Shown: positions 1-64,000 of the stretch, piece after piece
Layout: the number at the start of each line of letters is the position of its first letter
Numbering within the stretch: the stretch's first letter is position 1
DNA from: Centroscyllium fabricii
Taxonomy: Eukaryota
Assembly (NCBI GenBank): GCA_051313645.2
Contig: JBNRSN020000001.1
Location: 125,116,001 to 125,180,000, forward strand
Reading direction: 5' to 3'
Length of the DNA: 64,000 nt
Position numbers and translations under genes: made by a program
The notes under the pieces: model-generated
What the model saw: only the letters and a program-made list of their open reading frames with translations
Databases searched by the model: none
What the model was told of the DNA's origin: nothing

Positions 1-1032
1 TCTGGTATTTTATCTCAGTGAAGGGGAGTTCAATGTTCAATTTTAAACAGTTTTTCAGTTCTACTAAAAAAATTTTAACAAGTCAAAAAGTGGTATAAAA
101 TCTCAAGCACGGAGAAGGGCTCAGCCTTCTCAATCGTATGGTGCATTCACACTCCACAATTATTGTGTTAGAGCGAAGCCAAAAAATGCTTTGCACCAAT
201 GTTAAACTTGGGAGAGTAAATTGGGTATGAAGCTGTGAACTGACTCCAAAATGAAGTGAGAGTCCCTCCTCCAGGGAGTTTCACTCCACTTGATTCCAAT
301 GTCATGTTGGTCCCTGATGTCAGATTCAGGTCATATTTACACTATAACTTCAGCATTGATGCAAAGTGAAAGCAGCTTGCACCAACTCTGTAACTGCAGT
401 ATAAATGTACCCTTAGGTACTACTACTGGATAGTTCAACTCCAGGTAATTATGGTCTGAATTTGGCCTGCCCATACCACCCGTGACACGCAGCCCAGGAC
501 ATCCCAGCCAACCTTTTCCCAGTAGATCCCTAGAGAATCCAAAGTGTTCCAGTTCACGACTTCATACCCAGAAACACCTGCATAAATGTAATGATTCACA
601 CCTCTGATTCACATTTCACTCAGTAGTTTATTTATTGCTGGTCTATTTATCAACAAATCATAACAAAGCAGAAACATTCTGGGCATTCTGCTTGGAGAAA
701 GGGTCCAAGCTAGTCTGAGAACTTAATAAAGCACTTGGATGACCTAGTTGCATTTCAACTACTTGAGAGCATAATGGTTTCAGGTGCCTCTCTGTCTGCT
801 AATTGTATCAATATCATTATATCTCTGTTCTTTTCAAAAAAAGAAAGGCATTAAAGTATTCAGTTGGTTTCCCTTCTTTTAAATAGCTTTTAGAGTCCTA
901 TGGTAATTATTCATTTAGAAAGCACAGTCCTTCAGCTTCAGTAGAGGTTTAATCTGTCTTCCTCTATTTGTCCCTCTTGATGATCTCTTCCTCTGAGATG
1001 TGTTGGTTCCTGACTGAGCTTTCATGACTTTA

Positions 1033-2294
1033 GGACTTGATTTTCAGACTTCTGTGATTGCTTAATTTGTGATTTGTAACTCTGGTTGGAACATTTCCAA
1101 ATGTCATCACATGACCTACTGCCTCCAATGATCCCGCCCCCACAGTCTCACCTTTGGTCAAGCGACATGCCCATCCTCGCAGTGCACCACTTTTCTGAGC
1201 CAATTGTAAAGTACACAGATTCTTCTTATGTGATTCAAAGAAAATTAAAATAAACACATTTTTTTATTGTCCCAATGAGTTTTCTCCAGGGTTGCATGCA
1301 GCAGTGTCCAGAAGATTAATCTGTAATTGCTGAAGGCTCCAGACCAATTCAGGAGGGTTTCCATCCCTATTTGTGATCGGATTTACAAATTTCACCGCAG
1401 AGTCCAGTCTTTGATTTCAAAGCTCATGCTGATCCGGTTTATCAAGCATCCTTCAACCCAAGTGCAGTGTAGCTGGGTTTCCTGCAACACCTTTGACCTC
1501 ACAACTTTCGGAGTTGTAGTCCCGCCTCCATCAAGGTGTGGCTAACCCACGCGATTTCAACTTGATTGACTTTGTTGAGCCCGCCCAGCGGGCTCAGCAG
1601 GCCAATTAAGGGCCACCCAGCAACAGGTGACATCACAGACTGAAATTTCATCTGTCAAGAGGTTTTCACAGATGAAATATCAGTGTTTCACAGCTGTTTG
1701 AAGCTGTCACACACTGACAGTCTTACTTCTAACATAGTCCTTCTCCACAGACTCAGTTAGAAATCTCTTCTGCACAGAAAACTGAAAGCTGTCACTTTTG
1801 ACAGTTTGCAGCCATTCTGCTTTCTGTGCCGGTGAGATGAGGGACTGCCGAGACCTAAAGGAAGGAAGGCTGAAAAGGTAAGCGAAGAACATTTAAACTT
1901 CTTTAAACACACCAAACACACTTACCTTTGCATTCATGCACACATCACTCACCCGAACACTGACATCTCGACTCCTCCAAGTCCTTCAACCCAACGGCCC
2001 ACCTTGCAAACTTGGCGTGGTTTGGAGCTGTCGGGAATCCCACACTTCAGCATTAAAAATAGGGATTAGTCTAAAAACTGCCTGTTAACTACCTGTTGTT
2101 AACAGGCAGCTAATTGGCACTAATCCCTTCCCGCCTCGGGTAGGCAGGTCCCAGTGCGGGGCGGGTACCCGCCTCCTTTTAAACTGGCATGGAGGCGGGT
2201 TGGGTGCGGGATGGGGTCAGGACCCCTGATTTCTGGATTTTAACCCCCCACACTCCTCCAATCCTGACTCCACGGCCCAATGAAAATCCAGCCC
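1033..2294. mobile_element. Non-autonomous TIR element (MITE), probably Harbinger-type; related copy inverted at 61009-61740
   Basis: Imperfect TIRs GGACTTGATTTTCA (1033) / TGAAAATCCAGCCC (ends 2294). Segment ~1550-2294 matches the reverse complement of 61009-61740. Left boundary uncertain. Confidence 0.55.
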
Positions 2295-2329
2295 TTCATC
2301 TCAGAAATGGTAATCCGAGAAGAGAAAGA

Positions 2330-2490
2330 TAGAACTTGCGTTTATATAGTATCATTCACAACCTCGGGATATCACAAAGCACTTTGCAGCCAAATATAGT
2401 CACTATTGTAATATAGGAAACATGGCCGCCAATTTGGGTACAGCAAGGTCCCATAAACAGCAAGGAGATAAATGTACAGATAATCTGATG
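2330..2490 (-). mobile_element. SacSINE1/Deu-SINE 3' fragment
   Basis: Matches the 3' part of the fuller copies at 34145-34604 and 50531-50960. Confidence 0.65.
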
Positions 2491-2671
2491 TTCTCAATTT
2501 CTTCAATGAATTCGCCTTCAACTCACGAGTACTTCAGTTGCTTTCCTTTGGCTTTAGCTATCTGGGCAAGTAAATCCTACTCAAAGTTTCAGTAATATAT
2601 GTATCCTTTCCTTCCATTTTATGAGTGTACTGCAAATATAACAGCATTCTTTGTCATTATTTGGTTACACC

Positions 2672-3170
2672 TAGCAATAGGAATAGGCAATTCAGCCCTG
2701 ACAGCCTGTTCTGCCATTCAGTTATCAAGGCTGATCTGGATTTCAAGCCCATTTACACACCTTGATTCCATATCCCTGAATACCCTTGACTAACAAAAAT
2801 CTATCAATCTAATTTTTGAAATTTTCAAATTGACCTAGCCTCAATAGTATTTTGGGGGTGAGAGGTCCAGATTTCCTCTACCTTTGAGAGACAAAATACT
2901 TCCTGACATCACCCCTGAATGGCCTAGCTCTAATTTTAAGGTTATGCCCCCTTGTTCTGGACCACCCCACCAGAGGAAATAGTTTCTCTCTATCTACCCT
3001 ATCATATCCTTCAATCATCTGAAACCCTCAATTAGACCATCCCTTCATCTTCTATACTCAAGGAAATACAAGCCTAGTCTATGCAACCGGTCCTCATAAT
3101 TTGACCCTTTTAGCCCCAGTATCATTCTGGTAAAATTGCACTGCACCCCCTCCAAGGCCAATATATTCTT
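2672..3170 (-). mobile_element. CR1/HER1-type LINE 3' fragment
   Basis: Minus-strand peptide ...LEGVQCNFTRMILGLKGSNYEDRLHRLGLYFLEYRR (CR1 ORF2 C-terminus) followed by a CR1-type 3' UTR. Confidence 0.8.
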
Positions 3171-3171
3171 T

Positions 3172-3430
3172 AGAAACATAGAAACTAGAAGCAGGAGTAG
3201 GCCATTCAGCCCTTCGAGCCTGCTCATCCAAACCCAGTACCCTGTCCCTGCCCTCTCCCCATATCCCTCGACCCCGCACCGACACATATCCCACCCGATC
3301 CCCGTAACCTCACATATTTAATCCCCCTAACACTATGGGTCAATTTATCCTGGCCAATCAACCTAACCCGCACATCTTTGGACTGTGGGCGGAAACCGGA
3401 GCACCCGGAGGAAACCCACGCAGACACAGC
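3172..3430 (-). mobile_element. HE1-like V-SINE, 5'-truncated
   Basis: V-domain (GTGTCTGCGTGGGTTTCCTCCGGGTGCTCCGGTTTC) and CR1-type tail, nearly identical to the copies at 18671 and 20608. Confidence 0.8.
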
Positions 3431-4284
3431 CTCAATCACTTGCATATTGCTCAAACTGCTCATATGCAACAGCAAGCATTTCTTTCTCAGTGTGTGCATA
3501 TATGTTGGAGTGAGTGTTCTTGAGGCACATGCCTCTGACTGTCCTATTCTCGAAGCTGAAATGGCCTGATTCTCTTGCGTCATACTGTAATGTATCCTTC
3601 ACATTATAGCACCTAAGAACTGGATGTTCTGTGCTTAGGTTTTTGACTTCAGTCATATCTTGGTCCTGGGTTTCTAACAAGTGTCATTTTCTATACATTA
3701 TTAGTAGTTCTTTTATAGTCAATAAATATGGCATAAACTTTGAAAGATATTTCACTATATTTAAGATACACATTATATGAACATACATCAATTGATTTAG
3801 GCACCTAGGTAGGGTAGCTTCAACTTCCTTTAAGTTTGGTTTCAACCCATCAGAAAGTAACACATGACCCTATATATGTAAGGCGCAAATTCAGTTTATT
3901 TTTTCATTTCATGCTTCTCTCAAGTAGGCTATGGAGATTCTTGTCATAGCCTAGTATGATACTCTAAAGGTCATCTCTGTCTCCATAAACTAAAAATGTA
4001 ATCTACAATTAGTTCAACTCCTAAAAGACCCTCAAGTGTTTCATGCATTTACCTATAGTGTTCCTCTAGAGTTGGTACAAATGCATGTTTAGCCACTGCT
4101 ATCCCCCAAATGGAGCACTAAAGGATGCCAACAGACATGCTTCTTTGTCCAAAGAGCCCTTTTTTGGCAACTAGTAAAGAAATCTTGCTTTAACTGAATT
4201 TTCTGGTAATCATTTCTATTATCAGTAGCTTCACAACTGTTATCACTCTTGATACACAGTGTGTGGGTTCAAAAATGACCATCT

Positions 4285-4420
4285 TTGCAGTGGTAGCACT
4301 CCCAACTCTGAGTCAGAAAGTTGTGGGTTCATGCCCCACTCCAGAGATTTGAGCACAAAATCTAGGCTGACACTTCAGTGCTGCCCTGTTGGAGGTGCCG
4401 TCTTTTGGATGAGACGTCTA
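4285..4420 (+). mobile_element. SacSINE1/Deu-SINE 5' (tRNA-derived) fragment
   Basis: GGTAGCACTC...CTGAGTCAGAA...GTGGGTTCA...CCCACTCCAGAG matches the 5' end of the copy at 50531. Confidence 0.65.
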
Positions 4421-4424
4421 ACAT

Positions 4425-5310
4425 CTTCCAGTTCTGATGAAAGGTCATCGACCTGAAACGTTTACTTTGGGCCAATATTTCCAATCCTTGCAGCTGGTTT
4501 TGGAGCTGGGTGTAAGCGCACCCGAGCTCCAAATCGCATTGAACAGCTGTTTCCAGCTGCTCCATGCATTTCCGAAGGTGGCCAGCGGTTGGGGCGGGGG
4601 GGGGAGGGGGGGTGGGGGGGTGGTTAGAGCTGCTGCGAGGAGGGTCACACTCGCCTGCAGTGAATTTCCGTTTTTTTTCCAAGTTTTTCATCGGGGTAAG
4701 TATGGAAGATTTTACACTTGAAAATATCAGACGTAAGCACTCGTTTTTAGCAGGTAAGTCTTTATTTTACAGAATTTAAGTATTGTTTTTACAGGTTTTT
4801 AATTTTTTTTAACTTTAAAGACAGGTAAGTATTCTTTTAGGCCAGTTAAAGACTTTACATTTTTTTTCTAAATTTTTATTTTTTCTTTAAAATAGGTAAT
4901 TTATGTTAGAGTATTGTTAAAAAAATGTGGTGTTTTTTAAATTTTAATTTTGTGTTTAGATGTGTTTTGGAAGATCTCCCTTTTCAAAAGTTACACAGAT
5001 TTCTCCGTGTAAGTTTTGAATGGAGGATTGCTTCCCTTGATTGGCTCCCTGCCGATCACGTGGTCTCGTGCGATATCTCGAATTAATTGCGCCGTTCAGT
5101 TGCACCAGCAGCTCGCACAGAGCTTTCACCAGCTGTACAACTCGGGAGTTCACAGCGTAAAATTTCAAAATGGCAAAAGTGCAGGGTAAGTGTAAATAGG
5201 AACCCTACACTCGCATGAAGGGTCCAAGGCTAATTTCTGGACCATTGTTTCTCTCTCCATATATCCTGCCTAAGCTGCTGAATGTTTCCAGCAATTTCTA
5301 TTTTTATTTC
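4425..5310 (+). mobile_element. Penelope-like element terminal fragment split by a ~775-bp MITE (4469-5243)
   Basis: TTCTGATGAAAGGTCATCGACCTGAAACGTT at 4432-4462 resumes as TGTTTCTCTCTCCA...GCTGCTGAATGTTTCCAGCA after 5243. The insert has weak TIRs GGGCCAATATTT / AATTTCTGGACC. Confidence 0.55.
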
Positions 5311-6134
5311 ATGATTTTCCTACATTAGTGGCTTTTCAGCTGTTTTGTTAACAGTATTTACATGATGAATTGGTATGCCAGTTATCAGAGTCGTCAGAAA
5401 GTTCAATTTCAGCCACTCAACAATGACACCTTTACCTACAACTTGAAACTGAAAACTGTGTCCCTGTCAATTTCTACTACGACTGTCTACATTTGTCTAG
5501 ATTATCTGGCAGGAAGGTCAATAACCAGAGGACACATATTTAAGATAACTGACTAAAAAATTAGGGGGGGAAATGTGAATTTTTGTTATGATCTGGAATA
5601 AACTGCCTGAAAGGGCAATGTTGGAGTTGATTATAAATAACTGTCAAAGGGGATTGGATATTTACTGGAAAATGAAAGATTTGCAGAGCTATGGTGAGTG
5701 AGCCGGGAAGCAGGACTAATCGGACAGCTCTTTCAAAGAAGGCCGAATGGCCTCCTTCTGTGCTATATAATTCTATGATTCTAAGATCCATTATGTAATT
5801 ATAAACTTAGCTTCACGTTTCTGGAGTTGGAGATCTCCTGGATTTCCTGTAGCATTTATGTACTGTTTGAGAGAGATTAAACTGCACACAGCTGCACAAC
5901 TTGCTGAAACTTGGCATCTACATATTATTGAACCTTGTTGTTAAAAAGAAATTGTAAAGTGTTTTATTCCACCTCCTCATCTGCTTCAACTGTGTATACA
6001 TTTTCATAATTTTGTTCATGTCCCTCTACAAAGTCCAGTTCTTTCCCTGTTCCTTTCTATTACAAATAGTCATACAATTAGTTTCTAAAACACTTCTTTT
6101 AGGCCTGTCTGGCTGAACATTCATAAACTCAACT

Positions 6135-6345
6135 GGTTTATTAATGTGCTTTAGAGAAGGAAACCTGCCATCCTTAACTGGTTTGGCCTATATGTAACTC
6201 CAGTCCCACACTCACGTGATTGACTCTTAACTGCCCTCTGAAGTGGCCTAGCAAGCCACTTAGTTGTATCAAACTCAGAGCAACTAGGGATGGGCAATAA
6301 ATGCAAGCCTTGCTAGTGATGCCCACATCCTGAGATTGAAATTTT
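6135..6345 (+). mobile_element. SINE fragment sharing its 3' tail with the LINE at 13590-20105
   Basis: Ends in GGGATGGGCAATAAATGC...GCCTTGC...GATGCCCACATCC, the same tail as 20045-20095. An inverted relative lies at 32955-33200. Confidence 0.6.
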
Positions 6346-6625
6346 AAAAGATATTCTTGGGATATGTCTTTTCATAAAATTGCCATTTAATTCCCCTCTA
6401 CTCAACTTGGGCTTCTTTCCACTGGATTTCATGTCAGCTAGTTTACTCCTGACACTCCATTTTTGCTTAATTGTATGGACAGTTTATTCATTACAGAGTT
6501 GCTTCATCTAAAACTGTGCAGTATACTTCAGTTCAATATCCTCACAAGTGTCAGCAAGGTTATTTAACAGTGATATAGTGATCAATCAGTTCCCCCACTC
6601 TCTTCATTTCTTCAACTGAAAACTA

Positions 6626-7957
6626 GGGGGCAGTTTTTAAAAAGCTGTGGGAAGCTGTCGGGTTTTGGGCGGATCAGTTTTCTGTCCCGCCCGCCCAAGG
6701 ACCTGGAGGCCCGAACGATTTTGGCTCAAGTGGCCAATTAAATTCCCGCTGCTCTGCTGGGCTTGCAATTCCCACTATTGGGCAGGAACTCAGCCCTTTT
6801 CATTCACAGTTTGAGTGGGGCGGGCTGTTGATTGACAGGCCTGAATAGTCTGAGCAGTAAGAAACCACTAAGCCTGATTGACAGTGCTCAAGTGGTTCCT
6901 TTGTTTCCATGTTGACACAGCCTTTGTGAGTCACATTATGAAAGGGAACACTAAAACCATAAAACAAACAATTGAACTCACTCACTGTTTGTTTGTGGGT
7001 TCAATGGAATGTAAACAGAAACTGATCCCCTGGGTGATTGACAGCTTGGCTCACAGGCAGCACAGCACGTCGGTCTCTATGAATAGCAGGGATTTAAAGG
7101 TGAATGATTTCTCTGTTTTGGGGCTCTGAAGTTTACTACCCTTGGGTGGCAGCTGCACCTCCAGCATGGTGGAGGCTAGCAAGCTGCTGTGTGGGTGCTG
7201 TGGGTTATCTTAAACCTTGGCTGTAGTCCACAGGCAAGGGGGGTGCACCATTTCTCTCCCTTTCCCTGAAGGTGCATTAAGGAATGATCACAAACCATTT
7301 GTGGATTGGTACCAGGGCAGTGGAGTGAATATATGTGATTAGATATTACTTTAGATCATAGAATGATGCAGCACAGAAGGAGGCCATTTGGCCCATCGTG
7401 CCTGTGCCAGCTCTTTGAAAGAGTGATCCAATTAGTCCCACGCCCCTGCTCTTTCCACATAGCCTGGCAATTCTTTCCCCTTCAAGTATTTATCCAATCC
7501 CCTTTTAAAAGTTACTATTGAATCTGCTACTGCCATCAGGCAGGGCATTCCAGATTGCAACAGCTCAGTAAATTACTGAGGTCCCGAGACTAGACTGTAA
7601 GGAAAAAGGCTGTTCAAAAAACCTCCATTGTGGGTCAGGGAATAACTGTGCGCCTCTCCCAGATACCTGCATGGGGTGCCCACCATCTTTCACCGGTGGG
7701 GTTCACACCAGGCGGGTTTTGGGTGGGAAGAGGGCTAAAATAGCGGAGGGCCCTTAAAATAGGATTACCCATCCAATTAAGGGCCCTCAACGACCTCAAT
7801 CTGTGTCCCCACCAGCGGGAAACATGCGAGGCAGCAGAACCCGCCCGAGAAAAATCTGAGATCGCCGGGGAGGCATGCTGCCTGCCAGATTTACGATTTT
7901 ACCCCCCTCCCGCACCGCCGCAACCCCGCACTCACGGCCATCCAAAAGTCCGCCCCC
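6626..7957. mobile_element. MITE with nested CR1 3' tail (7355-7570, -)
   Basis: TIRs GGGGGCAGTTTTT / AAAAGTCCGCCCCC with GC-rich subterminal regions. Confidence 0.5.
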
Positions 7958-9079
7958 TCCCACCCCATATCTCTCATACATTATTCTTGCTTGTCTGGCA
8001 AAAACTCAGAAATTTCTCAGTAACTTTCCACAATTGTTTTCATCACTTACTGCATCCCTTGTAAAAAAAATTAAATATGTCAACAGATTCATCGATAAGC
8101 ATGGTAAGGAATGTCTCATCTTTTCTCAGCAACATCTATAGCTGACTCATTATTCGCACACCTTTGCTTTATTTTTCTCTCTGGTCTATGATAATTTCTA
8201 GTTAAGAGTTGTGATTGTTAAGCTATTTCAGTCAGCAATTTTAAACACTTCCGACAGCGTGTAATGATGTCCCTGATTCCACACTATTACTGTTCCTGTC
8301 CTGTTTAGCTGTCTGTTTACATCAAGGCCAGAATTTTCTGGGTCCGTGCGGGCGTGATCAGAGGTAAGTCTGGTGGGAAATTTGAAATAAGTTGGAGCGG
8401 GTCAGGAACCCACCGTCATCCCACTTCCACGTGCATTTCCCTCAGGCATGTTTGCCGGTGCAGCAGCACCCTGACCGGCAGAGGCGGGTGACTTAATTCA
8501 AATTATTAACAGGTAGTTGTCAGACACTTAAGAGCATTTTTCAGTCTACTTTTCGAATTTCCCTGGTTGCCCACAAGATTCACACAGCTCGGGAACCACA
8601 TCTGTCAGCCTGAGGCGGGGGTTTAGTGGCCATTGCTCCAGCTGATTAGATGACAGCATGAAATGTACTAAAAATGCTCCCACCTCACAGCTGATCACTT
8701 TCCTCAGGCAGAAGCTGTTGCTGACTACATTCTCAGCACAGATTTAGCTTTCTACAGGCTGCAAGTGTTTGCAGCAAAGTTGCCATCCAGTCTCACCTCA
8801 TTGGTACAACCTATTATTCCACTGACAGATTGCTTCTCTCATCTCTACTTGACCTGCCATCTATTCCATCAGCATGGGTGCCATTTATACTGTCTCACCT
8901 TGGTCCTCAGAATTGGACTACAATTAGCCCCAATACCAGCAGCACCAACAACAACACTACCAACCTTCTCCTCAACCACCTGGTCCTGCACAGGACAGAG
9001 GGCATCATCACAGGGCTGCACTGTGCTGGTGGCGATAGCCCCAACACAGGGTATACAGGCTGAGTATGAGCTTCCTCAA

Positions 9080-9760
9080 TATGACTGAACAGCAGTGTCA
9101 AAGGAAGCTCAGGCTGTCGTGCCAGGTTGTCACAGATATTTGCACTTTTGCTCGAGCAAGACCTGCAGCCTAGAGCAGTTATCAGTGACTGTCAAAGTCA
9201 GTAGCGCCCTTAACTTCTTCACCTCAGGCTCCTTCCAGGGATCTGCAGCAGACATTTACGGCATCTCGCAGTTGGCCACCCATAGATGCATCACACAGGT
9301 CACAGGTCAACTTTGCCACTGATGAAGCCAGTGTTACTGAGCGGGCGCTCGGCTTTGCCATGCTGGCTGGCTTCCCACGGGTACGGTGTGTCATCAACTG
9401 CACACATGTGGCCATCAGGGCATTCCATCATAACCTAGGAGTCTTTGTCAACTGCACATGCTTCCACTCCATCAATGTGCAGCTGGTCTGCCACCATAGG
9501 AAGATCATCATGCATGTGTGTGTCAAATTCCCTGGCAGCTGCCATGACTCATTCGTCCTTCGCCAGTCCACCTTCCCTCAGCTCTTTACTCCTCCAAACA
9601 GACTTTGCGGCTGACTGCTTGGAGACAAAGGCTATTCACTGAAGATGTGACTCATGACACCCTTGAGACCAAGCAATGAGGCCCAGGATATAATTAAAGC
9701 CATATTTCCCACAGATATGTCACAGAGCAGACAACAGGCATGCTCAAAATGCACTTCAGA
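9080..9760 (+). pseudogene. Harbinger (HARBI1-like, DDE_Tnp_4) transposase remnant
   Basis: Peptides [57 protein letters not shown] and LLGDKGY, with stops, frameshifts and deletions. Confidence 0.9.
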
Positions 9761-10219
9761 TCTGGAGGAGCCCTTCATAGGAGGAGGAGCATCAGCTGGA
9801 AGAGGAGGAGGAGCAAGAGCTGGACGAACCTGCGGGCCAGATCGCACCAGCACCCGAGCACATTGCTGCTTGGGAGGCCAGGGATGGCTTCATCATGGCC
9901 AGATTTACTTCAGTTTACACAGTACACCCAAATGGTTGCCATATGCTGCGCCAGGTCCCCCCATCCCCCACACACACCACAGCAACACCATAAAGGAACC
10001 CTACAATGAATAAGCCATTCCTTTCACACTGATTACCATTGCTGGAGTTACCGTTACGTCTCACCATTCACTCCAACTCACTATGCCACTTCCAAAGGTG
10101 CACACAAATTTGTCCAAGACTGGAAAGTGGTGAAAATAAAGATTTTTATGGTTGACATTTCATTAACAGAAACTTCTCATTAACATTGAATAAAACACCC
10201 AAGTGGCTACCCTTGTGAA

Positions 10220-12560
10220 TCTACTTGTGTGTCATCTTTCTCTTGCATGTGCTTCTACGATGTGCTACCGCTGTGGCTTCAGCAGAGGCAGAGACCGCCT
10301 GCTCACTTCCCTGTTGTGATTGCGTCGACATTCTTGGCGGAGCTCCTCGCGGTTCTGGAGGCTGTGATGGCCCCACCAATGTCTGCTCCTGTGACTGTGC
10401 AGGGACAGACATGGCCATCGCTGTCCGAGGAGGCAACTGGGGCTCTGGCTGGGGGGGGTGGCAATGGGGGAGAACTGTAAGTGCTTTGAGAGAAGCCCAC
10501 ACTTTCATGCCCCCTCTCACCATCTTCCATTTTATGGGCCACCTGCACTTACCTGTCAGCAAGGAGCTGGAGAGCACCTTGCTGCACATCAGTGGGGCCA
10601 TGAGGACCCACGTCTACGCTGACATCCCTTCTAGACAGGGGGTCTCTGAGCCTCTGTCATCTATGTTCCATAAATAGCCATCTATTCTCCGTAGAGTCCA
10701 TGTGCTCCTGTGAGTGGCACATTGGCTGCTCCATGCAGGTGGCCATCCTATCCATGGAAGGGCCTAGAGTCGCCATCACCTGCGACACGGTGGTGCTCAT
10801 GTTGGAGAGGGACTCCTCCATTCTCTGAACATTTGCAGAGATCGCAGACGTAAAACCTGTCCGAGCCCCCGGCCTTCTTCCTGCACCTCCAAGATCGCCC
10901 TCTTTCTGGATGGCCCGAGGCTCAGCGTCTGCATGGTGCTGAGCAGAGCTGGGAGTTTCCTGCGCCCTCCGGCGAGGAGTCTCCACTGCTGTCCCTGTCT
11001 CCACCTCTGCTCTTGCTTACTTGTGACAGACCCGGTGACAACACTACTCTATCTCTTGCGGGACCCACCGAGGTGTGCGTCTCTGCACTGGTACTGGGTG
11101 CACTCATGTCTGGTGACGCTGCGCCATCAGAGGCTGGAGGCTCCTCTGAGGAGTCATCTTCCTCTTCCTCCTGAACAGTGGGGGGGCGGCAGGAGGGGCT
11201 CTTGAATGGACCTGTGGGAGAGTAAAGAGATGAGTTAGATGTGCCATATGAAGAATGGGTACAGATACCATTATGCACATAATGAACATTCAGTGGCTGA
11301 TGACATCAGTCTCCGTATGAGTGACTGATGTATGCTATGTAGCTGTATGATAGCTAATTCTGTCAGCAGGTTTCTGAGATGTCCCCCTCTCTCTCTGTCT
11401 CCCACCTCCAGCTGCTTGGCCACTCCCAATACTTCCAACGCAGCCTCCTCTGCTTTTCTCTCCCTTATTGTGGGCTCCCTTTTCCTGCAAGGAAGGTAAG
11501 AAGAGAAGGTTGAGTGAGAATGATGGAATGAGTGTAAGGAATGGATGGGTTACATATTTAGAGGGAGACTGTGATGGATTGGGGTGACAATGCCAATTGG
11601 CCTCCTTGCGTGTTATTAGTTGGTATGATTGCATTAGGATGAGGGTGAGTGTGAGGGGTGGTTAGTCAGATGGGGATGTGATAATGTAGATAGAGGGATG
11701 GGTGGATGTGCAAGGTATGCTGGCGTGAGTAAGGATGTGAAGGAGTAGGGTTGGGAAGGCAGAGTGATGGGGATGTGATGAGAGGCAAAGCAGGATGAAG
11801 TTGAATGTGGCTTTGCACTCACCTTTCCTGCTCTAATGAGATCACAGAAACGTTTCCGGCACTGCACCCAGGTCCTCCTGAACACACCCTTGCTGTTCAC
11901 CTCCTCTGTAATAAGGGGCTGCCATTTCAAAACTGAGATGAGGGGGAACTTCTTTACTCAGAGGGTGGTGGGGCTGTGGAATTTGCTGCCCCAGAGAGCT
12001 GTGGAAGCTACTACGTTGAATACATTTAAAACTGAGATAGACAGTTTCCTGGAATTAAAGGGAATTAGGGGTTATGGTGAGCGGGCAGGTAAGTGGACGT
12101 GAGGCTAGGTTCAGATTGGCCATGTGATCTCCTGGACCAGTTTTCGATCACCTAGATGGGTCGGAGAGGAATTTTCCTGATTTTTTTCTCCCAAATTGGC
12201 TACTGGGTTTTTTAATCTGGTTTTTCGCCTCTCCCAGGTGATCACATGGGTCTGGGCGGGGTGGAGAGTAAAAATAAAATTGAGGTTAGGATCAGATCAG
12301 CCATGATCTTGTTGAATGGCGGAGCAGGCTCGAAAAGCCGATTGGCCTACTCCTGCTCCTATTTCTTATGTTCTTATGTAATTTGGAGCCAGGCTCTTTC
12401 TGTCTCCTGGGGAGGTCTCTTCTGCCCATTTGAAGGGAAGAGGACATCCCTGCGTGCTCTGACTCCCTCCCCAAGCATATGGAGAGTCATTGGGGAACCT
12501 GGGTGCAGTCCCCTGCCTCTGTGCAGTTATGTCTCCAAGTGTTTGGAGCAATCAAAGCAT
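10220..12560 (-). pseudogene. Harbinger Myb/SANT-like DNA-binding protein remnant, apparently spliced, interrupted by a CR1 insertion
   Basis: TAPRFPNDS... then EEVNSKGVFRRTWVQCRKRFCDLIRAGK|gtgagt (trihelix motif followed by a donor), then an acidic/low-complexity C-terminal part. Confidence 0.7.
11911..12378 (+). mobile_element. CR1 3' fragment with double tail, inserted in the Harbinger Myb gene
   Basis: IRGCHFKTEMRGNFFTQRVVGLWNLLPQRAVEA (CR1 ORF2 end). Flanked by a probable TSD TGTAAT. Confidence 0.8.
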
Positions 12561-12802
12561 CTGGTGCAGTGCCTGCACACTCCTAGATGAATCTTCAACT
12601 GCAATGTGGCCATAGCTCCTTTAAATATCCTGGCTGAAAACGTGTCATCAATGATGTCACCAGACCCGCACCATTTAATAGGGTCGGGTAACATGCAAGG
12701 TGGGCTTAATACGTTCCATTAGCGCAAAGTCGATTTCTGCAGTGGGATGGGAGCAGCAACAGGGTCGCGACCCAACCCGCCCAGGTAAAGAAAATTCCGG
12801 CC

Positions 12803-13490
12803 CAAGTCATGGATAAGCCAAAACATTTTGCAGCTCACCATTGGTAAGACCAAAGCCATCTTGTTTGGCCCTCACAAAAAATCCATGTCTGCTCAAGTTC
12901 AAGCTTCCTTAGTGTCCCACTCAACTCTGAATTGAGTTTCAAGCCCCACATCAAGTCCATCACCAAGACTGCCAACTTCTATGTACGAAGTATTGCCCAT
13001 TTTCATCCCTACCTTATACATTCCCACTGAAACCCTCATCCATCGCAAGCTCCATCCAACATAAAGTCCAACTCATCCAGAACCCTGACACTGCATTCCA
13101 TCCTGTTCATCTACCAACCTTGTTTTTGCCAACATTCATTTGCACCACATCCCCCCATTACTAATTCCTACCTCTGTAACCTGACCTACCCCTATACTTC
13201 TGAATGCGCATTCTTCCAATTTTAGATTGCTGCATTTCCCCCACCCCATCCTAGTCTAGTATCAGTGGCAGAGCCTTAAACTGTTTTATGAACAAATTCT
13301 GGAACTCTCTCTACAAATCTTCAACTTACTGCATTCCCCCACACCTCTTTAAAGCCTGCCTTTTCAATCACATCTTTGGCCAACTCCTCTAATTCTCTCT
13401 CCTACTCTTTCTTGAGTCTTATCTCCAACTGCAAACCACCTTGGGATGTTTAGCTATGTTGAAATATGATAGAAATATAAGTTTTGTTCA
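12803..13490 (+). mobile_element. Old L2 LINE 3' part (host of the Harbinger insertion; continues left of 8325)
   Basis: Degenerate L2 ORF2 C-terminal motifs and an L2-type tail (CCTTGGGATGTTT...AAATATAAGTT). Confidence 0.65.
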
Positions 13491-14297
13491 TTCACAGCTT
13501 CACCCAGTGGGTTATTTGCTGCTTCTGTCTTTATTTCTGAATAATGCTTTATAAAATATATAATCACCAGATGCTATATCGACAGAGCAGGGAATGGGAA
13601 TCAGGGGGAAAACTCTCCAGTGGCTGGAGTCATACCTAGAACAAAGGAAGATGGTGTGGTTGTTGAAGGCCAATCATCTCAGCCCCAAGACATTGTTGCA
13701 GGAGTTTCTCAGGGCAGTGCCTTAGGCTCAACCATCTTCAGATGCTCCATCAATGACCTTCCCTCCATCATAAGGTCAGAAGTGGGGATGTTCGCTGATG
13801 ATTGCAGTGTTCAGTGTCATTTGCAGTTTCTTAGATAATGAAGCAGTCTGTGCCCACATGCAGCAAGACCCGGACAACAGCCAGGCTTTGGCTAATAAGT
13901 GGCAAGTAACATTCGCACCACACATGACCATTTTCAACAAGAGAGTCCAACCAACTCCCCATGACATTCAATGAGATTACCATTGTCGAATTACCCCACC
14001 ATCAACATCCTGGGGGTCACCATGGACCAGAATTTAACTGGACCAGCCACATAGATACTGTGGCTACAAGAGCAGATCAGAGGCTGGGTATTCTGTGGCA
14101 AGTGACTCACCTTCTGACTCCCCAAAGCCTTTCCACCACCTGCAAGGCACGAGTCAGGAGTATGATGGAATACTTTCCACTTGCCTGGATGAGTGCAGCT
14201 CCAACAACACTCAAGAAGCTCAACACCATACAGGACAAATCAGTCTGTTTAATCAGCACTCCATATATCACCTAAAACATTCACTCCCTCCAACACC

Positions 14298-14859
14298 TGT
14301 ATTGTTTTCTACGTGGGTTCAACAACGACACATTGTTGAAGGAGAATGTTTTTTAATCTAACGTATGTTCAAGTAACTTACTGATTTACATGAGCCTTTA
14401 CAGTGAGACCCCATATAAAATCATAGAATCACAGAATCCCTACAGTGCAGACAGAGGCCATTTCGGCCCATCGAGCCTGCACTGACACATATCCCACCCT
14501 ATCGCCGTAACCCCCACATATTTAATCCCCCTAACACTAAGGGTCAATTTATCATGGCCAATCAACCTAACCCGCACATCTTTGGACTGTGGGAGGAAAC
14601 CGGATCACCCAGAGGAAACCCACGCAGACACGGGGAGAATGTGCAAACTCCACACAGATAGTCACCCGAGGCCGGATTTGAACCCGGGCCCCAAGCGCTG
14701 TGAGGCATCAGTGCTACAAACTATGCCACCATGCTGCCCATCTTGGAGATCAATCCTATACTGCAACTAAACTAACTTACTTCTTGTCACATTCCCTCTG
14801 CTGGTAAGGCATAGAAAATCAAACAGCAAATGTGATCACTATTTGCTGATATCATTACA
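14298..14859 (-). repeat. 3' LTR (contains an HE1 SINE)
   Basis: TGTATTG...CATTACA direct repeat of 19488-19723. Adjacent polypurine tract at 14860-14871. Confidence 0.9.
14415..14740 (-). mobile_element. HE1-like V-SINE, full length, inserted in the 3' LTR
   Basis: tRNA-derived head, V-domain and (ATTCTATG)-type tail. Absent from the other LTR. CCAT duplicated at both ends. Confidence 0.9.
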
Positions 14860-15099
14860 TCTCCCTTTCTTAAAACAAAAGTATTTTACTTTTAACTAAC
14901 AACATGTTTTCTTTATGTTACTCTGCAATTTTAACTGTAACACTTAATGAACTTACATTATCATTATTATTATCATTATTAAGGTTTTTTAACCTTGTTT
15001 TGTGTGTTCACATGAAATATGTAAATACACTAGAACTTGAAGAGTGAATAAGATAACACTACTTCATTCTATAACAAGAGTCCTTAAATTTGCTCTATG

Positions 15100-18000
15100 A
15101 GTCTCTCAGGAGGCTTCACATGTCTTGAGGATCCTCTGATTGATTGTCCTTGAATCTGAGTTGTTGCCTCAGATGATGTATTCTCAGCTGTGTAATCAGG
15201 TTGTTCAACAGTATCAGTCTTTCATCCTGCTGTGGCTTGTGCCATGAGAAGATCCCACTGATTTCTTCTGGCTGAATGGTGTATGATCTTGGTTGGACTT
15301 CACTAAGGACAGTTCCCTTCTGAGTCCATATGTTTGTTTTGTCTTTGAGCCTTACTTGGTCAACAGAGTGGAGTTCAGGTAGGTTTTATGTTCCTCTGTC
15401 AAAGTAGTATTTTTGCTTAACTTTCTGTTGTTCTTTCAACTTCCTCACTTTCTCCCCCTCTTATGCTTTGAGGAGGTTCTCCGGGATGGGTAGGTTTGAT
15501 CTTAGCATACATCCGATAAGGAGTTGGGCTGGTGACATACCACACTCGAGCGGCGTTGTGCGGTATACCAACATGCTCTGGTAGAAGTCAGTTCCACTGT
15601 TTTTTGCCTTGTACATCAGTCTTTTCACTGTCTGGACCAATTTTTCTACTAGTCCATTGGAGTGTGGAAAATGAGGACTTTATGTTGTGTGGACAAAGTC
15701 CCACTCTTTGGCAAAGTGTCGGAAACTTGAATTGCAAAACTGGAGTCCATTGTCTGCGAAGACCTCGCTTGCCATGCCATGTCTGGAGAAGATGGCTTTC
15801 ATACATGTTATCACAGCATCTGCAGTGGTGGTGTACAGTCTACAAACCTTTGGATACAGGGAGTAATAGTCTGTGACTACAAGATAGTCCTTCCCTTGAC
15901 ATACGAATAGGTCAGCGCCTACCTTCTGGTAAGGTCGGTCGGTGCTGGGTGTGGCTTTAATGGTTCTGCAGGATTGCTTGCTTGATATTTCCGGCATATT
16001 GTGCAGTTTGACAGCTCATTTTGTCACATCATGGTTGATTCGTGGCCAGTACATCACCTCTCGTGCTCTTTTCTTACACTTTTTGATTCCCAGATATCCT
16101 TCATGGATCCTTTTTAGTATCTCTTTTCTGAGACTCTTTGGGATAACTATTTTACTTCCTTTGCAGATGATGTCTTCGACCACTGATAGTTCCGCCCTGC
16201 AGTTCCAATACTCTGCAATGTCAGATGAGCAGTCTTGCTTCATGTTGGGCCATCCATCCAAGATGTTTTTTTCTCAGTTGTTTCAGTGTTTCATCTTTGT
16301 TTGTCTCAATCTTTATGAGCTCCATTTTTGCATCTGCTATCGGCAGTGCACTTGTGATCATGTCCACGTAGGCGTTCACGTCTTCATCCATTTTGGTGTT
16401 TGCGGGCTCCCTTGGGTCAACAGCTCCAGACAACTTGGCTGCTGTGTACATGAGCTTATCCGGAGTGTATGCAACAGTCAGTGTATAGCATTGCAGCCTG
16501 ATCATCATTCTTTGTATTCTAAGCAGACAGACATTTTGTGGCTTTTGGAACAATGCAATCAAGGTCTTATGGTCAGTCTCTACACTGATTGCTTGTCCTG
16601 ACACAAACTAGTGAAATCTTTCACAGGCCTTTGTGATGCTGAGCAGCTCCTTTTCTATTTGAGCATATCGCCTCTGTCATTGAGCACGATGCATATGCAA
16701 TAGGTTCCCAGTCATCATATTTTTGCGGAAGAACGGCAGCGAGCCCACTCTGTGATGCGTCTGATGATATCTTGATGGGTCTCACTGGGTCATAAAACCT
16801 CAGAACTGGTTCCTCTGTGAACAGTTTCTTTAGTTCGCTCCATGACTTCTCATGCTCATGATTCCACTCCCATTCTATGTTTTTTTCAGTTAGTCTTCTC
16901 AGTGGCGCCATCTTTTCTGAGAGGTTGGATATGAATTTACCCATGTAGTTGATCATTCCATTAAACCTCTGCATGTCTCTTTTGCATTGTGACCTTGGCA
17001 TATTCCCAATGGCGGACACCTTTCTGGGATCTGGTCTGATGCCCCCACTGCTAAGGATCTCTCCCACAAATGTCAGTTCTGTCACCCCGAGCTGGCATTT
17101 CTCTCTATTCAGCTTCAGGTTTGTTTTCCTTGCTGCTTCCAGCACTTTTTTCAGTCTCTCATCATGCTCATTTCACGTGGTTCCCCATGCTATGATGTCA
17201 TCCATTGAGGTATCAACTCCCTCCAGGTGCTCATAGACCAAATGGATAGTTTTGTGATGCACTTCAGGAGCTGAGGCAATGCCATATGGTAACCTTAGGA
17301 ATCTGTATCTGCCAAATGGACTATTGAACGTGGACAGTCTTGAACTTGCCTCATCCATTTTCAACTGCCAAATCCTGATGAAGCATCTAACTTGCTGAAA
17401 TACTTTGCATTTGCAAACTGTGACATGATTTCCTCATGCATTGGAAGCTTGAAGTGCTCTCTCTTTATTGCTCTGTTTAGATCTCTTGGATCCAGGCAAA
17501 TTCTGAGCTTTCCATTCTTTTTGTCCACAATGACGAGTGAACTCACCTACTCAGTTGGCTCATTCATCTTCTGCATCACGTTCCGGCTTTCCATCCTGTC
17601 CAACTCTGTCTTCAGCTGCTTTTGAAGAACAAATGGATTTTTTCTGCATGGATGTATTATCGGTGGCACACTTTTATCCACTCTGATCGTGTGTTCTCCT
17701 GGAAGGCAGCCTAGACCCTGAAATAGGTAATTGTACTATTTCATGAGTTCATCATAGACTGTTTCTCCTCTGCTTTCCACAACGAGGACTCATTTTACCA
17801 AGTTCAGTCTCTCACAGGCTATTAAGCCTAGTATGGCCTGCACATCCTTTGGCACCACGATGAATGCTAGCATGTGCTCTGTCCTTTTGTGTCACTTTGA
17901 CAATGTATTTTCCTTGCACTGGTATATCAGTACCTGAGTATCCTGTCACTTTAACTTTTATTCCATGTATCTTTGGTTTGGGTCTAACTTTCTTAAAATC

Positions 18001-19329
18001 AGTCTCTGATATCACATTAACTTGTGCTCCAGTATCCAATTTAAATGAAATGTGTATGTCATTCACTTTTAATGTCAACATCCAGTCTTTTTTCTTTTCA
18101 GACACAACGTCCACATAGAACTCCTCTATCTCCCTTTCATCTACTGCATGGATCTTGCTTTGTTGCACTTGGTTCTTACAGCAACGGGCATAATGGTTGT
18201 TTTTGTTGAAACTATTGCATGTTTTACCATATGCTGGACACTTTTTTGGTAGCTGTTGTGTATCACATTGACTACATGGCTTTCGATTGCCCCTTCCATT
18301 TTCGTTTACTGACCACGCCTCTTTTTTCACATTGGCGCTCTTTTTTTGAAACGGTTTGTGTCCGTTCTTTCTCACTGCATCCACGTTGCAGCTACTGTCA
18401 CTGAACAGCTCCTTTGCCTGCGACTTCACAGTCTCTTTAGCCCTACAGAATGCTATGGCTTTTCCCAGGTCTAGATTTTGCTCTCTTAGCAGTCTTTCCC
18501 TTAGACTATTATATGGAATACCACACACAAGTCTGTCTTTTATCAGTGAGTCTGTCAGTCCACCAAAATCACACGTTTTGCTTCTGGTTCTCAGTTCAGT
18601 CACATACTGATCAATAGTTTCTCCCATTTTCTGTACACGTGAGAAATCTGTGCCTCTCAAACATCACGTTACATAGAAACATAGAAGATAGGAGCAGGAG
18701 TCGGCTATTCGGCTCTTCCAGCCTGCTCCGCCATTCACTGAGATCATGGCTGATCATCCAAACCCAGCACCCCGCCCCTGCCCTCTCCCCATGTCCCTAT
18801 CGAGCCTACACCGACACATATCCCACCCTATCCACGTAACCCCACATATTCAATCCCCCTAACACTAAGGGTCAATTTATCATGGCCAATCAACCTAACC
18901 CGCACATCTTTGGACTGTGGGAGGAAACCGGAGCACCCGGAGGAAACCCATGCAGACACGGGGAGAATGTGCAAACTCCACACAGATAGTACCTGAGGCT
19001 GGATTTGAACCCGGGTCTCCAGAGCTGTGAGGCAACAGTGCAAACCACTATGCCACCATACCTTACGTTTAGGTATGCAGTATGCCTCAATCGGTTCCAT
19101 TATTTTATCCAGCTTCATTTTGTCTCCATCAGCAGCGAATGTGAGGTTATTATACACCTCCAGCGCTTCATTACCCATGACATGTAATAACAGACGCTTG
19201 CATTATATCACTTTTCTCGTCAGCTCTAATTGCCGCTAAATACAACTCAAAACGTTGTTTGAACCTGTTCCAATTTTCAGCCACATTACCTGTCAACTGA
19301 AGTTTTGCCGGTAGGTGTAGCCCTTCCAT
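15100..19329 (-). pseudogene. Gypsy gag-pol remnant
   Basis: Gag start MEGLHLPAKLQLTGNVAENWNRFKQRF at 19329. Zn knuckle KCPAYGKTCNS, protease KLDTGAQVN, RT LRICLDPRDLN / FSKLDASSG / SMDDII, RNaseH SSDASQSGL, integrase PYQKVGADLF / ADNGLQF. Many frameshifts. Confidence 0.9.
18671..19062 (-). mobile_element. HE1-like V-SINE inserted in Gypsy gag
   Basis: tRNA head, V-domain and CR1-type tail. ACGTT repeated on both sides. Interrupts the gag frame. Confidence 0.9.
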
Positions 19330-19473
19330 TTTTCACTTTATTTGCTATTCTCCAAAGGTAAGTAACAATGTTCTCTATTTGCTTTCTAATATGTGGAGAG
19401 CTGATTTCGCTGGGTAGCTTACTTGTCACGACTAGTTGCTAAATTCAGATTTTTCCTCTTCATCTCCTTCAAT

Positions 19474-19487
19474 CACTTCTGACACCA
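19474..19487 (-). other. Primer binding site complementary to the tRNA-Leu 3' end
   Basis: TGGTGTCAGAAGTG immediately inside the 5' LTR. Confidence 0.8.
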
Positions 19488-19723
19488 TGTATTGTTTTCT
19501 ATGTGGGTTCAATGACAACACATTGATGAAGGAGAATGTTTTTTAATCTAACGTATGTTCAAGTAACTTACTGATTTACATGAGGCTTTACAGTGAGACT
19601 CCATCTTGGAGATCAATCCTATACTGCAACTAAACTAACTTGCTTCTTGTCATGTGTCCTCTGCTGGTAAGGTATAGATAATCAAACAGGCAAATACGAT
19701 CACTATTTGTTGATATCATTACA
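19488..19723 (-). repeat. 5' LTR (236 bp)
   Basis: TGTATTG...CATTACA direct repeat of 14298-14859 minus the SINE. Confidence 0.9.
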
Positions 19724-20607
19724 ACACCGGCATACCATGGCTGCAGTAAGTACCATCTACAAGATGCACTGCAGCAGCTAGCCAAGGCTTCTTTAATAGC
19801 GGCTCTCAAACCCGCGACGTCTACCACCTAGAAGGACAAGGGCAGTGGGTGCATGGGAACACCACCAGCTCCAAGTTCCCCTTCAAATCACACACCATCC
19901 TGACTTAGAAATATCTCACTGTTCCTTCATTGTCGCTGGGTCACCATCCTGGAACTTTCTACCTAGCGGCACTGTGGGAGTACCTTCACCACACGGACTG
20001 CAGCGGTTCAAGAATTCGGCTCGCCACCAGATTCTCGGTACAATTGGTGATGGGCAATGAATGCTGGCCTTGCCAGCAATGCCCGCATCCCATGAATTAA
20101 TAACAAAAAAAGGTTTAAACTAATTTAGCACTTTTACAAATCATGTAGCTGAACTCTTTACATTCCAGTTGCTGGTAGCTGTCTATCTACTAATTACACC
20201 AATAACAATATCACCCTAGAAAGAGGCAAGTGTACCCCAAAAAATACTTCTCAATTTGACACAGTAGGGCACTCCCAGATATATTCATCATTTTAGATTC
20301 TGCACATTCCTCAAGAATGATACCACTAGGTTTGGGCAATTATTTGACAGGGGTTAGAGTAATCCCTACTTTACCATGCTCAGACAGCAGATATTACTAT
20401 CTCCAGGACCTCACCAGTGTTATGTTTATCAACAGATCAACTTAAGAAACAAAACCTGAAAAAGGTCTGGTAAAGAACTAAGCTGCCAGATGACAGAAAG
20501 GAAATGGAGAGCAATATGGAGGTAGATATTTAGAATTACCACATGCAGTAGAATGTGTGAGTGCCAGCTCAAGCTAACACAGTAAGCATATTAAATCTAT
20601 TGAATTT

Positions 20608-21003
20608 CACGGTGGCACAGTGGTTAGCACTTTTGCCTTACAGCTCTGGAGACCTGGGTTCAAATCCAGCCTCGGGTACTATCTGTGTGGAGTTTGCACA
20701 TTCTCCCCGTGTCTGCGTGGGTTTCCTCCGGGTGCTCCGGTTTCCTCCCACAGTCCAAAGATGTGCGGGTTAGGTTGATTGGCCATGATAAATTGACCCT
20801 TAGTGTTACAGGGATTAAGTATGTGGGGTTATGGGGATAGCGTGTGATATGTGTCGGTGCAGGCTCGATAGGGATCGAGGGATATGGGGACAAGGCAGGG
20901 ACAGGGTACTGGGTTTGGATGATCAGCCATGATCTCATTGAATGGCGGAGCAGGCTCGAAGGGCCGAATGACCTACTCCTGCTCCTATCTTCTATGTTTC
21001 TAT
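20608..21003 (+). mobile_element. HE1-like V-SINE
   Basis: CACGGTGGCACAGTGGTTAGCAC (A box), GGTTCAAATCC (B box), V-domain and CR1-type tail. Confidence 0.9.
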
Positions 21004-21200
21004 CCCTCATTAGGAGATGACTATTGGAGAGGCTCTAGCCAAAAGGGCTCTGATGGGTATGATACACTGCTGCACATGTTCTGGTCATCCCTCGGCAGTC
21101 AAGTATTTTGGGCAGCAGTCCAGGATGCCACAGAGTACATGACAGTCCTCGCGATTCCTAAAGATCCAGACCTCTCATTAACATATGCTTTTCCTTCAGT

Positions 21201-21930
21201 TAAGTAATAAGTAATAAGTAAATTTTATTGTCACATAAGCGAACAGAATTCAGTGAAATGCGTACTGCCAATTCCACACGTGCTACACGTCAACCAACAA
21301 CAAAAGAACATAAGATACAAAGCACGCCCGGAACCCGCAAGACGTCAAGCCATTCTCCGGCGCCATCATTGAGGGTCCGCTAATGCTCCGGCTCTTTAAT
21401 TCGATGTTGTTAATCTTCTTCCTTTACTGCAATACACTGCTGAATCGAGGATCTTGATGGTTACGGGACTAAATTCCCGCACTCCGTGAGTGAAGAATGG
21501 AGTCCAGTGCCCGACCTTCAGTCCAAGAACAGACCCAACGAACTGCCAGAACTCCCGCACTCCGGGAGTTAAGATTGAATTCCTGCTGACCGACCATCGG
21601 CCCGAGGACAATGAACCGCCGAATCGCCGAACTCCAGTATTTTGGTAGCGAAGAATAGGAAGCCTGATTTCCAACCTTCATCCTGAGAACGGGCCCAGCT
21701 GATCTACCAGCTCCCACACCTCCGGACTGAAGAAAGGACGGTCCAGGACCTAACCTTCGGCTCGAGAATGGGCCCAGCTGATCCATGGTCTCCTGCACCT
21801 AGGGAATGAAGAAACGGCCGTCCGAGGCCTAACCTTCGGCTTGAGAATGGGCCCAGCTGAACTACCAGCTCCCGCACCTCGGAGTGAAGAAACGCCAGTC
21901 CTTGGCCGGTTGCTGATACACTCCCGTTTA
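21201..21930 (-). mobile_element. Non-coding retroposon-like insert with a Rex1/Babar-like tail and internal 79-bp repeats
   Basis: Minus strand ends ...TGTGACAATAAAATT(TACTTAT)n. CpG-rich body. GGGCCCAGCTGA recurs at 21691, 21770 and 21849. Confidence 0.5.
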
Positions 21931-22489
21931 AAGTACCAGTGAGCGGTGGGAATGTTGATTGTAATACAAGCTGGTTACTGAATCACGGTGTTGTCCAATA
22001 GAAATTGCTGACTAGCCACAGGTGTTGCTGCAGCAACACAGATTTAGCTGCATGCACTAATTTTAGCAGAAACAGCCCTACACACAATGGGTACATTTAC
22101 TTAAGAAACATTTACCACCATTCAGTTACCAAGAAAGTAAAGCACTCACAACGATTGGAAAACACTTGCACACTCTACTTTTCATCTTACCATTTTACCA
22201 ATAAATACAAAAAAGGTAAAAGTACACATGCATACGCTGTGCCAATATGAGTATTGGGATCACAAGCCCAACGACAGTGTCTATTACTCATTTTTTATTT
22301 ACTGATCAAAAATGCTACATCTGGATTGCCAAGTAGCAACATGTGGCTAGTGCCCACTGCTGTGTCAGTTAGTAACTTCATCCATGGTCAGGCACGTGGA
22401 GAAAGAAAACTTGCACATCACAAGCAAAGAAAAAACAAAAGGTTTGTGTTTTGGAGACGTGGGGGCAAGGTGAGCAAGGTTGGGAACTA

Positions 22490-24645
22490 AATATTCCAGG
22501 GTACTTGGCATTTCGAAAATACAGGCAGATGGGAAAATGAGGGGTTAGCCCTGATAATAAAGCATGACATAAGGACAATAGTGAGAAAGGATCTTGGCTT
22601 GGAAGATCAGGAAGAATCAGTATGGGTGGAGATAAGAAATAACAAGGGGCAGAAAATAGTGGTGGGAGTAGTGTATAGGCCCCCTAACAGTAGCTATACT
22701 GGAGTATTAATCAAGAAATAATAGGAGTTTGTAACAAAGGTAACACAATAATCGTGGAGGACTGTAATCTTCATATAGACTGGGCAAATCAAATTGGCAA
22801 GGGTAGTCTGGAGGACGAGTTCATGGAATGCATTTGAAACAGTTTCCTAGAACAATACATCATGGAACTAACCAGGGAACAGGTTATTTTAGATTGCGGT
22901 TTGTGCAATGAGACAGGGCTAATTAGTAATCTTATAAAAGGATCCTCTTGGGAAGAGTGATCATAATATGATAAGAATTTCACTCTCAAACTCAATGTTT
23001 GCTGATGATACAAGGCTAGGTGGGAAAATAAGCGGTGAGGAAGACATAAAGAGCCTGTAAAGGGATATAGACAGGGAAAGTGAATGGGCAATAAGGTGGC
23101 AGATGGCGTTTAATGTGTGGAAATGTGAGTTATTTCACTTTGGTAGGAAGAACAGAAAAACAGAATATTTTTAAATGGTGAAAAAATATTAAATGTTGGT
23201 GTTCAGAGTGATTTAGGTGTCCTCGTAAAAGGAACATGGAGAGTTATCATGCAGGTACAGCAAAAAATTAGGAACGCAAATGGCATTTGGCCTTTATTGC
23301 AAGGGGGTTGGAGTACAAGAGTAAGGAAGTCTTGCTACAATTGTACAGGGCTTTGGTGAGACCACACCTGGAGTACTGTGCACAGTTTTGGGATCCTTAT
23401 CTAAGGGTATACTTGCCTTAGAAGCAGTGCAACGAATGAAGGTTCACTAGATTGATTCCTGGGATGAGAGGGTTGTCCTTTGAGGAGAGATTGAGTAGAT
23501 TGGGCCTATACTCTCTGGAGTTTAGAAGAATTGGAGGTGATCTCATTGAAACATATACAATTCTGAGGGGGATTGACAGGGTAGATGCTGAGATGTTGTT
23601 TCCCCTGGCTGGAGTGTCTAGAACTAGGGGGCATAGTCTCAGGATAAGGGGTCGGCCATTTAAGACTGAGGTGAGGAGGAATTTCTTCACTCAGATGGTT
23701 GTGAATCTTCGAAATTCTCTACCCCAAAGGGGTGTGGATGCTGAATCTTTGAGTGCTGAAATACATAGATTTTGGACTCTAGGGGAATCAAGGGATATGG
23801 GGATTGTGTGGGAAAGTGGAGTTGAGGTCGAAGATCAACCATGAAGTTATTGGCACTGAATTTCTGACCCCCACTGGTGCTTACGAGGTGTGTACATGCC
23901 CATAGGGGCTGTGCAAGATCCGGGTTTAGGCATGCGAAGTGCATGCGCTGATACACGGAACTTGCGATTTGTCAAGAACTCTCTTGACAGATCATCCACA
24001 TGTCCAAGAAAAGTGCCTCTGCGGGTGGAAAGTTGCGCTATTTGCTTACTTCTGCACGCTGAAAATCAATAGAATTATTACGCCTGGAAGAAGCAGGCAT
24101 AAGGCCTGCTTTTACCAGCATACGAGTTTAAAAAAATAGAAAAGTAAGATTTTATGACTCACTTATAAATCAAAAACCAATAAGGTAAGGTTATATTAAG
24201 CCTCATTAAAACTAATTATATGTCATTTTAATTAATTTTATATATGTAATGGTTTTTCTTTCTTTATTTCAGTGTGCTGGTGCATTTTTGTAGTCATCCT
24301 CATTCATACTTTTGACAGTTCTGTGTGTACGGAACTGTCGAAAGTATGAAGGGAGATTCCCTTCTTCCATTGGTTGGGCTGGCCCACGTGATACAAGGGG
24401 GGGCTTGCGAACCGGAAGCGCCCCTGGGATATGTGGGCCTCTGTGCATTTTGAAGAGGAGAGGCCCAGGAGCAGAGGCCTCAGTATCAACGGAACCAGCA
24501 GGTAGGTTCTTAGAATTTTTTCTCATCGGAGGCATCCACCCGCAGGAAACCTCCGATCAGAAATTCAAGGCTACTGAATGGTGGAGCAGGCTCAAGGGGT
24601 TCTATGGCCTACTCTTGCTCCTAATTCTTATGTTCTTACATTCTT
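22490..24645 (+). mobile_element. CR1/HER1-type LINE (endonuclease and RT remnants, internally deleted) with a MITE in its 3' UTR
   Basis: VGVVYRPP endonuclease motif, FADD, MIPGMRGLSFEERLSRLGLYSLEFRRIGGDLIETY...NFFTQ, and a CR1 tail. Confidence 0.85.
23852..24572. mobile_element. MITE (3-bp TSD type) inserted in the CR1 tail
   Basis: TIR core TGAATTTCTGA / TCAGAAATTCA, TSD ATT/ACT. Splits the tail motif CCATGA..TTATT|GAATGG.GGAGCAGG. Confidence 0.7.
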
Positions 24646-24649
24646 ATGG

Positions 24650-25048
24650 AGTAGCTTTCATGACCTCAGGACCTCCCAAAGCGGTTTACAGCCAATGAAG
24701 TCACTGTTGTAATGTAGGAAACGCAGCTGCCAACATGTGCACAGCAAGGTCCCACAACAACTATGAGATACTGACCAAAAAATCTGTTTTAGTGATGCTG
24801 GTTTGAAGGGTAAATATTGGCCAGGACACCAGGGAGAACTCACCTGCTCTTCTTTGAATAGTGCCAAGGGATCTTTTATGTCCACCTGAAGTGACAGATG
24901 GAACCTCGGTTTAACATCTCATCCAAAAGATGGCACCTTCAACAGTGCAGCACTCGAGGGATAATGCAGATTTTGTGCTCAAGTCTCTGGAGTGGGGTTT
25001 ATATCCATGACGTCCTGCCTCAGATGCTAAAGCATGACAGCTGACACT
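24650..25048 (-). mobile_element. SacSINE1/Deu-SINE
   Basis: Reverse-complement match to 50531-50960. Confidence 0.75.
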
Positions 25049-25279
25049 GTATAGGTCATCGAGGACTGATTCCACAATGAGGTGCTATACCTCCAAGGAG
25101 CAGAGTTTGCATTGGACATTGGGCATTTGTCAGAGGCCTGTAGCCCATGACTTTCCATCCATTAAAATCAATGGACTGAAAATAAGAAGCCAGCTGCCCT
25201 ACAACCATGGTTCCTTGCTGGGAGTGAATGGAGTGAGCGCTTACAAGAAGTTAATAATTCTTAAAAGTAAATGCTTATT

Positions 25280-26045
25280 ACATAGAATTTACAGCTCAGA
25301 AATAGGTTATTCGGCCCAACAGGTCTGTGTTTATGCTCCACAGGAGCCTCCTTCCACCTTACTGCGTCTCACCCTAGCATGACCATCTATCCTTTCTCTA
25401 TCATGTAAAAGAAATGAAAGACTTGAATTTATATAGCGCCCTTCATGACCTCAGAACATCCCAAAGCATTTTACAGCCAATGAAGTATTTTTGAAGTGTA
25501 GTCACTGTTGTAACATAGGAAACATGGCAGCCAATTTGTGCACAGCAAGCTCCCACAAACAGCAATGTGATAATGACCAAGTCATCTGTTTTTGTGATGT
25601 TGTTTGAGGGATAAATATTGGCCAGGATTACAGGGATAACCCCCCTGCTCTTCTTCAAACTAGTACCATGGGATCTTTTACGTCCACCTGAGAGAGCAGA
25701 CGGGCCTTTATTTATCTAGCTTTCCCTTAAATGCGGCTATGTTATTCACCGCAATCAATCCCTGTGATAGCGAGTTCCATATTCTCACTTCGCTCCAAGT
25801 AAAAAGGATCTCCTGGATTCCCTGTTGGATTTATTAGTGACGATATTATTTATGGGCCCTAGATATGGACTCTCCAAGAAGTGGAAACATCCTCTCTATG
25901 TCGCCCCTATCAAACCCCTTCATAATTTTACACCCTCAATAAGGTCACCTCTCGGTCTTCTCTTTTCCAGAGAAAAGATCTCTAGCCTATTCAGTCTCTC
26001 CTGATAGTTGTACCTTCTTAGTTCTGGTATCATCCTTGTAATTTT
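25280..26045 (-). mobile_element. CR1 3' fragment with nested SacSINE1 piece (25408-25705)
   Basis: CR1 tail and ORF2 end on both sides of a Deu-SINE 3' half. Confidence 0.65.
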
Positions 26046-27984
26046 GGTATCATTTTTACAGATCTACAATTAATTGATTAATTACGTGGTTAAAACATTG
26101 TGGGGCTGTTACTGTGCAGGAATTGAGTGAAAAAATATTTGCTACAAAATGATTGCATTGCACAGTATAAATATGCATATTTTTTCTGAACCAAAAAAAA
26201 GTTAGAAAAGAAAATGAGTGAAATCTCTTGGCCACAAGCTCCGAGAAGGATTGTGTTGGGAGATTTTTAAAAAATCAGACTGATGGATTTATGGAGAATT
26301 CCTGGTGAGAATGTTTGCTCATAGTTAATCTGTACCTGTTGGTGTTTTATAGATGTTTTCAAAGTAAACGCTAATTTCAGAATTCCGAGGTCGGCAACGA
26401 TGGATTGAGTTCTTTCAGTTAAACTGGGAACATTGAACTCTCGGTATAACACGAGGACTGGGCTCAGTTAGTGTGTAAGCCAATCGAGACTCACTCTCAT
26501 AGCCTATCAAGATGTATCAGAAACATTATCCAAACGTTTCATCAATCACTTACAGCCATCTGTTATTGTCTACATAATACACACAAGGTATATTGCTTCC
26601 TTGTAATATGCAGTGAAGTAAAATCCAATATCTCGGCAGTTCAAATGACATGGTACAATAGCCCTTCTGCTCAAAATACTGTGCGATTTAATTGTGGGAG
26701 ATTCGCCGCTCTCGACTACACCTGTCAGTGTCGAAAGCAAAATCTGCTGCCAGAAACGGAATAAAATCACTGTCTTGAAGTGAACCTGTCAGTGAACCCG
26801 CTCCACTCACTACTACCTGCCTGCACGTTTGTCTGCAAATAATTTCAAATCCGGCCTTTCCAAAAAGTGAAATCTGCCGTTTGCTATCCGGCATTTTTTT
26901 TTTAAACTACGGTTCTTTCCAAGTTAACGCGTGGTGCAATCCAATCGTCTGTAAAAACGCATCACTTGCTACACACCCCGCGTTTGGTCCTTCAGCCGTT
27001 TGACTGAATAAATTACAATTAAACATTGTCACCTACTTCCAAACGGATACCGAATTATTTACAAAACTCGCACCTTCTAGATCATTGTTAACATAGGAAA
27101 TCAGTTAGAATACCGTATTCTCAACTACTGGCGGCTGGAAGTAAACGATTGTTTTTGTTTGTTTATTGGTACGCTTTATATTCTACCATTTCGTTTGGAG
27201 AATTGTAAGAGGATATCTGTCACCGTCTATTCTTCCAGTAAAACTTATGGTTCCATATTATTTTTGAATTCGTGAGCTCGCTATGAAGATCCAGCAAAGC
27301 TGAGCTTCTCAAATAGATGCATCACCCCTTTCACTGCAACAATTGAACTTCCTGTGCTTTGGTTAATGCTAATGTTAGCATTCAGAGCCATTTACACTCA
27401 GCTGACTGAGCGGCAATTTCCCATAATAAATGACATGAAATGCAAACTTCTGTCTTTGATTACAATCAAGAAATCTGCCTTAATATCGTGATATCCACAT
27501 CCCCTGTAAATTGTTCATTGATTGCACGTAGAGGAACAACGACAGATGAAACATTTGCTTTCCCCATTGTCATCACTCCAGTCACACACATCTATCCTAC
27601 CCGTTTACATCATCACTTTCCATCAGTATATTAAGTTAAAGAAACAAAGTAAATACATTGTGGCAGTTTTTTTTTACCCGTGACGATCTTTTTTTTTGGG
27701 GGGGGGGGGGGATTGCAATACTCACTCGTAAAACTGTATCTAGCTTCCCCCCCCAGCCGTCAGCACTGACGTACACTAAACGCTGTTGTGAGTTAGCATT
27801 CATTTGTTACATCCAATTCTGCTGTCACTTGCTAAAAGCTGTGGTGTCATCCTTCATAGTACCTTTTGGCACGAATATTTTGGTTTAAAAAAATTAAATT
27901 CAAATAAAGCTTCTAATGACTTTTTTTGGTCCCCCCCCCCAGGCAACTGGAGACTGGTTAATTCATAAAGAATTGCCGGTGAGA

Positions 27985-28300
27985 TTGCATGAGTCGGTGC
28001 CCCCGGTCGAGAGCGAGCGCCGGGGCCGCGCATGGCGATGCTCGCCCCCTCTCCCCCTCTCCTCTCCCCGCGCCCCCGGCTCCTCACTGCCCACCGCCAA
28101 GCCCTCGCCGCCCAGCCCACACTCCCCGCTCCATTGGCCGAGCCCGGAGTGCTGGGATTGGGCGCTGCCAGAGGACGCGGCCACTCCATTGGCCGGAGAG
28201 GCTTGGTTTTTTTTGTGGAGCCCTGTTTGTTTTAAGGAAGCTTTGCAGGAGGGGAAGGCAGAGACCCGGAGCGTGTCGGCGAAAGGTTCATGTCCAAAAA
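27985..28300 (+). promoter_or_regulatory. CpG-island promoter of PCDH17 with three inverted CCAAT boxes and GC boxes
   Basis: GC/CpG-rich, repeat-free region ~1 kb upstream of the ATG. ATTGG at 28133, 28157 and 28188. Confidence 0.65.
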
Positions 28301-29273
28301 AAAGGACGCCTAGCCGAAGCGGGTGCAAAGCAACACAAGGAGAGAAAAAAATAACAGCGCCCAGCAAAAGCAGAGGGAAAGAGCACAGCTAAAAAATCTC
28401 CGAGTGTCACCCACGTCCAGCTCTGCTGCAGCACAGGCTGGACCCAAGACTGTTGCTCATCACAAGTGGGGAGAATCAACAGGGAAAGTAGCGAGCGTGT
28501 CACCCAGAGCTCGGGCTGCCGTAGGTAGCCAGACAGATGCAGAGATTTGATTCTTTCTGCCTTCACTAAATGTCTCTGAAGGTTTGTGTTGCTGCCGATC
28601 GTGTGACGGGAGACTTTCACGGAAATCCTGGACGTGCCAAAGAAAGCGTTTACATTTAAAACTCCTGCTCTTCGAGTGTGTGTGTGTGTGGGTGGGGGGG
28701 GGGAAGAAATCAAAATAAGGGTCATTTTTTTTCCTTGCGGTCTTGTCCGTGTCACTGACAGCAGCTGCCGCCGCTTTCTTGAGCAAAGACAGGCGCGCAC
28801 ACACAGATAGATATTCATCCAGCCGGTGTGAGAGTGTGTGTGTGTGCAGCATGCAAAATTCTCGGCAGCTGCATCTCGTGAAATTGGAAGGAACACATCG
28901 CAAGCCTTGAAACTGGAACCTCGGCGGCGCCGCATTTTGCCAGCGCTCGGATTTCACTTGTGAGAAGCCAGTTTTCGCATCTCCAGCGATCTCGTCCCAC
29001 CAGCCGTGCAAATAGATTCGTGGGCGGCTAAGGGGAGAGGGGGAAATAAAAGTGTCTGGCACGATTGCTGTCCCCCCCCATTAAGGATTTATAATGCAAG
29101 ATGGTGACGAAAGACTTTTTTCTTGTCGTCAAACTCAATAAGGTTTTGAAATGGTTATTGTAAGCTGCATCGATGCTCACACACCGCTGCAGACTCGCCT
29201 GTTTCCCGAGCTGTAAATCAACAGGTTTAACACCAAAAATCAGAAAGGGGGAGGAAAGAAGCAAGTGCTGGGA

Positions 29274-31763
29274 ATGTACCTGCATATTTTGATTTTCCTC
29301 TTACTCTGGACTGGAGCTCTGACCTTGAAGAATTTGAAATACACGATCCTGGAAGAACAAGGGCCCGGGACCGTGATCGGGAACATTGCAAAAGATGCTA
29401 GCCTGGCGACCAGTCCCGAGCAGAGGAAGCCCAACTTTCGGGTTTTGGAAAATTCCGCCCCGCATTTGCTGGACGTCGATCGGGAAAGCGGGCTGCTTTA
29501 CACCAAACAACGCATCGACCGGGAGACCGTCTGCAAACGGGCTGCCAAGTGTGTCGTCTCGCTGGAAGTGTTCGCCAACGACAAGGAGCTGTGCATGATC
29601 AAAGTGGAGATCCTGGATATCAATGATAATGCGCCCAGTTTTGCCAGCGAGCAGATCGATGTGGAAATCCCCGAGAACGCGGCTCCGGGGACGCGCATCC
29701 CGCTGACCAGCGCCCACGACCCGGACACCGGCCAGTTCGGCCTGCAGACCTACCACCTGAGCAGCCCCAACCGGCTGTTCGGCCTGGAGGTGAAGTCGCG
29801 GGGCGACGGCACCAAGTTCCCCGAGCTGGTGATCCAGAGGCCGCTGGACCGGGAGGAGCAGCCCCGCCATGTGCTGCTGGTGACGGCGCTGGACGGCGGC
29901 GACCCCCCCAAGTCGGGCGCGGTGCAGGTGAGGGTGGAGGTGGTGGACACCAACGACAACAGCCCGTCCTTCCAGGAGCCCAGCCTGACGGTGGAGCTGA
30001 CGGAGAACTCGCCGCTCGGCACCTTCCTCATCCAGGTGAACGCCAGCGACCCGGACGAGGGCAGCAACGGCGAGGTGGTCTACTCCTTCAGCCCGTACGT
30101 GGCCGACAGGATCCGCCAGCTCTTCTCCATCGAGCCCCGCTCCGGGGTGATCAGGGTCCAGGGCAACGTGGACTATGAGGAGAGCAGCATCTACGAGATC
30201 GACGTGCAGGCCAAGGACTTGGGTCCCAACTCCATCCCGGCTCACTGCAAAGTGTCGGTGCGGGTCCTCGACCTCAACGACAACGCGCCGGCCCTGAGCC
30301 TGGTGTCGGTGCAGCAGGGCTCGATCGGCGAGGCGGCGCCGCCCGGCACCGTCATCGCCCTGGTCAAAGTCACCGACCGCGACTTCGGCCGCAACGGCCA
30401 GCTGCAGTGCCGGGTGCTGGGCTCGGCGCCCTTCCGGCTGGAGGAGAACTACGACAACTTCTACACCGTGCTGACCGAGCGGCCGCTCGACCGGGAGGTG
30501 GCCGACCTGTACAACCTGACCATCGTGGCCCGGGACCAGGGCTCACCGCCGCTCAACGCCAGCCGCTCCTTCAGCGTGCGGGTGGCGGACGAGAACGACA
30601 ACCCGCCCCGCTTCACCAAGCCGGTGTACCTGCTGCAGGTGCCCGAGAACAACATCCCCGGCGAGTACCTGGGCTCGGTGCTGGCCCACGACCCCGACCT
30701 GGGCGCCAACGGCAGCGTCTCCTACTCCATCCTGCCGTCCCGGGTGGGCGATGTCTCCATCTACACCTACGTGTCGGTCAACCCGGCCAACGGCGCCATC
30801 TACGCGCTGCGATCCTTCAACCACGAGCAGACCAAGTCCTTCCAGTTCCGCGTCTTGGCCAAGGACGCGGGCACGCCGCACCAGCTGGAGAGCAACTCCA
30901 CGGTGCGGGTCAGCGTGCTGGACCTCAACGACAACGCGCCGGTCATCGTGCTGCCGGTGCTGCACAACGACACGGCCGAGATCCAGGTGCCGCGCAACGC
31001 CGGCCTGGGCTACCTGGTGGCCACCGTGCGGGCTCTGGACAGCGACTACGGCGAGAGCGGCCGCCTGTCCTACCAGATCGCCGAGGGCAACGAGCTGCAC
31101 CTCTTCGACATGGACCCGGCCAGCGGCGAGATCCGCACGGCTCAGCAGCCCCTGTGGGAGGATCTGGCCCCCGCCGCCGAGCTGGTGGTCAAGGTGTCGG
31201 ACCACGGCAAGCCCTCGCTGTCGGCCGTGGCCCGCCTGGTCATCGTGGCTTACCTGGGGGCCGGGCCCCCTCCCCAGGACGAGCAGCGGCTCAACAAGGA
31301 GCAGTCCCGCCACTGGGACCTGTCGCTGCCCCTGATCGTCACCCTCAGCTCCATCTCAGTCATCCTGCTGACCTCCATGGTCACCATCGCCGTCAAGTGC
31401 AGGAGGGAGAACAAGGAGATCAGGACCTACAACTGCCGGATCGCCGAGTACTCGCACCCCCACCTGGGCAAGAGCAGCAGCAAGAAAAAGAAAATCAACA
31501 AGAACGACATCATGTTGGTCCAGAGCGAAGTGGAGGAGAGAGATGTCATGAACGTGGTGAGCAGTCCCTCCCTGGCCTCTTCTCCCGTTTATTTCGATTA
31601 CCAGACGCGCCTGCCGCTCAGCTCCCCCCGGTCAGAAGTCATGTACCTGAAGCCCACCTCCAACAACCTCACCGTCCCCCAGGGCCATGTGGTCTGTCAC
31701 ACTTTCTCCGGACAGGGTTCAAATCCGAGCGACGTAACGTCAACGAGAATGTCACTGATTCAG
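29274..31763 (+). CDS. PCDH17: Protocadherin-17 coding exon 1 (signal peptide, 6 cadherin repeats, TM, proximal cytoplasmic tail; 830 codons)
   Basis: MYLHILIFLLLWTGALTLKNLKY..., SLEVFANDKELCMIKVEI, KSRGDGTKFPELVIQ, WDLSLPLIVTLS and KCRRENKEIRTYNCRIAEYSHP match recalled PCDH17 rather than PCDH19. Phase-0 donor CAG|GTAAAA at 31763/31764. Confidence 0.96.
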
Positions 31764-32954
31764 GTAAAACACACACACACCACGGTGTCATTATTGATCT
31801 GATTAGGCGGGACCTGTTGCTTTCAGAAAGTTATTGACCAAATTGTCTTTAAGAGTTGGGCAATGTGCTCTGTGCACTTAATATCTTTGATCAGTCAATA
31901 TTTCTATAATAGAACGTGTTCCCTCGCGTGAAGTGTATTGACTTCATTATTGATCTGCATAGGGATTTATGACTAAAGTCCCATCTGTAAGGACATAAAT
32001 TGAGTCCTTCAGTGCTGGGTTGGCGATCATAAGGCCCCCACGGAAGCACCAGTGCAACACTTAGCCAAAAACTGTAATTACTTTGCACTGTGAAAACTTT
32101 TTTTTATTTCCTTGGTTAAGTCTATTTTACTGTTGGACAAAAAACACACACTTCGACACGCGAGTTTGAAACTCAACAGACTTTGGATTTATTATCTGGC
32201 TTTGAATTACATTGATTTTCGGAGAAAATGTATCTTTAGATGTAACAGTTGTATGGATCCATAGAAGACGCCATGGTTTCATTGATAGAGTGCGAGGTAA
32301 CAATACATAATGAGAGATGCATATATTAAAAACATACTTACTAAAATTGTGCAGATCCTTAACAGAAAGTTAATTTTATTCACATTAAAAAGATGATATT
32401 TGCTTCTGTTAAAATAAAAAAGCTCTATTTTTCTAAAAATTAACAATCATGTATCATAGAAATTCACCTTTAAGAATACTTAAACCCTGATCACTGGTGA
32501 GGAAGTAGTGTTCGAGTATCACAAAATAACATTCGCAATTGGCAGGGGAAGGGTGAAGAAAATTTTGAATATGGGGAAAATACTTATGTATGAATGATGT
32601 GGCATTTTTGACTTGTTACTGCATTGTGGTTAATTTGGCGTTATTTATTTAGCGATGTTACTTCAGCAGAAAATAAAACTTGGATTCTAAAATATATCTA
32701 GCAGGCGTAAAGGAAATGTTTGAGGCAATGTTACCTGAATGCACTACACATAAGAAGTGAGAGTAAGCTTCATAATTCATATTGCTACATTTTTACTACA
32801 ATAATCACATACACATACATTAACTATTTTCAGTAGTATTTATTACTGTAACTGGCTGACATGGGGGTAAGGGAAATATCAATGGTAACCTGTAGTACAT
32901 ACAATTTTAAAGCACTTCCTTTGTGGTGTATTCATATACATACTTTTTTTTAAT

Positions 32955-33200
32955 TATTAACTCTTGGGATGTAGGTGCCACGGGAAAGGCGGGTAGTTAT
33001 TGCCCATCCCTAATTACCCTGGTACGGTGGTTATACTAACAAGTAGCTTGCTAGGCCACTTTAAAGGTCAGTTAAGAGTCAGTCTCATTGGTGTGTGACT
33101 GGAGTCACATACAGGCCAGACTGGGTAAGGGCAGTTTGATTTCCTTCCCTAAAGGACATAAGTGAACTAGTTGGGTTTTTGCAACAATCCAACAGTTTTG
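32955..33200 (-). mobile_element. SINE fragment, same family as 6135-6345
   Basis: Reverse-complement similarity (TTATTGCCCATCCC...GCTTGCTAGGCCACTT...CAGTTAAGAGTCA). Confidence 0.55.
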
Positions 33201-34144
33201 TGGTCCCTTTTTACTGATATCGATGGTTACATTTATCACTTTGAATGGTTTATGTTTGTCAACTGACAATAGAAATGTAACTTTGCAAATGGTAACATTG
33301 ACTTCAGTGAAAATGTGAGATATATTGGAATGTAAGTGTGGTTGTTTAACGCACATGTCTGCTTGGAAGTACTGACTGATCCCACTTGAGATAGACATTT
33401 TTAAAATTTACATAAATATTCTAATTTGTTGCCATATAAATTGTTATGAGTAAGAATAAACCATTAAGATAAATTCTTTTAAATTGTCATTTAAGATCAT
33501 TTAATTTTCCACTCCAATTCCAAAATGCCTTGTTTATTGTTGCACTATAAGTCTTTGTACCTGCTGTATATGAATGGAGATAAGGGCCATGAAGTACCGC
33601 TTTACTGCCACTTACCAACTTGTCTGGCATGTGTAATAAGCACTCTGCAATATTTAAATTGATAAGAGTTTCTAGCAGCATAAATCATTATTGCATCAAC
33701 AAATTCACCTGAGAGTCAACAGCCTTTGTGTGACAGATGATGCATACATTGAACTTATACTTTCACCCACCCTCAGAAAGTAACCAAATTTAAATTCATA
33801 AATTAACTTCATCCCAAGCTGATTAAACCTTTTGAAATGCTTGTGATTGAATTGGACTTAAAAAAAAATAGAATCTCCTGATGATAATTCAGTTTGTTAT
33901 TTCTGGATTGTCACCTAAGATTTTTTATGCAGTTATGTGAGTAATAAAAATGGCACAGCAAGTCTCAATATGTAGCCACGGCATGGAAGTGCAAACTGTG
34001 GTACCAGTGTTTGGTTATTTTATTACATCATAAAGACAGTTGGATAGAACTGTATATGTGTTGTCATAATGGTCATCATTGAAACTTCATAAGTGATTCA
34101 ACATTGTTTAAAATAGCTTGATAATATATACAGTATAGAAAGAA

Positions 34145-34604
34145 TGAACCTTCATTTTATAGCACTTTTCATGGCCTCAGGCTATCCCAAAACACCTGAC
34201 AGCCAATTAATTACTTTTGAAGTGTATTCACTGTTGTAATGCAGGAAATACGGCAGCCAATTTACACACACAGTAAAGTCTCACAAACAGCAATGAGATA
34301 AATGACCAGATAATCTGTTTTAGTGAAATTGGTTGAGGGTTAAATATTGGCCATGACACCGGGGAGAACTCCCCTGCTCTTCTTCAAAATAGTGCCAGGG
34401 AATCTTTTACATCCACCTGAGAGGGCATACGGGGCCTCGGTTTAGTGCATTACCCAAACAGCGGCACTTCTGACAGTGCAGCAACTCCCTTAGTACTGTA
34501 CTGGAGTGTTCCCCTCGAATTTGTGCTTAAGTCTCTGGAGTGCAACTTGAATCCACAAACTTCTGATTCAGGCACAAGTGCTACCACTGAGCCCTGGCTG
34601 ACAC
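34145..34604 (-). mobile_element. SacSINE1/Deu-SINE, near full length
   Basis: tRNA-like head, Deu domain and L2-like tail. A further 3' fragment lies at 34890-35060. Confidence 0.8.
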
Positions 34605-37600
34605 ACCGAGTGTTTGTTTAATTAGCTCTGGTTTTACCTGTCATACGAGTAGAACGCACAGTCGACAACAGTGGTACACCAACTTTATTCTGCTGTGTGA
34701 TCTTTGTTATCCACTCAACTTTGCCATTTAACTGGAGGTGATCCAGTTTCCCTCCATCATAGAATAGATGACATATCACAGAATTATCTCCATTTGATTC
34801 ATCCTGGAGGTATTTTATTTAAATCTATGTAGCTTTGTGCTGATGAAAGGGGTAAAATGCTGTATATCCACCATTAGCAAAGCAATCCTAAGAAAGAAAG
34901 AGAAAGGACTTGTATTTATATCGCACCTTCCACAACCTCAGGATTTCCCAAAGCACTTTAGAGCCACTTGAAGTGTAGTTACTGTTGCAATGTACGAAAA
35001 GCGGCAGCCAATTTGCACACAGTAAGGTCCCACGAACAACAGTGAGATAACGACTAGATAATCTAGAAAACATCACCTCTTTAAAAAAGATGATGAATTC
35101 AGTGAACAGTTTCACTAATAATTACTACTTAAGAACCAAATATACATGCAAATAGATGAGGAATATTGTTACAAACATGTGAGTTTACAATTCATGAATG
35201 AGGGTTGCACAGTCAGTAAGTCGGGCAGGTTGCAGTTTCAGTACTTGGTTGTTGCAATTCAAAATGATGAAAAGTGACTTCCACCCAACTTTATAAAATT
35301 TTCTTTTTTTTCATTACTTCTCTATAAGCCCATGGTCACGCAAAGCACAATTCTGCTAAATCAACATCATGTTTCTGCAGTATATTCAATATTCCGGAGT
35401 AACCGTAATAGTAACTCTTGTCAGGATTCATTGGAAACATTTTCAATATAGATTTGGTTATAGAGACAGCAGAATGACCATCGTGGTATTTTATTGTAAC
35501 TTCTACATGATATTTTGAGCATGCACACATATTTTCTGTTACAGAAAAATTGAATACAGATAATGCGGTAAGACAACAGATCAGAAAAAAATGGACACAT
35601 GGTCCCTTTCAGTCAGAAAACAAGCTCAGATTCAACAGTCTTTTTTTCCTCTCATGAGAAGTCAGTGTGAGAGAAACCCCCAGTCAGTGAGAGACCCCCC
35701 AGTCAGTGAGAGACCCCCAGTCAGTGAGAGACCCCCAGTCAGTGAGAGACCCCCAGTCAGTGAGAGACCCCCAGTCAGTGAGAGAGCCCCAGTCAGTGAG
35801 AGACCCCCAGTCAGCGAGAGACCCCCAGTCAGTGAGAGATCCCCCAGTCAGTGAGAGACCCCCCAGTCAGTGAGAGACGCCCAGTCAGTGAGAGACCCCC
35901 CAGTCAGTGAGAGACCCGCCAGTCAGTGTGAGACCCCCCAGTCAGTGAGAGATCCCCAGTCAGTGTGAGACCCCCCAGTCAGTGAGAGACCCCCCAGTCA
36001 GTGAGAGACCCCTCCAGTCAGAGAGACCCCCCGAGTCAGAGAGACCCCCCAAGTCAGAGAGACCCCCCGAGTCAGTGAGACCCCTCCAGTCAGTGAGACC
36101 CCTCCAGTCAGTGAGATCCCCCCAGTCAGTGAGATAGCCCCCAGTCAGTGCGAGACCCCCCCAGTCAGGGCGAGACTCCCCCAGTCAGTGAGAGACCCCC
36201 CCAGTCAGTGAGAGACCCCCAGTCAGTGAGAACCCCAGTCAATGTGAGACCCCCCAGTCAGTGAGAGACCCCTCCAGTTAGTGAGAGACCCCAGTCAGTG
36301 AGAGAGCCCCCAGTCAGTGAGATCCCTCCAGTCAGTGTGAGACCCCCCAGTCAGTGAGAGACCCCCAGTCAGTGAGAGACCCCCAGTCAGTGAGAACCCC
36401 AGTCAATGTGAGACCCCCCAGTCAGTGAGAGACCCCTCCAGTTAGTGAGAGACCCCAGTCAGTGAGAGACCCACCAGTCAGTGAGAGAACCCCCGTCAGC
36501 GAGAGACCCTCCAGTCAGCGAGAGAGCCCCCAGTCAGTGAGATCCCTCCAGTCAGTGTGATACCCCCCAGTCAGGGCGAGACCCCCCCCCAGTCAGGGCG
36601 AGACCCCCCCAGTCAGTGAGAGAGCCCCCAGTCAGTGAGAGACCCGCCAGTCAGTGTGAGACCCCCAGTCAGTGTGAGACCCCTCCAGTCAGTGTGAGAC
36701 CCCTCCAGTCAGTGTGAGACCCACCCAGTCAGTGTGAGATCCCAGTCAGTGTGAGACCCCCCGTCAGTGAGAGAGACCCCCAGTCAATGTGAGACCCCAG
36801 TCAGTGTGAGACCCCCCCATCAGTGAGAGACCCCCATCAGTGAGAGACCCCCTGTCAGTGAGAGACCCCCCTGTCAGTGAGAGACCACCCAGTCAGTGAG
36901 AGACCCCCATCAGTGAGAGACCCCCCATCAGTGAGAGACCCCCCCAGTCAGTGAGAGACCCCCCCAGTCAGTGAGAGACTCCCCAGTCAGTGAGACCCCC
37001 CCAGTCAGTGAGAGACCCCCCAGTCAGTGAGAGATCCCCCGTCAGTGAGACCCCCCAGTCAATGTGAGACCCCAGTCAGTGTGAGACCCGCAGTCAGTGT
37101 GAGACCTCCCAACAGTGAGAGATTCCCCGTCAGTGAGAGACCCCCCCCAGTCAGTGTGAAACCCCCAGTCAGTGTGAGACCCCCCTGTCAGTGTGAGACC
37201 CCATATCAATGTGAGACCCCCCAGTCAGTGTGAGACCCCCCCCCCAGTCAGTGTGAAACCCCCCACATGGTCCCTTTCAGTCAGAAAATAAGCTCAGATT
37301 CAACACTGTCTTTTTTTCCACTCATGAGAAGTCAGTGTGAGAGAAACTCCCAGCCAGTGAGAGACCCCCCAGTCAGTGAGAGACCCCCCAGTCAGTGAGA
37401 GACGCCCAGTCAGTGAGAGACGCCCAGTCAGTGAGAGACCCCCCAGTCAGTGAGAGACCCCCCAGTCAGTGAGAGAGCCCCCAGTCAGTGAGAGACGCCC
37501 AGTCAGTGAGAGACCCCCCAGTCAGTGAGAGACCCCCAGTCAGTGAGAGACCCGCCAATCAGTGTGAGACCCCCCAGTCAGTGTGAGACCCCCCAGTCAG

Positions 37601-37964
37601 TGTGAGAACCCCCAGTCAGTGAGAGACCCCCCCCCAGTCAGTGAGAGACCCCCCAGTCAGTGTGAGACCCGACAATCAGTGTGAGACCCCCCAGTCGGTG
37701 TGAGATCCCGCAGTCAGTGAGAGGCCCCCAGTCAGTGAGAGACCCTCCAGTCAGAGAGACCCCCCGAGTCAGTGAGACCCCCAGTCAGTGAGAAAGCCCC
37801 AGTCAGTGAGAGACCCCCCAGTCAGTGAGAGACCCCCCAGTCAGTGAGAGACCCCCCAGTCAGTGAAAGCCCCCCCAGTCAGTGTGAGACCCCCCAGTCA
37901 GTGAGAGACCCCCCAGTCAGTGAGAGACCGCCAGTCAGTGTGAGACCCCCCCAGTCAGTGAGAG

Positions 37965-38614
37965 ACCTGACCATGGTGAAAGATAGCAAACTGAGAAAAA
38001 CCCTGACAATGTACAGACTTACCGAGCGCAGCCTAGCCATCGAAAAAGGCAGACACAGAAAGACTTGGCTGCCCAGAGAGGAAAGGCTGTGCTCCCACTG
38101 CAGTCAGGGAGCAGTGGAGACAGAGCTGCACATCCTCACAACTTGCGAAAACTATCAGGAAATAAGGGGAAATTTCTTCCCAAAATTTGCAACAACATGC
38201 CCTGAATTCAAAAATCTGAACGACCATCAAAAACTCCCATATCTATTAGGGGAACAGAGGGACTTTATAAAATTAGCGGCAAACTACGTCACAGCTTGCC
38301 ATAAGCAGAGGGACAACCAGTGACCATTGAAGCTAGGAAGAGCCTACAAGATCTATATGCGGGTATATATGTATGTGTTTGCATAGCTATTCATTCAATA
38401 CATCTGGTTATGCATTTATATGTCCACTTGTATATGTTCTTTTTAGATCTATATGCGGGTTTTTATGTGTATGTGTATGCATAGTTATTCATTCAATACG
38501 TCTGGTTATGCATTTGTATGTCCAACTGTATATGTTCTTTTTCTGTGCGTTGGCAACATAGGATGTATCTTGTCATGCCAATAAAGCAATTTGAATTGAA
38601 TTGAATTGAATTGA
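37965..38614 (+). mobile_element. RTE-X-like non-LTR retrotransposon, 5'-truncated copy 1
   Basis: LAIEKGRHRKTWLPREERLCSHC...ETELH...C (C-terminal CCHC), AATAAA and (TTGAA)n tail. Confidence 0.8.
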
Positions 38615-40142
38615 GAGACCCCCCCAGTCAATGTGAGACCCCCCAGTCAGTGAGAGACACCCCAGTCAGCGAGAGAAGCCCCAGTCAGTGAGAGACCCCC
38701 CAGTCAGTGTGAGACCCCCCAGTCAGTGAGAGACCCCCCCAGTCAGTGAGAGACCCCCAGTCAGTGAGAGACCCCCCTGTCAGTGAGAGACCCCCCAGTC
38801 AGTGTGAGAACCCCCAGTCAGTGTGAGACCCCCCAGTCAGTGAGAGACCCCCCAGTCAGTGAGAGACCCCTCCAGTCAGAGAGACACCCCAAGTCAGTGA
38901 GACCTCCCAGTCAGTAAGATCCCCCAGTCAGTGAGAGACCCCCCAGTCAGTGAGAGACCCCCCAGTTAGTGAGAGACCCCCCAGTCAGTGAGAGACCCCC
39001 CAGTCAGTGAGAGACCTCCCAGTCAGTGAGATCCCTCCAGTCAGTGTGAGACCACCCAGTCAGGGTGAGGCCCCCCAGGCAGGGCGAGACCCCCCAGTCA
39101 GTGAGCGAGCCCCCAGTCATTGAGAGACCCGCCAGTCAGTGAGAGACCCGCCAGTCAGTGTGACACCACTAGTCAGCGAGAGACCCCCAGTCAGCGAGAG
39201 ACCCCCCAGTCAGCGAGAGACCCCCCAGTCAGAGAGAGACCCCCCGTCAGTGAGAGAGACCCCCAGTCAATGTGAGACCCCAGTCAGTGTGAGACCCCTC
39301 CAGTCAGTGAGAGACCCCCCGTCAGTGAGAGACCCTGCATCAGTGAGAGACCCCCATCAGTGAGAGACCCCACAATCAATGTGAGACCCCAGTCAGTGTA
39401 GGACCCCCCTGTCAGTGTGAGACCCCCCTGTCAGTGTGAGACCCCCCTGTCAGTGTGAGAACCCCCATCAGTGTGAGACCCCCCTAGTCAGTGTGAGACC
39501 CCCCTAGTCAGTGTGAGACCCCCTAGTCAGTGTGAGACCCCCCCAATCAGTGTGAAACCCCCCAATCAGTGTGAAACCCCCCAGTCAGTGAGAGACCCCC
39601 CATCAGTGAGAGACCCCCCTGTCAGTGTGAGACCCCCCAGTCAGTGAGAGACCCCCTGTCAGTGAGAGACCCCCCAGTCAGTGAGAGACCCCAGTCAGTT
39701 TGAGATCCCCCAGTCAGTGAGAGACCCCAGTCAGTTTGAGACCCCCCAGTCAGTGAGAGACCCCCCAGTCAGTTTGAGACCCCCCAGTCATTGAGAGACC
39801 CTCCAGTCAGTGAGAGACCCTCCAGTCAGTGTGAGACCCCCCAGTCAGTGTGAGATCCCCCCAGTCAGTGAGAGATCCCCCCGTCAGTGAGAGAGCCCCC
39901 AGTCAGTTTGAGACCCCCCAGTCAGTGAGAGACCCCCAGTCAGTGAGAGGCCCCCCAGTCAGTGAGAGACCCCAGTCAGTGCGAGACCCCCCCAGTCAGT
40001 GCGAGACCCCCCCATCAGTGAGAACCCCCCCAGTCAGTGTGAGACCCCCCCAGTAAGTATGAGACCCCCCCACCCAGTCAGTGTGAGACCCCCCCAGTCA
40101 GTGTGAGACCCCTCAGTCAGTGAGAGACCCCCATCAGTGAGT

Positions 40143-41228
40143 TTTGGATCAAAATTTTTAATTCAGTAATTGAACCAATTGCACTTTATGGCAGCGAGGT
40201 GTGGGGTCTGCTAACACACCACGTATTTGCAAAATGGGACAAACACCCAATTGAGACCCTACATGCTGATTTCTGTAAGAGTATCCTCCGGACTCAGAGG
40301 AAATCCACACACAATGCATGCAGGTCAGAGTTAGGCCAATATCCACTATTAAATAAATCCAAAAAAGAGCAATCAAATTCTGGAAACATCTAAAACTGAG
40401 CAACCCCCACAGCTATCACTACAAAGCCCTGAAATGCCAAGAAGCGAACATAAAGAGAAGTCCCCTCAGCCAACTAGTCCTGGGACTTAGCGGAGTAACT
40501 ACTAACACTACTGGTAACAACCAGCCCCAGGACAGTGACATCCTAGCACTCAGAATCTGACCCAACACAATTATTACTAAACAAAAAGAAAAATACTTGA
40601 ATTACTGGACAGAAATGACAAAAACCCAAAACAAACTAGATTGTTATTTGGCCCTAAACAGACAGTACACCATGGCTGATTACCTGACCATGGTGAAAGA
40701 TAGCAAACTGAGAAAAACCCTGACAATGTACAGACTTAGCGAGCACAGCCTAGCCATCGAAAAAGGCAGACACAGAAAGACTTGGCTGCCCAGAGAAGAA
40801 AGGCTGTGCTCCCACTGCAATCAGGAAGTGGTGGAGACAGAGCTGCACTTCCTCACAACTTGCGAAAACTATCAGGGAATAAGGGGAAATTTCTTCCCAA
40901 AATTTGCAACAACATGCCCTGAATTCAAAAATTTGAACGACCATCAAAAACTCCCATATCTATTGGGGGAACAGAGGGACTGTATAAAATTAGCGGCAAA
41001 CTACGTCACAGCTTGCCATAAGCAGAGGGACAACCAGTGACCATTGAAGCTAGGAAGAGCATACAAGATCTATATGCGGGTATATATGTATGTGTTTGCA
41101 TAGTTATTCATTCAATACGTCTGGTTATGCATTTGTATGTCCAATTGTATATGTTCTTTTTCTGTGCTTTGGCAACATAGGATGTATCTTGTCATGCCAA
41201 TAAAGCAATTTGAATTGAATTGAATTGA
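40143..41228 (+). mobile_element. RTE-X-like non-LTR retrotransposon, 5'-truncated copy 2
   Basis: Same C-terminal ORF (40597-41040) and (TTGAA)n tail; extends further 5' than copy 1. Confidence 0.8.
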
Positions 41229-42159
41229 GAGACCCCCCCCCCAGTCAGTATGAGACCCCCCCAGTCAGTGTGAGACCCACCGTCAGTGAGAGAGCCACCA
41301 GTCAGTGAGAGACCCCCCCATTAGTGAGAGATTCCCCGGTCAGTGTGATTCCCCCCAGTCATTGAGAGACCCTCCAGTCAGTGAGAGACCCTCCAGTCAG
41401 TGTGAGACCCCCCAGTCAGTGTGAGATCCCCCCAGTCAGTGAGAGACCCCCCAGTCAGTGAGAGACCCCCCAGTCAGTGAGAGACCCCCCAGTCAGTTTG
41501 AGACCCCCCAGTCAGTGAGAGACCCCCAGTCAGTGAGAGACCCCCCAGTCAGTGAGAGACCCCCAGTCAGTGAGACCTCAGTCAGTGCGAGACCCCCCCA
41601 GTCATTGCGAGACCCCCCATCAGTGAGAACCCCCCCCAGTCAGTGTGAGACCCCCCAGTCAGTGTGAGACCCCCCCCAGTCAGTGCGAGACCCCTCAGTC
41701 AGTGAGAGACCCCCCCAGTCAGTGTGAGATGCCCCAGTCAGTGAGACCCCCCCAGTCAGATTGAGACCCACCGTCAGTGAGAGACCCCCCCATTAGTGAG
41801 AGATTCCCCAGTCAGTGTGATTCCCCCCAGTCAGTGAGAGACTCTCCTAATCAGTGAGAGACTCTCCTAGTCAGTGAGAGACCCCCCAGTCAGTGAGGGA
41901 CTCCCCAGTCAGTGTGAGACCCCCAGTCATTGAGAGACCCCCCAGTCAGAGAGAGACTCCCCAGTCAGTGTGAGACCCCCAGTCAGTGTGAGACCCCCCA
42001 GTCAGTGAAAGACCCCCCAGTCAGTGAGAGACCCCCAGTCAGTGGGAGACCCCCCAGTCAGTGAAAGACCCCCGTCAGTGGGAGACCCCCCAGTCAGTGA
42101 GAGTCCCCCCAGTCTTGGAGTGACCCCCCAGTCTGAGAGAAACTACCACCAGTTAGTTA

Positions 42160-44884
42160 GAAGAATTTCTGCCTGCTTTATAGATTTCCAAAAGGCTATC
42201 GATTCTATTTGGCACGACGGTCTATTCTTAAAACTTATTGAAAGTGGGGTAGGGGGAAAATCATATTCTGTAATTAAATCAATGTATACAGGCATTAAAT
42301 GTGCAGTTAAAATCAGAGACAAACAAACAAAATATTTCTCACGGGTGTGGCGTGGTGCAGGGCTCGTCTAGCTTCCCGACTCTTTTTAATATTTATATAA
42401 ATGAATTGGCAAAACTACTTCAACAATCTACAGCACCTGGCCTCGCTATATATGACTCCAAGGTTAAATTCCTCCTCCATGCAGATGACCTGGTTCTGCT
42501 CTCACCAACAGAAGAGGGCCTACAGCAGAACTTTGATCGGCTAGAGTCATTCTGCCAGACCTGGGCCCTGACAATGAACCCCCAAAAAACTAAAGTTCTT
42601 GCATTCCAGCAAAGATCCAGACATCAGGGAACCAAAACAAACTTCACACTGGAGAAACTAAAATTGAACAAACTACAAATTACACATACTTAGGCTTAAA
42701 AATCAGTTTCACGGGAAATTCTCACTTGGCTGTGAATGAACTGAAAGAGAAAGCAAAAAGGGCTTTCTATGCCATTAAAAAGTCAATCCAAATAGAAATT
42801 CCAATTGGCATTTGGCTCAAAATTTTTAAATTAGTAATTGAACCAATCGCACTTTATGGCAGTGAGGTGTGAGGTCCGCTAACACAACACAAATGAGCAA
42901 AATGGGACAAACATCCAATTGAGACCCTACATGCAGAATTCTGTAAAAGTATCCTCTGGACTCAGAGGTAAACCACAAACAATGCATGCAGGGCAGAGTT
43001 AGGCCAATATCCACTTTTAATTAATATCCAAAAAAGAGCCATCAAACTTTGGAAACATCTAAAAATAAGCAACCACCACTGCTATCACTACAAAACCCTG
43101 AAATGCCAAGAGGCGAACATAAAGAAAAGTCCCCTCAGTCAACTGGCCCTGGGACTCAGTAAAGTAACTTTGAACACTATTGGTAACAACCAGCCCGAGG
43201 ACAGTGACATCCTAAGCACACAGAATTCGACCCAACACAATTATTGGGCCCTGTTTTCCTGTGCTCCAGAAGAGCTGCACCCCCACGAAGGGGGGTCAGA
43301 AATGCCTCGTGGGGGTGCAGCTCGGGTGATTACCAGAAATGTGAATTTCCTGTGCTGATGGGCAAGGGGCTTCAGCTTCCTACCCAGGAAGACTTTGAGC
43401 TGCCGATTTCCTGTAGTCAGCTGCTCAAAATGCGTGTGTATCACGTGGGCAAGTCTCTCTTGAGCTGCACATTTAAAAAGCAGTCTTAGAGGTGCTGCAG
43501 GCAGCTTTGAGAAGTGGAGAAACACGTTTAAAGGTAAGTTTTTTTTTGATTCCTTTGCAGATATTTGTCTGTAGTCTTTCAGCTTTTAAATGGTAGGGTT
43601 TTTTTTTTTGTTGGTGAAAGTGAAAAAAAAACGGGTTTTTAACGCGATGTCAGCAGCTCTGGTGGCCATCACAGCTGCTTAATTCACGTTAAAAACCCGA
43701 TTTTTTTTCACTTCCACCAAAAAAAAACCCCTACCCATTTAAAAGCTGAAAGACCACAGACAAATATCTGCAAAGGAATCAAAAAAAAACTTACCTTTAA
43801 ACGTGTTTTTTTCACTTCCACCAAAAAAAAACCCTAACAGCAGAAAAGGCAGAAACTTAAAAAAAACAAGGTGCTTCCTAGAAACTTAAAAAAAACAAGG
43901 TGCTTCCTAGAAACTTAAAAAAAACAAGGTGCTTCCTAGAAACTTAAAAAAAACAAGGTGCTTCCTACCCGATATTCTTTGCCCTGAGGCTGATTCTGTG
44001 CTTTGTGCGGGGGGAAAGCCGACCTCAGTGGGCGTGGCCTGCTCACAACCTACGCACAAAGCACCACGCACCAAAAAAAAACAGACCCCTACGCAGCAAA
44101 AAAACCTGGCATTTTCCACAGGAAATTGCCGTCAGAAAAAAAATAATAATTACGTGTGCGTGCGCCGCGGGTGCACGTGAGCGCGCACCTGCAGCAATCG
44201 GGCCACAAGAAAACAGGGCCCATTACTAAACAAAGAGAAAAATATTTGTCATATTGGACAGAAATGACAAAAACCCAAAACAAACTAGATTGTTATTTGG
44301 CCCTAAACAGACCATACACCATGGCTGATTACCTGACCATGGTGAAAGATAGCAAACTGAGAAAAATCCTGACAATGTACAGACTTAGTGAGCATAACCT
44401 AGCCATTGAAAAAGGCAGACACAAACAGACCTGACTGCCCAGAGAGGAAAGGCTCTGCTCTCACTCCAGTCAGGGAGTGGTGGAGACAGAGCTGCATTTC
44501 CTGACAACTTGTGAAAACTATCAGGACATAAAGGGGAATTTCTACACAAAATTCATAAAAACATGCCCTGAATTCAAAAATTTGAACGACCACCAAAAAC
44601 TCCCATATCTATTGGGGAAACAGAGGAACTGTATAAAATTAGCGGCAAACTATGTCACAGCTTGCCATAAGCAGAGGGACAACTAGTGACCATTGAATCT
44701 AAGAAAAGATTATATGAGTATTATATGTGTGTATATATATATATATGTATACATGAGTATATTTGTCCATTCACTGTATGTATATATCTGCGTTTGCATG
44801 TTCAATTGTATATGTTCTTTTTATGTGCTTTGGCAACATAAGATGTATCTTGTCATGCCAATAAAGCAATTTGAATTGAATTGA
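42160..44884 (+). mobile_element. RTE-X-like non-LTR retrotransposon, copy 3 (includes RT domain; interrupted by a MITE)
   Basis: ACFIDFQKAIDSIWHDGL, GVVQGSSSFPTLFNIYINEL, LLHADDLVLLS, CCHC end and (TTGAA)n tail. Confidence 0.85.
43246..44221. mobile_element. 976-bp MITE, probably PIF/Harbinger-type, with an internal long palindrome
   Basis: TIRs GGGCCCTGTTTTC(C/T)TGTG, TSD ATT (43243-43245, 44222-44224). The empty site is seen in copy 2 at 40561-40580. Confidence 0.9.
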
Positions 44885-46709
44885 GTCCCCTCCAGTCATT
44901 GAGAGAGCCCCCAGTCAGCGAGAGACCCCCCAAGTCAGTGTGAGAGACACCCAATCAGTGAGAGACCCCCCAGTCAGTGAGAGACCCCCCAAGTCAGTGT
45001 GAGAGATCCCCAGTCAGTGAGAGACCCCCCAGTCAGTGTGAGACCCCCCAGTTAGTGTGAGACCCCCCAGTCAGCGAGAGACCCCCCAGTCAGCGAGAGA
45101 CCCCCCAGTCAGCGTGAGACCACCCAGTCAGTGTGAGACCCCCAGTCAGTGTGAGACCCCCCAGGTCAGTGAGAGAGCCCCAGTCAATGTGAGATCCCCC
45201 AGTCATTGAGAGACCCCCCAGTAAGTGTGAGACCCCCCAGTCAGTGAGTGATCCCCCCATCAGTGAGAGACCCCACGTCAGTGAGAGAACCCCCAGTCAG
45301 TGTGAGACCACAGTCAGTGAGAGACCCCCCCAGTCAGTGAGAGACCCCCCAGTCAGTGTGAGACCCCAGTCAGTGAGAGACCCCCCAGTGTGTGAGAGAC
45401 CACCCCAGTCAGTGAGAGACCCCCCCCCAGTCAGTGAGAGACCCCCCAGTCAGTGAGACCCCCGTCAATGAGAACCCCACAGTCAGTGAAAGACCCCCCT
45501 GTCAGTGTGAGACCCCCCAGTCAGTGAGAGACCCCCCCATCAGTGATAGACCCCCCGTCAGTGAGAGACTCCCCACCAGTCAGTATGAGACCCCCCAGTC
45601 AGTGAGAGACTTCCCAGTCAGTGAGAGACCCCCCAGTCAGTGAGAGACCCCCCAGTCAGTGAGAGACCCCACAGTCAGTGAGAGATCCTCCCAGTCAGTG
45701 CGAGACACCCCAGTCAGTGCGAGACCCCCCAATCAGTCAGACCCCCCGCAGTCAGTATGAAATCTCCCCCTCCCGCCCCCAGGCAGTGTGATGCGTCCCC
45801 TCCATCAGTCAGGGAAGGAGGTGAGATGCTCCCTCAGGTTGTGAGATCTTGCCCCCACGCAGTGGAATTTCCCCAGTTAGTGTGACTCCACCCTTGTGCA
45901 GTGAGACCCCGCCCACCAGACAATGTGAGGTCCCCCTCCCCTAGGCAGGGCGAGACCTCCCACCCAGGTAGTAAGATCCTATCGCCCCACATACAGTCAG
46001 ATTCCCCTCTTCCTGCCTGTGTGTCTATTGTTAACAGAGGAGCATGGGTTGGGGGAGGTGGTGGGAACGGGGGTGGCTGTTGCTGGGTGGGGGTGGGGCA
46101 CGAATATCATCGGATGGGGGCAGAGCATATCAGGGGCTAGAGGAGCATTGGGAGGAGGCAAACAACATTGGGGGGGCCAGAGGAGCAAGGGGGGGGGGGG
46201 GCAGTCCAGAGCACAACAGGGGCTGAAGGAACATGGGGGTGGTGCGTGGCAGCCTCATGGGGGGAAACTGGAGGCCTGGGAGCAGGAGATCAGAGGCCTC
46301 ATGGCAGGGTGTCTCTTATCACAGTGGGTGGGTTAGGCAGGGCTGCTGGATCCAGGAGGTAAGTGCAAAGACAATTACCTCCTGGACTCAGCAGTCCTCA
46401 CCTTACTTTAGCTGGCAGGTTTTATGAGGCCTGCAAAACCCGACCAGCCACTGTTAAATTTAAAACGATGGTTAAATCTGAGGTACGCCAGCCTCATTAC
46501 AATATTTAAATGGATGACCCGCATCCTAGGAGCCCAACCAGTCATCTCGCCTCCCATTTAAACTGGAAGTAGGCAGGTTCTGGTTGGAATTAAGATTTTT
46601 AACACTAATTTCCCACTCGATCCAACCCACCCGTTTTTTGGGGGTTAAAATTCCCCCCATATGTGAATTAAAATGTCTACCAGGTGAGCAGAGCTCTACA
46701 GATGTGTTT

Positions 46710-47080
46710 TGAAGGTTAAAAGGTGATCTGATGGAGGTGTTTAAAATGTTAAAAGGATTCGATAGGGTAGTGATCAAGAAAGTATTTCCTCTAGTGGGTG
46801 AGTCAAGGACATGGGGACACAATCTTAAAATTAGAGCTAGGCATTCAGGAGGGAAATCAGGAAGAACCTTTTCACACAAAGTAGGAATCTGGAATTCTTC
46901 CCTAAAAGGCTATGGATGCTGGGACAATTGGATCTTTCAAGACTGAGATTCAAAGATTTTTATCAGGTAAGGGTATTGAGATATGGAAGAAAGCTGGGTA
47001 AATGGAGTTAGGTAAAGATCAGCCATGATCGAATTGAATGGCCGAGCGGGCTCAAGAAGCTGAATGGCCTATTCCTGTTC
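46710..47080 (+). mobile_element. CR1 3' fragment
   Basis: MEVFKMLKGFDRV...FPLVGESRTWGHNLKIR plus a CR1 tail. Confidence 0.75.
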
Positions 47081-49495
47081 ATGTGCAAACAGTGTATGTA
47101 GAGCTCTGGCCTGGTAGGCAGAGTGTACTTTGCGGCCAGGTGTAGGTTACATTATAACTCGATCTTGCTAGCTACACTTCGCACGATCAGCTACCGAAGT
47201 CAGACAACAATGGTTTAGTAGTTTGCAGCCTTAGATTTTATCTTGTGCATTCTCGACTTCCTTCGCCCCCACCATTGCCGGGCATGCCTTCTAGGCCCTA
47301 AGCTTTAGAATTCCCTCCCTAAACCTTTCTGCTTTCTCACCTTCTTTAAGATGCTTCTTAAAATCTATCTCAACTGTCCTATGTCTCCTTTGGCTTGGTG
47401 TCAATTTTTGTCTGATGCTACTTTTGTGAAGCACCTTGGGACGTTTTACTGTGTTAATGGTGCTATATAAATGTAAGTTATTGTTGTTATGCATCTCATT
47501 AAACTTTAACTTAGTGATTTTATCTCATTAAACACGATGCAGTCCTTTCACGAACAGGTGTACTGAGAGGTGCGTATGCATACATATGTTTAGACACAGA
47601 CTGAACAGCTCCTTGATTTCAGTTGACCTTTAAATTGCAAATGTTGATGGAAGTAATGTGTGGACTGGTTTGGGAGGGGTACACTGAACAGCTTAGTACC
47701 TCAATAAATCCATCATCATCTGCTACTAAAACAGAAAAACAAATATAAAAAAATCCAAAAATAATAGATAGTCCCAATAATTGTTTGTAGTTTTGGTTTC
47801 AAAGTGATCCGAATATCTAGTCTCCTTTTGTACATTTTGGAGAACAGTAGGAAATGTGCTCATCAGGGTTAGGAATGTCAGTGCCAAGGAATGAAATAGT
47901 TCTTTTCCCATTACTTCTAGAGCATGTATATCCCAGTTCGATACAGAACAAAGTTCCCTCTACTCTGCCCCAACAATACAGCTTAACCTCAATCTCAGAA
48001 GAGTTGCCCCTACTGTAACAGCATGATTTGTTTGATTTCTCACACAAACTACCCTCAAGATTTCTCCAAGTCAATTACCAATTTAATGCAGATTCATAGG
48101 CAGTTTGTGCTTTTGGACCATGCCCACTAGGAGGTGAGTTGAGATTGCTCAGATTGGTTTCATATTGCCTCATTAAAATCAACAGAAGAAGAGACGGCTT
48201 TCATTTGATCGGTCTAGGCTTAGATTCAGGTCCAGATCTCAGGGGTGACAGTACACTGGTAATTCACTGCACCAGTCAGCCCCATTGTGCCAGTTTAAAA
48301 AATACTCTGACCGTCTTTGTTAATGTTTTTTGTATGTGCTAAATTTACTTGTGAAAACTTAAATTAAAATTAGGAGTGTTTAATACGACATTCTTTGCAG
48401 ACGCCAGTTGGCCTGTCTGTTCTGCATGTTCATGGTTTCAGCTTTCAAGTGCTTATAAGAAAGGGGGAGGGGAATTGGGTTTGCCATCAGATCCAACATT
48501 TGCAGTCTTGTGCCAAAGGAAAGATTTGCGTGCTGGAGTTTGAGAAAGATCTTTCCTTTAACTGGCTAATTGTGGTTAATCCCCAATAAAACAAATTAAA
48601 ATATTTATACCATTGCTGTATCAAACAGAGATAACAAGCTTCAAGCATCAGAATAGATTTCTGACACTTCCGAAAGAATAGAATATTGTTTTAAAGAAAA
48701 TAAACATAAACAGAGAGAACAGTAAGAAACTGCAAAAAAACTTTCAAATTTGCTTTTGTCTTTCCCTGTGTTTTTTAGGGGCGAGGTGTGTTTAGGAACA
48801 CTGATTCAGTCAGCTCAAAAATTTATTTTGTAATTTGTTTTTATTTGATGTATTTTTACAGTAAAATTGTCTGCTCAATATGTGTGTGAAATTCTTTCAG
48901 CAAACATACCATTCCCAGCAGCTCTTCAGTTTCAAACTATAACTGCATGCCTGTGTGTGCTTTCTTCATCACATTTTGATTTACTCATTGAACAATCTCC
49001 AAAAGCTTCTCCATCAATATTCATTTCAGTGGGACTTTGTTTGGACGTGGCTCACCTTTCTAATTATTTTTAATGAAATATGATCAGATGGCGAAGGTTT
49101 ACTGCATGAATGTAGCAACACACCATCAAATTATTTTGCCACTGATAATGAAAAGTGCCAGGCAGCAGCCATCTTAGTGAAATAATTTCCCAACAGCAAA
49201 CTTAAGTGGGATTTTGTTATTTCAGTAAGATGGTGGCTAATGAATATCTTTTAGTTTTGACAAGGCTACTACATCTAAACATAATAGGTCTCCACCAGAG
49301 GCAAATACTGTACACTTTTTTGACTAACATACTGCAATATATGAAAATCAGTTCTTGTAACATGCAAACCACTGTAAATTCAAGGAGCTATGTTATTTGA
49401 AACCAATTTTCTTTTGCTCTTGTAGATTTTAATGTTTCAGAGTTATTTGTGCTCATTCAGAAACATAGCATTTACAGTTTTTTTGCTGCATACTA

Positions 49496-50373
49496 CAGGT
49501 ACACAATCCTTTATCCGCAACTCCAAAAACCGAAATGCTCCAAAAACCGAAATCCCGCGTTGCGCCAAAATAACCATTTTTTTCTTAAATAAATTGAAGG
49601 AAGTGACCAGCTGCAGCAGAAAAAAATCAGAAAAAATATGTTTTTACCTTAATGCCGTGCTGTTGTTAGCTCGGCAAATGCGACCTATGTCATTGACATG
49701 TTGCTTAACCTCAATTTCATTGTTCACTGTCATTATCGACACCAAACTGGTATTCGGTCAAATTGCCTTCTCCAGTCCCTTTAAATCAACAAGCCCGTTG
49801 GTCTTCACGGGCAAATAGGGCACTTGAAAACCCTCAGTCTCAAGCATGCGGCATGAATCCAGGACGCACTTGTGTTCTGTCTGGGTTGTGATGACGTGCT
49901 TCTTTTTAGCTTTGTAAAACCTTGCAACACCCTTGATGGTGACATTGTTGGACTCTGTAGCACTGCTGGTGAAGATGATTTCTCTGTAGTCTGCTCCGAC
50001 CAGGTGAGCTGTTTGCTTTCTCACTTTCTCCACTGCTGCCTCGCTCTCCCAGCCATACGCATGCATTCTTGAATGAAGATTGCCTTAGGAATTGACCAGA
50101 TAGGGGAGCATTGTGTCCAACACTCTGGGATCCAGTTGTGTTGTAGCCTGAACGGCCGATCTCCAAAGGGCCGATCTCCCCTCTAAACGGCCGATCTCCT
50201 GCTCCAAACGGCCGATATGCCGTTCCCCGACTGCAAGCTGGGCCGTAAACATGGCAATGCGCATGCGCATGCGATCTGCGCATGCGCACTGGGGCCAACT
50301 CTAAAAACCGTATTTATCCGAAAACCGAGACCCACCCGGTCCCGAGGTTTTCGGATAAAGGGTTGTGTACCTG
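49496..50373. mobile_element. 878-bp Tc1/mariner (pogo/Tigger-like) non-autonomous TIR element carrying a host gene fragment
   Basis: 22-bp TIRs CAGGTACACAA(T/C)CCTTTATCCG (one mismatch), flanked by TA at 49494-49495 and 50374-50375. Confidence 0.88.
49664..50153 (-). pseudogene. NFS1: Intronless internal fragment of cysteine desulfurase NFS1 (two in-frame stops, no frameshift)
   Basis: [41 protein letters not shown]...[13 protein letters not shown]...[17 protein letters not shown]...AI*PNTSLVSIMTVNNEI...IGRIC. Confidence 0.93.
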
Positions 50374-50530
50374 TACACGCTTTCCTCAAAACCATAAAGA
50401 ACTGATGTAGCAGAAAATCTGTTCTTATTGAATATTCAATATTCAACCTTGTTTTGGCGATGTTAGGCTTTAATCTCTTATATTTGTGTACTGGACAAGC
50501 TGGACAGTGCCTGGCTCTCTCCATACTAAA

Positions 50531-50960
50531 GTGTCAGCCTTGGCTCAGTCGGTAGCACTCTTGCCTCTGAGTCCAGAAAATTTGTGGGTTTACGTTCCAC
50601 TCCATGAAACTTGAACACAAAGTCTAGGCTGACACTTCAGTGCAGTACTGCAGGAGAGCGCTACTGTTAGGGGTGCTGTCTTTCAGATGAGATGTTAAAC
50701 TGAGGTCTCTCAAGGAGATGTAAAAGATCCTATTTGAAGGAAAGCAGCAGACATCTCCCTGGTGTCTGGGCTAATATTTATCCCTCAATCTACATCACGA
50801 AAACAGATTATCTGCTCATTATTTAATTGCTGTTTGTGGGACCTTGTGTACAAATTGGCTGTTGCATTTCCTACATGACAACACTTCAAAAGCACATCAT
50901 TGGCTACAAAATGCTTTGGGATGTTCTGAGGTTGCGAAAGGCACTATATAAATGCAACTT
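50531..50960 (+). mobile_element. SacSINE1/Deu-SINE, near full length
   Basis: GTGTCAGCCTTGGCTCAGTCGGTAGCACTC head through the GAAAGGCACTATATAAATGCAA tail. Confidence 0.8.
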
Positions 50961-52671
50961 TTCCATCTCTTTCCACTTTTATAATCTAACTTTCCTGTGC
51001 GTGCAACCTTGATTGCAAGCCTTCCTCTTGTCCCATTATATACCCAAACCATTTTGCTTGCTTTCAGGTGCATGAACCATAACTCGGTATACCCCACCAT
51101 TGTGCTGTTATGAAAACAGTTGCCACAGCTTCCATTGCTCCAACGAAATTAGACTCTTTGTCTAAAAAAAATCAATGGATACCAAAGTTACCCTATTCAT
51201 TACCTGCATTGAGGATGATTCCAAGGCAGTTCATTTGATATGCAAGTTATTTGACACTTATTACAAACATACTCATATACACACAATAGAGGGGCCCACA
51301 CAGCCGAGCAGTTAGATCTCAGATAAAATATAATATTTCTGGTAAATTCATATGCAGTACATCAGATAGACACAGAGTAACCCTATAATCCCATTCTGCA
51401 GGGTTTACAGATACTGTAGAGGTTGAGAAATAAGAAGTCAGATGATATTGACAGGATAGCACCATTAATAGGATTCCGAACTGCTTTATTGACAAGACAG
51501 TGCCGTTAATATGGTCTACTATATTACATTGACAAGAAAAATCTGGCAATAGAATTCTTTCTGTGCTGTAATTGACAGGGAAGCCCTTTCAATAGGGTCT
51601 TAATGCGCTTTTTATTGACAGCATACCTACTGCTAAGTACATATCTTTGCTGAATGATGTAAATACGCTGAATGCCACAATACAGCCAAGCCAACAGCTT
51701 GGCGCTGTTGGGTTGCAAAATAAAAGAATGAACTGACATGTATGAAAAGCCATGTCATATCATGTTCATAAAAAAAATTAATAACATTGTCAACAACCAC
51801 TCCAGTATCCTAATACAATTTGACATATTCCACGTTCTTCAGAATAGATAAAGACAAAACAAAGTGATTTTTCAGCACTGAGGGTGTTTCTTGACAGCTG
51901 TTTCTGCTCTGCAGACTTTTAAGTGTTTTAGACATTGTGTGAAATTCATTGAACTCGCTTAGTCTTGAGTTATCTTAACCCTATCACACACAAAGCAAGT
52001 GGACAGCTGGGAGTTCTCACTGGAATGTAGTGGTTAAAAAAAAGGTTGCAGCAATTCCAGTTTCTCCCCACATGAAAGTTCACATTTAGCAGGATTTTGA
52101 GATAAGATAATATATCAACCTAGACTGTGAAGATTTAAGTACCCGATGAATTTGCTGTGTGGCACTGATCTTCATTATTTCATGGCTTTCAGTAGATTTT
52201 CTAAAACTATGGTCATTATTGCAAATAATTCCGATTTCTAGGATTGCTACTTGGAAAGCATTTTCCAAAATATCTGCGGCTTTACTGAAAAGGGAGAATG
52301 AATGGATAGGAGAAATAACGAGCATATAATGGTGTTTATTTCATCCTGGGTAGGGCATGTGCTCTGTTGAAGCTTCCGTTGCGAAGCCTGTAAAAGTAAA
52401 GGTGAGCCATTGAAATGAGGAGATTGATCTCTTTATTTATCTGTTTGTTTGCTCCGCCTCTCTCTTTAAATGAGGTATTCTGAATGGTGAATGAGACCAT
52501 AACCTGGCTCATTAGAGCTAGTTTAGAACAGGATCCTATTTGTATGTCACAAACAGGAAACCTGAAATACCAGTAAGCAACTAGTGGAGCAGTGTTAGGA
52601 GAAATAAAGTAAGATGGAAAACTGGGTATGTACATTTATGAGATCTCTCCGGATCATCTTGGTCGTGCCTA

Positions 52672-52915
52672 GAATCATAGGAACACTAGGAATAGGAGGA
52701 GACCATTCAGCACCTCTAGCTTGCTCAGTAATTCAATGAAATCATGGCTGATCTGCACCTGAACTCCATTTACAATTTTTTGCTCGATATCCCATGATAT
52801 CCTTACCTAACAACATTCTACCTCTCTCGGTCTTGAAAGCTCCAATTGTCCCAGCATCCACAGTGTTTTGGGGGAAGAGTTCCAGTTTTATTAGAGGAGA
52901 GAGTTCCAGATTTTG
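52672..52915 (-). mobile_element. CR1 3' tail fragment
   Basis: Reverse complement of a CR1 tail (GATCAGCCATGAT...GAATGGTCTCCTCCTATTCCTA). Confidence 0.6.
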
Positions 52916-55511
52916 GATGCCTACTTTAGTTTATTCCTGGACGATAGAAGAAAGACTTGGTGATAGAATTTCCTTGATGGGCGAATGCGAGGTCCATCAT
53001 AGACAACTTGTAATCATGGCAAGGTAACAGTATTACACTGCGGCACGTTAGTACAGGCTAAGCAGAGAAAATTACCATCTGCCCAGGAAAAGCCGAAACA
53101 CTGTTGGGCATAAAGTCAATCGGAGGTATAATTTTACACATGGAATCACAGATCACCTGCATTCTCCTAGCATGTCAGTAAACCTGAATTTTTTGATGAA
53201 GAGATCCGTGTTATGTGATCAATGAACTCTGGGACAATTGGAAAAACTGCTATTTACTCCAACTCCTGTTTGACTTCTTCTTGTTGCAAGGACCTCACAT
53301 GGCAAAAGGCTCTGTCACCTGAGAACACAATATGACATGGATGGCTAACCAGTGTCAGAAAATTCCCTTCATCTGCAATGAACCCAAGGCAAAGTCAGTT
53401 AATGCTAGTGTGACCTTCACATGAACAGGCAGAGCATGACTCCTGGGAGTGCTAGACTTCAGATGCCCCTGAAGCTCAGTAGGCCAATGCTGCACCAGAA
53501 ACTGATTTACCCTACACCCGCTGGTTAATTTGACAGCTCCCTCTGCTCTAGAAAGTTAGCCCAGAGAGCAACATTCACAAGTGGAGGGATAATAACCATG
53601 TGTCAAATGCAGTACAGTGATTAATATTGTTTCTATGGAAGTAACAGAATTTTTATATAATTTATTGTCCAACAATTAGCCGAACAGCAAGTTTTAGTGA
53701 CCAGGACTGAAATGTTAATTTGTGTGGACACATGTCACTTAAATATTTAATGGTTAAATTCAGCATCACCTACATGTAGGGATCCAGTTTCTGTGGTGGT
53801 CACTGACCTGCAAACCCAAATAGTGATTGTAGAGCATATATACGAATATGCAGCAGCATGTTTATTACATAGTGTATATAGTTATTGACCAAAAACCAGT
53901 ATCCAAATGTCACAGTACAGGAAACTCTTTGGTATCTGGCACCGATGAGACCAGCGTGTTGCCGATTGATCAAAAATTCCAGATGACGGGGAGGGTTATC
54001 TACCGAGGCTATTTTTAAAAAAGAAAAAAAATCAAGAAATGTGCAGTATACAGTAATTTGGTATTCACCTACAGAATGTTGTGTTAAATGGATGGTGGAA
54101 GATGCTTGATTAAGTACAGTACTGCCAGTTGAGGGTAATGCAATGCAATGACTACCAGCAGCGTGAGAGACTCATAGTACCCCTGTAAAATAGCAGATCA
54201 GAAGAGACTACCGGCAGCGCGGGAGAGCCAGACTCCTGTTACAGGGGTTTGGAGGTATTCGGATCTCCGCCAGCGCCAAGACGCCGAGTAGTGGCAGTTT
54301 GGAGAACTACTCCCACTGACTAACTCAGCCACCGCGGGAGACTCGGACTCGGCAACATTGCTGGTTATTGAGGTGTTGTTTTCGGAGTGAGAATTTTGCC
54401 AGTTAATAGAGAATACCGGATATGTAGGTGCCGGTTAAACAAGAGTCTCCTGTATTGTATGCATAATTTCTTAATATCATGGAGTACAATAAATAAACCA
54501 TCTTTTTGAAATATCTAGCGTATTTACAAAACTCACATCTTTACACTTGGAATATTCTAAGAAATAATATTTAACATCAAAGAATAAAGGTACAAACATC
54601 TATTAATGTCTTAAACAATTAAAGTGGTACTTCATGGTTAACCCTTTGTATTAGCATTTAGACACTAAAATAAGTGATTCCTGTATCTTTTCTGACACTA
54701 CATTGAAGGCAGGGATTTTGCATGGTTATTTAGTTCCGTGCGATTCTGTTTCACAGTATTCCACTTTAAAAATTATGGGGTGGTGGATTTTTACAGTTGT
54801 TTAACAAAAAGTATGATTACTTTGAAAGTTGCAAAGTCACCTGGGGAGCTTAACCTCCCCCGAGCACTGCCTAACATGTTCACACATCGTTCTTTGTGTG
54901 TTACTTTAACAGTCATTCATCCAATTATTTTAAACAGACTGAAATAATTCACAAATAAATTAGACACAAGCACATTAACCAGTACTCTACCAGAAAAAAT
55001 TAAAGCCCTCTCTGTTTTGAGGGGGGGAAATGCCATTCCAGTTCTGTGAATTATATAATTACATCTGAAACAAATCTAATGGAACAATGAACATATTCTA
55101 AATTGTAAGGTGATAATTTTCTGCATTTCAAGAGACATTTTTAGCAATTGTAGTGCTAAAGGTAAAACTGATGAATTGAAATCCTATCCCGGAATTGCTT
55201 GATGCTGACGGAGAGCCAATGTTCCTCCTTAGCGCATGCACGCTCTAATTCAAATTCAACAGAAAAAAAATACATTTTATTTTTGATAGTTGCATTGTTT
55301 AACCTAGCAAAATTCTTGCCCTGTAGTAATCTGTTTGTTTAGGATATGCAATTATAGAGGCAGTTTAAAGAAAATAAATTATAGTGTACAAATCTAAAGA
55401 TAAAAGGGAATTTTTGAATTATTAATCATTTTCCTCTAGGAAATTTTGTTTCAAGCTAGGAGATTTTAATATGTACCAATATACTTACATTTCCTCATCT
55501 ATTCTTCACAG

Positions 55512-55570
55512 ACAGACAATTTTCCCGCAGAGCCCAATTACATGGGCAGCAGGCAGCAGTTTGTTCAAAG
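55512..55570 (+). CDS. PCDH17: PCDH17 coding exon 2 (59 bp)
   Basis: ttcacag|ACA... encodes TDNFPAEPNYMGSRQQFVQS; donor AG|gtaagt. Phase fits exons 1 and 3. Confidence 0.95.
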
Positions 55571-55688
55571 GTAAGTCCTATTAAATGTTTTGCTCAGCCA
55601 TTACATTTGCATTCCTGTCTGCATTGCTCAGTCAGACCAAATTACTCAAAATTGATGTGGTGACGAACAGTGGTGTCTTTTGTTTCAG

Positions 55689-55861
55689 TAATTCCACGTT
55701 CAAAGATCCAGAGAGGGTGAGTTTGAGGGACAGTGGACACGGAGATAGTGACCAAGCCGACAGTGATCAGGACACTAATAAAGGCTCCTGCTGTGACATG
55801 ACTGCCAAGGACGCACTCAAGATAAAATCTGTGACAACCAAACCCCCAGTCCCCGAACAAG
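55689..55861 (+). CDS. PCDH17: PCDH17 coding exon 3 (173 bp; CM1 motif)
   Basis: tttcag|T AAT... encodes NSTFKDPERVSLRDSGHGDSDQADSDQDTNKGSCCDM...PEQ; donor G|gttagt. The final exon (CM2) is not in the window. Confidence 0.95.
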
Positions 55862-56404
55862 GTTAGTTAAAGCTGTAATAACTCAAAAGCAAAAAGCTCT
55901 AAGCTGCACCGAACATTTTTGAAGAGGAAATTTGATGTTTCGTCCCCCATTAAAAACGTGGCAGAGACAGATTATTTTTATTGTGGCCGATGGAGAGAGG
56001 ATCCATTGACAATAGTAATGCTGAACAGATGATTTTTTTTTAATCATTCCTGCTTCAAAAATTGGTCACTTTGTTCCATTGGAACCTGAATTAAGTTCAC
56101 GATTAAAAGAGCTGATGGGAAGATTTTGCAAATTCACACCTCCATCGCGGCACTTTATGTGCCCAGAGCAGAATTGGGAATTCAGGCACAGAGGCTAATG
56201 AGCACAGCAGGATTCCCCATGGGCAATACGTGGGAAATCCTGCAGGATGTACCGACCTCTGTATCCTCGGTACCTGATGTACATTCACATTTTGTGAAGC
56301 CGTGAAGGGCAAATTTGTAAAATCTACCCTTGGATGTCATATTGATACATCAATTTTTTAATGAAATTAACTCTACTGCCATATGTTGCATGTAACTAAA
56401 AGGT

Positions 56405-57012
56405 GGGGTAGAAAGTGGACCATGTTGCGCCCAATTTCCGGTCACGTTAGGGAGGGAAAGGTCCAATTTTGTCCTGCATGCCAAGAGTGCCTGAAATACA
56501 TCCAATACTATATTAGCTTGGGTGATATTCAGGCATCCCGGGCGGCTGCCTGAAACAGGTGGTCGACTGCTTGCATACGCTAATGAGGGGCCCAACACTT
56601 GTTTCCGGTTTCCTCTCAGAATTTCATCCATTTTGGTTCCATATGCAGCCTAACCAATGATCCTTAAAGGGCTGCCAACAAAAAGGTAAGTTTTCCTTTG
56701 TAACTCACCATGTGGAGCATTTTTGGTCCTCCTGTCTCCACAGCAACACTGCAGGCCACTACCGGTGCCTGCACTCACTCACATCCCATTTGTGTCCACC
56801 CCCACAGGAACTAGCTGAAGGCCGCTGCCAGCATTCCAGCCAGCCCATATTGGTCTTCAGCAAGCTGGCAAGCAGCCCCTGGATGCCCAATCAGCATCTG
56901 CGGCTCGCCTGAATTACTTAGATGAAGCCTGAGGACAATTTGGGAGGAGCCTCGGGTCTCCAGCGTCTGGTGCTTGCACCAGGCGCGTTGCCTAGTTACC
57001 AATTTCTACCCT
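56405..57012. mobile_element. MITE (3-bp TSD type)
   Basis: TIRs GGGGTAGAAAGTGG / CCAATTTCTACCCT with probable TSD GGT. Confidence 0.6.
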
Positions 57013-58975
57013 GGTAACATGCCATTGTGTAGCCATTTTATTTTGTTGAGCTAAGTAATGTTGCTTGTGTTTATTTGTTTGGATACTTGGATCAAATGAG
57101 GATGTCATTTTACTTTGCTTCTTCTGAACTGTGCCTAGGAAGTGACTTGGCATCCCTTTCCTGTTTTGAAATAGTCAACAAAAAATGTTTTTTTATGCAA
57201 CTATAATTGAACATTGTTTAGAAAAAACACCCGGGGCAGTGAGACTGGAAAAAGTCAACATGAAAATGCAACATTTGGAAACAGAAATTGTGTCTCCCAT
57301 TAAAAGTTCTACAAAGAGAGCAGTTAACTTTTAATATTTAATGACTCACTGTGAGGATTTTCCCCCTCCATCAGTTTTAAAGTAGGCAGACTTTCCAAAG
57401 GAGAAGGTAGGTGGTATCCTCAAGGGGAAGTTGAACAGAATTTCCACTAAGAAGCAGCTTCCATAAGAGTATGACAGGTATTCCGCTCAGAATAACTGAA
57501 GAGTACAGCCAGCTCTGACTTCTGTGAACACCCTTGGGCTGTGTAACACAGTGAAGTTTTTATCAAAGACACCACAAATGAAGGGATTGTGAGCTATTCA
57601 CAAACTATCATATATTTTCCCACTTATATATATTGAGATGTGCAGGATAAAGGCTGATATAGTACATGTTGATACTCGATACTGGCAAAGCTCAGTACAT
57701 GTGCTTTGTAAAATATTCTGGGTTATCAACTTTTGAGATTTGCTAAAAAAAATGTAATATTCAGTCAGAAGCAAACCCCTAAATGTGCGCGCATGATTGC
57801 ACAACTTGGGAGTGCAGACATCGAGATAACTACCAGGATGCACAGGAGGTGGCTTTCCTATTGTAGCTCCTTTTTCATTGTTGTTTCTGATGTTGCTGCA
57901 AGCCCAGTTAAGTTTTGAGATCTATCATTTATACACTGATACATACAAATGTGACACGCTCTCCTAACTCTACAGACTTTTGTGTCTTTTTAAAAGCAAG
58001 CTCATTCCTGTCCACCCAGCCAGCAAAGGTGCTCAGTAAAGGTTCCCTCACGAAGTAAGAAACAGAAATTTGCAAAGAAAACACATTTTAAAAATAAAAC
58101 GAGAGAGACCAGATTGGTAGCTAATCTAATTTGATTGGTACAGGTTAGAAATAATAAAAACAAACCCTATTTCAAAGAAGTAGATCTAACTGAGCTTCTT
58201 AAAGTTTATTTTCAGAGAAAGCAAATTTTAAAGACTGTGGAAATGTATTCCAACTGGAATAACATTGTAGAGTAATGAAAATTTTAAAATAAAATATTCC
58301 TTTAGCCAAGGCAACTAGAAATTCAAATGCAGTGTACTTTGAATTCCCTTTTGATAGATATAATCTTAAGATCTTCCCCGAGTTCTCCAGCTGATTTGTA
58401 ACATAGTGCAGTGCATTAGAGATGATGGACATTTTACTGCTTGCCATACCGTCAGCCAAGACCACTTCTATAGATTTCAATAAAAGATTGTAATGGAGAA
58501 GCTTTTGAAATTATCTCACGAGCTCTATTTTCGAGACACTGCCAGACATCAATGGGGTTTTAGGGACTGTGTTCCAAACACAATCTATTTTCGGTGTAAG
58601 ATCTTATCACTGTCTCATAACGTTTTGAGTATCAGAAAGACTCACAGTAGCTTTACTTCATAAATTGAGCTTAGAATGCCCTGTTGTTTCTATTGAATTT
58701 AACATGCTTGCTCTGCTTTAAGTTTGAATTCACTTGAACCACAAATATATTTAAAATCTCAAACTGATGTTAATTGTTCACAATTAATGAAGGACTGAAA
58801 CCAAATCACATTTCACAGCTTTATGAGCCAAACAACCCTGAATAGGATTGACGAACATTTTTATACCTGTTTGTTGCCACCCAACCAATTAGCATTGTTA
58901 TCAGATCATAATTACGATAGTCCAGGATGTGATCTCCATTTTTTCCTGAAATATGCATAATATCATCATTAAGAT

Positions 58976-59395
58976 ATAGAATCAGAATCAAGTTTATTTG
59001 TCACATTCCATATACACAGTCTGCATAGATGGTAGCGAAATACCGTTTCTCCATAAGATCAAAAATGTAAATACAACAACATAAAAAGACACCTTAAAAG
59101 ACATAAAAAACATTAAAACATAGAGAGTAGCATAGCATTAAAAGTGCTAGTGCTTGATTTAAAGAGTACTGTTGTTGAAGTGCTATTTGTCTATTATCCC
59201 CTGTTATCGTTGAGGGGGAATGGAGGGCAACGCTGGGAGCGTGTTCAATGTTCTGATAGCTTGGGGGAAGAAGCTGTTACCCAGTCTGGTGGATCTTCCC
59301 CGGATGCTCCGTAGCCTCTTGCCCGATGGTAAGAGTGCGAAGTGGTGGTGGGATGGATGTGAGGGGTCTGCCATTATGTTGGTGGCCTTCCTGAT
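58976..59395 (-). mobile_element. Rex1/Babar-type LINE 3' fragment
   Basis: RKATNIMADPSHPSHHHFALLPSGKRLRSIRGRSTRLGNSFFPQAIRTLN, then GTGACAAATAAA and a (TTCTGA)-like tail. Confidence 0.8.
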
Positions 59396-59789
59396 TGAAT
59401 ATATAATAGAGTTATCAAGTAAAAATTGTACTGGACAGAAATACCTTATTGGTATGGGTAATGGTGGGTGATGTTTATGCACATTTCATTGGGTCATCCC
59501 ACGTCTGTTCTACAGAAGACTGCAGACATCATCACAATCACGGTCTGAACACAGAGACTGTTGGGGCGAATCCTGTGTGTCTGATACAGGACTAAGCAGG
59601 CTCACTGTCAGTGTTGACTCTGAAGAACCCAGGCTGCCTAGGAGGAGTGCTGCTTGTTTATGATGGTTTGACACAGATTATTTCTTCATTTCAATAACTG
59701 GTGGAAGTTTCAATTAAACAAAATAGGCTGCTTCTTGCTTTAGCACAGATGATACTATTTTAGCTCAGCTTTTGTTGCATTTTTAGAAA

Positions 59790-59950
59790 TTCATTCTCGA
59801 GATATAGGCATTGCTGGCAAGGCCACCATTTATTGCCTATCCCTAGTTGCCCTTGAGAAGGTGGTGCTGAGCCACCTTCTTGATCTGTTGCAGTCCATGT
59901 GGTGAAGGTACTCCCACAGTGCTGTTAAGTTGGGAGTTCCAGGATTTTGA
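59790..59950 (-). mobile_element. LINE 3' tail, same family as 19724-20105
   Basis: Reverse-complement match to 19945-20095. Confidence 0.65.
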
Positions 59951-61008
59951 CTTAGTTTGGATTGTTATCAAATTAATATCAGTGGACTTGATAAAAGTAA
60001 CAAAGGCGCTGCAGGACTGTAATGATGAAACATAACGAAGTGATTTAAAATTGTATCAGTTACTATATGCGGTGCGGGTCTCCAGCATATTCCCTGTCAA
60101 CAACAGCATTGCAGAGTCACTTTTCACAGCTGAAGAGGATTAGTCCCCTCCATGAGAGATTACACCTGACTGAATGATTGCAATTACTTAAAAATGGAGT
60201 CCTTCTAAAGGATCATGTTATTTAACGTGTGCACTTAAAGGACTTTGCTGTCGAGCTCTTTGTCACACTGTGTTAGCCGCTTTATCTGTCTGTTCTTAAG
60301 AGTAATGTCCCCTCCCAATAGGCCCCTTTTCTGTGATCTGATTGGTCCATCCATTAGGTGACAAGATCCAATCAACTTTAAGTGAAGCTCCATAAAACTG
60401 TTTAAAAAGTTTGAAAAAGAAAGTACCAAACAATCACGCTGTTACTAAACAGTTTTAAGAGCTGGTGGCAAATGAGCAATCATTGCGGGGGTGGACTATT
60501 TCGTAAACACTTGGCAGGGTAACTTTCAACTTACCGCTGAAGAATGAAATTGGCATTGTTGGTCAGGCTCCAGTTGCAGAAACTGTCTGATTTCCCTTTC
60601 CATTTATCAATTTGAAAATTACCCCCCTTGGCATCAATAAAAATTTTGCTGAGTATGGGCTTTCAAAATGTTATTTAAAATTAGACACAGAAAACAGTGG
60701 CACCACAGTCTGTTCAACAGCACTGTTTTTATGAAGCATTTAAACATGAAAAGTTAAAAAAATCAGTAAAAAGACTACAGGAGCTCTTCAAAAATAATTA
60801 AAGTCAGAGATTCACCAACCTGCTGGAAAAGATTAAATATAAATAAAATTGGGCTGCACAAATTTGGCACTTTGTAACCACAACTGAATCACCCCATGGT
60901 TCAATCCTAATGTCAATGCCAGTGTATATGAGTGAAAGGAATCCCTTACAAATGCTTACAGCACACTATCTTTACAATGACACAGAGCAAAAGCATAGAA
61001 GAGACTTT

Positions 61009-61740
61009 GGGTAAGATTTTTATTGGGCCGTGGAGGTGGGATTGGAGGCATGTGGGGGGGGGGGGTTAAAATCCCAAAACTGGGGGTCCCGAACCCACCC
61101 CGCCCCCAACCCATCTCCATGCCAGTTTCAAAGGAGGCGGGTACCCGACCTGTGCTGGGAGCCGCCTCCCCGAGGCGGGAAGGGGATTAGTGCCAATTAA
61201 CTGCCTGTTAACAGGTAGTTAACAGGCAGTTTTTAGCCTAATCCCTATTTTCATTGGTGAAATGTGTGATTCCCAATGGCTCCAAACCACGGCAAGTTAG
61301 TGAGGTGGGCCGTCGGGGTGAAGAGCTGAGTGATGGGTGCATTAGTGCAGAGGTAAGTGTGTTTGGTGTGTGTAAAGTGTTTAAACAAGTTCTACTAACC
61401 TTTACTTACCTTTACAGCTTTCCTTCCTTCCGGTCTCGAGAGTCCCTCATCTCACCGGCACAGAAAGCAGAATGGCCGCGAGCTGTCAGAAGTTACAGCA
61501 TTCAGCTTTCTGTTCCGGGGAGATCTCTAAATCATCCTGAGAGGAAGGAATTAACCTGGATTACAGATCATCAATATTTGACAGTTATAAACAGCTGTCA
61601 AACGCTGATATTTCATCTGTCAAAAGGTCCTGACAGATGAAATATCAATCTATGACGTCACCTGTTGCTGGGTGGCCCTTAATTGGCCTGCTGAGCCCGC
61701 TGGGCGGGCTCAACAAGATCAATCAAGCCAAAATTGCAGC
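61009..61740. mobile_element. Truncated MITE, inverted relative of 1550-2294
   Basis: Shared sequence; both copies yield the pseudo-ORF SFRSR.SLISPAQKAEW on opposite strands. Confidence 0.7.
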
Positions 61741-62989
61741 TAGCCTTTCTAGTACCTCTTCTTTATCAATGTTTATCCCATCCAGTCCTCTACCTCCACT
61801 TTCACTACGTCTATGGCAACATTTTCTTCCTTGGTGAAGACCAATGCAACGTACTCATTTAGCACCTCAGCCATACATTCTGCCTGAATGTATTCATATT
61901 TTTTTAATTAGTATTCTCTGAGCTGTTGCGACAGTCATCCAACAAGAGGAGGACAGGGTCATAGCAAATGGCTCGGCACAGGACAGGATTGGGGCAGATA
62001 AAGGTGTTGCAGGTGTGTGTAAGCTTCAACCCTGAAATCAACAGGTGAGAGGTACACTAAGACTCAGCACTGGGCTACATGAGCCAAACACAGTGTAAAT
62101 GAAGGTTTGCAAGGGAAGTCATATATACTTGAAAAGGAAAAACATTCCGGGCTTTGGGAGAAGGGTGGGGAGTGGGACTAATTTGACAGCTCTTTCAACG
62201 TGCTGGTACAGATACAATGGTTCCTTCTGTGCTGCAAGGTTCTATTATTCTGTGACCTGTATATCTTTTAAGAAAACACTTTTTTATGAGCAGCGATTGA
62301 GTTGGACACAGAAAGACATAGGCATAATAATCGCTGCAGGCTCTGCAATTTAAAAAGTACCTACCTGGACCACCAAGGCTGCCGCGATCCTGCACGATCA
62401 GCCCGGCACTAAAGCCGGGCAGGAAACCGCGAAAAAATCTAGAACAGGAAAGTTAAGTTTTTTCCCCACTTACCTTGGCCACCTCGCCTTTCATCATCGC
62501 CCCCGAAGCAGCCGGCTGCCCGATGCACGCCTGCTGCAGCTGTCGGTGTTTTTGACTGGCGCTGTTGCAGGGGGCAGATGTCAATTTCGGGTCTGGGGCA
62601 CTATTCAGGCGATGCACACAGCGATGATGTCATGATCTTCGGGCGAAGGAGATCAGGCCGCAACACTGTAGCAGTGCCGCAAAACTCCTGCTGAATATGG
62701 CGGGAGTCGATATCAGCACCATGCCTGGTTGCAAAGCCATGAGCGCTAACGGGAGGCGCAAAGGCAATCAATTTCACCCCCAATGTGAGAGAAGTGGAGA
62801 CAGCTACAAGAAGAGAGATGCACATTTTAAAATTAGTTCACAGGCCCTATTCTGGGAGAGAGCTGCAGAGATAAAAAAGGATTAGCGACTCAGTTGTGAT
62901 GGGGAGAAAGAGAAAGTCTGTTAGATGAAAGTGGAAAATAAATCCTGTGAGGGGCTTGGATAGAGAGCTGGAGAGAGCAGTGGCCCTTT

Positions 62990-63442
62990 TATAGGAACAG
63001 GAGTAGGCCATTTAGCCCGCCATTCAATGAAATCATGGCTGATCTGTGACCTAACTCCCTATTCCTTAAAACCTTTGGTTAACAAAAATCTATTAATCTC
63101 AGATTTAAAATTAACAATTGATTTAGCATCAATTGCCATTTGCAGAAGAGAGTTCCAAACCTCTATCACCCTTTGTGTGTGGAAGTATTTCCTAACTTCA
63201 CTCCTAAAAGACCTGGCTCTAATTTTTAGACTATGGCCCCCTAGTCCTAGACTCCCCAAACAGTAGAAATAGTTTCTCTCTATCTACCCTATCAGTTCCC
63301 CTTAATATCTTGAAAACTTCGATCAAATCACCCCTTAACTGTGTAAATTCCAGAGAATACAGCCCTAGTTTGTGTCATCTCTCCTGGTAATCTAACCCAT
63401 CGGCTTATCATTCTGGTAAAACTACGCTGCACTCCCTGCACG
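62990..63442 (-). mobile_element. CR1 3' fragment
   Basis: GHSLKIRARSFRSEVRKYFHTQRVIEVWNSL plus tail. Confidence 0.8.
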
Positions 63443-63444
63443 GC

Positions 63445-63760
63445 CCCAATCAAAGTCTCAAATGACATCCTCTGCAATTGTGACCATGGTGCGCTATCCC
63501 TCCCCATTTTCTCAACCACTCTGCAGCCTTTGAAATGGTTGACCGTGTTATCTTCCTCCAATGCCTCTCCTCCATCATCCAGCTGAGTGGGACAGTCCTA
63601 ACCTGGTTCCACTCTTACCTTTCCAGTTTTAGTCAGAGAATCTCAAGGAATTGTTTCTCTTACCATCCCCATCCTTTTGGTTACCTCTGGAATTCCCCAA
63701 GGATCTGTCGTTAGCCCCCTCCTATTTCTCATCAACATGCTTCCCCTTGGAAACATCCTC
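63445..63760 (+). mobile_element. L2 LINE RT fragment
   Basis: VTSGIPQGSVVSPLLFLINMLPLGNI (L2 RT motif). Confidence 0.75.
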
Positions 63761-64000
63761 CCCGATGTTTACGGGGAGGCGAGGAGGGCATGGGGAAGGA
63801 GTTCTGGATGGGAAATCTGGAAGTACGGGCTTCCCAGATGCCCTACAGAAATTAACTGGAGGACATACTTTACATTTTTTTCACCAGGTTTCCCGCCCAA
63901 CAGCCAGTCTGTTGGGCGGGAAAACCCTCGGCACATGGCCACAGCGTAAGATGTTCTGATTGTCTGACAGTTTTTAGAATTCAGAAACGTGGAACAGACA

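Follow-up and report, generated by a model that had tools for sequence, protein, structure and literature searches.

A retrotransposon family with three copies in one intronic minisatellite of the shark Centroscyllium fabricii and a probable loose preference for GAGAG-type motifs

We found that a 64,000-nucleotide stretch of the Centroscyllium fabricii genome (the window) carried three 5'-truncated copies of one non-LTR retrotransposon family, all joined to a single minisatellite in the same register. A loose preference for a 5-7-base motif of the TGAGAG/GAGAG type probably explains these three independent same-register hits, with the caveat that the window held three copies only, none of them keeping the endonuclease. 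This is a preference, neither strict targeting nor specific to the minisatellite. The array was located within intron 1 of a PCDH17-like gene, whose exon 1 (repeats 1-4) gave Protocadherin-17 as its top match (645 bits; PCDH19, 541; PCDH10, 465). It consisted of ~290 units (5,577 bp excluding inserts) in five segments, separated by a unique spacer and by the three element copies, which were all in sense orientation relative to the host intron (Table 1).

Table 1. Positions of the features in the window
Feature	Position	Strand	Remark
PCDH17-like protocadherin exon 1 (host gene)	29274..31763	+	protein match
Next exon of the host gene	~55512-55570		exon-2 peptide located by a motif
Minisatellite, unit TCAGTGAGAGACCCCCCAG (about 19 bp)	35662..45760	+	
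Tandem duplication in the array, first half	35596..37263	+	second half 37264-~39584 carries copy 1
Copy 1, 5'-truncated non-LTR element	37965..38614	+	
98-bp tandem duplication in 3' UTR of copy 1	38349..38542	+	8% diverged
Copy 2, 5'-truncated non-LTR element	40143..41228	+	
Conserved 3' end of element (copy 2 shown)	41164..41228	+	TTGGCA/TGCCAA stem, AATAAA, (TTGAA)n tail
Element-free duplicate of copy 2's array block	41359..41830	+	unit-level alignment
Copy 3, longest and most decayed	~42160..44884	+	5' junction good to a few bases
Non-autonomous DNA transposon (MITE) within copy 3, 976 bp	43246..44221		

The family was found in the same three places of the 64-kb window, and nowhere else in it, by blastn with the copies, by a scan for the tail and by tblastn with four full-length relatives, in agreement with an earlier sequence-only reading that had placed all three copies in the array on the + strand. 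The chance of three out of three falling within the array was 0.0008, a value that does not allow for the window itself having been picked from a scan. Every (TTGAA)n tail met the array at the TGAG of the unit. The tails of copies 1 and 2 ended in TTGA/GAGACCCC (38614 and 41228; the slash marks the junction) and that of copy 3 in TTGA/GTCCCC (44884), and these junctions and the three 5' ends were located as that reading had them. Copy 1 contained the last ~118 codons of ORF2 with the CCHC finger, the 3' UTR and a (TTGAA)4 tail, and at its 5' junction shared an ACC microhomology with the minisatellite unit. Copy 2 contained the last ~290 codons of ORF2, with one frameshift and one stop, and a (TTGAA)3 tail. 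Copy 3 began inside the RT domain (Pfam RVT_1, E=1.6e-15; 61% to the relative P0001 over 103 aa) and had several stops and frameshifts, a diverged 3' UTR and a (TTGAA)2 tail. AATAAA was present in each copy. The suggested role of the satellite as a safe haven was unsupported, these AATAAA-bearing copies being in sense orientation to the intron. The target duplication was 3-9 bp for copy 1 and 1-4 bp (G to TGAG) for copy 2; apart from copy 2, target duplications are known modulo whole units only. The traits of APE-type non-LTR elements (5' truncation, 3' repeat tail, short target duplication) were all present. The AP endonuclease was lost from all three copies, which are dead and probably without function. 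The outer stem of the conserved 3' end was invariant and therefore gave no information from covariation, and 2 of 14 stem pairs were changed on both sides. The 98-bp duplication in the 3' UTR of copy 1 had been overlooked and was absent from copies 2 and 3.

The density of short motifs in the window was determined. Of 180 TGAGAG sites in the window, 144 lay in the array, every one of these on the + strand. The array probably took three same-direction hits because most of the motif copies of the window are there and on one strand, and not through recognition of the 19-bp unit. The probability of all three copies falling in the array on the + strand was 0.51 for TGAGAG, 0.23 for TGAGA, 0.035 for TGAG and 0.001 for TGA. 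TGA occurred 262 times on the + strand and 284 times on the - strand of the array, with 2230 further occurrences elsewhere in the window; being abundant on both strands and elsewhere, it predicts neither the clustering nor the orientation of the copies. The proposal that TGA microhomology primed insertion was therefore retained insofar as the tail would base-pair with its target at the 3' junction, but not for the choice of the site, and in (GA)n flanks of relatives only GA was in common. CR1, L2 and SINE segments were indeed absent from the array (26 repeat segments outside, 2.7 expected inside), but this scarcity was not significant (P(0)=0.07) and was dropped as evidence.

We further investigated the flanks of relatives in genomes other than this one. 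The flanks were taken from 15 proteins, 50-66% identical, which read the (TTGAA)n tail in antisense; as predicted proteins, they favour stop-free repeats and include spliced gene models. In 4 of the 15, at least five of the adjoining eight residues were S or L, which corresponds to (GA)n behind the tail (window background 1.7%, P=1e-4; P=0.03 with a fivefold background), and no tail flank was rich in E/R, T/H, V/C or I/Y (0/15). By eye, (GA)n was right behind the tail in six, and the nine flanks that were not GA-rich indicate a preference instead of strict specificity. One sequence type thus made up 3/3 flanks in the window and 4/15 (27%) to 6/15 (40%) in relatives, numbers that are few, indirect and pooled over subfamilies; the working rule reported by Kojima for a target-specific element is one sequence type in >20% of flanks (PMC4494074). 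Two further library matches, P0135 and P0136, had the tail with a GA-rich flank. Of two contaminant contigs sharing the conserved 3' end of the element, L002 had the junction TTGA/GAGTGAGATGGAGAGAG, in the same TTGA/GAG register, and L004 had a purine-rich flank without GA alternation. When subfamilies were grouped post hoc, GA flanks were found in 4/6 matches with an L002-type peptide and in 0/3 of the L004 type. At the 5' truncation points of library matches, E/R-rich text (sense-strand GA) preceded 10/59 and S/L-rich text 1/59 (P=0.012), and V/C-rich 5' flanks were likewise common (6/59 versus 1 T/H). The strand contrast was not significant in a strict 5' count (5 versus 0 of 66, P=0.06) or on the 3' side alone (4 versus 0, P=0.125). 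Two other tail-pattern matches among four in bacterial genomes (L001 and L003) were rejected as chance, having no upstream similarity. No candidate emerged when the protein set was searched with the window's tail in a single antisense frame, and blastn of the element's 3' end against plasmids and phages gave no match. The targeting of (T)GAGAGA proposed in the sequence-only reading was supported in the form of a preference, for motifs of the (T)GAGAG type; there was no support for the minisatellite as such being the target, since a short motif suffices and relatives lie in (GA)n or unrelated flanks.

It is unlikely that the shark-type subfamily is strictly specific, recognising either the minisatellite unit or a long TGAGAGAC motif, with hardly any insertions elsewhere, like Kibi and Koshi in microsatellites. 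The single register of all three copies, the location of 117 of the window's 123 TGAGAGAC sites within the array, the 15-36 TGAGAG(A) and 49 GAGAGA sites outside it that were free of the element, and the apparent dependence of specificity on subfamily (a post hoc grouping) would all agree with such recognition. However, the unit to which copy 3 was joined is a variant one (TGAG followed by TCCCC), relatives were found in plain (GA)n or unrelated flanks, and three copies are too few to separate a 5-mer from an 8-mer motif. An equally improbable explanation is that the endonuclease has no preference and that, in a fragile or open array, the (UUGAA)n tail alone decided the site by pairing with whichever strand was nicked or broken, a habit general among CR1, L2 and RTE elements. 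Overlaps of one to several bases at the 3' junction are described as general in these clades (PMC6007223), and 2-3 overlap bases were seen at all three junctions, but the equal abundance of TGA on both array strands and its frequency outside do not fit. Moreover, the far more numerous other LINE/SINE families of the window were absent from the array, and relatives were GA-rich on the 5' side too, beyond the reach of tail pairing. The shared orientation by itself would have P=0.25, and this explanation is weakened but retains some probability. For the favoured reading, the loose preference for a GAGAG-type motif, we infer that the endonuclease carries the preference. It would nick the pyrimidine-rich (TCTCTC) strand, and the freed 3' end (…CTCA or …CTC) would pair over 2-3 bases with UGA/GA in the RNA tail, (UUGAA)n, and this pairing would set the register TTGA/GAG; reverse transcription would halt early, and the second strand would be cut 1-9 bases downstream.

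The three copies looked like separate insertions, as had been argued for at least two of them, in that their flanks were unrelated, copy 2 had an empty site and copy 3 was about 9-12% diverged. When stretches of 15 units on either side of each copy were compared, all six pairwise comparisons were at shuffle level. The block 41359-41830 duplicated 39788-40141 plus 41229-41358, with equal unit number across the insertion point and 4.5% substitutions (alignment score 48.1; 0/200 shuffles as high, maximum 14.4). The markers downstream of copy 2 recurred in this empty duplicate; copy 1 was without them and is therefore no duplicate of copy 2. A second duplication, at the left end of the array, included the unique left edge (87 bp, 94%), and its first half lacked copy 1 and also about 25 units around copy 1's site. 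This duplication was supported by a rare-unit chain test designed after the units had been seen (z=5.5, 0/300 shuffles equal) and was weaker in other unit alignments (6/200 shuffles; 4/100 with the first scoring, which was too harsh and had overlooked it). When the 146 bases following each tail were scored directly as nucleotides, the positive control failed (copy 2 versus its empty duplicate, 7th percentile), and this scoring was not used. Both block duplications had been overlooked in the sequence-only reading, and such duplications of a minisatellite can keep empty insertion sites intact.

Copy 1 differed from copy 2 by 3.5% substitutions over 480 bp, and copy 3 from copy 2 by 8.8% over 479 bp; upstream of that region, a 435-bp stretch of copies 2 and 3 was 88.5% identical. 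Between copies 2 and 3, 33/86 differences were synonymous (24.7 expected, P=0.027), with 40 changes at third codon positions versus 21 and 25 at the others, as expected for divergence as active elements. This signal was weak under a spectrum-preserving null (P=0.055-0.058; 0.20 for two blocks alone), which superseded a raw Nei-Gojobori pN/pS of 0.29 that had overstated selection; copies 1 and 2 gave no selection signal (4/12, P=0.35). A very improbable alternative, which the earlier reading had itself named for a single insertion, is that only one or two insertions took place and gave rise to the three copies through duplication, deletion or ectopic exchange, in this or a different array of the minisatellite. 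Block duplication of the array does occur, copies 1 and 2 match at 96.5% and the ACC overlap of copy 1 could be a deletion scar, but neither block duplication contains a second element, the three copies have unrelated flanks, yet copy 2's empty duplicate retains its markers, and copy 3 differs in its 3' UTR and shows the synonymous lean.

An RTE-X label is plausible for the element. Full-length relatives, which shared 58-72% identity with the copies, had intact AP-endonuclease motifs and encoded AP-endonuclease, RT and a C-terminal CCHC finger. The motif RxSxHxLxxExGR…CxxC…H…C, which we take to mark RTEX/Proto2, was present in 10/10 full-length relatives, and the CCHC finger was found in copies 1 and 2. 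RTEX elements have a C-terminal CCHC finger and are not known to have an RNase H, although the finger is not exclusive to them; there was no RNase H among the Pfam matches of five relatives. APE, RT and the C-terminal motif would be features in common with RTEX/Proto2. zf-RVT reached 14 bits in P0001 (cut-off 27.5) and was absent from the Pfam matches of four other relatives, and the C-terminus of copy 2 had no Pfam match. P0001 scored about equally on human L1 RT (107 bits) and R2 RT (102 bits), and the element is therefore not L1-close. The nearest Atlas clusters (0.94 with 143 shared features) carried no clade name and included molluscan members (1-2 records each); named relatives were cyprinoid, characiform and salmonid. 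RTE-X has been reported in salmonids (PMC6505133) and as rich in bivalves in a paper that also notes the confusion of RTEX with Proto2 by classifiers (PMC10294476), and some RTEX members are described with an ORF1 carrying an SGNH esterase (PMC3905857). No target preference of RTEX was described in the papers searched. A literature search for the tail sequence gave one unrelated paper, and 6 supplementary files of PMC7140322 had no match.

Sequence-specific AP-endonuclease elements have been placed in the Tx1 and R1 clades (PMC4640811). Kibi and Koshi of teleosts belong to Tx1 and are described as specific, whereas the probable preference here is loose; this element also ends in (TTGAA)n behind a stem-loop and its relatives were under the zf-RVT cut-off. 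RTE-clade LINEs (Bov-B, plant RTE) are reported to have a microsatellite-like 3' tail matching the target start, with endonuclease and tail proposed as joint site choosers (PMC6007223; PMC13295347). The tail of this element likewise matched the target start, as in RTE-clade LINEs with the Tn-TA signature, and the (CTGAA)n end of cattle Bov-B differs from (TTGAA)n by a single base. In contrast, the flanks of the copies had C-run/GAGA units, lacking both a T stretch ten bases upstream and a TA where the cut was made, target duplications were 1-9 bp versus 10 or more in RTE, and ORF2 ended in a CCHC finger. Waldo and Mino (R1 clade) are also AP-endonuclease elements in simple repeats, but they are insect elements of another clade with AC-type targets; the location of Drosophila Waldo-A/B near CA repeats was ascribed to passive accumulation (PMC3812793), and the same doubt applies here.

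We tentatively consider that RTE-group (RTEX-like) LINEs form a lineage spread across fish, outside Tx1/R1, in which GA-repeat targeting arose independently, its TTGA/GAG junction kept from the shark to the salmonid type and its strength graded among subfamilies as a living series from random to targeted, although this reading is doubtful. Horizontal transfer between cartilaginous and bony fish may be part of it, a point on which the RT tree, containing only the element's own relatives, was uninformative. If true, it would add one more independent origin of targeting and would account for (GA)n markers in fish having flanks in common. A loose preference that varies among subfamilies would be useful for studying how specificity begins and the respective shares of endonuclease and RNA tail.

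Copy 3 was itself interrupted by a MITE that had been overlooked, with 18-bp terminal inverted repeats beginning GGGCCC, a 3-bp target duplication (ATT) and an interior containing a palindrome and a 29-bp tandem repeat. Judged by the length of the target duplication and the G-rich ends, it is presumably Harbinger-like.

All three copies of the family, which are 5'-truncated pieces of a non-LTR retrotransposon, lay within the minisatellite in the sense direction of the host intron, and no further member was found anywhere in the 64-kb window. Every copy carried the same 3' end, consisting of a TTGGCA/TGCCAA stem, AATAAA, and (TTGAA)2-4. At the 3' junctions, TTGA was joined to GAGACCCC in copies 1 and 2 and to GTCCCC in copy 3. 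The shared family, strand, and TTGA junction in the array, as claimed from the sequence alone, were borne out for all three copies by the coordinates and junction reads. The 5' junctions fell at unit positions 8-13, giving target duplications (modulo whole units) of 3-9 bp for copy 1, 1-4 bp for copy 2, and 1-5 bp with one mismatch for copy 3. All three copies were dead. The location of three of three copies in the array, which accounts for 5,577 of the window's 59,543 non-element bases, had a P value of 0.0008 before allowing for the choice of window. The three-copy cluster is real and well supported.

Coordinates of the host exons, the minisatellite, and its inserts in the window
Feature	Position	Strand	Remarks
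PCDH17-like protocadherin exon 1	29274-31763		
Minisatellite, unit TCAGTGAGAGACCCCCCAG	35662-45760		intron 1 of PCDH17-like gene
Copy 1	37965-38614	+	same non-LTR family as copies 2, 3
Copy 2	40143-41228	+	same non-LTR family as copies 1, 3
Copy 3	about 42160-44884	+	same non-LTR family as copies 1, 2
MITE inside copy 3	43246-44221		976 bp, 18-bp inverted ends, ATT target duplication
Next protocadherin exon	near 55512		located using a motif

We further investigated what selected the insertion site. TGA occurred 262 times on the plus strand and 284 times on the minus strand of the array, and 2230 times outside it; owing to this abundance, the P value of the observed pattern was 0.001 for TGA. 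With longer motifs the pattern became ordinary (TGAG, 0.035; TGAGA, 0.23; TGAGAG, 0.51; TGAGAGA, 0.74), so that a purine-rich motif of 5-7 bases explains both clustering and direction, and recognition of the satellite is not required. The TGA overlap of tail and target, which the sequence-only reading had held to determine site choice, therefore did not account for the pattern, and selection by pairing of the RNA tail alone is improbable. Most likely, a fish LINE resembling the RTE group, with a loose preference for GAGAG, encountered a motif-rich array. The role of the satellite as a safe haven, proposed from the sequence alone, is hypothetical; each of the three copies has its AATAAA in the sense direction of the host intron.

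The flanks of related copies were read indirectly, from predicted proteins, at both ends. On the 3' side, 15 of 81 candidate proteins were picked by a profile of the tail's antisense reading. S/L runs, which (GA)n following the tail would encode, adjoined it in 4 of the 15 by a fixed rule and in 6 by eye; E/R, T/H, V/C, or I/Y runs did so in none of the 15, and 9 of the flanks were unrelated sequence. On the 5' side, 59 of 150 library relatives had at least 8 residues ahead of the truncated start, and of these flanks 10 were rich in E/R, which reads as sense-strand GA, 1 in S/L, 6 in V/C (a V/C run being (GT)n on the sense strand), and 1 in T/H. A strict count of alternating repeats at 66 starts gave E/R 5, S/L 0, V/C 5, and T/H 2, and a first blastp-based count at 45 starts gave 4, 0, 6, and 1 respectively, all such protein-derived flanks being noisy, biased to stop-free sequence, and pooled over subfamilies. 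The strand indicated by the 3' flanks and by the 5' flanks agrees with that in the window, and the flanks show a preference rather than strict specificity. Strict targeting of the satellite is quite unlikely: of the (T)GAGAGA targeting proposed earlier, a short GA-type motif fitted clustering and direction, and strictness was not supported. The flanks also hint that (GT)n may be favoured by some relatives, possibly a second subfamily. V/C runs stood ahead of element fragments in six predicted proteins (P0109, P0113, P0116, P0119, P0135, and P0182) versus one T/H run. Element pieces in fish gene models P0038, P0198, P0203, and P0033 (cadherin, PACS1, STXBP6, and THAP-domain protein) are probably annotation errors or exonised inserts.

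Scanning bacterial assemblies for the tail pattern gave four matches, two of which were chance. The other two, L002 (507 bp) and L004 (323 bp), were tiny contigs with coverage of about 1 in two different bacterial genome assemblies and had the same 3' end as the window copies; presumably they are fish DNA foreign to those assemblies. In L002, TTGA was joined to GAGTGAGATGGAGAGAG, the same junction as in the window copies, and in L004 TTGAA was joined to GAAAAAGAAG.

The literature searched, which included six supplementary files of PMC7140322, held no target preference of RTEX or of a (TTGAA)n tail, subscription papers and Repbase Reports, where a (GA)n association may well stand, being outside the search. 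According to the sources consulted (PMC4640811, PMC5753468, PMC3905857, PMC7140322, PMC3812793, PMC4494074, PMC10294476, PMC6505133, PMC3747384, PMC9004415, PMC13295347, PMC12477816, PMC6007223), microsatellites are targeted by the Tx1 elements Kibi and Koshi and the R1 elements Waldo and Mino, 3' overlaps are general in CR1, L2, and RTE, and the RTE insertion signature differs, being Tn-TA.

The minisatellite contained two higher-order tandem duplications, and both duplicates were element-free. The left block (35596-37263) was repeated at 37264-~39584, placing a copy of its unique edge (87-88 bp; 94% identical over 87 bp) mid-array; a rare-unit chain supported it (z=5.5, 0 of 300 shuffles), and two other unit scorings scored it lower. 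The duplicate of the copy 1 block lacked copy 1 and about 25 adjacent units, a pattern that fits a later insertion and a later deletion equally. The block with copy 2 (39788-41358) was repeated at 41359-41830 (score 48.1 versus a maximum of 14.4 in 200 shuffles). In its empty duplicate the flanking markers enclosed the same three units, a match expected from clean insertion of copy 2, although the alignment showed the unit count off by one in four further places. The 15 units on each side of copies 1-3 were unrelated in six of six comparisons. Copies 3 and 2 differed at 86 positions in 287 codons, with 33 synonymous differences versus 24.7 expected (P=0.027; separate blocks, P=0.055 and 0.20). 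Together, the empty duplicates, unrelated flanks, and synonymous lean favour three separate insertions drawn from two or more source lineages, in agreement with the at least two independent insertions read earlier. Multiplication of fewer original insertions by duplication is very unlikely, since the array does duplicate blockwise but neither duplicate carries an element and the flanks are unrelated.

Relatives of the C-terminal piece (39 matches among 96 candidates) were 48-74% identical, and the full-length ORF2 among them had about 1,150 aa with an AP endonuclease, RT, and CCHC finger. The C-terminal motif is one associated with RTEX and Proto2, to either of which the family may belong. Six relatives bore the taxon labels Triplophysa, Cyprinus, Prochilodus, Salmo, and Oncorhynchus. 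A tree was built from 44 C-terminal pieces, comprising two window copies and 42 of 44 relatives, with two short matches left out. The window copies were near-basal in it, without strong support, in the group containing all named teleost elements, and stood beside relatives that bore no taxon label. The distance from the window copies to the carp element was about 0.9, no larger than that from carp to trout (about 1.0), so transfer, slow shark evolution, and old paralogous lineages fit alike.

The MITE had GGGCCC ends, an internal palindrome of ~310 bp, and a 29-bp tandem repeat (x4), and no second copy was present in the window. A decayed Harbinger-type transposon, with a DDE_Tnp_4 piece at 9189-9614 (+, E=4.8e-10) facing a Myb/SANT-like piece at 11634-11957 (-, E=0.0025), is a possible candidate for its partner family. 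The window also contained CR1/L2-like fragments and SINE-like repeats, a repeat content that resembles the genomes of sharks or rays, and a broken Gypsy-type LTR retrotransposon at ~15600-19200 (-) with gag/protease, RT-RNase H, and integrase-like pieces, into which a SINE-like repeat was inserted near 18670-19060. A tandem repeat with a 79-bp unit (about 2.8-5 copies) lay at 21472-21907. At 45760-46000 the array graded into diverged GTGAGA/CCC-rich units, perhaps an older seed of the minisatellite. An NFS1-like cysteine desulfurase coding fragment in the protocadherin intron (49758-50084, -; Aminotran_5, E=1.8e-22) is probably a processed pseudogene.

Follow-up and report, generated by a model that had tools for sequence, protein, structure and literature searches.

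Spliced NFS1 cargo in a dispersed pogo-type MITE family of the shark Centroscyllium fabricii

Transduplication by DNA transposons is already known, and several described systems come close to the element reported here. In Pseudocercospora and related fungi, a hAT transposon carries the spliced coding sequence of histone H3 (Dhillon et al. 2019, PMC6710886). As described there, the fungal and shark elements are alike in being cut-and-paste transposons with terminal inverted repeats (TIRs), in carrying spliced housekeeping cargo that was amplified, and in having dead copies alongside an intact original gene. In contrast to the shark case, however, the fungal elements are about 9.5 kb long, are present in hundreds of copies blurred by RIP, and contain a near full-length CDS. 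The shark carrier is a vertebrate pogo MITE of <1 kb, its cargo is an internal fragment, and its junctions and empty parent can be read to the base.

In animals, Tan et al. (2021, PMC8277862) described Pack-TIRs whose cargo is genomic DNA with a median junction microhomology of 2 bp. According to the text of that study, its pipeline threw out any intronless copy of a multi-exon gene, multicopy cases numbered only four, and the example has three derived copies. The shark element resembles a Pack-TIR in that host sequence lies between the two arms of one TIR element, with short microhomology, a unique parental locus, >90% identity and multiple copies with distinct target-site duplications (TSDs). 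It differs in that the cargo is spliced, with six introns missing where theirs is genomic, and in having 63 or more copies; it works like a multicopy Pack-TIR but lies outside the definition of Tan et al. Since the main animal survey removed intronless cases by design, and found four multicopy families only, elements with spliced cargo have gone uncounted. The same filter can be reversed, which makes the question posable across genomes.

Bat Helitrons also spread retrogenes, with 118 copies for four cases and 36 for TFPT (Thomas et al. 2014, PMC4224331). Here too a vertebrate DNA transposon carries intron-free copies of host mRNA to tens of places, but Helitrons are rolling-circle rather than TIR elements, and the four inserted cases, as presented there, were 5′-truncated with poly(A) and L1-type TSDs rather than internal pieces. 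The cargo itself most resembles the spliced mRNA inserts found at Cas9 breaks in mouse zygotes and ascribed to repair mediated by reverse-transcription products (Ono et al. 2015, PMC4516963). Both are internal and spliced, with both ends cut and no poly(A), and the reported mouse microhomologies are 1–5 bp. The mouse inserts are experimental single events, whereas the shark insert arose in nature, became fixed in the germ line and owes its many copies to a transposon. For the carrier, the relevant comparison is the pogo superfamily, characterized by a TA TSD, TIRs of 40 bp or less and a transposase with CENP-B_N, HTH_Tnp_Tc5 and DDE_1 domains (Gao et al. 2020, PMC7386202). The shark element shares the TA TSD and short TIR, and its presumed partner the domain set; in contrast to the autonomous members, it is non-autonomous and bears cargo.

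In a search of the openly accessible literature, neither an animal TIR family that has amplified a spliced cargo nor a paper joining NFS1, a transposon and a shark came to light. What is new is a vertebrate cut-and-paste element with spliced internal cargo in 63 or more copies. It offers a base-level record of how, in a vertebrate, mRNA can become a dispersed DNA repeat in two steps while showing none of the marks that retrocopies usually bear.

The window copy and its carrier family

The window, a stretch of 64,000 nucleotides from contig JBNRSN020000001.1, contains an 878-bp element at positions 49496–50373, bounded as in a preliminary description of this DNA by TIRs and by TA duplications at 49494–49495 and 50374–50375. 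Its arms (49494–49520 and 50349–50375; 27 nt including TA) are 93% complementary, and 21/22 and 23/25 TIR letters match when the TA is left out. The left TIR (49496–49520, plus strand) is the counterpart of the 5′ end of autonomous pogo elements, where the transposase starts, being alike at 52/57 letters with L237 and 53/58 with L245, both of which code for transposase. It is followed by a MITE arm common to the empty family (49521–49662), within which 49649–49662 represents one member, the second, of the pair of 14-bp units found on either side of the insertion site in empty copies. The spliced NFS1 cargo occupies 49663–50150 on the minus strand and represents host CDS 169–656: the end of exon 2, exons 3–6 and the first 22 nt of exon 7, with exon joins at about 50133, 50016, 49932, 49779 and 49685 when aligned to the host gene. 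A 3-bp CAA microhomology is found at the 49663 end of the cargo (minus strand). On the other side lie tandem 20–21-bp units of a sister empty MITE subfamily (50151–50222), also present in the empty copies L257, L261, L266 and L267, then the type-B MITE arm of the other end (50223–50348) and the right TIR (50349–50373, minus strand). Because the left end in the window is the transposase-start end, the cargo is antisense to the element.

The identification of the cargo as NFS1 stands, but the limits first given to it (49664–50153) do not, the host-matching part being the 488 bp above. It differs from the host NFS1 gene at 33 letters over those 488 bp. The reading frame has two stops and no indels, as previously noted; they are a TAA at 50085–50087 and a TGA at 49758–49760, both read on the minus strand. 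The earlier remark that the piece ends before the catalytic residues also held up: the cargo stops at codon 219, and the SGHK lysine, which we take to be the PLP lysine of NFS1, is host residue 251. The MITE arm directly behind the cargo (49612–49648, minus strand) contains AAG/GTAAAA, which resembles a splice donor, as well as a CAG with a pyrimidine tract, and it is conceivable from these motifs that the arm could be exonized where a copy sits in sense orientation in an intron. A SINE-like element, presumably of the shark HE1 type, starts about 150 bp to the right of the transposon (50516–50860).

The carrier belongs to a pogo-type MITE family whose empty copies number in the thousands; they are about 300–365 bp long and gave 3,878 candidates in a genome search. 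Its earlier assignment to pogo is supported by the properties expected of a non-autonomous member of this branch of the IS630-Tc1-mariner group: short TIRs, TA duplications at dispersed sites, and ends shared with elements that code for a CENP-B-type/DDE_1 transposase of the DD32D type. This partner family is about 2.3 kb long and has a 595-aa ORF with CENP-B_N, HTH_Tnp_Tc5 and DDE_1 domains and a DD32D motif; it may belong to the Tigger family within pogo. Its ends are 79–95% alike with those of the MITE over 38–80 bp. A match to the MITE end was absent from all of the best 30 DDE_1 loci; of 20 others, chosen among 150, two had it. No direct autonomous parent, from which the MITE would derive by deletion, was found among these, the matching pogo family sharing only the outer 40–80 bp. 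Judging from the shared ends, the DD32D family may have supplied transposase in trans.

Several arrangements within these families stand out. A 162-bp match in the transposase-coding relative L241 was considered as that element's own end and ruled out, as it is an empty MITE nested in the element; in a second nested arrangement, the end of a filled copy has taken in an empty member of this MITE family (L020:2400-2678). At L209:1863-3650 and L210:2181-3629, and also in L228 and L230, pogo DD32D copies stand tail to tail with C2H2 zinc-finger exons and are 95–97% alike. Three of these four have long open frames (618, 505 and 619 aa), whereas most dispersed relatives are broken; domestication or a recent segmental duplication is possible. 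Contig C967, which includes L207 and others, has several regularly spaced DDE_1 matches that share one 558-aa open frame, a repeated block with an unbroken pogo-type ORF.

Host origin of the cargo and dispersal of the copies

The cargo is a spliced copy of the host's own NFS1. In the long class of copies it comprises host CDS 45–656, 612 letters in all: exon 1 contributes its final 62 letters and exon 7 another 22, with exons 2–6 complete between them. The six corresponding host introns, 18,757 bp in total, are precisely absent; they are bounded by GT-AG and in one case GC-AG, the GC donor belonging to intron 5 (L073). Among copies that cover them, the six exon joins are spanned cleanly in 49/53, 58/60, 46/60, 55/59, 56/57 and 53/55, and alignment breaks fall at insertions or duplications, never at the joins. 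The expectation that the cargo was derived from cDNA of a multi-exon gene is thus borne out, and an intronless host NFS1, which would have undone it, is not what the genome contains.

The majority sequence of the copies differs from host NFS1 at 18 of 612 letters (12 synonymous, 6 nonsynonymous) and is 97% identical to the host mRNA. The encoded majority protein is 98.2% identical to its host counterpart and at most 94.5% identical to those of 15 other vertebrates. In the protein tree, called for in the preliminary description to separate host from foreign origin, host NFS1 and eight cargo copies form one clade with support of 93/85, a value below the tool's mark for strong support. An unbroken sister copy (L009) matches Pfam Aminotran_5 and human NFS1 structures, and its best protein matches are shark cysteine desulfurases at 89–92%. 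An origin from a parasite or bacterium was ruled out, as the best matches are sharks and the host gene is nearest. Within the host gene, the intron after exon 8 (L074, about 4395–4460) has a piece resembling the right end of a related pogo family, probably by chance given the size of that family.

Cargo-bearing copies are present at no fewer than 63 loci in the 7.2-Gb genome. A DNA search with the element gave 5,045 candidates, the best 40 of which were scored, and further cargo loci came from the 3′-junction pattern (34 matches) and from a search with host exon 1 (best 40 of 54 candidates scored). Sixty-one distinct loci on 29 contigs were examined, and two (L263 and L269) were added later. 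Both TIRs were found in 45 of the 61, and 37 of these 45 are flanked by TA on both sides. When 104 flanks were compared, both were shared in full only by L006 and L012, other matches being partial and to other repeats. A pattern spanning the exon 5/6 join, which is independent of the arms, gave 53 matches, and since 52 of them were already among the 61 loci there are probably few members beyond the 63.

The preliminary description had proposed that multiple copies with the same TIR-NFS1 junctions and different TA flanks would reveal mobilization, and that a solitary NFS1-bearing copy would argue against it; the 63 loci correspond to the former. The common 5′ junction occurs in 48 of the 61 loci and the common 3′ junction in 56, and diagnostic letters are common to all three copy classes wherever they are covered, which points to a single capture. 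One capture was followed by amplification with new target duplications, and the TA sites to which the copies have dispersed are spread over at least 29 contigs. Contigs from an independent sequencing run (X3) bridge both the 5′ junction (1342–1443 across 1386) and the 3′ junction (1425–2026 across 1991), which shows that the chimera was not created by the assembly. Together with the 29 contigs, the distinct flanks and the single duplicate pair, these rule out an assembly artefact or segmental duplication. Annotation of this genome calls for corresponding care, as dozens of intronless "NFS1 paralogues" in it are transposon cargo.

The insertion site and the route of capture

The cargo occupies a single position in the MITE, between two 14-bp units, and its insertion removed none of the MITE's own letters. 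The empty site has two units in 1,638 matches and one unit in 215, and two-unit empty sites occur in several subfamilies, including the one with tandem units. The two units differ from one another in filled copies exactly as they do in the empty copies L180–L187, and the empty copy L185 agrees with the long cargo class both in arm type and in its pair of units. Full-length cargo is flanked on both sides by CAAC, four letters that fit either side. At the 3′ junction, CAA is also host sequence, giving 3 bp of microhomology; three or more letters would be shared by chance at about 5% of random junctions. At the 5′ junction microhomology with the present host is 0 bp, and perhaps 1 bp with the ancestral letter, a contig of organism C aligning one base further there. 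No poly(A) is present at the cargo end, which falls inside exon 7. The cargo therefore shows the intron loss of a processed pseudogene but not its poly(A) 3′ end or long target duplication, the duplication here being at most 4 bp. The statement in the preliminary description that poly(A) and an own TSD are lacking was right as to poly(A); as to the TSD, it is true only of a long one.

An internal spliced piece with both ends cut and no poly(A) is what inserts made during break repair look like. We think it probable that a break inside the MITE was repaired with reverse-transcribed NFS1 mRNA, leaving the ends of the element in place, and that the product was then moved by pogo transposase. The break would have arisen inside a resident two-unit MITE, and a reverse transcriptase would have made cDNA of the spliced NFS1 mRNA. 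One break end may have annealed to the transcript at the shared CAA while the other side was end-joined; the weakness of the microhomology at the two junctions tells against this reading. The filled MITE, which kept both ends, could then have been spread by pogo transposase acting in trans, plausibly from the DD32D family. Later arm swaps with sister subfamilies might have come about through template switching in gap repair after excision. As the empty parent, host donor, junctions and arm swaps all survive, the family would constitute a clean natural record of germ-line cDNA break repair.

The closest rival to break repair has the cDNA made in place, by internally primed LINE-type target-primed reverse transcription at a nick in the resident MITE, with a 1–4-bp duplication and subsequent mobilization. 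This would be compatible with CAAC on both sides of the cargo and with the retention of all MITE letters, but for three of the four duplicated letters the host sequence alone is explanation enough. A precedent exists in bat Helitrons, where retroposed mRNA was inserted into DNA transposons and then spread, but the bat insertions as described had poly(A) and TSDs (PMC4224331). In the shark cargo poly(A) is absent and the 3′ end lies inside exon 7. The L1 target consensus is A-rich, and the insertion site is not such a target. The LINE-type route is hard to tell from break repair by sequence, as the outcome is the same and only the enzymatic step differs; we regard it as unlikely, though a serious contender.

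Less credible again is a route in which an ordinary full-length or 5′-truncated retrocopy came first, either free or in a MITE where the 14-bp unit would be its TSD, with capture or trimming at the DNA level following before the source was lost. One-unit empty sites do exist, some with the long-class arm type, the final AA of the cargo could be a remnant of poly(A), and the arm swaps show that template switching at the DNA level takes place in this MITE family. Two-unit empty sites are about eight times commoner, however, and the units of filled copies carry the same differences as the pre-existing pair in empty copies, on which grounds a TSD role of the 14-bp unit was rejected as the main reading. 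No trace of such a retrocopy was found in searches of the best-scoring candidates. The NFS1 3′ half gave 7 matches, all at the one multi-exon host locus (14/14 candidates scored), and no cargo copy was seen to continue past the 3′ break. No extension upstream of the 5′ break, into the rest of exon 1, was seen in 39 non-host matches (best 40 of 54 candidates scored). None of the 61 copies lacks both arms, and 7 have one arm only. The suggestion in the preliminary description that the element may have picked up an earlier retrocopy accordingly found no support in these searches, and we consider it improbable.

Recombination, decay and genomic setting

The arm tree is poorly resolved, with some unit labels mis-set, and only two broad groupings were used: the long type-A class groups with type-A empty copies, and the long type-B and short classes with other empties. 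The short class comprises 7 of the 61 copies plus L263 and includes the window copy. In this class the tandem-unit arm of an empty sister subfamily is joined directly to exon 2, and by this structure the window copy reads as a secondary recombinant that took an arm from a different subfamily and retains just 488 bp of cargo. Its tandem units would mark a second template switch, which replaced exon 1 and most of exon 2. Deletion with filler DNA was dropped as an account of the short class, the same tandem units being present in empty copies. We infer that the arms were swapped when the template was switched in the course of gap repair. L118, L129, L131, L133 and L171, one of which belongs to the short class, have in common an internal tandem duplication of about 70 bp (CDS about 326–397), which hints at further recombination between copies.

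A few observations bear on other species and on the age of the capture. Among the table rows listed, the host sides with organism C rather than with the cargo at two sites, no more than a hint that the capture predates the split between the two. Run X12, from organism D and presumed to be DNA, contains low-depth divergent contigs, one of them across the exon 2/3 join, a weak hint of copies in another species. An absolute date was abandoned: with the rate of 7e-10 per generation given for the epaulette shark (PMC10587355), a divergence of 2.2% corresponds to about 3e7 generations, which is implausibly many.

The copies decay neutrally. They are 2.6% (1.2–4.5%) from the majority sequence, and 245 of their 918 changes are synonymous, where the observed spectrum would lead one to expect 264 (95% range 239–289). 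Stops number 24, against 29 (19–39) expected. The cargo covers codons 15–219 only, with no start codon, PLP lysine or catalytic cysteine, and so does not resemble a functional cysteine desulfurase. An upstream Met is present in 15 of 40 long copies, in differing arm frames, and no in-frame start is conserved. Most likely the cargo is a passenger and the element does nothing for the host.

A more ambitious proposal combines direct repair of a MITE break on the NFS1 transcript with a regulatory output: 63 or more copies, with their cargo antisense behind the start end of the transposon and within introns of host genes, would supply antisense transcripts or small RNAs that target the mRNA of the essential gene NFS1. 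If true, spliced-cargo TIR elements would be an overlooked vertebrate route from mRNA to dispersed trans-regulators; we rate the combination as very unlikely. In four sequencing runs from organisms C, E, F and G, three of them presumed to be RNA, each NFS1 contig continues beyond the cargo, and none of those listed bridges a MITE junction, a result that concerns those organisms and carries no weight for expression in this shark. Retention of the copies for a truncated protein or a regulatory RNA against NFS1 deserves still less credence, for while 15 of the 61 have cargo free of stops and frameshifts, the majority sequence is close to the host mRNA, and the cargo is antisense to the transposase-start end and, in the window, within a PCDH17 intron as well, the substitutions and stops match neutral expectation, and the cargo has neither a conserved start nor the catalytic half.

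In the window, the element lies in intron 1 of a PCDH17-like host gene (31764–55511, plus strand), with its cargo antisense to the gene. A long cadherin exon at 29274–31763 precedes it, for which protocadherin-17 is closest per aligned length, and two exons follow at 55512–55570 and about 55688. The exons were assigned from splice signals and phase, together with the known structure of the PCDH17 gene. These positions agree with the placement in PCDH17 intron 1 originally proposed. Upstream of the protocadherin, a 283-aa frame on the minus strand (17812–18663) resembles the gag/protease part of an LTR retroelement.
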